A DNA stretch of 64,000 bases from Gemmatimonadota bacterium. GTDB lineage: Bacteria; Gemmatimonadota; Gemmatimonadetes; Gemmatimonadales; GWC2-71-9. The stretch lies in contig JBDHKN010000028.1 of NCBI GenBank assembly GCA_039586365.1, positions 1 through 64,000 on the forward strand. Direction: 5' to 3'. Below are positions 1 to 64,000 of this stretch, in pieces (the first letter of the stretch is position 1; each line of letters opens with the position of its first letter). Below the pieces are notes generated by a model. That model ran no database searches, was not told the origin of the DNA, and worked only from the letters and a program-made list of their open reading frames with translations. The position numbers and the translations under genes were made by a program.

Positions 1-89
1 CGAGGCCCCATGTCCCTAGGAGAAGAATGGGACAACCCACCGAGACGACGTCTGACCTCTAACTTACTGTGATATAAGAACATAAGACG

Positions 90-329
90 CCCATCGACGG
101 ACCGACCGAAGTGTCGCCGTTTGGGTATTGCACCTGGTACGCGGAGGTCGTGGATGGGACACCACCATACAGCTATCAGTGGTCCGGAGTCTTGACCGGG
201 ACAGCTGGTTATGTAAGTGGATACGTCTCGCAGCCGGGCTACTTGAACCTCACGGTGACAAGTGGCAGCCGACAGGGCAGTAACTCGATCTACGTCGACG
301 TGGATTGGAATGCACCGCCTTGTTGGTAG
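90..329 (+). pseudogene. C-terminal fragment of a secreted protein (PKD/Ig-like module)
   Basis: Frame reads PIDGPTEVSPFGYCTWYAEVVDGTPPYSYQWSG...LNLTVTSG, with a G-x-P-P-Y-x-Y-x-W beta-sandwich motif. In-frame stops lie just upstream (60-75) and there is no convincing start or RBS. Confidence 0.45.
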
Positions 330-338
330 TAGATCTTC

Positions 339-364
339 GGAGGTGGGGTTCGGTCCCCACCTCC
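339..364 (+). terminator. GC-rich stem-loop (terminator or RNA stabiliser)
   Basis: GGAGGTGGGG-ttcggt-CCCCACCTCC, a perfect 10-bp stem right after the stop at 329; no U-tract. Confidence 0.4.
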
Positions 365-390
365 ACCCACTCATTCGCAGGGGGCTGTCG

Positions 391-1314
391 ATGCTGACTG
401 TAAGAATAACAGCAACCCTACTGTCACTATTCGTTTGGCTCGGGTCGTCGGCGTGTTCGAATCTGGGTCCCGTTGCTGAACACTGGATCTGGCTCGGGCT
501 TGATGCAAAGTGGGTAACCGCTCTTGCCCACACCGATTGGGGACTGTTTGCCGGCACTCGGAGCAACGGCGTGTTTCGGTACAACTCGGAACTTGATGAG
601 TGGGTGCCACTCGGGTTGGAGTCCTCGAGGGTTCGCTCCATGTTGTTCCTTCCAGGTGATGGGCCAAGGCTGTTGGTCGGAGTGACCGGACCGACGGAAT
701 CTGCTGTCTACGCCACTGAGGATGCGGGCGAGACGTGGATTCCATGGGATGGTGGCTTGGCGGATCATCAGGGGGGTTATTTCTCGGCACACTCGCTGGC
801 GGCGGATCCAGATCGACCGCAAAGGCTGTACATGGGCGGGTCATATTCAATTCTACGCTCTGACGATGGAGGCCAAACATGGGACTTCGTGCACGGTAGC
901 TTCGAGTCCTGGGGACAAGGGATACAAGCCATCGCGGTATCTCCCCACAGTGATGGCGGGGTGTGGGCCGCCGGGCAATCAGCCCTGGGAGTCGGGCCCA
1001 TCTTCAGAAGCCTCGATTCCGGTGACACGTGGGAAGTGTCTTTCCCTGCCCCCTACAGCGAGGTTGTTGACGGAGGTGCGGTGATTGTGTCCAACGATCG
1101 TGGAGAGACATGGGAGCCTTCGCTCAGCGAAGAGGTGCAGGTTCCGGCGTTGGCATATGCTGATGGGACTCTCTACGCCGTGGCACGAGAGTTTGTGGAG
1201 TTCGATCCGACACTTGGGGATCCGTACTACACTCTTCGCCTCTTTCGTCTGAGAGACGGGAGCGACAACTGGGAGAGCATCCCGTCACCGGGAGCCTGGG
1301 GGTACAGTCCCTGA
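391..1314 (+). CDS. Secreted/lipoprotein BNR (Asp-box) beta-propeller protein, possibly C-terminally truncated
   Basis: Signal peptide ending in Cys (SSAC). Repeated Asp-boxes TEDAGETW, SDDGGQTW, SLDSGDTW, SNDRGETW. Confidence 0.75.
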   Translation: MLTVRITATLLSLFVWLGSSACSNLGPVAEHWIWLGLDAKWVTALAHTDWGLFAGTRSNGVFRYNSELDEWVPLGLESSRVRSMLFLPGDGPRLLVGVTGPTESAVYATEDAGETWIPWDGGLADHQGGYFSAHSLAADPDRPQRLYMGGSYSILRSDDGGQTWDFVHGSFESWGQGIQAIAVSPHSDGGVWAAGQSALGVGPIFRSLDSGDTWEVSFPAPYSEVVDGGAVIVSNDRGETWEPSLSEEVQVPALAYADGTLYAVAREFVEFDPTLGDPYYTLRLFRLRDGSDNWESIPSPGAWGYSP

Positions 1315-1357
1315 ATCGACCGCTTCTCGGCGACGGCCCTGGGCACCGGCCGGTTCG

Positions 1358-1876
1358 TCAGGGTCGCCGACGCGGCCCAGCTCCGGAGACGCCCCTTGTG
1401 GCGAGGCAGAACTCCAGCGCGATCCGAACAAAAGCCTCAAAGAGGTCATCCGGATTCCCTGACATCCGTGCGGGCAACTGACAACGCCCAAGTGTCTCAA
1501 GATTTGATGGGAAATCGGGATCCAGTGCCGCCGCACTGGAGACAGGACCTCCAAGCAAACTTAGAAAGCGGCTCCACGTTAAGTGAGGCTGTTCACTGTC
1601 AGCGCCGCAAGCCTCGTCGCTGCTATCCCCCACGACGACAAGCTCAGCTTCATGATGATCACAGGCAATCTTTGCAGCGGCTAACTGAGCTTCCGTCAAG
1701 GAAGTCTCAAGGAACATGAAACAGTAGCGAAGGCTCATGCCGAACTCATCTGTCCGAACGGCATTGACCATCGCGTATCCGGGCTTCCGTTCAACATCCT
1801 CAACAACGAAGCCGCCGCTAAGCAGGGTGCGTACGGCAACATCTAGTTCGGGTCTCGGCTCTAGAGGCGCTGTCAC
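1358..1876 (-). CDS. Hypothetical protein, probably 3'-truncated; resembles the N-terminal part of a restriction-endonuclease-like protein
   Basis: 172-aa ORF with RBS-like GAGGTAGG. Globular sequence up to DDLFEAFVRIALEF, then an abrupt GC-rich low-complexity tail. Confidence 0.5.
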   Translation of the reverse strand: MTAPLEPRPELDVAVRTLLSGGFVVEDVERKPGYAMVNAVRTDEFGMSLRYCFMFLETSLTEAQLAAAKIACDHHEAELVVVGDSSDEACGADSEQPHLTWSRFLSLLGGPVSSAAALDPDFPSNLETLGRCQLPARMSGNPDDLFEAFVRIALEFCLATRGVSGAGPRRRP

Positions 1877-2306
1877 ATGAACCTACCTCACCCTATGCGC
1901 CGGGACCTTGCATTAGAGCGTTCAAACAGCGCACAGCGTCGGCAGACCCATAGCTGCACAACGAGTGAATCCGCCAAAGAAGCCCCCTCCTCAGCGCCTA
2001 AGATCTGCTCAACTGATAACATCCGCCAGTGCGCTCCGGGGACATCGACCTACGTTTTCGGGACATTCGTTGGCCCCGACCCCAGACCGGGCCAGGCGAG
2101 GCCCCGCCACCCTACCACCCCATGGTACCGTGACTGTGACTGGAGCCGAGTCAGGCGAGAAACTAGGTCTGGATCCGGAATAGGGGCTGTGAAATCTGGT
2201 TTCTGCACAGAGTTTCACACAGGGCCGCACCCACGTCTGGCACTAAACCCGAACAAAAACCGGGGGGGGACATTTCTGAGGGCCTTAGAAATATCCCCCA
2301 CTCCGC

Positions 2307-2335
2307 TTGACCCCCACATTTGCTCCCGATATGTT
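2307..2335 (+). promoter_or_regulatory. Sigma70-type promoter for the tRNA genes
   Basis: TTGACC-N17-TATGTT about 30 nt upstream of tRNA-Leu. Confidence 0.55.
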
Positions 2336-2365
2336 CATCCCTCACAGGAGGTTACGCCTTACTAC

Positions 2366-2447
2366 GCCCTGGTGGTGGAACTGGTAGACACGCTGTCTTG
2401 AGGGGGCAGTGGAGAGATCCGTGCCGGTTCGAATCCGGCCCAGGGCA
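2366..2447 (+). tRNA. tRNA-Leu(GAG)
   Basis: GCCCTGG/CCAGGGC acceptor stem, D-loop with TGGTAGAC, anticodon arm CTGTC-ttGAGgg-GGCAG, long variable arm, GGTTCGAATCC T-loop. CCA not encoded. Confidence 0.96.
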
Positions 2448-2558
2448 TCGACGCCGCGGATGGACGTGGAACAGGGCGGATCAACGCGGATCGCTTGCAG
2501 TGACGTCAACGAGCCGCGTTCATCCGCACTTTTTTCAGCGTAGCTCCGCGGCCGCCCC

Positions 2559-2630
2559 GCCACCGTAGCTCAGTGGTAGAGCTCTCGATTCGTAATCGAG
2601 TGGTCGACGGTTCGAGTCCGTCCGGTGGCT
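2559..2630 (+). tRNA. tRNA-Thr(CGT)
   Basis: GCCACCG/CGGTGGC acceptor stem, TAGCTCAGTGGTAGAGC D-arm, CTCGA-ttCGTaa-TCGAG anticodon arm, GGTTCGAGTCC T-loop. Confidence 0.96.
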
Positions 2631-2762
2631 CTTTTCCTTCCTCTGTCGTTGCTTGCTCGGTGCCCACCTGCCGGCAGGAGTCGCCGCACGAGAAGCAGAT
2701 CCACCGGGAGACCGAGATATCGTGCCACACCGTGGGAGAAATCCAAGGTAAACCTACCGTCG

Positions 2763-2840
2763 GCTCGCACGCTCCAACGAGACAACCGCCTGTTCTTTCC
2801 CCACGCGGCAGCAGCGCAGGACGTGGGGTTCCTCCCCTGC
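2763..2840 (+). pseudogene. Decayed fragment of an Ada N-terminal Zn-binding domain
   Basis: Encodes ARTLQRDNRLFFPHAAAAQDVGFLPC, versus ARTPKRDNCVFFPHAAAAEEAGFRPC in the intact gene at 3482-3559. Confidence 0.75.
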
Positions 2841-3012
2841 TACACTGGCAGTACTCCGGCCCGCCCTGCAGCCGGACTCGGGAGCCACCCCGAATCCACA
2901 CCGCCCTGCTCGCCCTAGATATGTTAAGTCCTTGTTATACAGCCGGTTACGTGCCATGAGCCGAGGCTCCGGGACCATCGGGAACGCCAGCTCCCCTAGC
3001 TAGCTGACCTCC

Positions 3013-3160
3013 TGGACGACCCGGCACGCGTTCGGGACGACCGGGAATGCCTTCTCCGTCATCCGGAACGCTTCCCCCGGCCGTTGGGAACGCTTCCTCA
3101 GCGGTCGGGAACGCTTCCTCAGCCGTCCGGAACGCTTCCTCCGTCGTCGGGAACGCTTCC
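3013..3160. repeat. Tandem repeat, about 7 x 21 bp (consensus TCNGNNGTCGGGAACGCTTCC)
   Basis: Units end at 3033, 3054, 3075, 3097, 3118, 3139 and 3160; GGAACGCTTCC core in five units. Confidence 0.85.
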
Positions 3161-3364
3161 CGGTTACAGGTAAAGCCTCCTCAGCAGCCCCGCCCGTGCA
3201 CAGCGTGGGCCGAGTGTCCTCCGCTGCGGAGACTATTGGCGCCAATTCGGCAGCCTGGAGAGGTACCGTTCCTCCCACCGCAGCCCGCTCCCCGCTGTGC
3301 CGACACCCACCACTAGGTCCGAAAACGTCCACTCCTCCGTTGCCACGGCGGTATCTTGGTGATC

Positions 3365-4882
3365 ATGCAGCTCGACCGAACCATCTGCTACCGCGCCCTG
3401 CGGACGCGCGACCGCCGCTTCGACGGCCGCTTCTTCACCGGCGTGACGAGCACCGGCGTCTACTGTCGGCCTGTATGTCCAGCACGCACGCCGAAGCGGG
3501 ACAATTGCGTGTTCTTCCCCCACGCCGCGGCGGCCGAGGAGGCGGGATTCCGGCCCTGTCTGCGCTGCCGCCCGGAGACTTCGCCCGGTACCCCGGCATG
3601 GCAGGGCACGTCGGCTACGGTGTCGCGCGCGCTGCGGCTGATCGAGGAGGGAGCGCTGGATCGGGGCGGAGTGGACCAACTGGCGCTGGGCGTCGGCGTT
3701 GGGGCCCGCCACCTGCGCCGCCTGTTCGTGGAGCATCTCGGCGCGGCGCCGCTCGCCGTCGATATGACGCGCAGGGTGCACTTCGCCAAGCGCCTGCTGG
3801 CGGAGACCAAGCTGTCAATCATGCAGGTGGCGCTGTCAGCCGGCTTCAACAATGCACGCCGGTTCAATGCAGCGTTTCGCAGCTGTTTCCAGCAGCCACC
3901 CAGTGCGATTCGCCACGCCACACGCGCGGCCCACCTGCCGAGTGATGCCACCAACGGCGCCATCACACTGCGTCTGTCGTACCGACCGCCCTTGGCCTGG
4001 GACGCCTTGCTCGCCTTCCTGGCGCCACGCGCCATACCCGGAGTCGAAGCGGTCGTCGCTGACTCCTACCAGCGCACAGTGGCGCTCGATGGCAGGGAGG
4101 GAATAATGTCGGTTGCGCCCGACCCCGGCGGTGAGGGTCTGGTGCTGCGGGCCCCGCTGACCGCGGCACCCCGCCTGTTCGAGATGGTGGAGCGCGTGCG
4201 GACCTTGTTGGACCTGTCAGCCGACCCCGGCGTGATCGAAGATCAACTGCTGAGCGATTCCGAGTTGGCCAACCTGAGGGTGCCGCGCGGATTGCGCGTG
4301 CCCGGTGCCTGGGACCGCTTCGAGCTGGCCGTCCGCGCCATCCTCGGCCAGCAGGTGTCGGTCAGGAGCGCCACTACACTGTCCGGCCGGCTGGTCGCGG
4401 CGTTCGGCCGCCGGCTCGCCGAGCCCATGTCCGGACCCGCTGCAGAGGGTGCGGCGGGCGTGCCGGCCGGCCCCGCCTGGGTCTTCCCCACACCCGGAGA
4501 CCTGGTCCGCGCCCCGACCGCTAGGCTCGCCGCCATCGGTATCCCGGCCGCGCGGGCGGCGGCTATCCAAGAGCTGGCGCGCGCGGTCGCGGCGGGAGCG
4601 CCGGTGTTGCAGCGGGCTGCCGACCTGGACAGCACCATCGCTCGCCTCACGGCGCTGGATGGGATCGGCGACTGGACCGCCCACTACATAGCCATGCGGG
4701 CGTTGCGCGAGCCCGATGCCTTCCCGGCGGGAGATCTCGGACTGCGGCGCGCCCTGGCAGCGGGTGAGCGGCCACTCACCCCGCGCGCCCTGTCCCTGCG
4801 CTCCGATACCTGGCGCCCCTGGCGCGCCTATGCCGCCGTCCGCCTGTGGACGGCCCTGAGAAACCGGACGGAGACGACATGA
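3365..4882 (+). CDS. alkA: Ada-AlkA fusion: Ada Zn/AraC regulator plus DNA-3-methyladenine glycosylase II
   Basis: TGVYCRPVC...FRPCLRCRP Ada motif, AraC HTH, AILGQQVSV, HhH LDGIGDWTA, PDAFPAGDLG, WRPWRAYA. Confidence 0.93.
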   Translation: MQLDRTICYRALRTRDRRFDGRFFTGVTSTGVYCRPVCPARTPKRDNCVFFPHAAAAEEAGFRPCLRCRPETSPGTPAWQGTSATVSRALRLIEEGALDRGGVDQLALGVGVGARHLRRLFVEHLGAAPLAVDMTRRVHFAKRLLAETKLSIMQVALSAGFNNARRFNAAFRSCFQQPPSAIRHATRAAHLPSDATNGAITLRLSYRPPLAWDALLAFLAPRAIPGVEAVVADSYQRTVALDGREGIMSVAPDPGGEGLVLRAPLTAAPRLFEMVERVRTLLDLSADPGVIEDQLLSDSELANLRVPRGLRVPGAWDRFELAVRAILGQQVSVRSATTLSGRLVAAFGRRLAEPMSGPAAEGAAGVPAGPAWVFPTPGDLVRAPTARLAAIGIPAARAAAIQELARAVAAGAPVLQRAADLDSTIARLTALDGIGDWTAHYIAMRALREPDAFPAGDLGLRRALAAGERPLTPRALSLRSDTWRPWRAYAAVRLWTALRNRTETT

Positions 4883-5490
4883 AACAGCCACATCGCAGCG
4901 GCCCGGCGGTCCAAACAGCAACCGTGATCGCCAGCCCCGTCGGCCCCCTGTACCTCGCGGCTACGGACGCGGGACTGACCCAGCTACGGTTCCTAGCGCA
5001 GCCGCACGATGTACGGAACGTCGTGCCCGCACAGGGCGCCGGCGGGCACATCCTGCGTGAGACGGAGCTGCAGCTGGCGGACCACTTCACTGGTCGGCGG
5101 CGCCGTTTTGAGCTGCCCCTGGCGCCCAGCGGTACCGAGTTTCAGCTGGCCACCTGGCACGAGCTGCGCGCGATCCCGTACGGCGAGATGCTGAGCTATC
5201 GCGAGTTGGCGCGCCGCCTGGGGAAGCCGCGGGCGGTCCGGGCAGTCGGAGCTGCCAACCGTGCCAACCCCATCTCCATCATCGTACCCTGCCACCGGGT
5301 GATCGGTAGCGACGGTAGCCTCGTAGGCTACGGCGGTGGCCTCGACACTAAGCGGCGACTCCTGGCGCTGGAGGGCGTGCAGCTGGTGGGTTATCCGCGT
5401 CCGCCTGCGCGGCAGCGGTCTCGACCCTGCGTGACCGCCCAACTAACTTTGGGATCCCTGTTTCCCGAAGCGTGTAACTCTAGACAGTAG
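4879..5490 (+). CDS. ogt: Methylated-DNA--protein-cysteine methyltransferase
   Basis: IPYGE..SY, RAVGAAN, active-site IVPCHRVIG; ATGA overlap with the upstream gene. Confidence 0.93.
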   Translation: MKQPHRSGPAVQTATVIASPVGPLYLAATDAGLTQLRFLAQPHDVRNVVPAQGAGGHILRETELQLADHFTGRRRRFELPLAPSGTEFQLATWHELRAIPYGEMLSYRELARRLGKPRAVRAVGAANRANPISIIVPCHRVIGSDGSLVGYGGGLDTKRRLLALEGVQLVGYPRPPARQRSRPCVTAQLTLGSLFPEACNSRQ

Positions 5491-5532
5491 CTTATGCTTG
5501 TTTGAATGATTCTGATTAGAAGTTGCGCAGCT

Positions 5533-6525
5533 ATGAGTACTGCAATTCCGACAATAGAAGACACCCGGCTCGCCCCCGAGGAGATCGCAACTCTGCAGAC
5601 CGAGATCCGCGCCTTGGCAGCGGAGCGGGACGCGGTGATTCTGGCCCATAACTACCAGCGCCCCGAAGTGCAGGATGTCGCCGACTATGTCGGTGACTCC
5701 CTCGGGCTGTCACGCCAGGCGGCCGACACCGCCGCCGGGGTGATCGTGTTTTGCGGGGTGCACTTCATGGCCGAGACGGCCGCGATCCTGTCACCGGGAA
5801 AGCGCGTGCTCCTGCCGGATCTCCGCGCCGGTTGCTCGCTGGCGGCCTCGATCACTGGCGACGACGTGCGGCGCTGGAAAGCAGAGTTTCCCGGCTATGT
5901 CGCCGTTGGATACGTGAACACCACGGCGGAGGTCAAGGCAGAGCTGGACTACTGCTGCACCAGCGGCAACGCGATCGATGTGATCGACGCGATCCCGGCC
6001 GATCGCGGGATTCTCTTCTTACCCGACTTTTTCCTGGGCGCTCACATCAAACGCATGCGGCCGGATCGTAGGGTGCAGATCTGGCTGGGCGAATGCCACG
6101 TCCACAAGAACATCAACTCTCGCACGGTGAATTTCAGCAGGAGCCAACATCCGGACGCTGAGGTCTTGGTCCATCCGGAGTGCGGCTGCGCCGGGCAACT
6201 CATCTATGGGATTGGTCTGGGCGATGTGGCTGGGAACGGCGTGCACATTGCCTCGACCGAAGGGATGGTGAACACGGCCCGTAACGGCTCGGCGTCCACT
6301 TATATCGTTGCGACTGAGACCGGGATCCTGCACCGCATGCAGCAGATTGCGCCTGACAAGAGCTTCCTCCCAGCGGATCCCGAAGCGAAATGCGCCTTCA
6401 TGAAGACGATCACGCTGGAGGGAGTGAGAGACGCCTTGCTGCTCGATCAACACGTGGTAACCGTTCCCACAGCTATTGCGGACCGCGCCAGAACCGCCCT
6501 CAACCGCATGGTCACTATAGGCTAG
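5533..6525 (+). CDS. nadA: Quinolinate synthase
   Basis: ILAHNYQRPEVQ, FCGVHFMAETA, AGCSLA, YVNTTAEVKA, ECHVH, HPEC, CAFMK. Confidence 0.96.
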   Translation: MSTAIPTIEDTRLAPEEIATLQTEIRALAAERDAVILAHNYQRPEVQDVADYVGDSLGLSRQAADTAAGVIVFCGVHFMAETAAILSPGKRVLLPDLRAGCSLAASITGDDVRRWKAEFPGYVAVGYVNTTAEVKAELDYCCTSGNAIDVIDAIPADRGILFLPDFFLGAHIKRMRPDRRVQIWLGECHVHKNINSRTVNFSRSQHPDAEVLVHPECGCAGQLIYGIGLGDVAGNGVHIASTEGMVNTARNGSASTYIVATETGILHRMQQIAPDKSFLPADPEAKCAFMKTITLEGVRDALLLDQHVVTVPTAIADRARTALNRMVTIG

Positions 6526-6539
6526 CGGTCCGACGCCGC

Positions 6540-7406
6540 GTGACGTTGGGTCACTTTCCCCTTGATATTGCAAAAGATGCAAAGGCCGTAGCTAGGCGGG
6601 CGCTGGCTGAGGACGGGCCAACCGATATCACCAGCGACGTGGTCGGAGCTGCCGGCCTGAATGCGGTCGGCAGTTTGGAGTACCGTAGCGGAGGTGTGGT
6701 GGCTGGGCTGCGTTACGCCGAGGAGGTCGTGCGGCAATGCGGCGGGCAGGTGCTCGATTGGCAGGTGGAGGAAGGGGCTGCTGTCCCGCCCCACGCTGAG
6801 ATCGGTCAGATCCGCGGGGATATGGCGGATATGCTACGGGCCGAGCGCCCGATGCTCAACCTGTTACAGCGGGCCTGCGGGATTGCATCGGCAACGCGGT
6901 CGTTCGTCCAAGCTGTAACGGGGACGCGGTGCCGAGTCCTCCACACTCGAAAGACCGCACCCGGGCTGCGTGGGTTGGATGCAAGTGCAGTGGTTGCCGG
7001 GGGTGGCGCGTTGCACCGGCTGGACCTGTCGACTGCCGTGTTGCTCAAGGACAACCACTGGAAGTTGCTGCAGCGTCGCAAGCTGACGCTGCAGTCGGCG
7101 TGTGACGAGGCCAAGTCGCGTGGCGTCACCGCTGTCTACGTGGAGGTCGAATCGCCCGATCAGGTGCGCGCAGCATGCGCTGCCGGGGCCACCCGGCTGC
7201 TGGTGGACAACCAGACACCCGAGACGTTTCGTGCCTGGGCTGACCTGGCGCGCGGGCTGGCGCCGCACATCGAGCTGGAGGCAAGCGGCGGCATCACGCT
7301 CGACGTGGTGCGGGAATACGCACTCGCTGGTGCCGACTTCGTGTCGGTGGGCGCGCTGACGCACAGTGCGGTCGCCGCTGATGTGGCGCTCGAGGTGCTT
7401 GACTGA
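6540..7406 (+). CDS. nadC: Nicotinate-nucleotide diphosphorylase (carboxylating)
   Basis: ALAED..DIT, AER..LNLLQ, TRKTAPGLR, LKDNH, EVES, EASGGIT, SVGALTHS. Start codon approximate. Confidence 0.95.
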   Translation: MTLGHFPLDIAKDAKAVARRALAEDGPTDITSDVVGAAGLNAVGSLEYRSGGVVAGLRYAEEVVRQCGGQVLDWQVEEGAAVPPHAEIGQIRGDMADMLRAERPMLNLLQRACGIASATRSFVQAVTGTRCRVLHTRKTAPGLRGLDASAVVAGGGALHRLDLSTAVLLKDNHWKLLQRRKLTLQSACDEAKSRGVTAVYVEVESPDQVRAACAAGATRLLVDNQTPETFRAWADLARGLAPHIELEASGGITLDVVREYALAGADFVSVGALTHSAVAADVALEVLD

Positions 7407-7468
7407 GCGCGAACCAGATGAAACTTAGCAACCTGACGTTTCGTCGTGGGACGTAAGGAGGCTTACCT

Positions 7469-7753
7469 ATGTTCGGTCTCGAGACCCTAGTCTGGCTCGG
7501 CGTGACGGGAGCTGCGTCGATTTTCGGTTACATCAAATCGCGGCAGTTCGTGAGACGTAGGCTCCGCTACGTAGATGCCGTACAGAATCCGGTTGTGCCA
7601 CTCATTGCCGGAGGTGCTGCAGGTCTCATAGCGCTGCCCCTGGCAGGGCTGCTGCCTATTCTCACAACTGTGTCGGCCATCGTATTCGGGATCGGGATTG
7701 GGACCGGAGTCCTTCACGGGGCCAGAGACGTCAAACGACTCCCGGGAGGGTAG
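7469..7753 (+). CDS. Small membrane protein
   Basis: AAGGAGG RBS; three hydrophobic segments around a basic stretch RQFVRRRLRYVD. Confidence 0.7.
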   Translation: MFGLETLVWLGVTGAASIFGYIKSRQFVRRRLRYVDAVQNPVVPLIAGGAAGLIALPLAGLLPILTTVSAIVFGIGIGTGVLHGARDVKRLPGG

Positions 7754-7977
7754 GAATCCAACGCTCAGGCCAGGCATCGCCAGAGGGCACCGTCGACGGC
7801 CACGCCGTTTTCCACAGGGATTTAACACTGCTTCTACAACAGCCTGGCGCCCCAAACCGAGGCGGGCGGCACGGCGGTGGATGGGCAGCGTGACCGGCAT
7901 GTCATTTGCCTCAATCACGAGAGGTTGGACTTCGCTGGTTGTTCATTACTCTGCGCAGAATGTGACTGGAGTGCTCG

Positions 7978-8292
7978 ATGAGCGCTGGTTCTTATAACCC
8001 GGAGCGTAAGTCCGGACCCAGCGGGCGGAGGGCCGAGGAGCGCCGCTCGGGCGGGGAACGCCGTTCTGGGGAAGAGCGTCGCGCGGCGGCGAGTCGCCGC
8101 AACGGCGACCGACGAGTGGCAGCCGTGGTTGTAGCATCCGACCGCCGAATGATGGGGGACCGGCGCCACACAGCGGATCGTAGGGCAGACGAACGCCGTC
8201 AGATCAGTAACCGGCGCTGGCACATCGAGCGGCGGGTGTTGAAAGAACGGCGTGGATCGGTGTGGAAAAATATGGGAGGGCTGCTGCTGTAG
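7978..8292 (+). CDS. Small protein made of (D/E)RR repeats
   Basis: GGAG RBS; about 12 xRR motifs (ERR, DRR, GRR, SRR, NRR) spaced 5-10 aa apart. Confidence 0.65.
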   Translation: MSAGSYNPERKSGPSGRRAEERRSGGERRSGEERRAAASRRNGDRRVAAVVVASDRRMMGDRRHTADRRADERRQISNRRWHIERRVLKERRGSVWKNMGGLLL

Positions 8293-8330
8293 CCGCACTG
8301 AGCCAGTGAGTGTAGTCGCGACGCCCCTTG

Positions 8331-9251
8331 CTAGGGGCGTTTTTCCTTGCCAACCAGATCGACCAAAGCCGGTGCTAGCGACTGAAAGCGGAAATCATAG
8401 CCGGCCTCGAGTGCGCGGCGCGGCACCACGCGCTGGAGATCGAACAGGGCAGTGGCGGCCTCACCCAAGGCTGTGCGCATGACGAATTCCGGCGCTCGCA
8501 ACAGCGCTGGTCGGCGTAGAGCTTTCCCCAGCAGTCGGGCGAACTCGTTCACGGTCACGGGATTCGGCGCTGTGAGGTTGACCGCGCCCGACAAACGCTG
8601 GTCCAGCGCAAACAAAATCAGGCCCACCTGATCCGCCAGATGAATCCAGGACCACCATTGGCCCCCGTTCCCCCAAGGACCACCCAAACCGGTCTTGAAC
8701 AGCGTCACCAGCGGTTGCAGCGCGCCGCCGTGCCGGCCGAGCACGATGCCCGTACGCAGCAGGACGACCGGCATGCTGTCCGCTAGCTCGAGAGCGGCGC
8801 TCTCCCACTCAGCCGCGAGATTTGCGAGAAAATCATTCCCGGGATCCGCTGACTCGTCCACTGTGTCATCTCCCCGGGCGCCGTAGTAGCCGATGGCGGA
8901 ACCGCTCAGCAGAACGGCCGGGCGCTCCCGGGCGCTCCTCACGGCCTGGACCACATTGCGGGTCACGGTCACTCTGCTCGCACGCAACACATTCTTGCGG
9001 GCTTGGGTCCAGCGCCGCGACAGCTCGAATATCCTCTCTCCGGCGAGATTGATGACTCCCTCCGCTCCTGAGACTGCCTCCTGCCATGCGCCTGGAGACA
9101 CTGGATCGGCCTTGATGACGCTCACCGAGCTGTGGAGCCAGCGGTCGCGGCCCGAGCGGGATATCACCGTGCACGTGTCCCCCCGGTCGACCAGCGCCCG
9201 CACCAGGTGGGTTCCAATGAATCCGGTTCCGCCCGTGACAAACACATGCAT
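8331..9251 (-). CDS. TIGR01777/YfcH-like NAD-dependent epimerase family protein
   Basis: VTGGTGFIG, VINLAGE, SAIGYYG, LRTGIVL, GGPWGNG.QWWSWIH, NLTAPNPV. Confidence 0.9.
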   Translation of the reverse strand: MHVFVTGGTGFIGTHLVRALVDRGDTCTVISRSGRDRWLHSSVSVIKADPVSPGAWQEAVSGAEGVINLAGERIFELSRRWTQARKNVLRASRVTVTRNVVQAVRSARERPAVLLSGSAIGYYGARGDDTVDESADPGNDFLANLAAEWESAALELADSMPVVLLRTGIVLGRHGGALQPLVTLFKTGLGGPWGNGGQWWSWIHLADQVGLILFALDQRLSGAVNLTAPNPVTVNEFARLLGKALRRPALLRAPEFVMRTALGEAATALFDLQRVVPRRALEAGYDFRFQSLAPALVDLVGKEKRP

Positions 9252-9256
9252 GTGGA

Positions 9257-11515
9257 CTAGCGACTCACGTTGGGCTCAGTGTGGTTGCCTGCCTCGCACC
9301 CGCCGAGTTGGATGCGGCCGTCAACGGCCACAACACCCGCCTCGAGTGCGAGCAGGGGGTTGATGTCCATCTCCGCTATGCGCGGATGTCTCACCGCCAG
9401 TTGAGAGACCCGCAAGACCACGTCGGCTATCGCGGTGAGATCCCGCGGTGCCTGGCCGCGGATGCCCTTGAGCAACTCGAACAGCTTCACCTCGTGGATC
9501 ATCTCCTCGGCATCCGTGTCGTGCAGCGGACAGAGGCGCAACACCACGTCGCGCAGTGCCTCCACGTAAATGCCGCCGAGACCGAACATCACCATTGGTC
9601 CCATCTTGGGCATTTGCGTGAGACCCACGATGGTCTCGGTTCCGCGCGGCGCCATGCGCTGAACTAGCACACCATCGATCGTGTCGATCGGCTCGGCACC
9701 GTCCGCGACTCCGCTCTGCTGCGACTCGGTGACGCTGGTGACCATTGCGATAACCGCCCGCTCGACCTCCTCCCGTGATTCCAATCCCAGCACGACTCCG
9801 CCCACATCTGTCTTATGGATCACCTGCGGGCTCACGATCTTCAGAGCTACCGGGAGGCCGAGTCGCCCCGCCGCGTCCCCGGCAGCCTTGGCCAGTTCCG
9901 CAATGGCGTCCATGCCCCACCCAGCTTGCTCGGTTCCGGCCTGCGGCTCAGCGGCGGCTGCGGTGTCGCCCGGACACAGCTTCACGCCCACGAAGTCCCA
10001 CGGCACGACCGGTATGCCGTAACTTTGCAGCACGCGCAGCACATCAGGCTCGCACAGCTTGAGCTGACCGGCTCCCAGCGTGGCTTCCAGGATCTCCTCC
10101 ACCGCGGCATCGTCGGTGGCGAACTCCACGACGCGGCCATCGAGGCGCTCGCAGCGTTGTCTGTAGCGCCACATTATGCCCAGCGCCCTGGCGGCGGATT
10201 CGGGGAACACGTACGGTGGCACGCGAGCCTCGTGCAGCTCCGCGACACCCGCCGGCAGACCCTGCCGGCCCATCAGCACGGCGAGCAGCGGTTTCTCCGG
10301 GTGACGCGCATTGACTCGCACCAGTGCTGCGGCGACGTCCTTGGTTTGGATGCCGAGTGGGGGAACGAATGCTGCGATGGCGGCGGAGATGTTGGGATCG
10401 TCGTAAACACAACTGAGCGCGAATTCGTAGCTCTCGGCGGTAGCACTGGCAATCAGGTCCACCGGATTCTTCACGCTCGCCTCTTCGGGAAGTCCGGCTC
10501 GCAACTTCTGCTCGGTCTCGGGAGCCAAGGGTGGGACTTCGAGTCCGTTGGCTTCACACGCATCGGCAATGATGATCCCCGGGCCACCCGCATTGGAGAC
10601 TATCGCCACTCTATTGCTGTCCGGCAGGGGCTGGTTGGAGAACGCCATGGCGACGTCGAACAACTCCCCGACCGTTTGGACCCTGATGGCTCCGGCCTGA
10701 GCAATGATCGCATCCACCGCGAGATCCGTTGCAGCCAAAGCACCCGTGTGTGAGGCGGCAGCCCGAGCACCTGCACCGCTCCGGCCCGATTTGACGACGC
10801 AAACCGGCTTCGTCTTGGTGATTGTCCGGGCGAGCCTCACGAACGTTGCGGGATTGCCGAAGCTCTCCAGATACATCAGGATGACCTTGGTGTCGGGATC
10901 GTCCCGCCAAAACTCGAGCAGATCGTTGCCCGAAACGTCGGCCTTGTTGCCGGCTGAGACGAAGGAGGATATCCCGATTCCCAGGCTCCCGGCGTAGTCC
11001 AGTACCGAGGCACCCATCGCGCCTGACTGGCTCATGAAAGCCACCGGTCCGGGCGGTGGTGTCGCCGGAGCGAAGGTCGCGTTCATGGCTACGTCACGAG
11101 CGTTGTTGATCACACCCATGCAGTTCGGCCCGACCATGCGGATGCCGTGGCGGCGCACCAACTCAGCCAATTCCCGCTCCCGTTCCACGCCGGTCCCTCC
11201 GACTTCTTTGAAGCCGGCCGAGATGACCACCAACCCTTTGATCCCCGCCGCCACGCACTCTGTCACAACGCCGATGACGAGTTCTTTGGGCACGACTATG
11301 ACTGCCAGGTCCACCGGTCCAGGTACGGCACCGATTGACGGGTAAGCCTGAATCGAGTGGATCGCTTCGGCCTTGGGGTTCACGGGATAAACGGGTCCCG
11401 TGAAGCCGTGCTCCAGCAGATTGTCGAGTATGTGCCAGCCGATCGTGTTGGGGTTTCTGGAAGCCCCGATGACTGCGATCGATTTGGGTCTGAGAATCGG
11501 ATCGAGCGAAGACAT
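9257..11515 (-). CDS. Acetate/acyl-CoA ligase (ADP-forming), fused alpha-beta
   Basis: PKSIAVIGAS, GPNCMG, SQSGA, GNKAD, phospho-His ASHTGALA, NAGGPG, NPVDL, ATP-grasp HKTDVGGV, MDINPL. Confidence 0.9.
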   Translation of the reverse strand: MSSLDPILRPKSIAVIGASRNPNTIGWHILDNLLEHGFTGPVYPVNPKAEAIHSIQAYPSIGAVPGPVDLAVIVVPKELVIGVVTECVAAGIKGLVVISAGFKEVGGTGVERERELAELVRRHGIRMVGPNCMGVINNARDVAMNATFAPATPPPGPVAFMSQSGAMGASVLDYAGSLGIGISSFVSAGNKADVSGNDLLEFWRDDPDTKVILMYLESFGNPATFVRLARTITKTKPVCVVKSGRSGAGARAAASHTGALAATDLAVDAIIAQAGAIRVQTVGELFDVAMAFSNQPLPDSNRVAIVSNAGGPGIIIADACEANGLEVPPLAPETEQKLRAGLPEEASVKNPVDLIASATAESYEFALSCVYDDPNISAAIAAFVPPLGIQTKDVAAALVRVNARHPEKPLLAVLMGRQGLPAGVAELHEARVPPYVFPESAARALGIMWRYRQRCERLDGRVVEFATDDAAVEEILEATLGAGQLKLCEPDVLRVLQSYGIPVVPWDFVGVKLCPGDTAAAAEPQAGTEQAGWGMDAIAELAKAAGDAAGRLGLPVALKIVSPQVIHKTDVGGVVLGLESREEVERAVIAMVTSVTESQQSGVADGAEPIDTIDGVLVQRMAPRGTETIVGLTQMPKMGPMVMFGLGGIYVEALRDVVLRLCPLHDTDAEEMIHEVKLFELLKGIRGQAPRDLTAIADVVLRVSQLAVRHPRIAEMDINPLLALEAGVVAVDGRIQLGGCEAGNHTEPNVSR

Positions 11516-11586
11516 AGCTGATAGAATAATCGTGGCCGTGAGAAAAGGCGAAGCAGGACTGGACAACCGCTGGATCCGGTAGTTGA

Positions 11587-12114
11587 ATGAAGTCTATGTA
11601 CCTCATCTTCCAGTTGCTGCAGAAACTGATCGCCACGCTGAATTCCGAGGGCACGCCGGGGCAGGTCGGGGCCGGTATGGCATTGGGAGCGGTGTTCGGT
11701 CTCACGCCATTGTTGAGCCTGCACAACCTGCTGATGGTGGTGTTGGTGCTGCTGTTCCGGGTGACCGTGCCCGCGGTGATGTTGGGGTGGTTTGTTGCGG
11801 TGCCGTTGGGATTCGCGCTGGATCCCCTATTCGACTCGCTAGGCCGGCGTCTGCTGGAGACGCTGGCACTCGCACCGCTGTGGCAGTCCCTCACCAACGC
11901 CCCCGTGATGGCCCTCGCCCGGCTCAACAACAGTGTGGTGCTGGGCAGCCTGGTGGTGTGGCTGCTGGCGGTGTTTCCCCTGTATTTGCTGGCGCGCTGG
12001 GGTGTGGCCCGCTATCGCGCAACGATCTACGCGCGGCTGCAACGCACCAGGGTCTTCAAAGCAGTGCAGGCCTCCAAGGTGTACAGTTTCTATCGCTTGT
12101 TCCGCCCGGAGTAG
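11587..12114 (+). CDS. TIGR03546-like membrane protein
   Basis: LNSE.TPGQ, GLTP, LNNSVVLGS; paired with the downstream gene. Confidence 0.8.
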   Translation: MKSMYLIFQLLQKLIATLNSEGTPGQVGAGMALGAVFGLTPLLSLHNLLMVVLVLLFRVTVPAVMLGWFVAVPLGFALDPLFDSLGRRLLETLALAPLWQSLTNAPVMALARLNNSVVLGSLVVWLLAVFPLYLLARWGVARYRATIYARLQRTRVFKAVQASKVYSFYRLFRPE

Positions 12115-12117
12115 CGG

Positions 12118-13941
12118 ATGAAGATATTTCGCTGGAGAGCTGTCGTCCCGCTGTCGCTGCTACTGGGCCTGCTACTGCTGGGCTGGTGGTTATATGCCGA
12201 TACCCTCGTAAGGCGCACGGTGGAGGAATTCGGTGCCGAGATAACCGGCGCGCGGGTCGACCTGGAATCGGCCGATTTGAGACTGGCGGAAGGGAAAGTG
12301 CGGCTGGTGGGGTTGCAGGCCGCCAATCCCGATTCGCCCATGCGGAACCTGTTCGAGGCCGACGAGATCGTGCTGGACATCCGCACGACGCCGCTACTGA
12401 GGAGCAATCTGCACATCGAGCAGGCGTCAGTGTTGGGTGTGCGGTTTGGCACCGAGCGCACCACATCGGGAGTGCTGGAGAACCCCAGCCCCACGTCGGG
12501 TCGGCTGGTCCGTGAGATATCCAATTGGGCTGACAACGTCAGGATCCCACCGCTCAGCCTGGAAGCGCTGAATACCGTCGTCAACGTCGCGGCGATTTCG
12601 GCCGACAGCCTGAGAACGATCGCACTGGCCAGGTCGGCCGTGATCTTCGCTGATTCGGCCCGTGGAGCCTGGGAGGCCGAGTTGGCCCAGCTGAATCCCG
12701 GCCCGCTAATCGACTCGGCGCGCCTGTTGGTCGCGAACCTGAGTGGCCTGAACCCGCTCAGACTGGGTCTGGGCGGTGCCACGCAGACTATCAACTCCGC
12801 GCGGACCACACTCTCCTCCCTCACCGCAACGAGAGATCGTCTCACGGGATTGGACAATAATGTGCGGTCGGGAGTGGCAGCGTTGGTGCAGAATGTCGGT
12901 GGCCTGGCGGACGCTCGGCGGGAAGACTACCTGTATGCGCGCAGTCTACTGCGGCTACCTGCGTTGGAATCACCCGACGTATCCCGCAGCATCTTCGGCG
13001 AAATGGCGGTCGCCCGGCTGAGGCCATTGCTCCGCTGGCTGGGAACGGCTGAGAGGTACTTGCCGGCAGGCCTGGATCCACGACGGCGCCCGGGGCCGAA
13101 ACGCAGCCGGCGCTCCGGTATCACCATGACGTTCCCCGATCCGGATGGCGATCCGTCCTTTGTGCTCGACTTGGCTGAATTGGGCTTGGAGATCGGCGGG
13201 ACCGGTGCCGCCGCGGGCGACTACGCGGCGCGCATAACCGGCCTCACCACGGAGCCGACGTTATATGGCAAACCGCTGGTAGCATCCGTTGCGCGTACAG
13301 GCTCCGCCAGAGGTCCTACGGACGTGTTGCTCAACGCGGTGCTGGACCACACCGGCCAGGACTTCGTGGACTCCGCGACGGTGCTGGTGCGAGGCATCGC
13401 GCTACCCAACCTGAGCTTGCGTGCGATCGGCGCCGAGCTCGCGCTGGGACGCGGCACCAGTCAGCTCTCCTTCCAGAGGGTGGGTGGGGAACTCTCGGGC
13501 CGATGGATGTGGCGATCCGCCGACGTCAATTGGTCGCGGCTGGCTGGTGCGGCTGGGGGGGGAGGTGAGGGACTGACACAAGATATCCGAGGGCTTGCCA
13601 CCGACTTTCTCTGGCGTACCGTTTCGTCCCTGCGGGAAGTAGAGATCGAGCTCAGATTCTCGGGGTCGGTGCGAGCGCCAGCGATAGAGATTGGGTCCAA
13701 TGTGGGTGGAGCGGTTGCCCGAGCCCTGCGGGAGCAGGTCGGGGCTGAGATCGAGCGAGCAGAGCAGGAGGTGAGGGCTCGAGTGAATCAGCTCGTGGAT
13801 CAACATGTGCAGGCAGCGCGAGCGAGAGCCGACGCACTCCAAGCGGATGTGGCCAGTAGGGTTGGGATTCGGCTCGACGAGATCACCAACGTGCGGGCCG
13901 AATTGGAAAGTGCCTTGCGGAGGCTAGTCCCGCGACCGTAG
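12118..13941 (+). CDS. TIGR03545-like protein (N-terminal membrane anchor)
   Basis: IFRWRAVV plus TM helix, GARVDL, ANPDSPMRNLFEA, FGTERTTSG; coiled-coil C-terminus. Confidence 0.8.
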   Translation: MKIFRWRAVVPLSLLLGLLLLGWWLYADTLVRRTVEEFGAEITGARVDLESADLRLAEGKVRLVGLQAANPDSPMRNLFEADEIVLDIRTTPLLRSNLHIEQASVLGVRFGTERTTSGVLENPSPTSGRLVREISNWADNVRIPPLSLEALNTVVNVAAISADSLRTIALARSAVIFADSARGAWEAELAQLNPGPLIDSARLLVANLSGLNPLRLGLGGATQTINSARTTLSSLTATRDRLTGLDNNVRSGVAALVQNVGGLADARREDYLYARSLLRLPALESPDVSRSIFGEMAVARLRPLLRWLGTAERYLPAGLDPRRRPGPKRSRRSGITMTFPDPDGDPSFVLDLAELGLEIGGTGAAAGDYAARITGLTTEPTLYGKPLVASVARTGSARGPTDVLLNAVLDHTGQDFVDSATVLVRGIALPNLSLRAIGAELALGRGTSQLSFQRVGGELSGRWMWRSADVNWSRLAGAAGGGGEGLTQDIRGLATDFLWRTVSSLREVEIELRFSGSVRAPAIEIGSNVGGAVARALREQVGAEIERAEQEVRARVNQLVDQHVQAARARADALQADVASRVGIRLDEITNVRAELESALRRLVPRP

Positions 13942-13959
13942 ACCGTAGCTGGCCACCGG

Positions 13960-14847
13960 TCACTGCTTGCTTGTCAGGAACGCCAACCGCGAAGCGATAT
14001 CCAGCGGCTGCAGGACTGCCAGGTCGCCAGAGATCTCGCCCAGCAGTTTGGGCAACGCGGTGCCGTCTACAGTCAGATACCGGTAGTTGATCTTCACCAG
14101 ACGTTCGTCTACCACCAGGCCATCGCAGGTTTCTCGCAGTATTTCGATGAGCTTCAGGATGTTGGCGCGGGCGGTGAGTTGTTTGAGTTCCCCGAGGCCA
14201 GAGAAGTTTGCTTCCTGCGCCACGACGCGCGCGGCCTGCCAGCCTGTAGCGGCGTAAACATAGAGGTCCAGAAAGAGCGTGGCGCTGGGAGGGGGTTCGA
14301 TATCACCGATCCGAGCCTCCATGGACTCGCGAGCCTCATGCCCGATTTTTTCGAGCTTGTCCATGGCGGCGTGCAGGGCCGCTCCGGCCAACCCGCCTCC
14401 GCCTGGAATCATTCCGGATGGAGACTTCTGGTCACCTATCTTGTGGGTCAGAATCGACTGCCGGTCTACTCGCGGGCGCCCCTCTTCAGCGAGACCCTCA
14501 CATAGCACGGCGACGACTTGGTTCGCGCCGGCTATCTCCACACAGCCCGATCGCGTCGTCACTGTCAGGCCGGCTTGGTCTGCGGCAAGTTCCGTCGCGC
14601 GCACGGCGATAGGTACCTTGCTGAGTACTGAACCCGGTACCAGAGCGATGCCCAGTCCCGCATTTACCAGAGCCCGCGCGCTTTGCTGAGCAACCGCCAG
14701 ATCAGCGTGTGCGAACCAGATCTCGGGGGCCGGAAAATTGTACCTCATACGTGCCTCGGTCGCCGCCATGTTCAGTGCGCTCGCGGCAGAGGCCGGGTCA
14801 GGGATTTTGTGTGGTGGGTTCGAAACTATCAGGTAGCGCTCAGGCAT
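13960..14847 (-). CDS. Hypothetical protein
   Basis: Long ORF with ordinary composition filling the space between neighbours; no motif recognised. Confidence 0.65.
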   Translation of the reverse strand: MPERYLIVSNPPHKIPDPASAASALNMAATEARMRYNFPAPEIWFAHADLAVAQQSARALVNAGLGIALVPGSVLSKVPIAVRATELAADQAGLTVTTRSGCVEIAGANQVVAVLCEGLAEEGRPRVDRQSILTHKIGDQKSPSGMIPGGGGLAGAALHAAMDKLEKIGHEARESMEARIGDIEPPPSATLFLDLYVYAATGWQAARVVAQEANFSGLGELKQLTARANILKLIEILRETCDGLVVDERLVKINYRYLTVDGTALPKLLGEISGDLAVLQPLDIASRLAFLTSKQ

Positions 14848-15057
14848 TAGCGACGATCTGCTGTGAGAGTCACGACAACGGTAAAGATAAAGGACCCGTG
14901 TGTCCACACGGCGGATCAGGCCGTGTGAGCGAAGCCGGTCAGCTGAGTCTCCTCGCACGCCAAGTTGAGCCAAGATATCTTTGGCATTCTCCGAGCGGCC
15001 CCGCTACCTATGACTCAGCGAGCCGGCACTCCGCATTTGTTCGCCTGGGAGGCGACC

Positions 15058-17643
15058 TTGACTAACACAGGTGATGTCGCTGTCAACGCAGCCAACGCAG
15101 GGGCAAAACGCGCAAAGCAGGTCCGCATCGCCCGGGTTGCCTGGGCGGTTGCGCTCTTCGGTGGGTGTATGTATGTGGGGGCTCGACGCATTGGTGTAGT
15201 CCCTGCGCTGGGTCCGCTGCTGGACCCGGCCAACGGCATCTGGGCTGTGGCCCGTTCGGCGGATCTACCTCGCGCTATGTCGGTGGTGATTCCAGGGCTG
15301 GAGCAAGAGGTCCGCGTAGTCTACGACCGTAGGGCGGTACCGCATATCTGGGCCTCCTCGGTCACAGACGCCGTGCGTACACTGGGCTATGTGGTGGCGC
15401 GGGACCGGCTGTTTCAGCTCGAAGTGCAAACGAGAGCAACGGCGGGGCGGTTTTCCGAGTGGGGGGGGAGAGCGGTGCTGCCTATGGATCGACAGCAGCG
15501 GTTCCTCGGACTGGTGCGGAGCGCAGAGCGTGACCTGGAGCGGCTCGATTCAGCGTCAACCGACATGAAGCTGCTGGCGGCATATGCTGACGGTGTGAAC
15601 GCTTGGATCGATGGCATGCGGGCACGGGATGTCCCATTCGAGTACCGCATTCTGGGAGTCCGCCCCATGCGCTGGGAACCGCTCTACACCCTGTATCTGC
15701 TCAAACGCATGGGCTACATGTTGAGCTACAGTACCCACGATCAGGTACGGCGCAGGGTCGAGTTGCTGGTAGGTAGAGCTGCCGGCGATGCCCTGTTCCC
15801 GATCAACAGTCCGATCCAGCAGCCGATACAACCGAGCGATCGCACTGAACCGAGATTCGATTTCGCGCCACTGCCGGAACCGCAACGCCAGGGATCCGCT
15901 CAGGAAATGGTGGTGGCTGGAGAGGGACGGTGGGGGACGGTGGAAGACGGTGGCGGTTCTCCTTCACCGTCCCTCACCGTCCCGCACCAGCTCTCATCGA
16001 CTGGTGGGGCGGGTGAGGTGGGGAGCAACAACTGGGCGGTAGCGCCATCCCGCAGCGCCACTGGCCACACCATGCTCGCAGGTGATCCTCACCTAGAGTT
16101 GACGCTTCCGGCCATCTGGTATGAAGTACACTTGGTCGTGCCGGGAGAGATGGACGTGTACGGGGTGACGATCCCCGGCGTCCCAGCAGTAATTATCGGC
16201 TTCAACCGAAACGTTGCATGGAGCTTCACGAATGCGGAAGCGGATGTGGTGGACTACTATCGTGAAGTGCTGGACAACGACGAGCAACCGACCGAATACC
16301 ATGTCGACGGCGAGTGGCTCCCGCTGGAGCAACGCATAGAGCAATACCACGGCAGAAAGGGTGAAGTACTCGTCGAGGACACGGTCTACTTCACGCATCG
16401 GGGTCCCCTGGTGCAAGGAGACCATGCGAGGCTCTCCATGCGATGGACTGTGCTCGAGGGAACCGGAGCTACCGCCGAGTTCTTCGATGTTGGTCGTGCG
16501 GCCTCGGTGACCGAATGGCTTGCGGCTACCGAGTCATACGTCGCCCCGGCACAAACCGGCGCGGTCGCGGACCGTGAGGGGAACATAGCAATTCGTTCCA
16601 CGGGTCACTTCCCGATTCGGGCCGGTGATGGCAAGGGAACCACCATCCGCGCCGGTGTAGTCAGTCAACACGACTGGCAGGGTTTCTGGGACGTCGGCAC
16701 CTACCCCTTCGCGATCAACCCTGAGCAGGGATTCCTGGCCTCGGCCAATCAGCAGCCAATCGATCCGACGGTGGATGCCAGGTACCTTGGGGTGAACTGG
16801 ATCGCGCCCTGGCGGGCCATGCAGATCAATGCGCTGTTGCGAGCGGATTCGTCGGTGACTGCGGAAGAGATGCGCCAGATGCAAACCCATCCTGGGAGTC
16901 CTCGGGCAGACCTGTTCGTCGCTGCGTTCCTGGCTGCAGCGGAGCGGGTGCTTGCCGCGGCTAATGACTCCGGGCTCGAGCGGGCTGGACGGTTGCTGGC
17001 GGAATGGGACAGGAACTACACGAAAGACAACGAGCGCGCCATCTTGTTCGAGTATGCCATGCAGGAATTGGTGACGCGCACCTGGGACGAACTGGAGACC
17101 CCGTCGGGAGAACGTGTCGCCACGCCGTCGCAGGCAACATTGCTGCAACTGCTGGAGTATCCGGAGAGTGTCTGGTGGGACATCGTGGCTACCGAGGATA
17201 TGGTGGAGACTCGTGACGTGATCCTCTCGGCGAGTCTCACCGCCGCCCTCGATCGGACCACCGGCGAGCTGGGGCAGCCGAATGAAGGTGGCTGGCGCTG
17301 GAGCCACGTGCGACGCGCCAACATCTACCACTTGCTGGGCTTCCCGTCCCTCTCGGCGCTCGATCTCCCCGTTCAAGGCGGTCCCAGCACACTCAACCCG
17401 TCGTCCGGAGCAGGCACTCACGGCGCCAGCTGGCGCATGGTTGTGGAGTTGGGTCCGCGCGTGCGTGCGTGGGCCACGTACCCCGGTGGGCAGTCCGGCA
17501 ATCCGGCAAGCTCGAGGTACGACGACCGCATCCAGCAGTGGACCGACGGTGAGTTCGACGAAGTCCTGTACCCGCATTCCGAGGCTGATCTGCCGACGTC
17601 TGATGTGTTGGCCGTGCTGACGCTGCAGCCAGGAAGGAACTGA
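15058..17643 (+). CDS. Penicillin acylase family Ntn-hydrolase
   Basis: VPHIWA, ARDRLFQ, nucleophile GSNNW at 16021, AGDPHL, IIGFN, SANQ, ASWRMVV, PGGQSGNP. TTG start after GGAGG. Confidence 0.93.
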   Translation: MTNTGDVAVNAANAGAKRAKQVRIARVAWAVALFGGCMYVGARRIGVVPALGPLLDPANGIWAVARSADLPRAMSVVIPGLEQEVRVVYDRRAVPHIWASSVTDAVRTLGYVVARDRLFQLEVQTRATAGRFSEWGGRAVLPMDRQQRFLGLVRSAERDLERLDSASTDMKLLAAYADGVNAWIDGMRARDVPFEYRILGVRPMRWEPLYTLYLLKRMGYMLSYSTHDQVRRRVELLVGRAAGDALFPINSPIQQPIQPSDRTEPRFDFAPLPEPQRQGSAQEMVVAGEGRWGTVEDGGGSPSPSLTVPHQLSSTGGAGEVGSNNWAVAPSRSATGHTMLAGDPHLELTLPAIWYEVHLVVPGEMDVYGVTIPGVPAVIIGFNRNVAWSFTNAEADVVDYYREVLDNDEQPTEYHVDGEWLPLEQRIEQYHGRKGEVLVEDTVYFTHRGPLVQGDHARLSMRWTVLEGTGATAEFFDVGRAASVTEWLAATESYVAPAQTGAVADREGNIAIRSTGHFPIRAGDGKGTTIRAGVVSQHDWQGFWDVGTYPFAINPEQGFLASANQQPIDPTVDARYLGVNWIAPWRAMQINALLRADSSVTAEEMRQMQTHPGSPRADLFVAAFLAAAERVLAAANDSGLERAGRLLAEWDRNYTKDNERAILFEYAMQELVTRTWDELETPSGERVATPSQATLLQLLEYPESVWWDIVATEDMVETRDVILSASLTAALDRTTGELGQPNEGGWRWSHVRRANIYHLLGFPSLSALDLPVQGGPSTLNPSSGAGTHGASWRMVVELGPRVRAWATYPGGQSGNPASSRYDDRIQQWTDGEFDEVLYPHSEADLPTSDVLAVLTLQPGRN

Positions 17644-17645
17644 AC

Positions 17646-18014
17646 ATGACGCGCCTGACTCTGTTGCAGATCGTGCTGCTATCTGTGGCCATCGCGCTGG
17701 CAACGACCGTGGTGGGATGGTGGGCGGTGCCGCTCATGGCAGTCATTTGGGCATTGGTGTCTAAGGCTGATGAGCGACCGGCCCTGGTGGCCTCGCTGGC
17801 CGCCGGATTGGGTTGGGTGCTGCTACTGATCTGGACCGCAGGAGAAGGACCTATCAAAGTGCTCGCCAGTCGGGCCGCCGGCGTGATGGGGGTTTCCGTT
17901 TTCACCTTGGTGTTTTTGACCGTGCTCTTCCCCATGGCACTGGCGTGGAGTGCGGCTCTGCTGGGAAAGTTCACCCGGAACGCAGTAGTCGACAAGCGGC
18001 GGAGGGCGAGATGA
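17646..18014 (+). CDS. Small integral membrane protein
   Basis: About four hydrophobic helices; tightly packed in the gene run. Confidence 0.7.
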   Translation: MTRLTLLQIVLLSVAIALATTVVGWWAVPLMAVIWALVSKADERPALVASLAAGLGWVLLLIWTAGEGPIKVLASRAAGVMGVSVFTLVFLTVLFPMALAWSAALLGKFTRNAVVDKRRRAR

Positions 18015-18526
18015 AACACCTTGACTCGTTCCTGGAGGAGACGCTCGAGGCATGGCGGGATGCCCGTCAGGGGATTATCGAGGAACTGCGGAACATCCCC
18101 GCAGGTAAGCTCGGTTTCCGACCGGCGGAGGGAACCAAGAGTGTGCGCGAGCTCGTGCAGCACATCCTGGAAGTATCGCTGATGATGACCGGGGAGCTCA
18201 CTCGACCCGATACCGATCTGCACCGCCTACCGTGGCCCAAGCTCCTGCGGCGTTACGCTGGCCCTGCCTATCGGGCGAAGACCAAGCAGCAGTTGCTGGC
18301 GCTGCTCCGCTCTCAGCTGCGAGACGCCGAAAGCAAGTTCCGGCAGGCTGGCGAATTGTCTCTGTGGCAGTACCTTGAGCGGTTCGATGGCAAACCCGGC
18401 ACCAAGCTGCAGTGGTTGCATCATGGCATCGCACAGGAGATGTACCACCGGGGCCAGCTAGCGCTGTACGCTAGGCTGCTGGGTTTGGAGCCGGCGCTGA
18501 CCAAGAAGATTCGCGGGGGGTCGTGA
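18011..18526 (+). CDS. DinB family protein
   Basis: FRP..GTKSVRELVQHI and EMYHRGQLALYARLLG motifs. Confidence 0.85.
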   Translation: MKHLDSFLEETLEAWRDARQGIIEELRNIPAGKLGFRPAEGTKSVRELVQHILEVSLMMTGELTRPDTDLHRLPWPKLLRRYAGPAYRAKTKQQLLALLRSQLRDAESKFRQAGELSLWQYLERFDGKPGTKLQWLHHGIAQEMYHRGQLALYARLLGLEPALTKKIRGGS

Positions 18527-18590
18527 GGGATAGTGAGGATGCCGAGAGGTTGAGACCGTGCGAGAATCCCTATTGTTCTGTTACAACTGA

Positions 18591-21500
18591 GTGCCCAAGC
18601 TCAGCCTGCTGATGACGAACGTGTCCGATCCGATTGACCTGTCGGCGCTGTTGGCTGGCGAAGTGCCCGCCTGGATCAATGCCGCGCTGGAACAGGCTGC
18701 ACAGCCCGCAACTGGCGAGTTGCGTGCACTCGCCTTGGACCGGGCGATCGTGGGGGCGATCCGGGACTCTCTCGCTGAGGACTCGGTGCTCGAGCAGATC
18801 GATATCCGACAGCTCGACAAGTTACTGGGACGGTGCGTAGCGCGGCTGACCGCAGCCACGCAACAGTCGGACGACGGCCTGCAACAACTGACCTGGGAAG
18901 TCCTGGACTCCATTCGTCGCCCCGCGGTATTGCGCCGTGTGCAGGCGGCTGGCACGACCGCAGAGTGGAGTGACAGGATACTGTCAGCCGTTGAGGCGTC
19001 GCACCTCACGGTGGGTGCTCTGTTCAGGCAGCGCGCCGGGGCCAATGCTGCCAAGATCCTGTTCGAGGTGCCGACTCCCAGCGGTGGTGAGAGCCTCACC
19101 TGGGAGCAGGTCGCCTGGCGCGTCGAGCAGTTGGCTGGAGGCCTGCACTCCCTCGATTATCCGGAGCAACCCGCACGCGTAGCGATACTGTCGGAAAACA
19201 GTCTCGTGATGGCGCTGCTAGACCTGGCTTGCCTCACATCCGGCCTGGTAGACGTGATGGTCCCGGCCAACGCGACCGACACGGACGTGGGATACATCCT
19301 GCGCCACTCTCGGGCGGGTACCGTGATCGTGTCGAGCGCAGAACAGCTCGGCAAGGTCGAGAGGAACCGCAAGGCGTTGCCGGATTTGCGCCGGGTGATC
19401 GTGCTGGACGAGGTGCCAAGTGCCGGCCGCGATGTGATTACGCTGACCGAGCTAAAGACCCGGGCGGAGCGCGTTCCCAGCTCGCTGGTCGCGGAGAGGG
19501 CGTCGTCGGTGCGCATCGGGGATCTGGCGACTGTGATGTACACATCGGGCACTACCGGCACCCCGAAAGGGATCCAGTACTCGCATCGTAACCTGGTGTT
19601 CAAGCGATTCGCTCGTGCGCTGGCGCTGCCGGAGATCGGTGATCGTGATGTGTTTCTCGCCTATCTCCCGCTGTTTCACACCTTCGGTCGCTACTTGGAG
19701 TTGATGGGGTGCATCTTCTGGGGCGCCAAGTATTGCTTCTTGCTGGATCCTTCGGTTGAGGCCCTGATCGACGGAATGCGGCGTCATCGACCCACGGTGT
19801 TCATCAGCGTTCCCCGCAAGTGGACCCAGCTGCACGAGATGATCACCCGCAAGGCTGATCCGTTGCACGCTTCGGATGACGAGATACGGGCCGTGACGCA
19901 GGATTTGACTGGTGGGCGTCTGCGCTGGGGACTTTCTGCGGCCGGCTATCTCGATCCCGACATCTTTCGCTTCTTCCACAGGCAGGGCATTCAGCTGCTG
20001 AGTGGTTTCGGGATGAGTGAGGCGACCGGCGGCATCACCATGACACCGCCATTACAGTACGCTGACAACTCGCTCGGTGTGCCGTTACCCGGGATTGAGG
20101 TCCGGCTTGGCGAGGATGGGGAGCTGTTGGTCCGGGGACCTTACGTGATGATGGGTTACCTGGATCCTCCGGATAACGAACCATCGTTCGACCCGGAGGG
20201 ATGGTTACACAGCGGCGATCTGATGCGGATGGACGAGAAAGGTCACCTCCGGATCGTCGACCGCAAGAAAGAGATCTACAAGAACGTGAAGGGGCAGACC
20301 GTCGCCCCCCAGCGGATCGAGAACCTGTTCCGGGAGTTCGAGTCGGTAGGACGGGCCTTTCTCGTGGGAGATCACAAGGAATACAACACGCTGCTGATCT
20401 ATCCCAATCCGGACTACAAGCAACTGGATTTTGCCGCTCTCTCCGGCCAGGAGGTGAAGGATCACTTCAGCTCGCTGGTTGTGTCGGTCAACCAGTTTGT
20501 GGCACCGTTTGAGAGAGTCGTCGATTTCGCAGTCATCGAGCGGGACTTGGCTGCTGAAAAGGGGGGGTTGACGCCGAAAGGTACTCCACGCCGCAAGGTT
20601 GTTGAGGAGCACTTCTCCGGTGTCATCGACTCTCTCTATCACCGTGCGTCACTCGAGATTGGAGGCGTCGACCTCACCCTACCCAATTGGCTGTTCCAAG
20701 CCCTCGGTCTCACGGCTCAAGACGTGCGAATCAAGGGAGATCGACTCTCACTGTCCCAAGTGGGTTCGCGGGGTTCCAGCCTGACCGTGAGGCGTCGGGA
20801 AGACGGTGCGGTGCAAGTCGGATCTTGCGTCTACGAGTGCGGCAATCAGGCGATAGACTTGGGTGCGTTCCTGGCCACGCCGCGCCTCTGGTTGGGAAAT
20901 GAAGAGCTGGTTGGGTTCGTTCCGCTGGACCTGGAAGAGCGGCAGCGGCCGGGCCGCAGTGTGGATAGGTTCGAATGGCGCAGTTGTGCTGAGCCCTACG
21001 ATCCCAGCGACGAAGACCGCGATCGGTTGGCCAGCTTGCAGGCTCATCAGGAGTGGAGCCTGCTCGACTTGGATCATGCCGCCCGGATGTTGGGTTCCAC
21101 CGATGATGCAACCGCATTCGAGGCGGTGTGTTTGCTCGGACGCGTACTCGCCAATGAAGAGAGCGAACTGGCGGAGCCCGCACGGCTCCTGCTAGCGCGC
21201 GGGGCAGCTTCCAGTGCGGAAGACGTGAGGCGCCGCGCCTTCCAGTTGCTGGTTCCAACCGAACTGCCCCAGCGCTTCAGGGATACCGTGGGACGATTCT
21301 TGGCGCACGACCCGATGCTGCTGGACGCCGAAACGCGGGCCGTGCTATGCGAGCGGGGCCTGCCGGAATCCAAGATCGCAGGACTCATCGCTCTGGCTTG
21401 GGAGGTGTGCTGCCACCAATCAAGCGGTGGGAACAGAGATCAGGCGGCAATCTCACTGTTCCAGTTTTTGGCTGAATACGGTGCGGCCCATCCCATCCAA

Positions 21501-23375
21501 TATGGCAGGATTCGGGTGTTCCTGGTTCGCGCCGGCCTGTTCGCGGAGTCTGCACAGTTGCGGGGTATGGCGATCGATGCGCGCAGCACCTTACAGTACG
21601 GCTTCTGGCAGTGGTTGGGACCTACTCTGAGGATCGCAGTCGACACAGAAACGGGTAAGGAGTACCGCTGGGACGATGTCGTTGTCTTCGAGGAGGAGAC
21701 TGCGGACGACGATCGCCGCCGCCTGCTGTCGGCGATCAAGAACACACCATTCCTCAGGGAGGCGGTGTTCCTGCTCTACAACGGCAGGTCGATCAGGCTC
21801 ACCGATGTACCCCCAGGGGGGGTGTGGATCCGCAAGTATGGTTCGCGCCATGGCAAGACGGTGTACCGGGTGACGATCCAAACCCGTGCTCATGACGCGT
21901 ACGAGTTGGCAGCCAACGTCAACCAGTCGCTCACGAGCGATGAAGTGCAGGAGGAAATCGACTGGTTGATCCTCTGCGGTGAGTCGGCTGGACGAGCGCC
22001 CGTGGTGGAGGATTTTGGCGGCTACGCGCCTGAGCAGGATATCTGGAGTGAGGAGTTCATTCCGGGCGACACGCTGGATCGCGAGTTACGCCGTCTTGCA
22101 CGTCGTTCGAGTGAAGAAGAGGGGCTCGCCCAACTGTGGCCGTTCTTGGCGTGGAGCGCGTTGAGTGCCTTCGTGGATTTCTGGCAGCGCACTGGCAGAC
22201 GGTATGAGGTGTCCGAGTTGAGCCCGTCGGACATAATCCTCCCCACGCACGACTACCACAGCGGCGGGCGGATAGTGTCGTTGTCAGCGCGGCAGCCCCA
22301 CGGCGGCCTGCTGGCCATGGTCCAGTCGTTCCACGATCAGTTCGTCGTGCCCGTGCAGCATGAGTACCCGGATCTCGAGGGGCTCGTAGGGTGGGATGTG
22401 ATCTTCTCCTCCGTGCTGGAGGTGATCGGCGAGCACGACGGTTTGGACGCGTATGAGACGGCCCTGCGGCATGAATCTGCCGTGGCAGAGGAGCTGCGGT
22501 CGGCACTTGAGCAGTACATCTCAACCGTGCGATCCCGCGGCTTTTTGCCCATGCGCCTGTACTTCGCCTCGAAGCGGTATCGGCGCTGGGCCGGGCTCAA
22601 TCAGGAGGCCACGCCCCCGGCTCGTGCCGCCACCCTGCAGGAATTCTACGATACCTACGGGCTAGAGAAATTGGCCAAGTCGTATCCGGAAGTGCGACTC
22701 CGCTTCTTCCGCGAGACGGTCTTCCGCGACAGTGCCGCCGAATTGACCCGAGGCCTGGACGACTTGATTCGCAGCGTTCGCGCCGGTGACGTGAGAAACG
22801 GACAACTGGCAACGGGGGTCGCAGACCTGCGTCACCGTCTCGCAGTGGAGCCGGACGACGACTATTTCTTGGCCCGCATTCCGTTTGCCTATCTCCGGCC
22901 AGAGGACTCGGTGGATTTCGTGAGTAGTGACTTAGGTGGAGAGTACCAAAGCGAGATCGTGGTCACGCTGGAGGATTCGGACGGCCAGCAGTTCAGGGTA
23001 CGCCATGCTCTGGTTCCCAAAGAGGTGGAGCGGCTGCACCGGTTATTCCTCGCTGCCAACCTGGATGTGCGATTCGGACCCGAACACAGGTATTTGCTCG
23101 CGCTCAGCGACCGGGAACAGATCATCGGTGGGATCTACTACTATGTTGAAGAAGGTGGCGAGGGTGCTCACCTGGAGAAGATCGTGGTTGCCGAGCGCTA
23201 TCGGAGGAAGGGTGTGGCGGACGGACTGATGCGGCAGTTCTTCAATAGGTTGCGGGCGGCCGGTCTCAAGACGCTGACCACGGGGTTCTTCCGGCCCGAG
23301 TACTTCTACTCGTATGGATTCAAGATAGAACGGCGTTATGCTGGTTTGGTGAAGGAGTTGGAGGTGGATCCTTGA
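18591..23375 (+). CDS. 1594-aa fusion: long-chain acyl-CoA synthetase-like AMP-binding domain, helical and kinase-like middle, C-terminal GNAT
   Basis: MYTSGTTGTPKG, YLPLFH, GFGMSE, WLHSGD, DRKKEI; GNAT motif A VVAERYRRKGVA and FYSYGF. Confidence 0.85.
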   Translation: MPKLSLLMTNVSDPIDLSALLAGEVPAWINAALEQAAQPATGELRALALDRAIVGAIRDSLAEDSVLEQIDIRQLDKLLGRCVARLTAATQQSDDGLQQLTWEVLDSIRRPAVLRRVQAAGTTAEWSDRILSAVEASHLTVGALFRQRAGANAAKILFEVPTPSGGESLTWEQVAWRVEQLAGGLHSLDYPEQPARVAILSENSLVMALLDLACLTSGLVDVMVPANATDTDVGYILRHSRAGTVIVSSAEQLGKVERNRKALPDLRRVIVLDEVPSAGRDVITLTELKTRAERVPSSLVAERASSVRIGDLATVMYTSGTTGTPKGIQYSHRNLVFKRFARALALPEIGDRDVFLAYLPLFHTFGRYLELMGCIFWGAKYCFLLDPSVEALIDGMRRHRPTVFISVPRKWTQLHEMITRKADPLHASDDEIRAVTQDLTGGRLRWGLSAAGYLDPDIFRFFHRQGIQLLSGFGMSEATGGITMTPPLQYADNSLGVPLPGIEVRLGEDGELLVRGPYVMMGYLDPPDNEPSFDPEGWLHSGDLMRMDEKGHLRIVDRKKEIYKNVKGQTVAPQRIENLFREFESVGRAFLVGDHKEYNTLLIYPNPDYKQLDFAALSGQEVKDHFSSLVVSVNQFVAPFERVVDFAVIERDLAAEKGGLTPKGTPRRKVVEEHFSGVIDSLYHRASLEIGGVDLTLPNWLFQALGLTAQDVRIKGDRLSLSQVGSRGSSLTVRRREDGAVQVGSCVYECGNQAIDLGAFLATPRLWLGNEELVGFVPLDLEERQRPGRSVDRFEWRSCAEPYDPSDEDRDRLASLQAHQEWSLLDLDHAARMLGSTDDATAFEAVCLLGRVLANEESELAEPARLLLARGAASSAEDVRRRAFQLLVPTELPQRFRDTVGRFLAHDPMLLDAETRAVLCERGLPESKIAGLIALAWEVCCHQSSGGNRDQAAISLFQFLAEYGAAHPIQYGRIRVFLVRAGLFAESAQLRGMAIDARSTLQYGFWQWLGPTLRIAVDTETGKEYRWDDVVVFEEETADDDRRRLLSAIKNTPFLREAVFLLYNGRSIRLTDVPPGGVWIRKYGSRHGKTVYRVTIQTRAHDAYELAANVNQSLTSDEVQEEIDWLILCGESAGRAPVVEDFGGYAPEQDIWSEEFIPGDTLDRELRRLARRSSEEEGLAQLWPFLAWSALSAFVDFWQRTGRRYEVSELSPSDIILPTHDYHSGGRIVSLSARQPHGGLLAMVQSFHDQFVVPVQHEYPDLEGLVGWDVIFSSVLEVIGEHDGLDAYETALRHESAVAEELRSALEQYISTVRSRGFLPMRLYFASKRYRRWAGLNQEATPPARAATLQEFYDTYGLEKLAKSYPEVRLRFFRETVFRDSAAELTRGLDDLIRSVRAGDVRNGQLATGVADLRHRLAVEPDDDYFLARIPFAYLRPEDSVDFVSSDLGGEYQSEIVVTLEDSDGQQFRVRHALVPKEVERLHRLFLAANLDVRFGPEHRYLLALSDREQIIGGIYYYVEEGGEGAHLEKIVVAERYRRKGVADGLMRQFFNRLRAAGLKTLTTGFFRPEYFYSYGFKIERRYAGLVKELEVDP

Positions 23376-24601
23376 CCGACACGACTCCCGATCTGTCTCG
23401 TCTCACCATTCGCCGGGACGATCCCTCCCCGGAATCCAGGCGGGCTTTCAGACTGAGCCTAGGGCTGGCTGCTATTGCGGCGGTCTTCGTCGTCGTCTTC
23501 CTCTGGGTCCGTGGCATGCGAACGGCTGTAGTGACCGTCGCAGTCTCCCAGGTAGTTGGGGGAAGCACCGGTGGATCAGTGGGGATCACGGCCAATGGAT
23601 ACGTCGTGGCACGCACCAAAGCGTCGATCTCGTCGCGCATCTCCGGTCGGCTTGCGTACCTTGGAGTTGACGAAGGATCGGTTGTGAAGCGGGGTGAGAT
23701 CGTAGCCAGCTTGGAGAACTCCGAGTACCAGGCGGTGCTCGAGCAGGCCGAGGCGGATGTGTTGCGGGCCGAGGCAGCGTTGCGCGAAGCCGAGGTGGAG
23801 CGAGATCAGCTACGGCGAGATCTGGCCCGTGCGGAGGCGCTTCTGGTGGACAGTCTCATTTCACAGCAGGAAGTAGAGGATCTCACAGCGCGTGTGAACG
23901 GCGCCGAAGCACGTGTAGCAGTGCAGCAGGCACAAGGTGGAGCCGCTGAGGCGGCGGTTGGTGTGGCCCGCGCGAATCTCGCAAACACACACATCAGGGC
24001 CCCGTTTGACGGGACCGTGCTGCGGAAGGACGCCGAGGTGGGTGAAGTGGTGGCGCCGGTGGCCACGGGCGGTGGCTTGACCCGCGGTGCGGTTGTGACG
24101 ATGGCGGACCTCGAGACACTCGAAGTCGAGGTGGACGTCAACGAGGCGTACATCGCACAGATTCGAGCCGAACAGGCTGCCCTGATCACCCTCGACGCTT
24201 ACCCGGACACCAGTTACCGCGGAGCGGTCCGTCAGATAGTGCCCACCGCGGATCGGCAGCGTGCGACGGTGTTGGTGAAGGTGAGCATCTTGGACAGAGA
24301 TCCCCGTATTCTGCCTGAGATGGGTGCGCGAGTGGACTTTCTGGAGTCTGCCGAGACAGATGCGGCTAGCCCGACGGCCGCTCGCGTCTTTGTGTCGGCT
24401 CAAGCAGTGCGTGACGAACAAGGACAAGCCGTAGTCTGGGTCGTGCGGGATGGGCAGGTGTTTCGTGTACCTGTAGAGGCTGGGCCCGTGTCAGGCGGCA
24501 GGCGCGAAATCCGGTCAGGCCTGTCGGGAGGCGAGCAAGTTGTGGTAACGGGACCAGAGGAACTGGTTGACGGACTGGCGGTGCGCGTCGCGGGCGGGTG
24601 A
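23372..24601 (+). CDS. Efflux periplasmic adaptor (HlyD/MacA-like)
   Basis: TM anchor, ANGYVVAR, coiled coil, IRAPFDG, EVDVNE, ILPEMGARV; 4-nt overlap with the upstream gene. Confidence 0.9.
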   Translation: MTDTTPDLSRLTIRRDDPSPESRRAFRLSLGLAAIAAVFVVVFLWVRGMRTAVVTVAVSQVVGGSTGGSVGITANGYVVARTKASISSRISGRLAYLGVDEGSVVKRGEIVASLENSEYQAVLEQAEADVLRAEAALREAEVERDQLRRDLARAEALLVDSLISQQEVEDLTARVNGAEARVAVQQAQGGAAEAAVGVARANLANTHIRAPFDGTVLRKDAEVGEVVAPVATGGGLTRGAVVTMADLETLEVEVDVNEAYIAQIRAEQAALITLDAYPDTSYRGAVRQIVPTADRQRATVLVKVSILDRDPRILPEMGARVDFLESAETDAASPTAARVFVSAQAVRDEQGQAVVWVVRDGQVFRVPVEAGPVSGGRREIRSGLSGGEQVVVTGPEELVDGLAVRVAGG

Positions 24602-24623
24602 CGTCCAGAGGAGAGAGTGGAAC

Positions 24624-25295
24624 ATGGCCCTGGTTGAGATCAGAGATCTGACGAAAGTCTATTACCGTGACTCCCAGCAGATTCCGGTGTTCGAAGGCGT
24701 GAATCTGGAGATCGAGCAGCGTGACTTCTTGGCGCTGATGGGGCCATCCGGCAGCGGCAAGAGCACCCTACTTAACCTGCTCGCCGGGTTGGACAAACCG
24801 ACGGCGGGATCGATCACCGTGGGTGGCGCTCAGGTGACCGGCATGAGCCGCAGGCAACTAGCTGCTTGGCGGGCCAGACACATCGGCTTCGTGTTTCAAT
24901 TCTACAACCTGCTGCCGGTATTGACGGCCTACCAGAATGTCGAGTTGCCGTTGCTGCTCACCAGCTTGTCGCGTAAGGAACGCCGTGAGCACGTCACGAC
25001 CGTTCTCGACGTGGTCGGACTCACCGACCGCGCCGATCACTTCCCTCGTCAGCTCTCCGGCGGGCAAGAACAGCGAGTCGGGATTGCCAGGGCGATAGTC
25101 AGCGATCCGACTATTCTCCTGGCCGACGAGCCTACCGGGGATTTGGACGCCAAGTCGGCCGACGAGATCCTGACGCTGCTGCAGCGGCTCAATGAGGAGT
25201 TTAGCAAGACGATTCTGCTGGTCACGCACGATGCTCATGCGGCAGAACGTGCCCACGCGGTGATGCACATGGACAAAGGAGTGCTCAGCCGATGA
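24624..25295 (+). CDS. ABC transporter ATP-binding protein (LolD/MacB-like)
   Basis: [31 protein letters not shown]. Confidence 0.95.
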
Positions 25296-26431
25296 AGTTC
25301 GCTCGCCTGGTCTTGGTCAACCTGTTGCGTAACAAGCGGCGCACCATCTTGACCGTATTGAGCGTGGCTGTCGCACTCTTCTTGTTCGCCACGCTACGCT
25401 CGGTGGTGACTGCGTTGGATGCTGCAGGTGAGGTGGGCAGTGAGGCGCGCTTGATCACCCGCAGTGCTACGGGCATCACATTCGCGCTGCCGCAGTCATA
25501 CTACGAGCGGTTGCGTGCGCAGGAGGGAGTTCGCAGTGTTTCCTGGGCCAACTGGTTTGGGGGGGTATATGTCGATGAGCGCAACTTTTTTGCTCAATTC
25601 GCCGTCGACGCAGAGACCTATCTGGCGATGTACCCGGAAATGCGGATGCCGGAAGACCAGCGGCAGGCCTTCCTCGCCGAGCGGACGGCTGCGCTGGTGG
25701 GTCGCGGCCTGATGGAGCGGTTCGGCTGGTCACTCGGTCAGGATGTGACCCTGCAGGGAACCATCTTCACGGGTGACTGGACATTCACTATCCGGGCTGT
25801 GTACACGCCGGACGATCCGAGCTTCGGCGACCAGCTGTTCTTCTTCCACTACGACTATCTGTACGAACGCACCAACCGGCGGATCATCCCCGGGTGGTAC
25901 GTCATTCAGCTGGCAGATCCCGCAGCCGCTCCGGAGGTGTCGGATCGAATCGACCGCATGTTTGAGAACTCCAGCAACCCGACCGAGACCGAGACTGAGC
26001 GTGCATTCAACACTGGATTCATGACGATGTGGGGTAATATCGGGTTCCTCGTCAGGGCTGTCGGCACGGCCGTGTTCTTTGCCATTCTCTTCGTGGCTGC
26101 CAACACCATGATGATGGCAGCGCGCGAACGTGTTGGCGAGAACGCAATACTCAAGACACTCGGGTTCCAAGATGGCTTGCTGTTCGCTCTCACTTTGGTC
26201 GAGGCGACGGTCATCACCCTGCTGGGGGGGCTGTTGGGTGTGTTTGGAGCGAAAGTGCTGTTCAGACCGGGCAACCCGATGAACAGCTTCATCCCGGGAT
26301 TCCAGGTCGAATGGAGCACGGTCGCCTTGGGAGTCACCATAGCCCTGCTGCTCGGTTTCGTGAGTGGCTTTGTCCCGGCCTGGCAGGCTAAACGCCTTTC
26401 AGTGGTCCAGGCTCTGCGACGTGTGGCCTAG
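25292..26431 (+). CDS. ABC transporter permease (MacB/FtsX family)
   Basis: RNKRRTILT, periplasmic domain, RER..E.AILKTLGF, three C-terminal TM helices. Confidence 0.92.
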   Translation: MKFARLVLVNLLRNKRRTILTVLSVAVALFLFATLRSVVTALDAAGEVGSEARLITRSATGITFALPQSYYERLRAQEGVRSVSWANWFGGVYVDERNFFAQFAVDAETYLAMYPEMRMPEDQRQAFLAERTAALVGRGLMERFGWSLGQDVTLQGTIFTGDWTFTIRAVYTPDDPSFGDQLFFFHYDYLYERTNRRIIPGWYVIQLADPAAAPEVSDRIDRMFENSSNPTETETERAFNTGFMTMWGNIGFLVRAVGTAVFFAILFVAANTMMMAARERVGENAILKTLGFQDGLLFALTLVEATVITLLGGLLGVFGAKVLFRPGNPMNSFIPGFQVEWSTVALGVTIALLLGFVSGFVPAWQAKRLSVVQALRRVA

Positions 26432-26440
26432 GAGGTCGCT

Positions 26441-27604
26441 GTGAAGGTCCCGATCGTCTACAACCTGCGGAGCCTCAGGGAACGACCGGTGTCCACGCTG
26501 ATGACGGCCGCCGGCATGGCACTCGTCGTTGCCGTCTTCGTGGCAATGATGGCGCTCTCCAACGGCTTTCAGGCCGCCATGGTGCGGACAGGTGCGGCTG
26601 ACAACGTGATTCTGCTGCGCAAGGGAGCCAACGCGGAGATGTACAGTGGTATCGGCCGCAATACGGTCAGCATCATCGCCGGCTTGCCGTTTGTCGCGCA
26701 CGACGCTGCGAACCAACCGCTCGTGAGTCCCGAGGTGTTCGTTGTCATCGGCCTGGCTCGGGTGACCGGCGGGTTGGCCAACGTCGTGGTGCGTGGTGTC
26801 AGCCAACGTGCGATGGATGTGCGCAAGGGGATCGAGATCGTTGCCGGCCGGTCCTTTAGGTCAGGTGCCTCCGAGATCATCGTCGGCAAGACCATCGTCG
26901 GACGGTTTCCCAACACTGACATCGGAGAGACGCTCAGTTTCGGTGGGCGCGAGTGGACGGTTGTGGGGCACTTCGCAGCCGACGGATCGTCTTTCGAGTC
27001 GGAGATCTGGGGTGAGAACGAACAGTTCATGCCGGTCTTTCGAGGTGAGGTCTTTCAGTCAGTGACGTTCAGGTTGGCTGACCCCGGTGCCTTTGAAGGA
27101 GTCAAGCAGACGCTCGAGGAAGACCCTCGCCTCTTTGTCGATGCGTTTCGGGAGCGTGAATTCTACGAGAACCAGTCAGCCTTGTTGGGTCAGATCCTCA
27201 ACTTCATTGCGGTCTTTATAGCTGGTGTGATGGCCATCGGAGCCGTCTTCGGTGCGATCAACACGATGTATGCGGCGGTATCCTCGCGCGGTCCGGAGAT
27301 CGCCGTGCTCCTCACCTTGGGTTTCAAGCCGGGCAACGTGCTCAGCTCGTTTCTGCTCGAGGCGGTGATCATCGCGTTGTTGGGGGGATTGGTAGGTTGC
27401 CTGCTCACGCTACCCATCAATGGGATCGTCACCAGTACCACCAATTGGAACTCGTTCAGTGAAGTTGCCTTCGCCTTTCGGGTCACACCGCGGCTACTAC
27501 TGAATGGACTGATCTTCGCAGTGGTGATGGGCCTGCTTGGCGGCTTCTTCCCGGCCCGCCGAGCTGCCAAGCAGTTGGTGGCTCAAGCCCTGCGCGAGGC
27601 TTAG
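26441..27604 (+). CDS. ABC transporter permease (MacB/FtsX family)
   Basis: YNLRSL, ESEIW, NTMYAAV..R..EIAVL.TLGF, FPARRAA. Confidence 0.92.
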   Translation: MKVPIVYNLRSLRERPVSTLMTAAGMALVVAVFVAMMALSNGFQAAMVRTGAADNVILLRKGANAEMYSGIGRNTVSIIAGLPFVAHDAANQPLVSPEVFVVIGLARVTGGLANVVVRGVSQRAMDVRKGIEIVAGRSFRSGASEIIVGKTIVGRFPNTDIGETLSFGGREWTVVGHFAADGSSFESEIWGENEQFMPVFRGEVFQSVTFRLADPGAFEGVKQTLEEDPRLFVDAFREREFYENQSALLGQILNFIAVFIAGVMAIGAVFGAINTMYAAVSSRGPEIAVLLTLGFKPGNVLSSFLLEAVIIALLGGLVGCLLTLPINGIVTSTTNWNSFSEVAFAFRVTPRLLLNGLIFAVVMGLLGGFFPARRAAKQLVAQALREA

Positions 27605-27713
27605 CGCTGCTGGGCCACCGCCTGCCAGCCGGCTGACCGCCAATCCGACCGGCTCGTTTTCCCCCATGTTCCGAGCGGCCCCCAGCCTGCCGTCCGCGCC
27701 GGTTTTCGAGAGC

Positions 27714-27741
27714 TTGTACTTTTTTTCACAAGCCATATAAT
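27714..27741 (+). promoter_or_regulatory. Sigma70-type promoter upstream of citrate synthase
   Basis: TTGTAC-N16-TATAAT, with a perfect -10 box. Confidence 0.65.
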
Positions 27742-27866
27742 CCGACTGTGAGAAGTGATGCTTGTAGCTGGGTCACTTCGCGCCCGAAGCCCCACTGAAA
27801 CCGTGGGGCGCAGCTCTAAATCGATATATCATACGATTCCTCATGGTGAGGATTAGGAGAGGCGAG

Positions 27867-29171
27867 ATGTCGACGCTCAAGAAAACCCTGCTGAAGAAGA
27901 TCGAGGAGCATCGTCCCCGCACAGCGCGGCTCCTCAAGGAGTTCGGCGACACCAAGGTCAGTGAGGTCACCATCGCCCAAGCGATCGGCGGAGCGCGCGG
28001 CGTGAAGTGTCTGGTGACCGACATCTCCTACCTGGATCCGTTTGAAGGTATCCGGTTCCGGGGCAGGACGATCCCCGAAACGTTCGCCGCGCTGCCCAAA
28101 GTACCGGGCTCCGACTACCCGTATGTGGAGGGCTTTTGGTACTATCTGCTGACGAGTGAGGTGCCGACGGAGGCCCAGACGCTCGAGGTGGTGGAAGATT
28201 TCAAGGCTCGGCGGACGGTCCCCAAGTATGTCAAGACCATGCTGGAGAACCTGCCCCGTAACAGCCATCCCATGACCATGTTTTCGGCTGCGATCCTGTC
28301 GATGCAGCGCGAGTCTGTCTTCGTCAAGCGATACAACGAAGGCATGAACAAAATGGAGTACTGGGATCCCATGTACGAGGATGCCAGCAATCTCCTCGCT
28401 AAGCTTCCTTCGATCGGTGCCTTCATCTATCGCTTGAAGTACAAGAAGAACCAACAAATCGCGCCAAGCAAGAAGCTCGATTGGGGAGGCAACTTCGCTC
28501 GACAGATGGGTATCGACTCCCCATACGACGACGTCGCTCGGATGTACTTCATCCTGCACTCGGATCACGAGTCGGGCAACGTCTCGGCCCACACAACCCA
28601 CCTCGTGGCATCGGCGCTATCCGATTGCTACTACGCGCTTTCAGCCGGCATCAACGGCCTGGCGGGTCCGCTCCACGGCCTGGCGAACCAAGAGGTGCTC
28701 AGCTGGACCATGGCGTTCCTCGAGAAACTGGGCAAGGAAGACTACACCGAGGAAGACGTGAAACAGGCGTTGTGGGACACGCTGAACTCCGGTCAAGTGG
28801 TTCCGGGCTATGGCCACGCCGTGCTGCGCAAGACCGACCCACGCTACACGGCACAGCGGGAGTTCTGTCTGGAACATCTGCCCGATTTCCCACTATTCAA
28901 ACTGATCAGCACGATCTACAAGGTGGCCCCGGGCGTGCTACAAGAGCATGGCAAAGCCAAGAACCCGTGGCCCAACGTCGATGCCCAGTCCGGTGTGATT
29001 CAATGGTACTACGGACTCACCGAGTGGGATTTCTACACGGTGTTGTTCGGGATCGGCCGCGCAATCGGCGTCTTGGCCAACATCGTGTGGGATCGGGCTC
29101 TGGGCTATCCGATTGAGCGTCCCAAGTCCGTGACCACGGCGATGCTGGAAGAGGCAGCTGGGGTCAAGTAG
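27867..29171 (+). CDS. gltA: Citrate (Si)-synthase, eukaryote-like type
   Basis: HSDHESGNVSAHT, GLAGPLHGLANQEV, VPGYGHAVLRKTDPR, KNPWPNVDAQSG, PIERPKS. Confidence 0.95.
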   Translation: MSTLKKTLLKKIEEHRPRTARLLKEFGDTKVSEVTIAQAIGGARGVKCLVTDISYLDPFEGIRFRGRTIPETFAALPKVPGSDYPYVEGFWYYLLTSEVPTEAQTLEVVEDFKARRTVPKYVKTMLENLPRNSHPMTMFSAAILSMQRESVFVKRYNEGMNKMEYWDPMYEDASNLLAKLPSIGAFIYRLKYKKNQQIAPSKKLDWGGNFARQMGIDSPYDDVARMYFILHSDHESGNVSAHTTHLVASALSDCYYALSAGINGLAGPLHGLANQEVLSWTMAFLEKLGKEDYTEEDVKQALWDTLNSGQVVPGYGHAVLRKTDPRYTAQREFCLEHLPDFPLFKLISTIYKVAPGVLQEHGKAKNPWPNVDAQSGVIQWYYGLTEWDFYTVLFGIGRAIGVLANIVWDRALGYPIERPKSVTTAMLEEAAGVK

Positions 29172-29213
29172 CATCCACGGTCCAGCAGCCACCGTCAGTT
29201 GTAACTGCGGTTC

Positions 29214-29242
29214 CGGGGGATCCAACAGGATCCCCCGTTTTT
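29214..29242 (+). terminator. Rho-independent terminator
   Basis: CGGGGGATCC-aaca-GGATCCCCCG followed by TTTTT. Confidence 0.85.
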
Positions 29243-29276
29243 CCCTCGCCACGGACCGTGCTAACTTGATCCCATC

Positions 29277-30254
29277 ATGCGTGCAGTTGTGATTACGCGG
29301 CCGGGAGATCCCGAGGTGCTTGCGCTCGAGCAAGTTGCCGATCCCGAGCCGGGACCGGGACAGGTGCGGGTCCGCGTGGCGGCCTTCGGCCTCAATCGCG
29401 CCGACCTGTTGCAGCGACGCGGGATGTATCCGGCGCCACCTGGCTGGCCCCAGGACATTCCCGGTCTGGAATACTCCGGTGAGGTGGCAGGGCTGGGGCC
29501 TCGAGTCACCGGAGTCGCGGTGGGGGACCGGGTGATGGGGATTGTGGGTGGCGGTTCATATGCCGAGTACGTGCTGACTCCTGCCGTGCACGCGATGCCG
29601 GTTCCCTGCGGTATGTCCCTGGTCGATGCCGCGGCCATCCCGGAGGTGTTTGTCACGGCACACGATGCCTTGGAGCGGCTCGGGGTAGCACCGGATGAGT
29701 GGGTGCTGGTCCATGCCGTGGGGAGCGGTGTCGGTACCGCCGCAGTACAGCTGATCGCTGCCCGGCGCGCGCGGTGCATCGGGACCAGCAGAACGGCCGC
29801 CAAACTCGCACGCGCGGCGGAGCTCGGGATGCAAGTTGGCGTCGATCTCGCCAGTGAGGATCTGCCCGCAGCAGTGCGGCGCCATACTGGGGAGGGCGCG
29901 CACGCGGCGCTCGATTTGGTGGGTGGCAAGCTGTTCTCCGCCACCCTCGAGGCGCTGAGATCCCGTGGCCGCCTGATCTTGGTGGGTCTCACCGGCGGCC
30001 GGCAGGTGCATCTGGACCTGAGCGTCATCCTGCGCAAGCGCCTACGGGTCGAGGGGACGGTGCTGCGGGCACGGAGTGTGGAGGAAAAGGAGCAGGTGTG
30101 CAAGTCGTTTACGCGGTCGATAGTGCCCCTGTTTGAGTCCCAGCGGCTGCGAGTAGTGATTGATCGGGTATTCCCGTTGGAGCAAGTCAGAGAGGCCCAC
30201 AGGTACTTAGAATCAAATGTGAATTTCGGCAAAGTTGTGGTGCAGGTTGCCTGA
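29277..30254 (+). CDS. NAD(P)H-quinone oxidoreductase (PIG3-like, MDR family)
   Basis: LNRADLLQRRG.YP, PGLEYSG, GGGSYAEY, IPEVFVTA, GSGVGTAA, NFGKVV. Confidence 0.92.
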   Translation: MRAVVITRPGDPEVLALEQVADPEPGPGQVRVRVAAFGLNRADLLQRRGMYPAPPGWPQDIPGLEYSGEVAGLGPRVTGVAVGDRVMGIVGGGSYAEYVLTPAVHAMPVPCGMSLVDAAAIPEVFVTAHDALERLGVAPDEWVLVHAVGSGVGTAAVQLIAARRARCIGTSRTAAKLARAAELGMQVGVDLASEDLPAAVRRHTGEGAHAALDLVGGKLFSATLEALRSRGRLILVGLTGGRQVHLDLSVILRKRLRVEGTVLRARSVEEKEQVCKSFTRSIVPLFESQRLRVVIDRVFPLEQVREAHRYLESNVNFGKVVVQVA

Positions 30255-30261
30255 CTTGGGT

Positions 30262-31257
30262 ATGCGGGGACTTTGGCCTGCGGTTGCTGCGCTTGCAATA
30301 GCCCTGGCTTGTGCGCAACCGCATCCCGGTTCACCGCAGCCTCCCGCAGCCGACGAGGGAGACCACCAGACCTCGGACCTGCGAGTCGACGCAGGCGACA
30401 CCGTTGCCGTCTTGGTCGGTGCCGGCGATGTGGGTCACTGCGGCTCGGGCGCTGCGGCGCTGACTGCGCACCTGATCGACAGCTTGATCGAGGATACTGC
30501 AGTCCCATTGCAGGTGTTTCTGCCAGGCGATGTGGCTTATCCGATGGGCAGAACCCGGGATTTGATCCGCTGTTACGATCCCACTTGGGGCCGCTTCAAG
30601 AGCATTACTCGGCCGGTCCCAGGCAACCACGAGTATAAGAACGGCTTCCTCTGGTTCCTCTTGGGTGGGCACGCCAATCCCTATTTCGCCTACTTCGATG
30701 CATTTCCCGGTCAGGCCGGTGACCTCGGTGACGGCTGGTACCACTACGTGCACGGTGGTTGGGATGTATACGCCCTGAATAGCGCAAAGGGCGGGAGGAT
30801 CAGCCAGTCGTCGCGGCAGTGGAGCTGGCTGGCCGCACAACTCGCGGCCGACTCTGCCCGGTGTGCCGTGGCCTACGTACACCATCCACGGTTCGGCGCC
30901 GGCAAACACGGCGACAACGAGCGCATGCGAGACGCTTGGGATCTCCTGACGCAATATGGCGTCGACATTATGATTACCGGTCACGAACACAGCTATCAGC
31001 GGTATCGGCCCCAGACGAGCGGTGGCCAGCCCGACCCCACGGGTATCCGCCAGTATATCGTCGGCACTGGCGGGGCCTACCTCCACGACCAGTCTCAGCC
31101 GACGAAGGGCCAGCTGGATCGTTGGACCAACGAACACCACGGAGTGCTGAAGCTGACCCTGCGCGCCAACGGTTACGACTGGGAATTCATCGTTGCCGAC
31201 GGCACAGTGTGGGATCGGGGCAGCAGTCTGTGCCAAAATTCACGATTTGGCTCCTAG
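30262..31257 (+). CDS. Metallophosphoesterase (calcineurin-like), probable lipoprotein
   Basis: LALAC lipobox-like motif, GAGD, GDVAY, PGNHEY, HHP, GHEHSYQR, VGTGG. Confidence 0.88.
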   Translation: MRGLWPAVAALAIALACAQPHPGSPQPPAADEGDHQTSDLRVDAGDTVAVLVGAGDVGHCGSGAAALTAHLIDSLIEDTAVPLQVFLPGDVAYPMGRTRDLIRCYDPTWGRFKSITRPVPGNHEYKNGFLWFLLGGHANPYFAYFDAFPGQAGDLGDGWYHYVHGGWDVYALNSAKGGRISQSSRQWSWLAAQLAADSARCAVAYVHHPRFGAGKHGDNERMRDAWDLLTQYGVDIMITGHEHSYQRYRPQTSGGQPDPTGIRQYIVGTGGAYLHDQSQPTKGQLDRWTNEHHGVLKLTLRANGYDWEFIVADGTVWDRGSSLCQNSRFGS

Positions 31258-31351
31258 CTCCGAATTCAGGACTGCAAAGCCTTCACAATTTGTTGTAGTT
31301 TCTTACGCGGTTGTTGCTACTTGAGGTAGTGAGCTTGGAGGTAATGCGGCG

Positions 31352-32710
31352 ATGAGTCAGTCGCTTGTCTTTTATTCGAACGTACTCGAGATCGTCGGTG
31401 ACATCATCAAGGTCTCGGTGCAAGAATCCAGTGCAGGGAAGGGACCTGTGGCGCGGCTGGGCGATCTCGCCATGGTAGAAAGCGAATCGGGTCACCAATC
31501 GCTGTCCCAGGTCATCCAGGTCGACCGCAACCAGGTGTCGTTGCAGGTGTTCTCCGGCACCAAAGGTCTCTCCACGAGGGCCATCACCCGGTTCCTGGGC
31601 CATCCCATGCAGGTCATTTACTCGGAGAACATCCTGGGCCGCGTGTTCCGCGGCACCGGTGAGCCGATCGACGGCGGTCCCGATCTCTCGTTGGATACGC
31701 GGGTGGAGATCGACGGCCCCACGGTCAATCCGATGCGTCGCGTGCTGGCGTCGAAGATGGTCCGGACCGACGTGCCGATGATCGATGTGTTCAATTGCCT
31801 GGTGGAGAGTCAGAAGATCCCGATCTTCTCGGTCGCCGGTGAACCATATAATCCCTTCCTCGCTCGAGTGGGCATCCAGGCGGACGCTGATATCGTGGTG
31901 TTCGGCGGTCTCGGTCTCGTATTCGACGATTTTCACTTCTTCCGTACGACGTTTGAGAACGCCGGCGTATTCCCGCGCACGGTGATGTTCGTAAACCAGG
32001 CCTCGGATCCTATCGTTGAGCGCGTGTTGGTGCCGGACATGGCCCTGGCCGTTGCGGAGCGGTTCGCAGTGGATGAAGGCAAACGTGTCTTGGTGCTGCT
32101 TACCGACATGACCGCCTACGCCGACGCTCTCAAAGAGATAGGAATCTCGATGGAGCAGGTTCCCTCCAACCGCGGTTACATGGGCGATCTCTACTCGCGA
32201 CTGGCGCGACGCTACGAAAAGGCATGCGACTTCAGGGGAGCCGGTTCCGTCACCCTTTTGACAGTCACCACCATGCCGGGCAACGACGTGACACATCCGG
32301 TGCCTGACAATACCGGTTACATCACTGAGGGACAGTACTACATGCATGACGGGGTGCTGGATCCGTTTGGATCGCTGTCACGCCTCAAGCAGCACGTGAT
32401 CGGCAAGGTGACTCGGGAAGACCACTCGCAGATCATGAACGCTATGATCCGCTTCTATTCCGGGGCTCGTGACGCCGAGCAGAAGCAGGCGATGGCATTT
32501 GAGCTTTCGCCCCTCGACCACAAGCTGCTCAAGTTCGGGCAGTTGTTCCGCGAGCGCTTCATGAAGATCGAAGTGGCACAACCGCTGGAAGAAGCTCTCG
32601 ACCTCTGCTGGCGGACGCTCTCCGAGTGTTTCGAGCCACACGAGTTGCTGATGAAGCAGTCCCTGGTCGAGAAGTACTTCCCGAGTCGGTCGGGCACCGC
32701 ACAGAACTGA
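31352..32710 (+). CDS. atpB: V/A-type ATP synthase subunit B
   Basis: SQKIPIFS, LTDMTAYADALKEI, PSNRGYMGDLYS, THPVPDNTGYITEGQ, SLSRLK. Confidence 0.95.
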   Translation: MSQSLVFYSNVLEIVGDIIKVSVQESSAGKGPVARLGDLAMVESESGHQSLSQVIQVDRNQVSLQVFSGTKGLSTRAITRFLGHPMQVIYSENILGRVFRGTGEPIDGGPDLSLDTRVEIDGPTVNPMRRVLASKMVRTDVPMIDVFNCLVESQKIPIFSVAGEPYNPFLARVGIQADADIVVFGGLGLVFDDFHFFRTTFENAGVFPRTVMFVNQASDPIVERVLVPDMALAVAERFAVDEGKRVLVLLTDMTAYADALKEIGISMEQVPSNRGYMGDLYSRLARRYEKACDFRGAGSVTLLTVTTMPGNDVTHPVPDNTGYITEGQYYMHDGVLDPFGSLSRLKQHVIGKVTREDHSQIMNAMIRFYSGARDAEQKQAMAFELSPLDHKLLKFGQLFRERFMKIEVAQPLEEALDLCWRTLSECFEPHELLMKQSLVEKYFPSRSGTAQN

Positions 32711-32717
32711 GTGGCAG

Positions 32718-33323
32718 ATGGCACGCCTGGCCCTCAATAAAACAACCCTGAGCAGGCTGTCTCAGCAGCTCAAGATCTTCGAGCGCTTTCTCCCGTCGCT
32801 CGATCTCAAGCGGAAACAACTGTTGGCCGAACGGGCCAAGGCGGCCGCGGCGCTGCGCCGCACCGAGGCGGAACTCGAGCCCATCGACAGCCTGGTCGCC
32901 GAGAAGTTTCCCATGGCCTCCCGGGAAGACGTAGATCTCACGGGGCTAATGAGCGTGAAGAGCGTGATTCTCGCTCAGGAGAACGTGGTCGGAGTCAAGA
33001 TACCTGTCCTGCAGTCGCTCGAGATTGAGGCCCGTGAATTCGGGTTCCTGGGACGTCCGCACTGGGTCGACCGGTTCGCCCGGCTCCTGCGGCAGACCAT
33101 CGAGTTGCAGATTCGGGTACAGGTCGAACGGCGCCGCTTGGAGCTGTTGGAGGTTGGTGTCAGGAAGATCACTCAACGGGTCAATCTGTTCGAGAAGGTG
33201 CTCATCCCGCGGTCGCGAGAGCACATACGGCGCATCCGCATCTACTTGTCAGATAACGAGCGAGCCGGGGTAGTGCAGGCCAAGATCTCCAAGAAGAAAC
33301 GGATCGCAGAGGGCGCAATATGA
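32718..33323 (+). CDS. atpD: V/A-type ATP synthase subunit D
   Basis: LPSLDLKRKQL, TQRVNLFEKVLIP. Confidence 0.93.
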   Translation: MARLALNKTTLSRLSQQLKIFERFLPSLDLKRKQLLAERAKAAAALRRTEAELEPIDSLVAEKFPMASREDVDLTGLMSVKSVILAQENVVGVKIPVLQSLEIEAREFGFLGRPHWVDRFARLLRQTIELQIRVQVERRRLELLEVGVRKITQRVNLFEKVLIPRSREHIRRIRIYLSDNERAGVVQAKISKKKRIAEGAI

Positions 33324-35122
33324 GCATCTTACAGCTGAAGCGGCTCACGCTGTACGGCATGACGGACCAGAAGGATGTCGTGCTTGGTGGATTGCAGGAG
33401 CTGGGGTGCCTGCATCTGGTCAATCTGCAGCCGTCCACCGAGAGACGGAGGGAGATGCCTTCGGCACAACCGAAGGACACGTATGATGCTCTGCGCTACC
33501 TGGAAAACAGCCCGATAAGACGCCGGCCGGCATCTGAGGACGAGGACTACGATCTCGATGCGATCGTGGAGAAGGCCCTGTTCAACCGCCAGCGGCGCCG
33601 CGCGGTGCACGACCGACTCGACGAGTTGCGACAGCAGATCAGGGAGGTCGAGCCGTGGGGGGATTTCCAGCTGCCCGAGCCTGCCGAGTTGGGCGGCCTG
33701 CAGTTGCTCTTCTACGTGGTTCCGTTGCACAAGATGGGGCAGGTGCGAGAGAGCGATCTCACTTGGCAGGTCGTGACTGAAGACCATCGCAACGCCTACG
33801 TCGTCGTCGTCTCCGACACGCGGCCTGCGGCTGAGGCGATGCCCGCTCCGCCGGTCGATATCGGCCGGCTCTCACTGTCACAACTGCGGTGGCAAGAGGA
33901 GCTGGCGGAGGCTGAGGCGGAGGAACTGTTGGCGGAGCGGTGGACGCTGACGCGGTGGCTGGGCCTGTTGCGGAGAGACATGGCCCGGGCCGAGAACCGC
34001 GCCGCTCTGGAGTTCGCGGCGACACAGACCTACGACTCTACCGAAGTCTTCGCCATTCAGGGCTGGGTACCGGTCAAGCTGACTGACGCGCTGGCTCAGT
34101 TCGCTGGTGAGCATGGCTTGGCCTATACACTGGAGGAGCCGGGTCCATCCGACACTCCACCCGTGCTACTCGAGAACCCCTCTAAACTGGCTGCCGGAGA
34201 AGATCTGGTCGCTTTCTTCCAGCTACCCGGGTATCGCGATTGGGACCCGTCGATAGTGGTCTTCGTATCGTTCGCGCTGTTCTTTGCCATGATCCTCTCC
34301 GATGCCGGATATGCAGCCGTTCTGGGGCTGGCCTTGGCATTCCTGTGGAAGCGGATGGGCAGAAGCACTGCGGGCAAGAGACTGCAGAGCCTAGCGGCAG
34401 CGATTGTCGCTATGTCGGTAACGTATGGAGTGTTGGTGGGGAGCTATTTCGGGCTGGCACCGTCAGCGGGTTCGTTGCTTGGCGGGCTCAAGGTCCTCGA
34501 GATAAACGATTTCGACAGCATGATGAAGTTGTCTGTAGTAGTAGGGGGAGTACACGTCGCATTGGCGAACCTCATGGTAGCCTTCAACCGGCGCAAGTCG
34601 TGGTCGGCTCTCGCGCCGCTGGGCTGGATGCTTCTCGTAGCGGGGTTCCTCGGTCTTGTGTTGCGAGGCGCCGACAATGCGTTCAACACGGTGTTCCCAT
34701 GGGCAATGGGGGTCGGCCTCGTGTTGATCCTGTTCTTCAGTAGCCAGCGGTCGGTCGCGGGTGTGGGGGATTTCCTGTGGCGTCTGGTGGACGGTCTCAT
34801 GGCCGTTACCGGAGTGTCCAGTTGGTTCGGGGATATTCTCAGCTACTTGCGTCTCTTCGCATTGGGTCTGTCCAGTGCGGCGCTGGCTGTGACATTCAAT
34901 CAGTTGGCAGTTCAGTCCATGGATGTACCGGGAATTGGACTCCTGTTTGGATTGGCGATTCTGATCCTGGGGCATGTGCTCAACTTGATCCTCGCCATCA
35001 TCAGCGGAGTGGTGCACGGTCTGAGACTGAACCTAATCGAGTTCTACAATTGGGGGGTTTCCGGTGAGGGCGACACGTTCCGCGCCTTCCGGAAGAAGGA
35101 GACGTTATCGTGGACTCAGTGA
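33320..35122 (+). CDS. atpI: V/A-type ATP synthase subunit I (a)
   Basis: GWVP, PPVLLEN, LPGY..WDPS, SDAGY, DILSYLRLFALGL, VHGLRLNLIEF. Confidence 0.93.
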   Translation: MSILQLKRLTLYGMTDQKDVVLGGLQELGCLHLVNLQPSTERRREMPSAQPKDTYDALRYLENSPIRRRPASEDEDYDLDAIVEKALFNRQRRRAVHDRLDELRQQIREVEPWGDFQLPEPAELGGLQLLFYVVPLHKMGQVRESDLTWQVVTEDHRNAYVVVVSDTRPAAEAMPAPPVDIGRLSLSQLRWQEELAEAEAEELLAERWTLTRWLGLLRRDMARAENRAALEFAATQTYDSTEVFAIQGWVPVKLTDALAQFAGEHGLAYTLEEPGPSDTPPVLLENPSKLAAGEDLVAFFQLPGYRDWDPSIVVFVSFALFFAMILSDAGYAAVLGLALAFLWKRMGRSTAGKRLQSLAAAIVAMSVTYGVLVGSYFGLAPSAGSLLGGLKVLEINDFDSMMKLSVVVGGVHVALANLMVAFNRRKSWSALAPLGWMLLVAGFLGLVLRGADNAFNTVFPWAMGVGLVLILFFSSQRSVAGVGDFLWRLVDGLMAVTGVSSWFGDILSYLRLFALGLSSAALAVTFNQLAVQSMDVPGIGLLFGLAILILGHVLNLILAIISGVVHGLRLNLIEFYNWGVSGEGDTFRAFRKKETLSWTQ

Positions 35123-35556
35123 TGGAGCTATTGGGTTGGGCGGGGATATTCAGTCCTCTCGCCCTTGGAGCTGTCGGTAGCATAGTGGGCTGCATGATCG
35201 CGGGGCAAGCGGCGTGTGGCGCCCTACTCGAGGTGGAGAGAGGTTATGGACGTTACATAGGCCTCACCGCTCTACCGTCATCTCAGACGATCTACGGGAT
35301 CGTGGTGATGTTTGCGTTGAACCGTACCGTAACGCCGGAGAATGCGGCAGGTCTCGCTGCTATCGGCATTCTCACGGGCGTTGGTCTCTTGGCGTCGGCG
35401 AGCAACCAAGGCAAAGCCCTGGCTTCAGCCATAAGCGCGTCCAAGGCAAAGCCTGAGGTCTTTGGACTATCGATAGCGCCCGCAGCGATTGTTGAAGGTT
35501 TCGCGGTGTTCGTGTTCGTGTTCGCATTGGTGCTGGCCGGAGGCTTGGCAGGGTAA
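35122..35556 (+). CDS. atpK: V/A-type ATP synthase subunit K (c), four-TM proteolipid
   Basis: GSIVG, LPSSQTIYG, NQG, AIVEGFAVF. Alternative GTG start at 35110. Confidence 0.92.
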   Translation: MELLGWAGIFSPLALGAVGSIVGCMIAGQAACGALLEVERGYGRYIGLTALPSSQTIYGIVVMFALNRTVTPENAAGLAAIGILTGVGLLASASNQGKALASAISASKAKPEVFGLSIAPAAIVEGFAVFVFVFALVLAGGLAG

Positions 35557-35570
35557 CTGCGGGGGCAAAA

Positions 35571-36281
35571 ATGGAAGAAACAAAGAGTCCGGCTGAAGTC
35601 TCGCAAGAGACTGGGGCTACATCGTCGGGCGTCGAGGCCTTGATCGAGCGCCTGCGACAGCAAGGTGTGGAAGCTGGCCTGGCGGCGAGGGAGGAGATCG
35701 TTAGTGAAGCCGAACGTGAGGCTGAGAGGGTCGTCAAGGAAGCTCGCGAGAAGGCGTCAGCCATAGTAGATGAAGCCCGCCAGGAAGTCCGGCGGCTACA
35801 GTCTTCCGGCGAGGATGCACTGCGGATTGCCATGCGGGACACAGTCCTGCGCATGCGGGAGACTTTGCGAAAGCGCCTCGAGGGCCAGTTCAGGAGCCTC
35901 GTTTCCGAACAGCTCGTAGACCAGGAGTTCCTGCACCGGTTGATCGTCGAAGTGGCTCGCCGGGCACGCGATGACTCTGGGGCAGCTGAAGCGGAGGAAA
36001 TCGAGATCCTGTTGCCGGTGGAAGCAATCGGTCTGGATGAGCTGCGGCAGCAGCCGGAGGAATCCGACGTCAGGTTGAGTAAGCTTGCCAAGGAGATAGC
36101 GAGCGCGACATGGCGGGACGGTGTGTCCATCGACACTCTCGAGCCCGGCGGTCGTGGCATCCGGCTGCGCCTCAAGGACGAAGAACTGGAACTCGATCTG
36201 AGCGATCGCGCTATTGCGGATCTGTTGCTAGAGCACCTGCAACCTCGCTTCAGGATCATCATGGAAGACCTCACGTGGTGA
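35571..36281 (+). CDS. atpE: V/A-type ATP synthase subunit E
   Basis: LIERLRQQGVE, EA..EA coiled coil, LDLSD...LQPRF; operon position. Confidence 0.8.
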   Translation: MEETKSPAEVSQETGATSSGVEALIERLRQQGVEAGLAAREEIVSEAEREAERVVKEAREKASAIVDEARQEVRRLQSSGEDALRIAMRDTVLRMRETLRKRLEGQFRSLVSEQLVDQEFLHRLIVEVARRARDDSGAAEAEEIEILLPVEAIGLDELRQQPEESDVRLSKLAKEIASATWRDGVSIDTLEPGGRGIRLRLKDEELELDLSDRAIADLLLEHLQPRFRIIMEDLTW

Positions 36282-36296
36282 GGCTGTAACAGCACG

Positions 36297-37022
36297 ATGG
36301 CCCGATCGCCGCGGTACTACATGCTCATGGCGAGTCTGCCGCCGCTGCCATACCTCTACACCAGCGCCCAGACGCCCATCTCGCGGATTCGGCTCGAACG
36401 ACGGCTCGACATGCTGGAGCCGGAAGACCACGCTGAGCTGTATGATATCGAGGACCTGATGCGGTGGGACCGCCTGCCCCTCGACATCACCGATGTTGAG
36501 GTGATTGAGAGTGCCAACGAGCTGATCCCACGAATTCGCAGCGCAACCCTCAGAGAACTCGCAACGTGGCGGTTGGAGGTGAGGACCATTGTCGCTGGCC
36601 TGAGACGGCGCGCCATGGGCAAGGCACCACCGTCACCCGGTGAACGATGGGGTTACGGACGGTGGGTACGACACATGGAGCAGAGATGGTCGGCGTCAGA
36701 CTTCGGCTTGGGTGGCATCATGCCCTGGGTAACGGAGTTCAGCCGGCTGATCGATGAGGGAGACACGTTCGCGTTTGAGCAGCAGTTGCTGGATCTGGTT
36801 TGGCGCTTCACTGGGCGTGTGGCAGATCGCCATTTCTTCAACTTCGAGGCGGTGGCTCTCTACGTACTGCGCTGGGACATCATTGCCCGGTGGGTCGCGT
36901 ACAGCGGTGAACACGCGAGGGAGCGATTTGGACGACTCGTTAATGAAGGGTTGGGAGAACACGCGGAATTGTTCGGTAGCTCGAAGTCGGGAGTGGACCG
37001 GAGATCGCAGTCGACAGTGTAG
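36297..37022 (+). CDS. DUF2764-like protein (probable subunit C equivalent)
   Basis: YYMLMASLPPL at the N-terminus, HFFNFEAVALYVLRW at the C-terminus; lies between E and A. Confidence 0.8.
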   Translation: MARSPRYYMLMASLPPLPYLYTSAQTPISRIRLERRLDMLEPEDHAELYDIEDLMRWDRLPLDITDVEVIESANELIPRIRSATLRELATWRLEVRTIVAGLRRRAMGKAPPSPGERWGYGRWVRHMEQRWSASDFGLGGIMPWVTEFSRLIDEGDTFAFEQQLLDLVWRFTGRVADRHFFNFEAVALYVLRWDIIARWVAYSGEHARERFGRLVNEGLGEHAELFGSSKSGVDRRSQSTV

Positions 37023-37031
37023 GAGTGTGAG

Positions 37032-38876
37032 ATGTCAGATGAAAATGGGAGGAAAACGAGCGCCAGGGTGGTGGCGGTGCAGCAGGGGCTCGTAACGATA
37101 GAGTTGGACGATGCCGGGGATGGCTCGGGTACGCTCATGAAGAACGAGGTTGTACTCATCTGTCCGCGAGGCAGCGCTGAGAAGCTCAAAGCCGAGGTAC
37201 TGCGAGTGAGGGGGCGCACGGCCGAGGCGCAAGTATACGAAGAGACTCGCGGTGTCGCTGTCGGTGATCGAGTCCAACAGACGGGACTCATGCTCTCGGT
37301 GAGACTGGGGCCTGGTCTCTTGGGTCAGGTGTACGACGGACTGCAAAACCCGTTGGAGATGATAGCGGGCGAGCACGGCTTCTTTCTTCCCCGGGGAGTC
37401 GAGATGCCGCCCTTGAGTCCCGAGTCCAGGTGGCCGTTCACGCCGGTTGCTGAAGTCGGGATGCGGCTGCGTGCCGGTGACGTCTTGGGTACGGTGCCGG
37501 AAGGACGCTACGTTCACAAGATCATGGTACCCTTCGCTGAGCCCGGAACACTCGAGCTGACAGCGATTCAGAAAGGCAACTTCACGGTTGACATGCCGGT
37601 AGCGAGGGTGCGTGACGAGACCGGAAGAGAACGGCCTTTGAGCTTGGCGCAGGAGTGGCCCGTCAGGCGAGCGGTACCGGACACGCTGCTGCGACACAAG
37701 TACTCAGAGCGGCTCTACCCCTCGGAGCCGATGGTTACGACACAGCGGTTGATCGATACGTTCTTCCCCATCGCCCGCGGCGGTACGGCATGCATCCCAG
37801 GTCCGTTCGGGTCGGGGAAGACCGTGTTGCAGCACTTGATATCGCGCCATTCGTCGGTCGATATCGTGATCGTCGTGGCGTGTGGTGAGCGGGCTGGAGA
37901 GGTCGTGGAGACCATCACCGAGTTCCCGGAACTCACCGATCCCAAGACCGGCGGTCCACTAATGGATCGAACAATCATCATCTGCAACACATCCTCCATG
38001 CCTGTAGCTGCCCGCGAGGCATCGATCTACACGGGAATCGCGCTGGGTGAGTACTACCGTCAGATGGGCTATGACACGCTCCTGCTCGCGGACTCTACCT
38101 CTCGCTGGGCCCAGGCAATGAGAGAGACGTCGGGTCGGATGGAGGAGATCCCGGGAGAGGAAGCGTTCCCGGCGTACCTGGATTCCGCGATTCGCGGCGT
38201 GTACGAGCGTGCCGGATTGATTCGGGCCAACGACGGCGCCATTGGCAGCCTCACCATGATCGGCACGGTATCTCCCGCCGGAGGGAACTTCGAAGAACCC
38301 GTGACCCAGTCCACGCTCAGCACGGTCAAGGCATTCCTGGGGCTCAGCGCCGACCGTGCCTACAAGCGTTTTTATCCCGCAGTCGATCCGTTGCTCTCTT
38401 GGTCGCGCTACCTGGACCAGATCTCTGAATGGTTCGACAAGGAGCTGTCGTTCGGCTGGACCGACAGGGTGAAGGAATTGATGGAACTCCTCAAGCGCGG
38501 TGATGGTATCCAGCAGATGATGCAAGTGACGGGTGAGGAAGGTATCACGGTAGAGGACTACATCACCTACCAAAAGGCCGTGCTCGTGGATATGGTCTAT
38601 CTGCAACAGGACGCGTTCGATGAGGTCGACGCGAGCGCGTCGCTCGAGCGACAGAAGAACTCGTTCGAGCTACTCTACGACTTGGTCACCCGCAAGTACC
38701 GTTTCGAGGAGAAAGACGAGGTCCGCGACTACTTCACGCGGCAAACCGGATTGTTCAAGAACCTCAACTACGCGCGCGACGATTCGCCCGAACACGGTGA
38801 TTTGAGCCGGCAGATCATGGAACTGGCGGACTCGGCGACCGCACCGGTGGTGACAACCGGAGCCAAGAGGCGGTAG
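37032..38876 (+). CDS. atpA: V/A-type ATP synthase subunit A
   Basis: Walker A GPFGSGKT, ACGERAGE, NTSSMPVAAREAS, DSTSRWAQA, GEEAFPAYL. Confidence 0.96.
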   Translation: MSDENGRKTSARVVAVQQGLVTIELDDAGDGSGTLMKNEVVLICPRGSAEKLKAEVLRVRGRTAEAQVYEETRGVAVGDRVQQTGLMLSVRLGPGLLGQVYDGLQNPLEMIAGEHGFFLPRGVEMPPLSPESRWPFTPVAEVGMRLRAGDVLGTVPEGRYVHKIMVPFAEPGTLELTAIQKGNFTVDMPVARVRDETGRERPLSLAQEWPVRRAVPDTLLRHKYSERLYPSEPMVTTQRLIDTFFPIARGGTACIPGPFGSGKTVLQHLISRHSSVDIVIVVACGERAGEVVETITEFPELTDPKTGGPLMDRTIIICNTSSMPVAAREASIYTGIALGEYYRQMGYDTLLLADSTSRWAQAMRETSGRMEEIPGEEAFPAYLDSAIRGVYERAGLIRANDGAIGSLTMIGTVSPAGGNFEEPVTQSTLSTVKAFLGLSADRAYKRFYPAVDPLLSWSRYLDQISEWFDKELSFGWTDRVKELMELLKRGDGIQQMMQVTGEEGITVEDYITYQKAVLVDMVYLQQDAFDEVDASASLERQKNSFELLYDLVTRKYRFEEKDEVRDYFTRQTGLFKNLNYARDDSPEHGDLSRQIMELADSATAPVVTTGAKRR

Positions 38877-39004
38877 CATCGGCAGGCGGAACCGAGAGAT
38901 GGTGGTGAACGGGGCGGTAGGGGTTGCAGCGACCCACTACCGCCCTGCGCCGTTCCGCGCCGACACCCGTCCCAATGCGAATAGAGCCGCACATGGAGAG
39001 AGAG

Positions 39005-40354
39005 ATGGGTGAGCAGCAAAACCTGCGTACTCCGCTGCGGCGTGAGCCGATCCATCGAGTCACAGCCCCGCTGGAGCGCTTCATGCACGTCGAGGCGGCC
39101 AGTGGAATCGTGCTACTCGCCGCTGCCCTCGCGGCGCTGCTGTTGGCCAATTCACCCTGGGCCGTCGCTTTCCTGGGCTTCTGGGACCAGGAAGTCGGTT
39201 TTCGGATCGGCTCGTTCGAGATGGTTCACTCGCTCAAGCATTGGATCAACGACGGGCTGATGGCAGTGTTCTTCTTCGTCATCGGGCTCGAAGTGAAGCG
39301 CGAGCTGGTGATCGGAGAACTGCGGGATCCGCGCCGCGCAGCGCTGCCGGTCTTCGCCGCTGTGGGTGGAATGCTCGTACCGGCGGGAATCTACCTCGCG
39401 TTTCAGGCTGGCGAACCGGGAGCGCAGGGATGGGGCATCCCAATGGCGACCGACATCGCGTTCGTCGTCGGCTGCATGGCTGTACTGGGCTCGCGAGTGC
39501 CGCGCGGACTCCGCGTCATGCTGCTGTCACTCGCCATCGCAGACGATATCGGTGCCATCTTGGTCATCGCTATTGGCTACACCGCTGGGCTCGACTGGAC
39601 TGCCCTGGCGTTGGCCGCCGTCGGTCTGGGAACGATGGTTGTCCTGGCACGCGTGGGTGTTCGTAGCTACTCGGTCTACGCAATGGTGGGCGCCCTGGTA
39701 TGGCTGGCATTCCATGAGTCGGGAGTGCACGCTACAATTGCCGGCGTTATCCTCGGTCTGATGACGCCAACTCGGGAATACCTGAGTGCCGGGACCTTCG
39801 GTCAGGTGTTGAACTGGACCAGCGACATATTCCACGGCGGTGAGTGGCCCCGCGAGTCCCAACGCGCTCTGAAAGTAGCGCACTTCCGGCAACTCGCGCG
39901 GGACACGATATCTCCGGTGGAATACCTCGAGGGCGTGCTCCACCCTTGGGTGAGCTTCCTGATAATGCCCGTCTTTGCCTTGGCCAACGCCGGAGTCCCG
40001 CTCGCGCTATCCGATCTGGTTCAGCCCGTGGCAGTCGCTGTGGCTGCAGGACTGGTTGTCGGCAAGCCGGTCGGCATCGTGTTGTTGAGCTTGCTCGCCG
40101 TGCGACTGGGTATGGCGAGGCTACCCGACGGAGTGAGCTGGGGTGCGCTGACTGGAGCTGGCTTCCTGGCTGGAATCGGCTTCACGATGGCGTTGTTCAT
40201 CGCAGGGCTGGCGTTGGATGGCGAACTGCTCGCTACTGCCAAGGTCGGAGTAATGGGTGCATCGGTGATCGCGGCGCTGATAGGTATGGTGTTCCTGAGC
40301 TGGTTGCTGCCGCGAGGCGGCAGTACCGGAGCGACGACCGACTCGGCTAAGTAA
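39005..40354 (+). CDS. nhaA: Na+/H+ antiporter NhaA
   Basis: WINDGLMAVFF, GLEVKRE, WGIPMATDIAF, LAIADDIGAI, SGVHATIAGV, GKPVG, GIGFTM. Confidence 0.96.
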   Translation: MGEQQNLRTPLRREPIHRVTAPLERFMHVEAASGIVLLAAALAALLLANSPWAVAFLGFWDQEVGFRIGSFEMVHSLKHWINDGLMAVFFFVIGLEVKRELVIGELRDPRRAALPVFAAVGGMLVPAGIYLAFQAGEPGAQGWGIPMATDIAFVVGCMAVLGSRVPRGLRVMLLSLAIADDIGAILVIAIGYTAGLDWTALALAAVGLGTMVVLARVGVRSYSVYAMVGALVWLAFHESGVHATIAGVILGLMTPTREYLSAGTFGQVLNWTSDIFHGGEWPRESQRALKVAHFRQLARDTISPVEYLEGVLHPWVSFLIMPVFALANAGVPLALSDLVQPVAVAVAAGLVVGKPVGIVLLSLLAVRLGMARLPDGVSWGALTGAGFLAGIGFTMALFIAGLALDGELLATAKVGVMGASVIAALIGMVFLSWLLPRGGSTGATTDSAK

Positions 40355-40430
40355 ATGGTGCTTCTTGTGTCTACTACATGATCATGGATGATCCCTACAG
40401 ACGGAATGCGCTCAGCGTGGTACGCTCCAG

Positions 40431-41486
40431 GTGCGGCGGGTGACACCACGACTTAGATGGCTCGCCGCGGTTGGCGTGCTCCTGGTCCTGGCAATCGTAG
40501 CTCGTGTCGTGTTGCTGGGCAACGGCGGTTCCCGGATCCACGAGTTCTCAGGTATTACCATGGGGACCACCTACACGGTCAAGATGGTAGCCGACCCGCT
40601 CGAAGGCTACCAAATACAGGATACTGTGCAGGCTCTGCTCGATGCTGTTGACCACTTGATGTCCACCTACGACTCGACGTCACAACTTTCGCGCTTCAAT
40701 CGTCATCCTGCCACGACGCCGTTCCCGGTTTCTCGACAGATGTTGGATGTGTTCACCGTCGCACGCAGTGTCAGCGAACGCAGTGGCGGAGCCTTCGATG
40801 TCACCGTCGCACCACTGGTGAATGCGTGGGGATTTGGACCCTCTGGGAGGCCGCCTACCGCGCCCAGTGAAGCTGAACTGGCAGACTTGGCACACAGAGT
40901 AGGGTACCAGTTACTGACGATTGACTCGGCGCAGGGCACGCTCATCAAAGCGAATCCCGGGGTCGCCGTCGATCTCTCCGCGATCGCCAAAGGTTACGCC
41001 GTGGATCAGGTGACCGCTGCCTTGGAGTCATTGGGTATTGTGAGTTTCTTGGTGGAGGTTGGTGGTGAGCTCAAGGCAAGAGGACGCAAGAGTGATGGGA
41101 CGGCGTGGAGCGTCGGCATCGAACTGCCGGATAGCGACGTGCGAACGGCGTACAGGGCGGTCCCTTTGGCGGATATGGCTATCGCGACCTCGGGTGACTA
41201 CCGCAGTTTCTACGAGGCAAACGGCGTCAGATACGCTCATATCATCGATCCACGCACCCACAAGCCCGCGCGACATGCTGGTGCTTCCGTGAGCGTAATG
41301 CACTCCGAAGCTGTAGTGGCAGACGCCTGGGCCACAGCTCTGAGTGTGCTTGGACCCGAGGAGGGGTTCGCTCTCGCGGAACACGAGCGGCTCGCCGCAC
41401 TGTTTCTCATCAGGTCGGGGGATGGATTTGAAACCAGGGAGACAAGCCTGTTCCAACAGCTTGTCCGATCAAGTGCGTCCCAGTAA
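40431..41486 (+). CDS. apbE: FAD:protein FMN transferase
   Basis: TMGTTY, FDVTV.PL..AWGFG, DLSAIAKGYAVD, ATSGDYR, HIIDP, ADAWATAL. Confidence 0.94.
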   Translation: MRRVTPRLRWLAAVGVLLVLAIVARVVLLGNGGSRIHEFSGITMGTTYTVKMVADPLEGYQIQDTVQALLDAVDHLMSTYDSTSQLSRFNRHPATTPFPVSRQMLDVFTVARSVSERSGGAFDVTVAPLVNAWGFGPSGRPPTAPSEAELADLAHRVGYQLLTIDSAQGTLIKANPGVAVDLSAIAKGYAVDQVTAALESLGIVSFLVEVGGELKARGRKSDGTAWSVGIELPDSDVRTAYRAVPLADMAIATSGDYRSFYEANGVRYAHIIDPRTHKPARHAGASVSVMHSEAVVADAWATALSVLGPEEGFALAEHERLAALFLIRSGDGFETRETSLFQQLVRSSASQ

Positions 41487-41570
41487 CCGTACCGGTTTCG
41501 TGCGCAACCTGCGGTACAGCTCCCAACTAGCGGCATTCAGCTTCACTACTCTGCCGGCATTGACCCAGCG

Positions 41571-42467
41571 ATGAGGGAGCAACTGGCCCGCATCCAGCCG
41601 CAAGTCCGTGGTATTCTCCTAGCCGTTGCAGCGAGTGCCTGTTTCGCCTCGATGCACAACACGATTCGCTATTTGACGGCAGACCTGCACCCGTTTGAGG
41701 TTGCTTTCTTCCGCAACCTGTTCGGCGTCTTGGTTTTCGTACCGTGGTTCCTCACTGTGGGATTCGGCAGTCTGCGGACGAGTCGGATCGGGACTCACAT
41801 GATTCGTGCTGGGTTCAACGCCATGTCGATGCTGGCTTGGTTTACCTCACTCAGCCTGATGCCGGTTGCGGAGGCCACTTCGCTCGCTCTGTCCGGACCG
41901 GTCTTCGTGACCATAGGTGCTGTGGTCTTTCTGCGGGAGAAGGTTGGCTGGCATCGCTGGGTCGGTGTCGGGCTTGCGCTGCTTGGTGCCGCAGTCATCA
42001 TCCGGCCGGGCATTGAGACCGTGGGATTAGAGACGTGGCTGGTTCTGTTCGCCACAGCTTGTGTCTCGATATCCAAGTTGGTTGCCAAGAGCCTGGCGCG
42101 TACCGACAGCACGGCAACCATTGTGGCGTACCTGACGTTACTCATGATGGGAATCACTCTGGTGCCGGCGTTGTTCGTTTGGCAGCGGCCCATGCTGAGC
42201 GAGCTGAGCCTCCTGGCACTGGTGGGTAGTCTGGGAACCGCAGGGCATCTGCTATTCATCAAGGCATACAAGCTGGCTGATGTTAGCCTGGTCGAGCCGG
42301 TGATGTTCATGCGGGTGATTTGGGCGGCCCTGATCGGTTTCGTCGCTTTTGCGGAGTTTCCCGACATGTGGACCTGGATTGGTGCTGCGGTCATCGTTTT
42401 CGGCACTACCTTTATGGCCCGGCGTGAGGCGGTGCGCGCGCAGCATACTGCGGAGACGCTCCCCTGA
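41571..42467 (+). CDS. DMT/EamA family transporter
   Basis: Ten hydrophobic helices, FFRNLFG, LREKVG..RW, IIRPG, EFPD.WT. Confidence 0.9.
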   Translation: MREQLARIQPQVRGILLAVAASACFASMHNTIRYLTADLHPFEVAFFRNLFGVLVFVPWFLTVGFGSLRTSRIGTHMIRAGFNAMSMLAWFTSLSLMPVAEATSLALSGPVFVTIGAVVFLREKVGWHRWVGVGLALLGAAVIIRPGIETVGLETWLVLFATACVSISKLVAKSLARTDSTATIVAYLTLLMMGITLVPALFVWQRPMLSELSLLALVGSLGTAGHLLFIKAYKLADVSLVEPVMFMRVIWAALIGFVAFAEFPDMWTWIGAAVIVFGTTFMARREAVRAQHTAETLP

Positions 42468-42660
42468 GGGCGTTGCCCTTGCAGTTTCTGGCACAGCGCT
42501 AAATTGTAGGCACTGACAAGAGAAGCTCCTGCTGCCAGTGGCCTGTCGGCCCCGCTGCCGCCCTGACTCGCCGCAGGACGGTTTGCGATCGCGAGAATGC
42601 CAGACCATCCCGGCAGTGTTGTGTTGCGGCGTCCACCACGCACAGTGAATCGACAACAAC

Positions 42661-43734
42661 ATGGAATCAGCCCAGTCTTTGAGACGGATCCTAGGGCAGT
42701 TCCCCCGAGTATCGCTAGCTGACCTACCCACGCGGCTCGACAAACTTGAGAACCTATCCAGACGGCTCGAGGTCTTTGGTGTCTTCGTGAAACGGGACGA
42801 TCAGACGGGGCTGGCGTTCGGTGGTAACAAGGCGCGCAAACTGGATTTCCTGATGGCGAACGTGATGAACCGGGGAGCCGACTGCATCATCACGTGGGCT
42901 GGGGTGCAGTCAAACTGGTGCCGTCAGGTGGCTGCTGCAGCAGCGAAACTCGATATCAGGACAGTGCTTGCGCTCTTCAAGGGACCGACATCGCCGGAGG
43001 GCGACGACGGCAACCTACTACTAGACCGGATCTTCGACGCCGACATCAGAGTGTTTGACGCGACAGGTATCGACAACATGCTCGAATTCGAGAGCGTGCG
43101 ACACATCGTCGATCCCATCGCCGACGAAATGCGCCGTGCGGGGCTCAGGCCCTATGTCGCACCGATCGGCGGATCGCTGGTGGAAGCATCGATGACGGAG
43201 CCATGGGGAACGTTGGGTTATGTAGAGGCCTTCGTGGAGCTGGTCGAGCAGGCGGAGCAGATGGGTGTCGGCATCGACTCGATCGTCCTGGCAACTGGAT
43301 CTGGCGGCACTCAGGCGGGCCTGCTGGCGGGTGCTAAGCTGTTGTCGCCTGCCACCAGGATCGTCGGCATTTCCGTATACGCCGGTGAAGAAAAGGCTGC
43401 GGGATATGTGCGGTCCGTGGCCAACTCCACGCTGGAACTGCTCGGCAGTTCGGTCAGGGTGGCCGAGGACGATGTCATCGTCTTGGATGACTATCTGATG
43501 GAGGGCTATGGCGTCTTCGTTCCCGAAGTGGGTGACGCAATCGGGCTCATCGCTGAGTCTGAGGGTCTGCTGCTCGATCCGGTTTACACGGGCAAGTCGA
43601 TGACTGCAATGCTGGACTTGATTGAGAAAGGCTACTTCAGGGAAGGGGAGAACGTCGTGTTCCTTCACACTGGGGGAACGCCAGCGCTCTTCCCTTACCG
43701 CAAGCAGGTATTAGACCACTTGGCCCGATCCTAG
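42661..43734 (+). CDS. D-cysteine desulfhydrase/ACC deaminase family PLP enzyme
   Basis: VKRDD.TG..FGGNKARKL, QSNW.R, GSGGTQAGL, LDPVYTGK, FLHTGG. Confidence 0.92.
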   Translation: MESAQSLRRILGQFPRVSLADLPTRLDKLENLSRRLEVFGVFVKRDDQTGLAFGGNKARKLDFLMANVMNRGADCIITWAGVQSNWCRQVAAAAAKLDIRTVLALFKGPTSPEGDDGNLLLDRIFDADIRVFDATGIDNMLEFESVRHIVDPIADEMRRAGLRPYVAPIGGSLVEASMTEPWGTLGYVEAFVELVEQAEQMGVGIDSIVLATGSGGTQAGLLAGAKLLSPATRIVGISVYAGEEKAAGYVRSVANSTLELLGSSVRVAEDDVIVLDDYLMEGYGVFVPEVGDAIGLIAESEGLLLDPVYTGKSMTAMLDLIEKGYFREGENVVFLHTGGTPALFPYRKQVLDHLARS

Positions 43735-43744
43735 GAAGTCGAAG

Positions 43745-43861
43745 ATGGATCGCAGGGATTTCGTAGCGTATCTGGCCAGGACGACACACATCTTTGTTTC
43801 GAAAGAGCATGTAGACATGGTGCTGGAAGGGGTGGACCACCTGGCTCGACGGGCAGCGTGA
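43745..43861 (+). pseudogene. 38-codon remnant: Tat-like N-terminus joined to an aminotransferase-like C-terminus
   Basis: Reads MDRRDFVAYLAR-TTHIFVSKEHVDMVLEGVDHLARRAA*; too short for the ORF track. Confidence 0.4.
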
Positions 43862-43977
43862 CAGCACAACGGTTGAAAGCTGATAGCTGCTGCAACTTCG
43901 AACGAACACAATCCGTATGGTGGAGTGTGCGACAGCTATCAGCCGATCGCTGAGAACTGGGAGTTGAGAGCTGACAT

Positions 43978-44322
43978 ATGAAAACACTCGCCAAGTTCGT
44001 TGTTCTGTCCTTTGTCGTCTTGCTGGCGATACCCCTGCTGCAGTACAAGACAGTATCACCTTGCCGTATGCTCGAGCAGGAACTGGTCGAGCGTGCGCAA
44101 CAGGAAGCTGAGTCCGCTGTCGAGGAGGGGCAGGAAGCCGTCAGCAGATACGGCGAGCAGGCACAGCGGCTTGCGGAACAAGTTGGTGCGATCGTGGAAA
44201 ATGTTGCGGAGGACATCGCCGCCGGCGTTGCCGAGATGCGCGTTGAGCAGCTATCCACCCGCCAGTGCCTGAGGGAACTGTCGCGAATGAAGCTTGGCAA
44301 GGAACCGACGCCAGGTTGGTGA
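43978..44322 (+). CDS. Small membrane-anchored coiled-coil protein
   Basis: N-terminal TM helix, SPC...QC cysteine pair, helical acidic body. Confidence 0.65.
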   Translation: MKTLAKFVVLSFVVLLAIPLLQYKTVSPCRMLEQELVERAQQEAESAVEEGQEAVSRYGEQAQRLAEQVGAIVENVAEDIAAGVAEMRVEQLSTRQCLRELSRMKLGKEPTPGW

Positions 44323-44647
44323 CATTGGATTCTTCCGCCCCGACCTCGCGACGGGCGTATTGGGCAGTACCGGGAGGGTAGGCCGACACCGAGGAATTTC
44401 CACCAGCGGTCACTGTCTCCCACCTGGTAGATCACATGGGGCTGGTTCTAGCCCTCGACTCGAGTTGTCCGTCATTCAGCCGAGCCCCACCAGGTATTCC
44501 ACCACTTCCGAACGAGTCTGTTTGGGTCCATTATCACGCCGTGGCACGTTTGCATCCGGAATCGCGCCGCAGCGCTGACCTGGGTTGGTTGGGCCACCGA
44601 AGCAGCGAGACTGTGCCACCACCCATCGTTGACCCAAGGAGCCGACC

Positions 44648-45298
44648 ATGAATAGCGCGGTCGCTTTGGTAGAAGCATATCTGCACGCCAACGGCTATTT
44701 CACGGTTACGGAGTATCCGATCATGGAGGCGCTACCAGGCGGTGCCTATCGGGTGGCCACCGACATCGACATAATGGCAGTGCGGCTACCGCATGCCGGC
44801 CGGCTCATTCCTGGGCGCAACGTCGCAAAGGGCCGCGGGAAAGACAGGCTCGATCCTGACCCGATGCTCCAAACCACCGACGATTCGGTGGATCTGTTGA
44901 TCGGGGAGGTCAAGGAGGGTCAGGCGATCTTGAACGAGGGAGCACGGGACCCGGAAGTGCTGAGCTCCGTACTGTCTCGGTTTGGGGGCAAAGCCATGAC
45001 GCAGGTCGAGAGTCTGGTAGCGGCCCTGCTCAAGAGAGGTGAGGCACAGATGGAGGACGGGCCCCGCGTGCGGGTTGTGGCGTTCGGCTCGCACGGAGCC
45101 CCCCGTCGCTCGTATCACGTTATCACCCTCGGCCATATCCTAGATTTTTTCCGCGACGCAGTGGAGCAACACTGGGGCATCATGCAGCAGGCTCATTTCA
45201 AGCATCCCGGATTGGCCTTTCTGATGATGGAGGAGAAGGCGAAACGGCGGCAGGAAGAGTCACGGAGGAAAAGGGAAGGGAGGCAGCGGCAACGATGA
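44648..45298 (+). CDS. Hypothetical protein, probable PD-(D/E)xK nuclease fold
   Basis: AAGGAG RBS; LVEAYL..NGY, TDIDIMAVR, LIGEVKEG pattern. Confidence 0.65.
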   Translation: MNSAVALVEAYLHANGYFTVTEYPIMEALPGGAYRVATDIDIMAVRLPHAGRLIPGRNVAKGRGKDRLDPDPMLQTTDDSVDLLIGEVKEGQAILNEGARDPEVLSSVLSRFGGKAMTQVESLVAALLKRGEAQMEDGPRVRVVAFGSHGAPRRSYHVITLGHILDFFRDAVEQHWGIMQQAHFKHPGLAFLMMEEKAKRRQEESRRKREGRQRQR

Positions 45299-45381
45299 AG
45301 TGCCGCAACTGGAATAGAGCGTGAACCGCATCTCAACATCCTTCCGACGCACCGAATAAATCCGCGACTGATGTGTAGGTA

Positions 45382-45993
45382 ATGATAGAGAGACAACCGT
45401 CACAGGAGGCAGGCATAGCGCCGCGTGACCACACCGAGGTGGCGGAACGGGATCTCATGGTCCGGGCGCAGCGCGGTGACCGTCGGGCATTCGGTGAGTT
45501 GGTCACGCGACACATGCAGCGAGCGTACTATGCGGCGCTGGGACTTGTGGGCTCACACGACGACGCAGTGGATATGTCGCAGGAGGCGTTTGCCCGGGCT
45601 TATCGCAGCCATGAGTCGATCGATCCAGACGGGCCATTCTACGGCTGGATATACCAGATTCTGCGGAGACTGTGCTTCAATTTCCTGCGGGATCAGAAGT
45701 CACGGACGCGGAGACTCGAACAACGTGCCAACTGGCTTACAGAGGAAGCTAGTGCACGTGCCGCTAGTTCGGATCCGGCTCGACGAGCAGAGTTGACCGA
45801 GCTGCGCGAGCGGCTGGAGATCGCCATAGCAGCGTTGTCGGACAAGGAACGGGAGGCGTTGGTACTCAAGGATTTCGAGGGTCTGCGCTATCGCGAGATC
45901 GCGGACTTGTTGGGGATCCCGATGGGCACGGTGATGTCGCGGCTCTACGCCGCCCGACGGTCGTTGGCCTCCTTGTTGGAGGACAGGCTGTGA
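45382..45993 (+). CDS. ECF RNA polymerase sigma factor
   Basis: DAVDMSQEAF, FYGWIYQI, GLRYREIA..LGIPMGTVMSRLYAAR. Confidence 0.93.
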   Translation: MIERQPSQEAGIAPRDHTEVAERDLMVRAQRGDRRAFGELVTRHMQRAYYAALGLVGSHDDAVDMSQEAFARAYRSHESIDPDGPFYGWIYQILRRLCFNFLRDQKSRTRRLEQRANWLTEEASARAASSDPARRAELTELRERLEIAIAALSDKEREALVLKDFEGLRYREIADLLGIPMGTVMSRLYAARRSLASLLEDRL

Positions 45994-46457
45994 AGCAGGA
46001 ACACAAAGACAACGGTGTTGATCGGGCTCGCGAGCTCATGATGCTGGCGCTGGATGGAGAGGCCTCAGACGAGGAGTATGCCGAGTTCGCAGGACTCGTG
46101 AACGCCGACCCGGTGTTGCGTGCCGAGTGGGAGCGGCTGAGATGGGTGAAGGGCACGACGGCAACATTGAGGTTGCGAACGGCACCGTATGACCTCTGGG
46201 AGGAATACATGAACTCTGTTTACCGCCGCGTAGAGCGCGGGATCGGTTGGATACTGCTTTCCGTGGGGGCGATTGTCGTGCTCTCATATGGTGTATGGCG
46301 TGGTGTACAGGAGCTGGTCGGAGACGTGACCGTTCCCTGGTATGTCAAAGCGGGCGTGTTGGCATTGTTGATCGGCATAGTGGTACTCGCCGTATCAGTG
46401 ATTCGGGAGAAGTACTTCGTGTTCAGAGATGACCCTTATAGGAAAGTCAGACGATGA
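45990..46457 (+). CDS. Probable membrane anti-sigma factor
   Basis: Overlaps the sigma stop codon; LDGE-type ASD helix without a ZAS motif, two TM helices, DPY C-terminus. Confidence 0.7.
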   Translation: MKQEHKDNGVDRARELMMLALDGEASDEEYAEFAGLVNADPVLRAEWERLRWVKGTTATLRLRTAPYDLWEEYMNSVYRRVERGIGWILLSVGAIVVLSYGVWRGVQELVGDVTVPWYVKAGVLALLIGIVVLAVSVIREKYFVFRDDPYRKVRR

Positions 46458-46774
46458 TAATCACACCAGCAGCCAATGTCGCGGGCTATCGGATCGTAAA
46501 GACGCTGGGGCTCGTGCGGGGCAATACCATCCGGGCGCGCAACGTGGGCAAAGACATCATTGCGGTGATCAAGAACCTCGTGGGTGGAGAGATAGAGGAA
46601 TACACGACGATGCTGGCGCAGGCGCGCGAACAGGCACTGGACAGGATGGTGGAACAAGCGACTGCAATTGAGGCGGACGCCGTGACCGACGTGCGGTTCA
46701 CCACTTCGGTTGTAATGGGTGGCGCTGCCGAAATGCTCGCGTTCGGCAACGCAGTCAAGCTGAAGCCAGAGTGA
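46454..46774 (+). CDS. YbjQ/UPF0145 family protein
   Basis: LGLVRGNT, LVGGEI.EY, AREQAL.RM, ADAV..VRF, AFGNAV. Confidence 0.9.
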   Translation: MIITPAANVAGYRIVKTLGLVRGNTIRARNVGKDIIAVIKNLVGGEIEEYTTMLAQAREQALDRMVEQATAIEADAVTDVRFTTSVVMGGAAEMLAFGNAVKLKPE

Positions 46775-46817
46775 TGGTGCGGCTGGTTCACCGCGGCACA
46801 ACCAAGGAGCACACGCA

Positions 46818-48245
46818 TTGAATACGCATCAGATGGTCGGCGCGATTGCCGTGACAGTGCTGGGTCTCGGCACCATGCCGCTCAGGGCCCAGCACGAATT
46901 AGTCGGTCAGTGGGACGGTGTGATCGCTATCCTCGGGAACGATCTGGGCATTACGGTCGTATTCGAGGCTACGGGCGCTCAAATAACGGCTCAGATCGAT
47001 ATCCCGCAGCAGGGAGCGCAGGGGCTCCCCCTCGCCAATCTGCGATTCGACGATCCCAACGTGCACTTCGAGCTGCCCGCAGCGCAGGGGACTGCGGTCT
47101 TTGACGGACGTGTGCAGGGCGACTCGGTCACCGGTGACTTCACTCAGGCGGGCTACACCGGCACCTTCTCGCTCCACCGTGCGGAGCCGGCTGCAGCGGA
47201 ACCGGCCGCGCAAGAGGCTCAGCCCTATGTGGAGGAAGAGGTCAGTTTCCGCAACGACGCCATCTTGCTGGCCGGGACTCTCACGCTACCGGATGCGGAC
47301 GGTCCTCATCCGGCGGTGGTGATGATCACCGGCAGTGGGGCGCAGAACCGCGACGAGGAGTTGTTCGGCTTCAAGCCGTTCCGCATCATCGCCGACCACC
47401 TCACACGCCACGGAATTGCAGTGCTGCGGTACGACGACCGTGGCGTCGGCGGCTCGACAGGGAGTGTTTCGCAGGCGACTAGCGAAGAGCTGGCCGGTGA
47501 TGTCTTGGCTGCCGTAGGTCTACTCGAGGCTCGTAGTGACATCGATCCGCGACGGATCGGCCTGATCGGTCACAGCGAGGGTGGCATCATCGCGCCGATA
47601 GTGGCCGCACAGTCGAGCGACATAGCGTTCATCGTGCTGATGGCTGGAACGGCGGTGACCGGCGAGAGGATACTGTTGGCGCAGGGCGAGGCTATACTGC
47701 GGGCCAACGGAGCAACGGAAGCGCGGCTCCAAGCCCAGAGAGAAATGCAACAGCAGATCTTCGCTGTGGTGCGCAGTGGAGCAGGGATGGAACAGCTGGC
47801 AGCCAACCTGCGCGAGCAGATACAGGCGAGTCTCGATTCGCTGCCGGTCGAGCAGCGGGCTGCCATCACAGACGAGGATGCTTTCGTCAACTCGAGGCTC
47901 GAGGGACAACTCAGCATGATCCGGTCGCCCTGGTTCCGCTTCTTCTTGGACTACGACCCCGCGGTGACCTTGGAGCAAGTGACAGTACCGGTGCTGGCAC
48001 TGTTTGGTGAACTTGACCTGCAAGTGCCTCTGGTTGTGAACCGAGAGCCGTTGACCCGTGCGTTGGAACGGGGGGGAAATGACGCGGTCACGATCCGTGT
48101 TTTCCCGCGAGCGAACCACCTCTTCCTGACTGCGGAGACCGGCAGTCCAAACGAATACCCTACCATGGAGAAGGAGTTCGTGCCTGGCTTCCTGGAAGAG
48201 ATGACTGACTGGATCCTAGCGCGGGTGGCAAAAGGCGACTCCTGA
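46818..48245 (+). CDS. Secreted alpha/beta hydrolase
   Basis: LAGTLTLP, GSGAQNRDE, LRYDDRGVG, nucleophile GHSEGG, DLQV, ANHLF. Confidence 0.9.
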   Translation: MNTHQMVGAIAVTVLGLGTMPLRAQHELVGQWDGVIAILGNDLGITVVFEATGAQITAQIDIPQQGAQGLPLANLRFDDPNVHFELPAAQGTAVFDGRVQGDSVTGDFTQAGYTGTFSLHRAEPAAAEPAAQEAQPYVEEEVSFRNDAILLAGTLTLPDADGPHPAVVMITGSGAQNRDEELFGFKPFRIIADHLTRHGIAVLRYDDRGVGGSTGSVSQATSEELAGDVLAAVGLLEARSDIDPRRIGLIGHSEGGIIAPIVAAQSSDIAFIVLMAGTAVTGERILLAQGEAILRANGATEARLQAQREMQQQIFAVVRSGAGMEQLAANLREQIQASLDSLPVEQRAAITDEDAFVNSRLEGQLSMIRSPWFRFFLDYDPAVTLEQVTVPVLALFGELDLQVPLVVNREPLTRALERGGNDAVTIRVFPRANHLFLTAETGSPNEYPTMEKEFVPGFLEEMTDWILARVAKGDS

Positions 48246-48378
48246 AGGGGAAAGCGGTGGGGTTCACGGTTGCCGGGCCAAGCGGTGCCCTGGCGACCGG
48301 ATTCGAAGGCGCGGTCGAACCCTTTTGGTGCCATATTGCGTATAGTGAATACCAGGCAGTCAAACCGGAGCGACTGAA

Positions 48379-49227
48379 ATGAGCCCCAGACTCTACTTGA
48401 TCCCGTTAGCCATGGTTGCGGTCGGTGCAGGCGTGGCGGTCAACCGTCACACGCGGGACCACACCGATCACAAGGAAGTGACGGTTGTGGTCTCACCACT
48501 GCCGCAGCAGCACGAATGGTGTAGCGAGCGCCCCAAATCCAGCCGCGGGTGGTATTGTGAGGTCCGCGAGTTCTCGTTCTCAGCCTCGGACCTGAACGCT
48601 CTGGATGCCAGCCCTAACGGTGACATTGAAATGAGAGGTTGGGACAGCGACGCAGTGCAGGTTCTTGCCAAGGTTCAGGCCAGCGCCCGGTCGGATGCGG
48701 ACGCTCATGACCTGGTATCCGTGGTCCGAATCGCGACGTCGGGTGTGAAACTCAATACCAGCGGTCCCAAGGTAGGGCGCAACGAATCGTGGTCGGTCAG
48801 TTACTGTGCGGCCGTGCCGCGGCGGTCGAATTGGTCGCTGCACGCCACTAACGGTGGGATAGCGGTAGAGGATGTGTCGGGCAATCTCGAGCTGGGGACC
48901 ACCAACGGTGGCATCACCCTGAGAGCGGTCGGCGGTGACGTTCAGGGTCGCACCGTCAATGGTGGGATCAAGGCGGAGCTCGAAGGAAATGAGTGGGACG
49001 GTGCGGGGTTGAGCCTCAGGACGACGAACGGCAGCATCGACATCCTCATGTCAGGTGAATACAACGCCGTACTCGAATCCGCCACGACCAATGGCGCCAT
49101 TCAAGTCGATTTCCCGGTCACGGTGAGCGGCCGGATCAGCCGTAGGTTGAACACCGAACTCGGCAACGGCGGCGCCTTGATACAGGCCGTCACGACCAAC
49201 GGCGCGGTGAGGATCAGGAAGAACTAG
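48379..49227 (+). CDS. DUF4097-like beta-strand repeat protein
   Basis: N-terminal hydrophobic segment; repeated T(T/V)NG(G/S/A)I motifs. Confidence 0.85.
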   Translation: MSPRLYLIPLAMVAVGAGVAVNRHTRDHTDHKEVTVVVSPLPQQHEWCSERPKSSRGWYCEVREFSFSASDLNALDASPNGDIEMRGWDSDAVQVLAKVQASARSDADAHDLVSVVRIATSGVKLNTSGPKVGRNESWSVSYCAAVPRRSNWSLHATNGGIAVEDVSGNLELGTTNGGITLRAVGGDVQGRTVNGGIKAELEGNEWDGAGLSLRTTNGSIDILMSGEYNAVLESATTNGAIQVDFPVTVSGRISRRLNTELGNGGALIQAVTTNGAVRIRKN

Positions 49228-49267
49228 ATTGACGATTGACGATTGACGATCGGAAATCGTCAGTCGT
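49227..49267 (+). repeat. Heptamer array A: (GATTGAC)x3 plus inverted copy
   Basis: Starts on the last base of the TAG of 48379..49227; followed by ATCGTCAGTCGT, able to fold back. Confidence 0.9.
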
Positions 49268-49569
49268 GGGTAATGTAACTCAACTCGGTTGCTTTCTTCG
49301 GTTTCTGACGAGCTGTTGCAGAGCCATAGCTCATGGGATCGGTGGTGGACGGGTCAATGCAAGACGGTGTCCTGGCGGCCTGCACGGTATCCAGCGGGCC
49401 TTTGACCGCATCGTTAGGCCTGCTGGACCACCTGATACTCTGCGCCTCGCACGGTAACATCCCTGTCATGTAGCCGTGCACGTCAACTCACCGGCCGGAA
49501 CGACCGCAAGCCACCTTGCTGAACAGGACTTCCGAGTCTGGTCAGCAACCGGATTCAGTCACCCTACCC

Positions 49570-49603
49570 TCACTCGTAACTCGTCACTCGTCACTCGTCA
49601 ATC
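49570..49603 (-). repeat. Heptamer array B: about 5 GAKTGAC units
   Basis: Minus strand reads GATTGAC GAGTGAC GAGTGAC GAGTTAC GAGTGA and encodes the last residues and stop of the hydrolase. Confidence 0.9.
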
Positions 49604-51963
49604 TCAGAGTTGAGAATCGGGTAGGCTGCCCAGTCTTTGTAGTCGAAGTGCCACCACTCGAATTCGTAGACTGAGAACCCCTCGGCTTCCATGACACGGC
49701 GCAGCAGGTCCCGGTGCCAGCGCTGGCGAGAGGTTCCGCCCGGATAGGCCGGGTAGGAGCGTTCGGTCATCTCGTCGTAGGTGCCGACCATCTGGATCGG
49801 CTCCCCCGTGCGCGAATCGTATAGGGTGAGGTCCACCGCGCAGCCGCGGTTGTGGCGGGAACCACTCGCCGGGTTGGCGACGAAGATCTTCTTGTCTTCA
49901 GGCGTAGCGTCCCAGAACATCTTGGTCACGTACCACGGCCGATAGGCGTCGTGGATCAGGAGACCGTAGCCGTACTCTCGGAGCGCTCTGTGAGCACGCA
50001 CCACTGCTTCAGCCGCGGGTCGTTGCAGGAATGCTCGCGGTTGCTGGTAGAACACGGCGCCCATGAAGTTGTCGGTGGAGGCATAGCGGATGTCGAGTTT
50101 GATGGTCGGATCGAGTTCGGTTACTTCCACCAGATCGGGTTCGCGGAACTCGCCCTGTTCCGGCGCCGGTGATGCGGCGAGAGCCTCCTGTCGCAGTTCC
50201 TCGACCGGTCGTACCGGTTCGATCTGGAAAGTGCCTTCATCCAAACCCACGGGTCTCCGCTCGAACACCACGCTGGCCGCTTCCACCGCTGTCGCCCGGC
50301 CAGTGCTGTCACGATTGAAGAGGAGCCGTTCGCCGTGGTACAGCCCGAAGTCGGGGAACGCGAAGACGTCGGGACTCACCTCTTGCAGCGGATAGAAGAA
50401 GAACCACTCGATCAAGGCGTGGAGCTGTCCTCGGCGTTCCAGGATGAACAGGGTGTTGTGATCCCAGCCGTATTCGCCGATCAAACCGCGCCAGCTGTCC
50501 GGGACAGCCGGGGGCGGCCGGCTGCTGGCCTGCCGCAGAGTGTCCCGCCCGATCACGATCCGGCCATCCTGTAGCAGCACGACCGTCCCCCCCTGGTCCA
50601 GCGGACCGTCGACCACCAATGTGTCGCCCCACTGACGCAACTCGAAGGCGATGCCACCGCGGTACAACAGGCCGTGCAGCCGGCCGTTCAGCTCCAAGAA
50701 TTCGATCCCCGCGTCACCGACGGGGTACTCGCCCACCAAGGCGCGAATTCGCTCGTGGGGAACCGGAAGCGTTCTTCTCGGGGTCGGTAGCGGTTGGTGT
50801 TCCCGCACGGCCAGCATGCTCCTGAGCGCGAGGTCGGCGATCAGGTCAGTGACGGCATTGGCGCCATCTTTTGTGGCCACGACGATCGTGCCGACCTTCT
50901 CGTCAGGTAGCAGTGCCAGTTCGGTGGCGAAGCCGTAGATCGCACCGCCGTGACCGATGCGGCGGTGGCCGTCCAACAGGCCGACGTTGAAGCCGAGGCC
51001 GTAACCGTTGGTGGCTCCCGCGGGAGCAAACTGGGGTTGCCACATCGCGGCGAGGGTCTCCTGCCCGACGACGGCGGTGCCGTCGCGGGTACTCCCGGCG
51101 AACAGCACGCTCATGAAACCGCCCAGGTCGATCACCGTGGAGTACATGCTTCCGGCCGGCGCCATCCCCAATTGGAACGTGGGGGCCTCGAACGACCTGC
51201 CGTCGTAGGTCCACATCTGGGCGGCGGCGAGATCCTCGATCAGCTGTGGTTCCGGCTCGAATGCGCTGCGCCTCATGCCGAAGGGTGTGAGGACCGCGTC
51301 CTTGACGTACTTGGCAAAGGGAACGCCCTGCGTGCGCTCGAGTACGTAGCCGACTGTGGCTACGCCGGCATTGGAGTACTTGATTCTGGCCTCAGGCTCG
51401 TACACCAGTGTCGTGGAGTTCAGGCTTGCCACCATCGCCGGGAGCGAAGGTTCAGTGTCGTCGAAGTAGTTGCCAACTGGTGGCTCCCGCACCAGACCAG
51501 CACGGTGGGACATGAGTTGCCGGAGTGTGATCGGTTTGTCGTAGTGGTTTTCGGGGCTGAAGTCGGGCAGGTACGTGGTGACTGGCGCATCCAGCTCCAG
51601 TTCGCCGTGTTGCACCAACCGCATCACCGCCATGTCGGTGAACAGTTTGGAGACCGATCCCACGCGGTACACCGTGTTGGCCGTAGCCGGAGTGCTGTCG
51701 CCAGGATCGGCGTAGCCGAAGCCGCGCGCCCACACGATCTCCTGATCGTCCACCAGCGCAATGGAGACGGCGGGGATCTCCTTCACCTCCATGTGCCATT
51801 CGATGAACGGTTCGAGCAACTCAGCCACCGCCGCATAGTCCCGGCGCGGCTCAATGTCACCGCTGGCGCCACCACACGAGACAGCCCAAGGGAGGAGGAT
51901 GAAGCAGCTGGACCAGTGCCTGAGGATGTCGGCCATGGTGGCCTTAGAGTGTCTTGCAGCCAT
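49591..51963 (-). CDS. Beta-lactamase-family serine hydrolase fused to a VanX/DdpX-type D-Ala-D-Ala dipeptidase
   Basis: GSVSK (SxxK), YSN, HGG in the N-terminal part; DIRYA..NF, DAYRP, SRHNRGCAVD, EWWHF in the C-terminal part. Confidence 0.92.
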   Translation of the reverse strand: MAARHSKATMADILRHWSSCFILLPWAVSCGGASGDIEPRRDYAAVAELLEPFIEWHMEVKEIPAVSIALVDDQEIVWARGFGYADPGDSTPATANTVYRVGSVSKLFTDMAVMRLVQHGELELDAPVTTYLPDFSPENHYDKPITLRQLMSHRAGLVREPPVGNYFDDTEPSLPAMVASLNSTTLVYEPEARIKYSNAGVATVGYVLERTQGVPFAKYVKDAVLTPFGMRRSAFEPEPQLIEDLAAAQMWTYDGRSFEAPTFQLGMAPAGSMYSTVIDLGGFMSVLFAGSTRDGTAVVGQETLAAMWQPQFAPAGATNGYGLGFNVGLLDGHRRIGHGGAIYGFATELALLPDEKVGTIVVATKDGANAVTDLIADLALRSMLAVREHQPLPTPRRTLPVPHERIRALVGEYPVGDAGIEFLELNGRLHGLLYRGGIAFELRQWGDTLVVDGPLDQGGTVVLLQDGRIVIGRDTLRQASSRPPPAVPDSWRGLIGEYGWDHNTLFILERRGQLHALIEWFFFYPLQEVSPDVFAFPDFGLYHGERLLFNRDSTGRATAVEAASVVFERRPVGLDEGTFQIEPVRPVEELRQEALAASPAPEQGEFREPDLVEVTELDPTIKLDIRYASTDNFMGAVFYQQPRAFLQRPAAEAVVRAHRALREYGYGLLIHDAYRPWYVTKMFWDATPEDKKIFVANPASGSRHNRGCAVDLTLYDSRTGEPIQMVGTYDEMTERSYPAYPGGTSRQRWHRDLLRRVMEAEGFSVYEFEWWHFDYKDWAAYPILNSEIDE

Positions 51964-51965
51964 GT

Positions 51966-52007
51966 GATTGACGATTGACGATTGACAATTGACGATTGAC
52001 GAGTGAC
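51966..52007 (+). repeat. Heptamer array C: 6 units
   Basis: GATTGAC x3, AATTGAC, GATTGAC, GAGTGAC; 2 nt from the likely ATG (51963) of the minus-strand hydrolase. Confidence 0.92.
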
Positions 52008-52257
52008 TTCGACCCGAGCGATCACTGATCACCGATTACTAAATACTGACAAGAATGACCGGACCGTCAAGCTAAATTGGGTAGCGCACCTCTGGGCGGC
52101 GGCACAAGCGGTAGATCATCCAACGCCACGCTCGGCACCGCCTACCGTGCAGCGGCAAAGGAGCGTAACGTCAGCTGCGCTACGATCAACGCCGCGAACG
52201 CGTGTCACTGTGCGTTTGATCAGGACACTGACAATCAGGTCCGGTATGGACCCGCGG

Positions 52258-54999
52258 TCATTCCACCGTCAACGCTTCCACCGGATCGACCCTCATCACA
52301 CGCGCCGCGGGAACGAAGCTCGCTATCATCCCAACCAGAGTGAGAGCCAGCACGACCGTTGCGAATACGAATGCGTCGCGGGGGCTGACGTCATAGAGGA
52401 TCTGCCCGACAGCACCGGCGGCCAGCGCCGCGAGGCATATGCCCAAACCCAACCCCATGCCAAGCTGCACTACACCTCTCCGCATCACCAGACCCACCAG
52501 TTGCATCCGCTGCGCACCGAGCGCCATGCGGATGCCGATCTCCTGCGTTCTGAGGCTCACTGCGAACGACATCACGCCGTATAGGCCCACGGCGGCGAGA
52601 AACAGCGCGAAGAACCCGAGCGCCATGAACATGGTGCTGAATATCCTGAACATCCAGGTTGCGTTCTCCATCACCCTTGCGAGCGAGAATACGTTGTAGA
52701 TCGGGAGATTCGGGTCGACGGCGGCAACGGCCGCCCGCGCGTCGCTGGTGAGGGACAAGGGCTCCGCCCTGGTACGGAGGGCCATGCTGATACTCCGACC
52801 CACACTTGCCTGGGAGATCGGCCTGTAGAACCCCGCCGGACTACCGTTCAGATTGCCGATGCCCTGCATGTACAGGTCGGGGGCCAGCCCTACTACCGTA
52901 AACCACGCCTCGGTGGTGTCTCTTCTTCCCATGCGAATGCGCCCACCAATGGCGTCACCGCCCGGGAAGAAGGTGCGCGCAAACGACTGGTTGACTACGA
53001 CAACGGGCAGCGAGTTGTCTCCGTCGCCGTTGTCGAACGCCCTGCCCCTTAGAACATCTACTTCGAAGGTGCGGAAGTAGTCGGCTGTGATGACTCCCTC
53101 TCGCGCGCTTGGAAAGTCATCATCGGTTGCGTAGGTCTGACCTTCCACTTCGAAGACCAGCAGACCGTTGCCCGCGGCCGGCAGTCCGTCCGACAACGTG
53201 GCAGCCTCCACACCGGGAATCGCTTCGAGCTGTGGCAGCAGACTCTCGTAGAACTGAACTCGACTGGCGTTGTCCGGATATTCCACTTCCGGCAGCAGCA
53301 CCCGGGCCGTGAAGATGTTCTCGGTGGCAAATGGCAGCTCGAGGGTGTTCATTTTCACGATGCTCTTGATCATGAGGCCAGCTCCGATCAGCAGGGCACA
53401 CGACACCGCCACCTCCGCCACGACAAATCCGGCGCTCAGCCGCCCCAACTTGAAACTGGACGCACCGCGGCTCTCGTCCTTGAGCGCTTCACCCACGTCG
53501 GCACCCGATGCCTTGAGCGCCGGCACCACACTTGAGACCAGCGCGGCAATCGTGGTCATCGCGATAACGAACACGGTCACCCGATGATCCACGTCGAACC
53601 TCACCCAGAAGGGAGGAGGTGACAGCTGCATCAGCCCGTCGAGCGAACTCATGAAGAACTCACCCAGCCCGAATCCGAGCGCCCCTCCGATTGCCGCCAG
53701 AATCAGCACCTCCGTGAAGAACTGACGCATTACCCGCGCGCGGCTGGCACCGAGGGCCGTTCGCAGCGCGACCTCCCGCACGCGCGCCGACACCCGTGCG
53801 AGCAACAGGTTGGCCACATTGGAGCAGGCGATGAGCAGCACACCTATCACCGCACCCAACATCGTGAGCATGAGGGGCTTGAACTGCTGCCCGACGAAAC
53901 GAACCGTGAACCCCTCCACCGTGGCGCCAATGCCCTCGTTCGTCTCCGGATGCACCTGCTCCAAACGAGCAGCAATCGTAGCGAGCTGGCTCCTCGCTTC
54001 GTCTAGCGTGACACCCGTCTTCAAGCGTGCTATGCCGATGTACTGCGGACCCTCACCGCGCGGCGTGCTCACGGGATCGAACACGATCGGCAGCCAGACC
54101 TGCTGGCGGTCGGGAAAGCCGAACCCCTCCGGCATGACGCCGACGATTGTGTGCCGGACTCCGTTTGCCGTAACGTTCCTTCCTATCACATCGGCCGACG
54201 ACTCGAAGCGATCGCGCCACACGTCGAATCCGATGAGGACTACTTGTTCTGCCCCCGGCAAATCCTCCCCTTCGCGGAAAGTTCTTCCCAGCACAGGACT
54301 GACCTGCAGCACATCGAACAGATTCGCCGTGGACACGCCGCCCCGATAGCGTTCCGGCCGGCCCTCCGAGCCCGACAGGTTGATGGTGAGTTCCCAGCCT
54401 CCGAAGATCGCGAATTCATCGAACACGTTTTGCTGGTCGCGCCAATCCGCGTAGTCGTGGACCGTGATGCCAATCGGATTCGCATCCCGAGCCAGATTGG
54501 TACGCTCGACGGCCACGACGCGCTCCGCCTGAGGCACCGGCAGCCCTTTCCAAAGAGCGCCGTTCACCATGCGGAACACGGTGGTCGTGAGACCGATGCC
54601 GAGCCCGAACGTGCCGATGACTATGAGTGAGAGACTCGGGTGCTTTAGCAGCATCCGAACGCCGAAGCGGATGTCCTTGATGAAGGCTTCCATGTTAGTC
54701 CACACCGAACGCGAGCGACCTGATGCGCGTGGTGCTCGCGGGTTAGAGCTGAACCGGACTTGGAATCGCTCTGTGACTGAATTGCAGAGCAGGGAGACGT
54801 ACTCCCGGAAACATAGGGTTTGCCGCCCCAGCCACCGACGGTCCTGCGTCGCTTCGCGGTGCAAGTCAAAGAACAGAGTGATCATGCGCTCACGGTGCTC
54901 CGAGCCAAACTCTCTTGGCAAGCACAGCCTCGCGAGCCGAGCGTAACAGCGCACCGCTCTGGGGCTCTCCACCTGTCCATCGCTCGATTCTCGCTTCAT
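52258..54999 (-). CDS. Duplicated orphan ABC permease (ADOP-like, 2 x MacB_PCD/FtsX)
   Basis: DIRFGVRML, GVMP..F.FP, LLIACSNVANLLLAR, R.ALGA, GLYGV, EIGIRMALGA, PAAR..RVDP. Confidence 0.92.
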   Translation of the reverse strand: MKRESSDGQVESPRAVRCYARLARLCLPREFGSEHRERMITLFFDLHREATQDRRWLGRQTLCFREYVSLLCNSVTERFQVRFSSNPRAPRASGRSRSVWTNMEAFIKDIRFGVRMLLKHPSLSLIVIGTFGLGIGLTTTVFRMVNGALWKGLPVPQAERVVAVERTNLARDANPIGITVHDYADWRDQQNVFDEFAIFGGWELTINLSGSEGRPERYRGGVSTANLFDVLQVSPVLGRTFREGEDLPGAEQVVLIGFDVWRDRFESSADVIGRNVTANGVRHTIVGVMPEGFGFPDRQQVWLPIVFDPVSTPRGEGPQYIGIARLKTGVTLDEARSQLATIAARLEQVHPETNEGIGATVEGFTVRFVGQQFKPLMLTMLGAVIGVLLIACSNVANLLLARVSARVREVALRTALGASRARVMRQFFTEVLILAAIGGALGFGLGEFFMSSLDGLMQLSPPPFWVRFDVDHRVTVFVIAMTTIAALVSSVVPALKASGADVGEALKDESRGASSFKLGRLSAGFVVAEVAVSCALLIGAGLMIKSIVKMNTLELPFATENIFTARVLLPEVEYPDNASRVQFYESLLPQLEAIPGVEAATLSDGLPAAGNGLLVFEVEGQTYATDDDFPSAREGVITADYFRTFEVDVLRGRAFDNGDGDNSLPVVVVNQSFARTFFPGGDAIGGRIRMGRRDTTEAWFTVVGLAPDLYMQGIGNLNGSPAGFYRPISQASVGRSISMALRTRAEPLSLTSDARAAVAAVDPNLPIYNVFSLARVMENATWMFRIFSTMFMALGFFALFLAAVGLYGVMSFAVSLRTQEIGIRMALGAQRMQLVGLVMRRGVVQLGMGLGLGICLAALAAGAVGQILYDVSPRDAFVFATVVLALTLVGMIASFVPAARVMRVDPVEALTVE

Positions 55000-55005
55000 C
55001 TACCC

Positions 55006-55332
55006 TCAGAGGATTACGCCTTTGTCCCGGGCCATCCCGGCCACTGCCGTGAGCCACTCCGCTTCCGTTCGCAACACTCTCTTACCCCTGGCCGTGATGC
55101 TGTAATAGTTGCGGCGCTCGTCGTCGAGTTCGGGTACCGGGCGCTCCTCCGATTCCTCAATGAGCCCGTCATTCAGCATCCGCTTGATCGCGGTGTAGAG
55201 CGTGCTCGCCGTCAAGCGCACTCTTCCGTCGGTGTGCCGCTGAACGTCGCGGATGATGGCGTAGCCGTGCAGTTGCTTGTCGCTCAGCGAGAGCAGGATC
55301 TGGAAGGCTTGGGGCGAGAGTGTCTTGGACAA
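55006..55332 (-). CDS. PadR family transcriptional regulator
   Basis: ILLSL, HGYAI, TLYTAIKRM, RRNYYSIT..G. Confidence 0.9.
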   Translation of the reverse strand: MSKTLSPQAFQILLSLSDKQLHGYAIIRDVQRHTDGRVRLTASTLYTAIKRMLNDGLIEESEERPVPELDDERRNYYSITARGKRVLRTEAEWLTAVAGMARDKGVIL

Positions 55333-55395
55333 GCCAAACCTCTATCTCGAATCATGTAATAGTACTGCGTAGCGCGATATAGTATTCATCAAATC

Positions 55396-55564
55396 TACGT
55401 ATTGTCTGGTGAGGAGGTTTCAGGTCAGTGGGGGGCCGCAAGGGGCGTGCGGACGCGACGGGTCGTCCTGCGAAGTTAGCTAGCCGTCCAGATGTGTTTA
55501 GCCGACGTCGGGCCGGGTCCCGACGGTGGCGATCGCCTGAAACCTCCTCCGGAGACAATCCGTA
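55396..55564. other. 169-bp element bounded by 29-bp imperfect inverted repeats (MITE-like or structured RNA)
   Basis: TACGTATTGTCTGGTGAGGAGGTTTCAGG (55396-55424) pairs with CCTGAAACCTCCTCCGGAGACAATCCGTA (55536-55564) at 25 of 29 positions. Confidence 0.7.
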
Positions 55565-55633
55565 TGGTAAAGATGTAGGGGTAATCCCTATAGCTTTGCC
55601 CCCTGGAATCTGACATCAGCCACCGGAGGCTCC

Positions 55634-55990
55634 ATGAGCGCGCGGGATCCCACAGAGCTGCTACCGTTAACCACGCTCACCTATCACATACTCCTCGCAC
55701 TGGCCGGCACGCCGCGCCACGGCTATGGGATCATCAAGGAGGTGTCCAACCGGACCGATGGGTGCGTGGAGCTGGAGACCGGTACCCTGTACGCGGCCAT
55801 CAAGCGGCTGCGCGACGAGCAGTTGATCGAGGTCGTGCCAAGATCCGAGCGGCCGCCAGAGGAGGACAGCCGCCGCAGGAACTACCGTCTCACCAAGTTC
55901 GGCCAGGCTGTGCTGAAGGCCGAGTCGCAGCGGCTAGCTCAACTGGTGGGAATGGCGGTGGAGAAGAGTGTGCTGCCGGCGTGGGATTGA
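55634..55990 (+). CDS. PadR family transcriptional regulator
   Basis: GGAGG RBS; HILLAL, HGYGI, GTLYAAIKRL, RRRNYRLT.FG. Confidence 0.92.
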   Translation: MSARDPTELLPLTTLTYHILLALAGTPRHGYGIIKEVSNRTDGCVELETGTLYAAIKRLRDEQLIEVVPRSERPPEEDSRRRNYRLTKFGQAVLKAESQRLAQLVGMAVEKSVLPAWD

Positions 55991-56047
55991 CGATTGATGA
56001 TTGACGATTGACGAGTGACGAGTGACGATTGACGAGTGACGAATGAC
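55985..56047 (+). repeat. Heptamer array D: 9 units
   Basis: GATTGAC/GATTGAT/GAGTGAC/GAATGAC units; the first unit supplies the PadR stop codon. Confidence 0.93.
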
Positions 56048-56087
56048 CGATCATGACCGCTCACCGCTCTGTGGCGGAGACGCAGCG

Positions 56088-58754
56088 ATGACTAACCGAT
56101 TGACCTGGCCTCTGCGCCTCTACCGTCTAGCCCTACGCGCTTATCCGCTCGCGTTTCGCGCTGAATGCGCCGAGGAGATGATCGAGACGCTCCGGAGCCG
56201 CGAGGCCGTTATCAGGGAAGCACGACAACGGTCGCGGCTGATCCGGTTCTGGTACAAGGAACTCTCCAGCGTGATCCGCAGCGGTCTGCGCTTGCGCATG
56301 CAGCGGGACGAACGGTCAGTGACGAAGTCGAGGGAAAGGAAGCAATCGACCGCCGCAAGAGTGCTCTGCGTCGCACGTCAGGACGTCCAGTTCGCTGTTC
56401 GGACGCTGCACAGGCACTGGGTACTCACGTCGGTTGTGGTCTTGACGCTCGCACTCGGCATCGGCGCAAGCGTGGCCACGTTCAACACGTTGTACGCCGC
56501 GCTCCTGAGACCGTTGCCGTTCCCCACCCCCGACCGCCTGGTAATGGGCAGGGCGGTGTTCAATCAGCAGCTCAATCCGTGGGCGGCCGGTGCCGACTAC
56601 TACGACTATCACGACCGCGCTGAGGCCTTCGACAACCTGGCCGCCTTCCTCCCCTTTCCTCAGGAATACACGGTGACAGGAGGCGAGCGCGCTGAGCGCG
56701 CCGCGGGCTTCACCGTCTCAACGAACTTCTTCGCCACGCTCGGCGTGCGTCCCCAAGCCGGACGAGACTTCGCAACCGAAGAGGGTTTGCAGGGAGCATC
56801 GGATGTGGCGCTCATAAGTCACTCATACTGGCAGAGTCACTTCGGCGGGGCACACGGTGCGGTTGGCCGGACGATTGTCGTGAATGGTAGACCGTACGCT
56901 GTGGTAGGAATAATGCCGCCAGACTTCCGCTTCATGTCCGAGGTGGAATTCTGGCTTCCCATGCGTGCGGACCGGGACGCGGCAGCGGCGAGGGATCGTC
57001 ACAACTGGCTGTTGGTGGCACGTCTCAAACCCAATGTCACCCTCGAGCAGGCACAGACCCAAGTCGACGTGATCTCGGCGCAACTCGAGCAAGCCTACCC
57101 AGAGACCAACACGGGGAAGTCGCTGCTGCTTACGGAACTGCACGACGTGCTGATGGAAGACTACCGCGCGACACTGTTCATAGTCACAGCTGCCGTGGGT
57201 CTGGTACTGCTGATAGCCTGCGGCAACGTGACCGGAATACTCCTGGCCCGCGCACCGGCACGCCGCACCGAGCTGTCGGTGCGGGCTGCAGTCGGTGCGG
57301 CGAGATCGCGTCTGATATCTCAGCTCCTCGCGGAAACGTTGGTTCTGGCTCTGGTCGCTGGACTCGCAGGCACGGTGATCGCGCTGTTCCTGCAGCAGTC
57401 GATAGTCGACTTCACACGCGTCGATTTGCCCGGTAACTACGATCGGGGCTTCTCAGCGCCTTTGCTCTGCTTCGCGGTTGTCTTCTCGCTCGCCGCAGGC
57501 TTGCTGGCCGGCGTCTACCCGGCCCTCGGGAGCGTACGTGGCAATCTCGCCCAAGATCTGAGGGCCGGTGCGAGAACCATCGAAGGCGGAGGCCTGCGGT
57601 TTCGGAGCGGGCTTGTGGTAGCTCAGGTAGCGGCGTCGGTAATCCTGCTCATCGGTTCCGGGTTGTTGATCCGCAGCTTCGCCAGCGTGCTGGCGGTCAA
57701 TCCGGGGTTCGACCCGCACAACGTGATAGCTGCCGACGTCGAGTTGCCCAGCGCTGCCTATGCCGGGCGTGACGCGCGCGTCGAGTTTTACGGTGAACTC
57801 GTCGAGCGAATACGTGCCATTCCCGGGGTTCAATCTGCCAGCCTCGTCAACCTCCTGCCGATTCGCGAGCCGCGCAACGTGTTCCGCGTAACCACTGCTG
57901 AGCATCCGGATCAGGCCAACTCGGTGTACCTCCGGGCGGTCCCGTCCGGCTACTTCGAGACGATGCGCATCCCGCTACTGGGCGGTCGAGCGATCGAGGC
58001 CGGCGATGCAGCGAACGCTAGCCAAGTTTGCCTCATCAGCGAGGCTGCAGCCACGGTTTTGTTACGGGGTAACCCGCTCGGCCGTGAATTGACACTGGAC
58101 TGGTTTGGCACACCCCTTACCGTGGAGGTCGTGGGTGTTGTGGGTGATGTGCGCATGAGCGGACTCGATGCCGCACCGGGCCTCACGTTGTACGTACCGT
58201 ATCCGCAGATCGCTTACCCCGCCATGCGCATCGTCGCCCGTACCGACGTGGTGCCGACATCCATCGCTGACGAACTGCGCGACGCCGTCTGGGCGCTGGA
58301 CGAGAACATACCAGTATCTGCCATCACGACGATGGACGACGTGATCGATAGTTCCGTGTCACGTCGTAGAGTGATCGCGATGTCGCTGACCCTTTACGCC
58401 GTGTTGCCGCTCGTAATGGCGGCAGTGGGACTCTATGCCGTACTCGCATACCACGTGACCCAACGGTTCCACGAGATAGGTATCCGCATGGCACTGGGTG
58501 CCGATGCAGCGCGGATTGGTTGGCTGGTGTTGGGACGCGGTATCGGCCTGATCGGATTGGGTCTGGCACTGGGGATAGGTGGTGCCGTCGCCGCCACCCG
58601 GCTGTTGCAGCAGATGTTGTTCGGTATCCAGCCCACCGACCCCACCACCTTCGTAGGCGTGGGCTTGTTCGTGCTGGCGGTGGCGCTGCTGGCCGGTCTG
58701 GTACCGGTGTGGCGCGCCGTGCGAGTGGACCCGCAGATCGCGCTCAAAGATTGA
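56088..58754 (+). CDS. Duplicated orphan ABC permease (ADOP-like)
   Basis: QDVQFAVRTL, LRPLPF, LLIACGNV, NPGFD, EIGIRMALGA, RAVRVDP. ATG after GGAG. Confidence 0.92.
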   Translation: MTNRLTWPLRLYRLALRAYPLAFRAECAEEMIETLRSREAVIREARQRSRLIRFWYKELSSVIRSGLRLRMQRDERSVTKSRERKQSTAARVLCVARQDVQFAVRTLHRHWVLTSVVVLTLALGIGASVATFNTLYAALLRPLPFPTPDRLVMGRAVFNQQLNPWAAGADYYDYHDRAEAFDNLAAFLPFPQEYTVTGGERAERAAGFTVSTNFFATLGVRPQAGRDFATEEGLQGASDVALISHSYWQSHFGGAHGAVGRTIVVNGRPYAVVGIMPPDFRFMSEVEFWLPMRADRDAAAARDRHNWLLVARLKPNVTLEQAQTQVDVISAQLEQAYPETNTGKSLLLTELHDVLMEDYRATLFIVTAAVGLVLLIACGNVTGILLARAPARRTELSVRAAVGAARSRLISQLLAETLVLALVAGLAGTVIALFLQQSIVDFTRVDLPGNYDRGFSAPLLCFAVVFSLAAGLLAGVYPALGSVRGNLAQDLRAGARTIEGGGLRFRSGLVVAQVAASVILLIGSGLLIRSFASVLAVNPGFDPHNVIAADVELPSAAYAGRDARVEFYGELVERIRAIPGVQSASLVNLLPIREPRNVFRVTTAEHPDQANSVYLRAVPSGYFETMRIPLLGGRAIEAGDAANASQVCLISEAAATVLLRGNPLGRELTLDWFGTPLTVEVVGVVGDVRMSGLDAAPGLTLYVPYPQIAYPAMRIVARTDVVPTSIADELRDAVWALDENIPVSAITTMDDVIDSSVSRRRVIAMSLTLYAVLPLVMAAVGLYAVLAYHVTQRFHEIGIRMALGADAARIGWLVLGRGIGLIGLGLALGIGGAVAATRLLQQMLFGIQPTDPTTFVGVGLFVLAVALLAGLVPVWRAVRVDPQIALKD

Positions 58755-58790
58755 CGATTGACGATTGACGATTGACGAATGACGAGTGAT
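58749..58790 (+). repeat. Heptamer array E: 6 units
   Basis: GATTGAC x4, GAATGAC, GAGTGAT; the first unit supplies the permease stop codon. Confidence 0.93.
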
Positions 58791-58851
58791 GAGCTGATTC
58801 CTGATCGCTGATTATTAATAACTGAATACTGACGACAACAATGACCGCTCC

Positions 58852-59033
58852 ATCCAACTGGCGTGGGGATGGGGTTCGCACTTGTGGCCGGGTTGGCCCC
58901 GGCCATGGGGAATCTGTTGTTTGACGCCGATCTGTGGGATTGGAGGATCTACTCGGTGATCGCTTTCACTCTGTTCCTGGCGGGCCTCGCGGCGTCATTG
59001 ATCCCGGCGCTGCAAACGCTGCGATACGACTGA
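58852..59033 (+). pseudogene. C-terminal remnant of a further ADOP-like permease
   Basis: Reads GVGMGFALVAGLAPAMGNLLFDADLWDWRIYSVIAFTLFLAGLAASLIPALQTLRYD*, matching the last two TM helices of the neighbouring permeases; no start. Confidence 0.7.
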
Positions 59034-59045
59034 CTAATCCCAATT

Positions 59046-59073
59046 GTCACTCGTCAATCGTCAATCGTCAATC
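59046..59073 (-). repeat. Heptamer array F: 4 units
   Basis: Minus strand GATTGAC x3, GAGTGAC, overlapping the TGA of 59072..61786. Confidence 0.9.
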
Positions 59074-61786
59074 ACTCCGCCCGCAACACCTCCTGTGGAT
59101 CAACCCTGACCGCCCGCAGTGCTGGCACCACACACGCGATCAATCCGACCGCTACGAGGCAGAGGCTCACACTGGCAAACGTGACCGCGTCCCTAGCGGA
59201 GACGCCGAACAGGAGACTACTGACAATCCTTGTGCCCGCGAAGCCACCCGTGAGTCCGAGGACGATCCCGATCGCCACCAGCGACATCCCCTTCCGGAGC
59301 ACGAGTCCGATTATGCTTGGAGGCGCTGCCCCCATTGCCACTCTTATTCCCAGCTCGCGGGTGCGCTGTCTCACGAAGTAAGCCAGCACACCGTACAGCC
59401 CCGTCGACGCTAGGACCACTGCTACAGCCGCGAACAGAGCCACGAGTATCATCCTGAAGCGCGGCTGCGACAGCGAGTTCGCAATGCGTGTCTCCATGTT
59501 CTGGAATCCCGAGATCGGTATCTCCCGGTCCACCTCCCACACCGCCTCGCGCAACGCCGGTGCTATTTCGGTCGGATTTCCGGCGGTCCGCACCATGAGT
59601 TGCAGCCTCTGAGGACCGACCTGACGCGCCGGGATGTAGAACACGTTGGGTACGTCTGCGGCCAGCCCGAACTCCCTCACGTCACCCACGACGCCAACCA
59701 CGTCCCAATTCGCATCCCACAGGACCATCTGCTTGCCCAGCGGATCTTCGTCCGGAAAGAACCGGTTCGCCATGGTCTGGCCGATTATCATGACCAGCGT
59801 GGAGTTGGGCCCGTCCAGCGCCGAGAAGTCACGGCCCGCGAGGATGGGGATCCCCATGGTCGCGAAGTAGCCCTCCGATATCATCCTGCGGTCACCCGCC
59901 GATTGATTGCGGTCGGCAGTACTTGCCGGCGGCCGGTCAGCCGGATAGACGGTATTCCAGGTGCCACCACTCCGGATCGGCTGTTGATCGATGGAGCCGA
60001 CCGACACCACGCCTGGCAGCGCTGCAACTTGCTGATGTATCAGCGACCAGGCTTGCTCGATCTCTTCATTGGACCGGTACTTCCAACTCGGCAGCTGCGC
60101 ATCTGCTTGGAGCAACCGCTGCGCCTGGAACCCGGGATCGACCCCCTGCAGCCGCAAGTAGCTCCGCACCAGCAGACCGGATGCTATCATCAGCATCAGT
60201 GACAGAGCAACTTGTGTGACCACCAGCGTACTCCTGAAGCCCGACTTCCCCTGGCTGCTACCGCGCATGCCACCGACCCTGAGAGCATCCGCGAGTGAGA
60301 GGCTGGTTCCTCTCAGTGCCGGCACGACTCCGAAAAGGATGCTCGTAGCTAGGGAGAGAATGAACGCGAATCCCAGCACCCTAGCATCCAATCCCAACTC
60401 CTGCAAGCGAGGCAACGTTCCCGGCCCAAACGACTTGAGAGCGTCCATCCCGAGCAGTGCCAGTATCACGCCGACACCACCACCCAGAAGTGCGACCAAC
60501 ACGCTTTCGGTCAGCAACAGCCGCACTACTCTGCCTCGTACTGCGCCCAGCGAGAACCGCACAGCTATTTCGGGGATTCTGGTGGCAGCCCGAGCGAGCG
60601 CCAGCGAGGCCACGTTCGCGCACGCGATCAGCAGGACCAGTGAGACCAGGCCGAGCATGATGAACAGGACGGTTCTCGCACCTGCGAAGAGCCGCTCGTG
60701 TAGCGATTGGAGCCGCACACTCCATCCTTGGTTGGTCTCCGGATACGCTTCTGCGATGCGCTGGGCGATCATCTGCATCTGCCCCTGTGCCTGCTCGATG
60801 GTCATGCCTTCCGCCAACCGGCCTATCAGATTGAAGTTGTTGTTTCCTCGGCTCTGCGTGAACGGATCTCTGGCTTGCATTGGGAACAACAGGCCCACTG
60901 CGCTCGGGAAATTGAAATCCTGTGGCATGACACCGACTATCTGATATGGCTCCCCGTTGATCGTAATTGAAGTGCCGACGGCCGTCTGATCATTTCCGAA
61001 TCGTCTCTGCCAGAAGCCGTGTGAGATGACTACGACGTTCTGCTCGCCGGTGCGTTCCTCTTCCAGCAAGAAGGATCGACCCAGTTGCGGGGCGACGCCC
61101 AACGTGGAGAAGAAGTTGTACGATACCGTCGTACTGGGAACGCGTTCCGGTTCGTCACGCCCAGTGATGATGGCCTGCGGTGTGAACACCAGCATTGCGG
61201 CTACCGACTTGAGCGCATCTGCCTGTTCGCGAAAATCCCAGTAGTCCAGTGCGGATGTGGAGTTGCTCATGACTCCCCGCTCTTCATTCATGCTCGAGAT
61301 CCAAACGAGTTCCTCGGGATCTTCGAGCGGGAGCGGTCTCAGCACAACCGAGTTCAGCAGACTGAACATCAGCGTGACCGCACCGATGCCGATGGCGAGC
61401 ACCAGCACGCTAGCCAGGGTGAATCCGGGGCTGCGTCTGAAGCTGCGGGACGCAAAACGGATGTCGTTCCATGAGTCTTTCATGATGAAACCCCTCGAAG
61501 CTCTGCCTCCAGTGGCGGGGCCGCTCGAGTGCACCGGCCCGGGTTTTTGGCGGCGGTGCGCGCCGCGGCGCGTCAGATACCGCAAGCAGAGCGGCGGCAG
61601 CTGACTCCAGTACCACAGGCCCGCGCGCAGCCGCACTGCCCGACTAGTGGGATCCCGTTCCATCAGGCTGCAATAGGCTTCGTGCAGATCGCCGAGCACG
61701 GTGTCCCGCACCATGCCTCGGGGGAGGCAGGCAGCCAGCAGCGCCTGGGCTGCGCGGGGAGGCACTGCCTTGCGTACTGGTCTCAT
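59072..61786 (-). CDS. Duplicated orphan ABC permease (ADOP-like)
   Basis: GDL.E N-terminal prefix, DIRFASRSF..SPGF, LLIACANVA, DPGF, ELGIRVAMGA, RAVRVDP; ATGA overlap with padR. Confidence 0.92.
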   Translation of the reverse strand: MRPVRKAVPPRAAQALLAACLPRGMVRDTVLGDLHEAYCSLMERDPTSRAVRLRAGLWYWSQLPPLCLRYLTRRGAHRRQKPGPVHSSGPATGGRASRGFIMKDSWNDIRFASRSFRRSPGFTLASVLVLAIGIGAVTLMFSLLNSVVLRPLPLEDPEELVWISSMNEERGVMSNSTSALDYWDFREQADALKSVAAMLVFTPQAIITGRDEPERVPSTTVSYNFFSTLGVAPQLGRSFLLEEERTGEQNVVVISHGFWQRRFGNDQTAVGTSITINGEPYQIVGVMPQDFNFPSAVGLLFPMQARDPFTQSRGNNNFNLIGRLAEGMTIEQAQGQMQMIAQRIAEAYPETNQGWSVRLQSLHERLFAGARTVLFIMLGLVSLVLLIACANVASLALARAATRIPEIAVRFSLGAVRGRVVRLLLTESVLVALLGGGVGVILALLGMDALKSFGPGTLPRLQELGLDARVLGFAFILSLATSILFGVVPALRGTSLSLADALRVGGMRGSSQGKSGFRSTLVVTQVALSLMLMIASGLLVRSYLRLQGVDPGFQAQRLLQADAQLPSWKYRSNEEIEQAWSLIHQQVAALPGVVSVGSIDQQPIRSGGTWNTVYPADRPPASTADRNQSAGDRRMISEGYFATMGIPILAGRDFSALDGPNSTLVMIIGQTMANRFFPDEDPLGKQMVLWDANWDVVGVVGDVREFGLAADVPNVFYIPARQVGPQRLQLMVRTAGNPTEIAPALREAVWEVDREIPISGFQNMETRIANSLSQPRFRMILVALFAAVAVVLASTGLYGVLAYFVRQRTRELGIRVAMGAAPPSIIGLVLRKGMSLVAIGIVLGLTGGFAGTRIVSSLLFGVSARDAVTFASVSLCLVAVGLIACVVPALRAVRVDPQEVLRAE

Positions 61787-62115
61787 TGTTGCTCCAGTAT
61801 CGAGTCCAGCCCCTCCCACAGTTGCAACCAGGCGGTACGCGATCGCCGCACTGCGGCAAGCCCGGCAGGAGTCACTGTCAGGTATCGCTTGGGCTTCCCG
61901 CCGCGCCGGGGCGTCGGGTCCCCAAGCTGTGAAGTGAGCATGCCCTTTTCTTCCAGCCGGTCGAGTGTCACGTAGAGGGCTCCACGCGACACTGTGCGGC
62001 CGACTCGTTCGCTCAGCTCTTGCAGCACGTTGGTACCGAAGGCCTCACCGTTCAGTTGCAGCACGGCGAGCAGGATCATCTGTTCCAGTTCGCCGAGATA
62101 TCCGGTTCGCTTCAT
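61783..62115 (-). CDS. PadR family transcriptional regulator
   Basis: LGELEQMILLA, GALYVTLDRLEEKG, RGGKPKRY..VT..G. Confidence 0.92.
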   Translation of the reverse strand: MKRTGYLGELEQMILLAVLQLNGEAFGTNVLQELSERVGRTVSRGALYVTLDRLEEKGMLTSQLGDPTPRRGGKPKRYLTVTPAGLAAVRRSRTAWLQLWEGLDSILEQQ

Positions 62116-62193
62116 GGTTCCGCGCCAGTATAGTGACAGGTGAGCCTCATCCAATCATACAAAATAGACGCAGGCAGTGAGAAAAAGGTTTCA

Positions 62194-62228
62194 GATTGAC
62201 GATTGACGATTGACGAATGGCGATTGAC
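62194..62228 (+). repeat. Heptamer array G: 5 units
   Basis: GATTGAC x3, GAATGGC, GATTGAC, about 100 nt upstream of the four-helix-bundle gene. Confidence 0.9.
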
Positions 62229-62332
62229 GGTCGGCAGGTGCCACGGGAGAGTCCGCACCGCCATTTTGATCCCGTTGTGCGCGGGTCTGGTACTCCAGAT
62301 TGGACGGCAACGTGCAGATTGTGCAGGTGTCA

Positions 62333-62698
62333 ATGAACCGGTTCGATCTCAGCAATAGGTTGGTCGAGTTCGCGGTCTCGACTTGCCGACTGGCGGTGGA
62401 GTGTAGCAGAGACAGGGTGACCGGCCATATCACTGTTCAGCTCACCCGCTGTGGTACGGCACCGGCGGCGCACTATGCAGAAGCCGTGGATGCGGAGTCG
62501 CGACGAGACTTCATCCACAAGATGAAGCTGGCACTCAAGGAATTACGTGAGTCGCTGGTCTGGCTGCAGATTGTTGAGAGACTTGGCTTGACTCAGGGCC
62601 AGCTGGTTCATTCAGTGATCGCTGAATGCAACGAACTGACAGCCATCTTCGTAGCAGGCGTAGCCACAGCCAGGGGCAATTCAAGGACTGATGATTGA
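62333..62698 (+). CDS. Four helix bundle protein (23S rRNA IVP/TIGR02436-like, Avd fold)
   Basis: L..R...FA, QL.R.GT...A.YAEA..AESRRDFIHKMK.ALKELRES..WL, E.NEL.AIF. Confidence 0.92.
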   Translation: MNRFDLSNRLVEFAVSTCRLAVECSRDRVTGHITVQLTRCGTAPAAHYAEAVDAESRRDFIHKMKLALKELRESLVWLQIVERLGLTQGQLVHSVIAECNELTAIFVAGVATARGNSRTDD

Positions 62699-62720
62699 CG
62701 ACTGACGAATGACGAATGAC
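62686..62720 (+). repeat. Heptamer array H: about 5 units
   Basis: GACTGAT GATTGAC GACTGAC GAATGAC GAATGAC, containing the stop of the four-helix-bundle gene. Confidence 0.9.
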
Positions 62721-62762
62721 GAACGATTCAGTTTGTTGGCCGCCTCTAAAATCGCCCCATGC

Positions 62763-62804
62763 CTCACTCGCAAATCGTCAATCGTCAATCGTCAATCGTC
62801 AATC
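62763..62804 (-). repeat. Heptamer array I: 4 perfect plus 2 degenerate units
   Basis: Minus strand GATTGAC x4, GATTTGC, GAGTGAG; the first unit supplies the permease stop codon. Confidence 0.92.
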
Positions 62805-64000
62805 TCTGAGCGCGCTTACCGGATCGACCTTGGTCGCCCTGCGGGCGGGCAGGTAGCTGGCTATGAGGGTGGCCACTGTGACGAGTAGGGCGACGCTGGC
62901 AAGTGTTAGCGGGTCGGCTGGGCTGACCTCGAACAGGAGACTCCGTATCACTCGGGAGCCAGCCAGAGCCAGCGCAAGCCCTATGGCAAGGCCGATCCCC
63001 GCCATTGCCAGTCCGCGCCGCAACACACTGCGCAGGACGTCGCTCGCTCCCGCGCCCAGCGCCATACGAATACCGATCTCGTTGCTGCGTTGTTGCACTG
63101 CGTATGCGAGCACGCCGTAGATGCCGATGATTGCCAGCAACGCGGCCAGCGCAGAGAGGCAGCCAAACACGATCATGGCGAAGCGGGGTGCGGAGACCGC
63201 AGCGGAGCCGCTGATCGCTTCCTCTAGGCTGAACACACTGACCGGGAGATCGGAATCCAGCGACCACACGGCCTCCCGTATAGCGGGTGCGAGCGCCTCA
63301 GGTCCCAGTGCCGACTTGACGATGATGAATTGGTACCAGTAGGGGATCTGTGCAAACGGCACGTAATACTTGGGGAAGGGGCGGGAGTTGAGTCGGTAGC
63401 GCACATTCCCGGCCACTCCCACCACGGTGCGCCAGATAGAGTCACCGGGTACCGGCACCATCACGCGCCGTCCGATGGGATCAACGCCAGGCCAAAAGCG
63501 CTCCGCCATCGCGCGGTTGATGATGATTGCCGCTGGAGCATCCTCCGTGTCTTCGGCTGTGAAGCTGCGTCCGGCCAACAACGGAATCCCCATGGTCGAC
63601 AGGTAACTCGGTGTGATGCTCGCTCTGTGAACCGTTGTCTCGACCTCACCATCGGGAGTCTCGATGAGGGTGGGCGGAGACGACCAACCCCCGACGATCG
63701 GCATCTGACTCGCGCGTGCGAAATCCTGCACCCCGGGGATCGCCGCCATCCGTTGGTCCAGGTCTCGGAACAACCCTCGCGTCGTGTCGCCGTAGTCACG
63801 ATACTGCGCCGGCAAGTTGATGCTGCTGATCAGCAGACCCTGAGGGGCAAATCCGGGGTCGACCGCGGTCAGGCGTTGCAGGCTGCGAACGAACAGACCA
63901 GTGCCCGCCAGTAGCACGAAAGCCAGCGCAACTTCCGCTACCACCAGTGCAGCGTGCGTGCGGTGCGTGCGCCGTCCGCCTGCATGTCCCCTGCCGCCGT
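62799..64000 (-). CDS. ADOP-like ABC permease, 3' part (runs off the window)
   Basis: LVVAEVALA, VDPGF, GIYGV, EIGIRMALGA, PARRATKVDP. Confidence 0.9.
   Translation of the reverse strand, partial: GGRGHAGGRRTHRTHAALVVAEVALAFVLLAGTGLFVRSLQRLTAVDPGFAPQGLLISSINLPAQYRDYGDTTRGLFRDLDQRMAAIPGVQDFARASQMPIVGGWSSPPTLIETPDGEVETTVHRASITPSYLSTMGIPLLAGRSFTAEDTEDAPAAIIINRAMAERFWPGVDPIGRRVMVPVPGDSIWRTVVGVAGNVRYRLNSRPFPKYYVPFAQIPYWYQFIIVKSALGPEALAPAIREAVWSLDSDLPVSVFSLEEAISGSAAVSAPRFAMIVFGCLSALAALLAIIGIYGVLAYAVQQRSNEIGIRMALGAGASDVLRSVLRRGLAMAGIGLAIGLALALAGSRVIRSLLFEVSPADPLTLASVALLVTVATLIASYLPARRATKVDPVSALRD

Follow-up and report, generated by a model that had tools for sequence, protein, structure and literature searches.

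Inverted heptamer arrays frame a four-helix-bundle gene and recur at stop codons in a Gemmatimonadota genome

REP/REPIN–RAYT systems consist of one gene flanked by its own repeat, together with many gene-less intergenic copies. Another layout is described for Coxiella burnetii's 23S rRNA intervening sequence (IVS), in which an S23p open reading frame (ORF) occupies the loop of a stem formed by terminal inverted repeats; the 5′ arm carries tandem GACAGAT heptamers in variable number, and the ORF decays (PMC4990558). The S23p-related fold recurs in DGR Avd, described as a positively charged barrel of five subunits that acts together with RNA and a reverse transcriptase (RT) (PMC6182149; PDB 4DWL).

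GGGAATC arrays of Xanthomonas and Nostoc comprise about four units on the sense strand, near or overlapping stop codons and often in inverted pairs, and are interpreted as G-quadruplex repeats (Rehm et al. 2015, PMC4692102). In Beggiatoaceae, cyanobacteria and Bacteroidetes, TAACTGA repeats are intergenic, carry stops in three frames, overlap ORF ends and are patchily distributed, with their mechanism given as unknown (MacGregor 2015, PMC4679880). The main text of the former paper has no occurrence of ‘Helix bundle’ or ‘XCC0516’, and that of the latter none of ‘helix bundle’, ‘intervening’ or ‘S23’. A literature search, covering the main texts of openly accessible papers, found no paper joining four-helix-bundle (FHB) genes to genome-wide heptamers.

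Heptamer arrays at gene ends in the window

Within the 64,000-nt stretch of DNA analysed here (the window), Tandem Repeats Finder places period-7 arrays at 49227, 49570, 51966, 55985, 58749, 59041/59046, 62194, 62686 and 62773, the last with a degenerate tail extending to 62763 (Table 1). All 28 doublet matches to GANTGACGANTGAC fall in 49227–62804; the first 49 kb contain none, nor do any of 100 shuffles of the sequence, in agreement with the nine arrays and the array-free first 49 kb reported in the initial annotation.

Seven of the nine arrays begin on or provide the stop codon of a same-sense gene, and stops and translations bear out the earlier claim to this effect. The two others (51966 and 62194) point away from gene starts; the in-frame hydrolase ATG beside the first has an alternative at 51936, and the second lies 79 nt upstream of a PadR ATG. 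The host genes had been called unrelated, which does not hold for the three permeases, as these are paralogues of a single family (TIGR03434). The first array can form a local hairpin with 49256–49267, and the duplex between the arrays at 58749 and 59046 is predicted at −49.5 kcal/mol.

Table 1 Features of the window (asterisk, stop codon; slash, array boundary within a stop codon)
Feature	Position	Strand	Remarks
GATTGAC array, 3.4 units	49227..49250	+	First base is the G of the DUF4097 stop (TA/G); left arm of gene-less element
Gene-less interior, ~300 nt	49268..49569	.	Short imperfect inverted end motif, GGGTA-S-GGT-R-AC-like
GA(T/G)TGAC array	49570..49603	-	Provides hydrolase stop (EIDE*); right arm of gene-less element
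Serine hydrolase (beta-lactamase fold) and D-Ala-D-Ala dipeptidase domain fusion	49591..51963	-	Host gene, array on each side
Solo array, 6 units	51966..52007	+	2 nt from in-frame ATG of opposite-strand hydrolase
Solo array, 9 units	55985..56047	+	Provides PadR stop (WD*); upstream of ADOP permease
Array	58749..58790	+	Provides ADOP permease stop (KD*); predicted partner 59046–59073
Permease-gene 3′-end-like remnant	58869..59033	+	Family assigned by eye from sequence and translation; ends in one GACTGAC unit; enclosed by two arms
Array	59046..59073	-	Begins on GA of ADOP permease TGA (E*, via T/GA)
Left outer arm of FHB cassette	62194..62229	+	From arrays and RNA fold
FHB protein gene, TIGR02436 / PF05635, 121 aa	62333..62698	+	From HMM and fold
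Inner direct array	62686..62723	+	Provides FHB stop (TDD*); alternative partner of right arm
Right outer arm of FHB cassette	62763..62804	-	Provides stop of convergent ADOP permease (RD*)

An FHB gene between inverted arms

The FHB protein scores above both curated HMM cut-offs (65.8 bits versus 24; 46.2 versus 33.8), and its predicted structure consists of four long helices (pLDDT 92). The fold matches 2RLD and 2GSC with TM values of 0.77–0.83 and Avd with about 0.7, as expected from the Avd-like fold proposed previously. By analogy with 2GSC as described in PMC4990558, the protein may be a homopentamer.

The gene lies between two inverted runs of 4–5 heptamers, and we refer to this unit as the cassette. 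This arrangement substantiates the suspected link between arrays and FHB gene; the pairing of arrays as inverted arms did not figure in the initial annotation. In the predicted RNA fold of 62170–62820 the outer arms pair around the ORF (z = −5.5). Homology to the congener G006 stops at 62193, one base ahead of the left outer arm, and no target-site duplication is visible against that genome in a comparison made at 81% identity with different neighbours. A similar direct-plus-inverted layout is present in close Gemmatimonadota homologues (L034, L040).

The genome contains two FHB genes, each framed by its own array family (A or B), and a six-frame search of the genome found no FHB remnants, either in the 700 nt around each array or in the rest of the sequence. 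A GxxExxY gene on contig C69 was considered as a partner and rejected because its flanks carry no arrays. Neither the cassette nor its immediate surroundings contain a transposase, recombinase or RT. Contig C91 holds the single RT match of the assembly, whose ends by our own reading resemble those of a group II intron, and the single Y1 transposase match (C56:45961) is weak and separated by about 10 kb from the closest family-A array mapped. The cassette sits between PadR and ADOP genes, not inside a 23S rRNA helix, and an Rfam search of 48000–64000 returned nothing above noise and no rRNA match.

Inverted arms at FHB loci across phyla

Inverted arrays occur on both sides of 105 of 172 FHB loci, compared with 19 of 400 mismatched flank pairs; the remaining 67 loci failed the arm test. 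Among 99 loci with inverted arms, 60 have a left arm that starts at a sense stop (shifted control, 11.4) and 51 a right arm that starts at a convergent stop (shifted control, 8.8), with median arm lengths of 4.3 and 4.7 units. Arm ends at start codons are barely enriched (39 versus 26.8 and 16 versus 16.2).

The unit is constant within each FHB clade across phyla, which supports the anticipated co-variation of heptamer and protein clade, a pattern that is also expected from simple co-inheritance. A residue-to-base test (39 nearest-neighbour pairs, 87 loci) gave a best column of p = 1e-4, which was equalled in 1 of 100 permutations; base changes scale with how far the pairs have diverged overall (r = 0.65), and the phasing of units is inconsistent.

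Stop-codon placement of two array families

Family A, which includes the window arrays, comprises 56 arrays in the genome: a tenth on the same contig (C50:65913) and 46 on other contigs lie beyond the window. At same-sense stop codons we find 26 of 55 family-A arrays, against 4 at the mirror position, and 22 of 63 arrays of family B, against 3, where random intergenic placement would give 5–10%. The stop-codon enrichment and strand bias suggested from the window therefore extend genome-wide. Density is highest on the contig of the cognate gene for each family (10 arrays on C50 for A, 11 on C73 for B), as the idea of clustering near FHB genes had foreseen. No inward-facing partner is found within 700 nt for 37 of the 56 family-A arrays.

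Offsets from the stop are −20 to +1 for 22 of 26 family-A arrays and +1 to +9 for 20 of 22 family-B arrays, on gene calls from an in-house hexamer model that places stops more dependably than starts. Because family B is mostly stop-free and is placed alike, the TGA in the family-A unit, with the three-frame stops noted earlier, is not the cause of stop-codon position; it only permits family-A arrays to overlap the last few codons of a gene.

The same observations bear on whether the arrays are slippage microsatellites that grew from chance Glu/Asp–TGA gene ends and were kept where harmless. This origin would suit the unit, since GANTGA is a Glu or Asp codon followed by TGA, which accounts for 2769 of the 5203 stops called in this genome and is the most frequent of them, and it would suit the variation in copy number, from 2 to 10. 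It is largely refuted, however, by the like position of stop-free family B and by genome-specific units (only 2 of 60 relatives hold family A, with one triple each), and period 7 stands far in excess of periods 5, 6, 8 and 9 while inverted pairs surround one gene family. We consider slippage very unlikely.

Array states at orthologous stops

The ADOP stop at 59046–59073 exists in four states among congeners: it carries GATTGAC here, no array in G005 and G006, GAATGTA in G007 and GAACATC in G002. At the orthologous DUF4097 stop, G002 carries a complete FHB cassette whose arms are built of GAACRTC. G007 has 70 matches to GAATGTA and G005 has 8, G002 has 150 matches to GAAYRTC and G003 has 23, and G000 has none to either; each is the unit adjoining an FHB gene of its own genome. 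The heptamer is specific to each FHB gene and matches the arrays dispersed in the same genome, and arrays are gained, lost or swapped at fixed sites. In the single scaffold of G006, 88 family-B matches occur and no cognate FHB gene was detected; its two FHB matches are degenerate, and the one with examined flanks lacks such arms. Likewise, no cognate gene was detected for a 10-mer array family in G000. The hydrolase–ADOP junction of G006 falls in an N gap.

Comparison with orthologues also suggests that some arrays truncate host C termini. Hydrolase orthologues extend several residues further, mostly into a different downstream gene, and orthologues of the permease ending RD* end in REQ* or RQQ*.

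The FHB protein could instead run a regulatory network, binding arrays at mRNA 3′ ends to control termination, stability or translation. Strict sense orientation at stops and a unit count close to five would fit such a network, Avd acts with RNA (PMC6182149), and Xanthomonas transcripts often begin or end at G4-forming heptamer repeats (PMC4692102). Yet the same stop in congeners is empty or occupied by another heptamer, arrays persist where no cognate gene was detected, some seem to cut host C termini, and a near-identical strain keeps the arms without the gene at this locus. These findings make a regulatory network quite unlikely. In the initial annotation, the arrays were read either as sites for the protein that mark transcript boundaries or as scars of an element inserting at gene ends. 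The first reading, taken as a conserved network, is not supported, as arrays are lineage-specific, the same stop bears other heptamers and arrays occur without a detected cognate gene; the FHB link is supported, and so are the insertion scars, by the states at orthologous stops and the strain in which the FHB gene is replaced.

A gene-less element in the same arms

In that strain, a contig from run X2 joins 62206 to 62775: the arms are kept and a 306-nt gene-less insert replaces the FHB gene, with flanks of 212 and 202 nt that carry 1 and 3 differences. A contig from another study (X1) has the same right junction. This FHB-less allele comes from single low-depth contigs spanning repeats, and the swap may have run in either direction; most short strain joints were repeat-to-repeat matches and were excluded.

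The 306-nt insert is a diverged relative of the 49268–49569 element, which has no convincing ORF and has related copies at C43, C4 and C73, all beside repeat arrays. Among family genomes the element gives short chance-level matches alone, in 13 of 150. Metagenome contigs gave 0 exact matches to its end motif, 5 congeners gave 0 with 2 mismatches allowed, and no transposase was seen at its genome-wide matches.

That the same arms are filled by a 300-nt element which has no gene, bears short inverted ends and also adjoins 10-mer arrays suggests that another, unseen enzyme might make and move the arrays, or that they are targets of IS-derived miniature elements, with the FHB gene a passenger surviving in array hairpins. 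The lack of an enzyme fold in the FHB protein and the arrays lacking a detected cognate gene point the same way. Against this, every FHB clade retains a unit of its own across phyla, the dominant dispersed unit of a genome is that of its resident FHB arms, and no transposase was seen with the interior end motif. We regard a passenger role as unlikely.

Proposed model

We estimate a probability of about 0.65 that the arrays are the arms and leftover scars of a small mobile FHB cassette rather than a conserved regulon. The cassette likely lands at gene edges, mostly right at stop codons. Its transcript would fold so that a long stem holds the ORF in its loop, resembling rRNA intervening sequences, and this stem-loop could make insertion nearly harmless and may terminate transcription or be cut by RNase III. 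More speculatively, an FHB pentamer like its solved relatives might bind about one heptamer per subunit and, in an Avd-like manner, recruit in trans an RT or recombination function by which the arms are copied to RNA or DNA that lies exposed immediately after a stop codon. Exact position may be set by selection, under which TGA-bearing arms could replace the last codons and stop-free arms would remain after the native stop.

A broader and tentative proposal is that the cassette represents a kind of minimal mobile element not described before, in which an Avd-like pentamer reads five heptamers of its own RNA hairpin, borrows an RT or recombinase in trans and writes arms just past stops. The arms might then act as points of exchange where one cassette interior is swapped for another and neighbours such as PadR–permease modules are shuffled, and both rRNA intervening sequences and bacterial 7-base repeats might have their common origin in this kind of element.

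The cassette could explain the 7-base repeats of many bacteria, among them the dispersed arrays of cyanobacteria, Beggiatoaceae and Xanthomonas, so far described without a source. The locus connects these arrays to the very common four-helix-bundle family, which has no known function. At this locus arms rewrite protein C termini and mark gene-order breakpoints, and congeners with different protein–heptamer pairs would provide specificity controls.

Comparison with known systems

The cassette differs from REP/RAYT systems in having tandem heptamers instead of palindromic REPs and a gene that is not a Y1 transposase, and from IS/MITE pairs in having no transposase that shares its terminal repeats. 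The FHB protein has the four-helix-bundle fold of Avd (about 15% identity), and no DGR was seen at the locus, where no RT adjoins the gene.

As genome-specific intergenic 7-nt tandem runs of about 4 units near gene ends, the arrays fit the dispersed heptamer class (STRR, TAACTGA and GGGAATC type). They share intergenic heptamers, stops in three frames, overlap with ORF ends and a patchy distribution with the TAACTGA repeats, most of which, unlike the arrays here, are described as lying just upstream of start codons (PMC4679880). With GGGAATC they share unit number, stop-codon position and inverted pairs, whereas the unit here has no G-tracts. The ORF-bearing 23S rRNA IVS has in common with the cassette a terminal inverted stem around an S23p-family ORF; in contrast to the Coxiella IVS, the cassette is found at stop codons between genes that encode proteins, and its unit occurs at 56 sites.

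Heptamer arrays at gene ends

All nine heptamer arrays that the initial annotation placed within 49227-62804 are present, and seven of them either begin on a sense stop codon or supply one, as it had claimed. A window search for the doublet GANTGACGANTGAC yields 28 matches, every one within 49227-62804, and 100 shuffles yield none. The neighbouring genes encode a DUF4097 protein, a beta-lactamase-fold/dipeptidase fusion, PadR regulators, ADOP duplicated permeases and a TIGR02436 four-helix-bundle (FHB) protein; the best protein matches come from Gemmatimonadota.

Perfect triple repeats in the genome number 47 at period 7 and 9, 16, 1 and 1 at periods 5, 6, 8 and 9, respectively. Genome mapping gave 56 arrays of GANTGAC (family A), 68 of GAGCNGR (family B) and 11 with a 10-mer unit, plus two minor families. 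After neighbouring arrays were merged (55 A, 63 B), the start falls at a same-sense stop (-21 to +15 nt) for 26 of 55 A and 22 of 63 B arrays, compared with 4 and 3 at mirror positions and an expectation of 5-10% for random intergenic placement. Because most family-B units are stop-free, this position is not an artefact of the TGA in the unit. Most A arrays fall between -20 and +1 and most B arrays between +1 and +9, the pattern that would arise if the last codons tolerate only stop-bearing arrays. A facing partner of the same family lies within 700 nt of 16 A and 24 B arrays, and 37 and 41, respectively, have no partner.

The 10-mer AAAGGGCGGT occurs on contigs C23, C27, C42, C43, C51, C61, C77, C103, C106 and C107 and is absent from all 60 relatives; no cognate gene was detected in this genome. 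On C42 and C57, a short gap separates two facing arrays of different families.

Further features of the window and genomes (window coordinates unless a contig is named)
Feature	Location	Observation
Period-7 tails	52020-52053, 58791-58833	Degenerate, CTGAT-like, trailing two arrays; possibly older arrays of a different unit
Hydrolase fusion	49591-51963	Beta-lactamase-fold serine hydrolase fused to D-Ala-D-Ala dipeptidase domain; kept in congeners; below every resistance-family cut-off
PadR-ADOP permease modules	52258-65815	Four modules; GGTTTCA common to three PadR upstream regions
Array starts at GGTTTCA	62194, C50:65913	Two PadR upstream regions
Inverted 10-mer arrays	15924-15988	GGGACGGTGG x3 / TCCCTCACCG x3, forming a hairpin; similar units on other contigs and 3' of an FHB gene in relative G002 (L240)
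Second FHB gene	C73:44646-45002	Apparent frameshift close to start
Family-A arrays	C75:135-162, C75:7782-7809	Each after identical sequence, tRNA 3' end-like by eye
RT gene	C91:31876-33117	Group II intron-like ends; sole RT hit of the assembly
FHB locus L228	G001:C548	Two convergent genes of divergent type; 6-nt-period repeats upstream, not heptamers

FHB genes within inverted arrays

The assembly (86% complete) carries two FHB genes, one in the window within family-A arms and one on C73 within inverted family-B arms. C73 is also the contig richest in B arrays, and 10 A arrays lie in the 17 kb around the window gene, where a uniform spread would give 0.17. This clustering is only suggestive of a link to the gene, because arrays also cluster on FHB-free contigs.

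The inverted arrays at 62194 and 62763-62804 are predicted to form a long stem with the FHB open reading frame in its loop (z = -5.5), for which the array at 62686 is a predicted alternative partner. The protein is predicted to be a four-helix bundle, with 2RLD and 2GSC as nearest folds and Avd next.

We surveyed 172 FHB loci (80 from a protein search, 90 from relatives as a subset of 199 matches, and two of this genome). Among the matches listed, 105 of 172 are flanked on either side by inverted 7- or 8-mer arrays that match; 19 of 400 mismatched flank pairs pass the same criterion. Units share at least six bases in 35-51% of pairs whose proteins are at least 60% alike and in at most 0.5% of pairs below 30% identity, again among the matches listed. 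Of the 99 armed loci among these with enough flank, 60 have an arm that starts at a sense stop (control 11.4) and 51 have one that starts at a convergent stop (control 8.8); start codons are barely enriched at arm ends.

Turnover between and within species

The family-A triple has 81 (overlapping) matches in this genome and one in each of two of 60 relatives; these 61-genome tallies include one unpublished genome (G021), on which no claim depends alone. Orthologues of the 59072-61786 permease differ at their stop: no array (G005, G006), GAATGTA (G007) or GAACATC (G002). These units belong to dispersed families of their own genomes (70 GAATGTA matches in G007, 150 of GAACATC type in G002) and also form the arms of each genome's own FHB genes, a correspondence with which G005 and G003 agree and G004 agrees in part only. 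Homology to G006 spans 59072 to 62193, precisely array to array. The DUF4097 orthologue stop has a full FHB cassette in G002 and, here, arms around a gene-less interior (49268-49569). This interior carries a short inverted end motif, and three further partial copies of the interior lie elsewhere in the genome, each adjoining repeats.

In one contig from sediment metagenome X2, 62206 is joined to 62775 by a different stretch of 306 letters, related to but diverged from the 49268-49569 interior; the flanks are 99% identical to ours. The right junction recurs in a contig from a different study (X1), and in an X4 contig the left arm continues into the FHB leader. Therefore, filled and gene-less alleles likely coexist within the species; as single contigs, these fit either direction of change.

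The arrays are probably the arms of a mobile FHB cassette and the scars it leaves (probability about 0.65), a reading that takes in the observed cassette layout, stop position, cognate units and turnover. Arrays without a detected cognate gene, the 10-mer family among them, speak against a strict dependence on the protein: 88 family-B matches in G006 stand against just two FHB hits, both degenerate, and among the FHB genes seen in G001 and G007, which also carry B arrays, none is B-armed. Such arrays fit scars outliving their gene, or the product of another maker.

The transcript is predicted to fold into the RNA stem. An FHB pentamer might bind about five units, and an RT or recombinase might act in trans; we regard this pentamer and trans-acting enzyme, suggested by Avd and arm length, as rather doubtful. 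No mobilising enzyme was found near the cassette, and a residue-to-base code between FHB protein and heptamer could not be demonstrated.

Comparison with known systems

On the features tested, the locus does not belong to the 23S IVS, DGR or REP/RAYT systems. In the 23S IVS of Coxiella, the same protein occurs together with a stem and with heptamers in its arm (PMC4990558), and heptamer arrays are reported at stop codons and as inverted pairs in Xanthomonas (PMC4692102) and Beggiatoaceae (PMC4679880); the main texts of the latter two contain no mention of the FHB protein. Our literature search found no paper linking FHB genes to genome-wide heptamers. This locus contributes a likely interior swap within a species, an orthologous stop in four states and a stop-free control family (B). 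Of these systems, the cassette would work most like an IVS relocated to mRNA ends.
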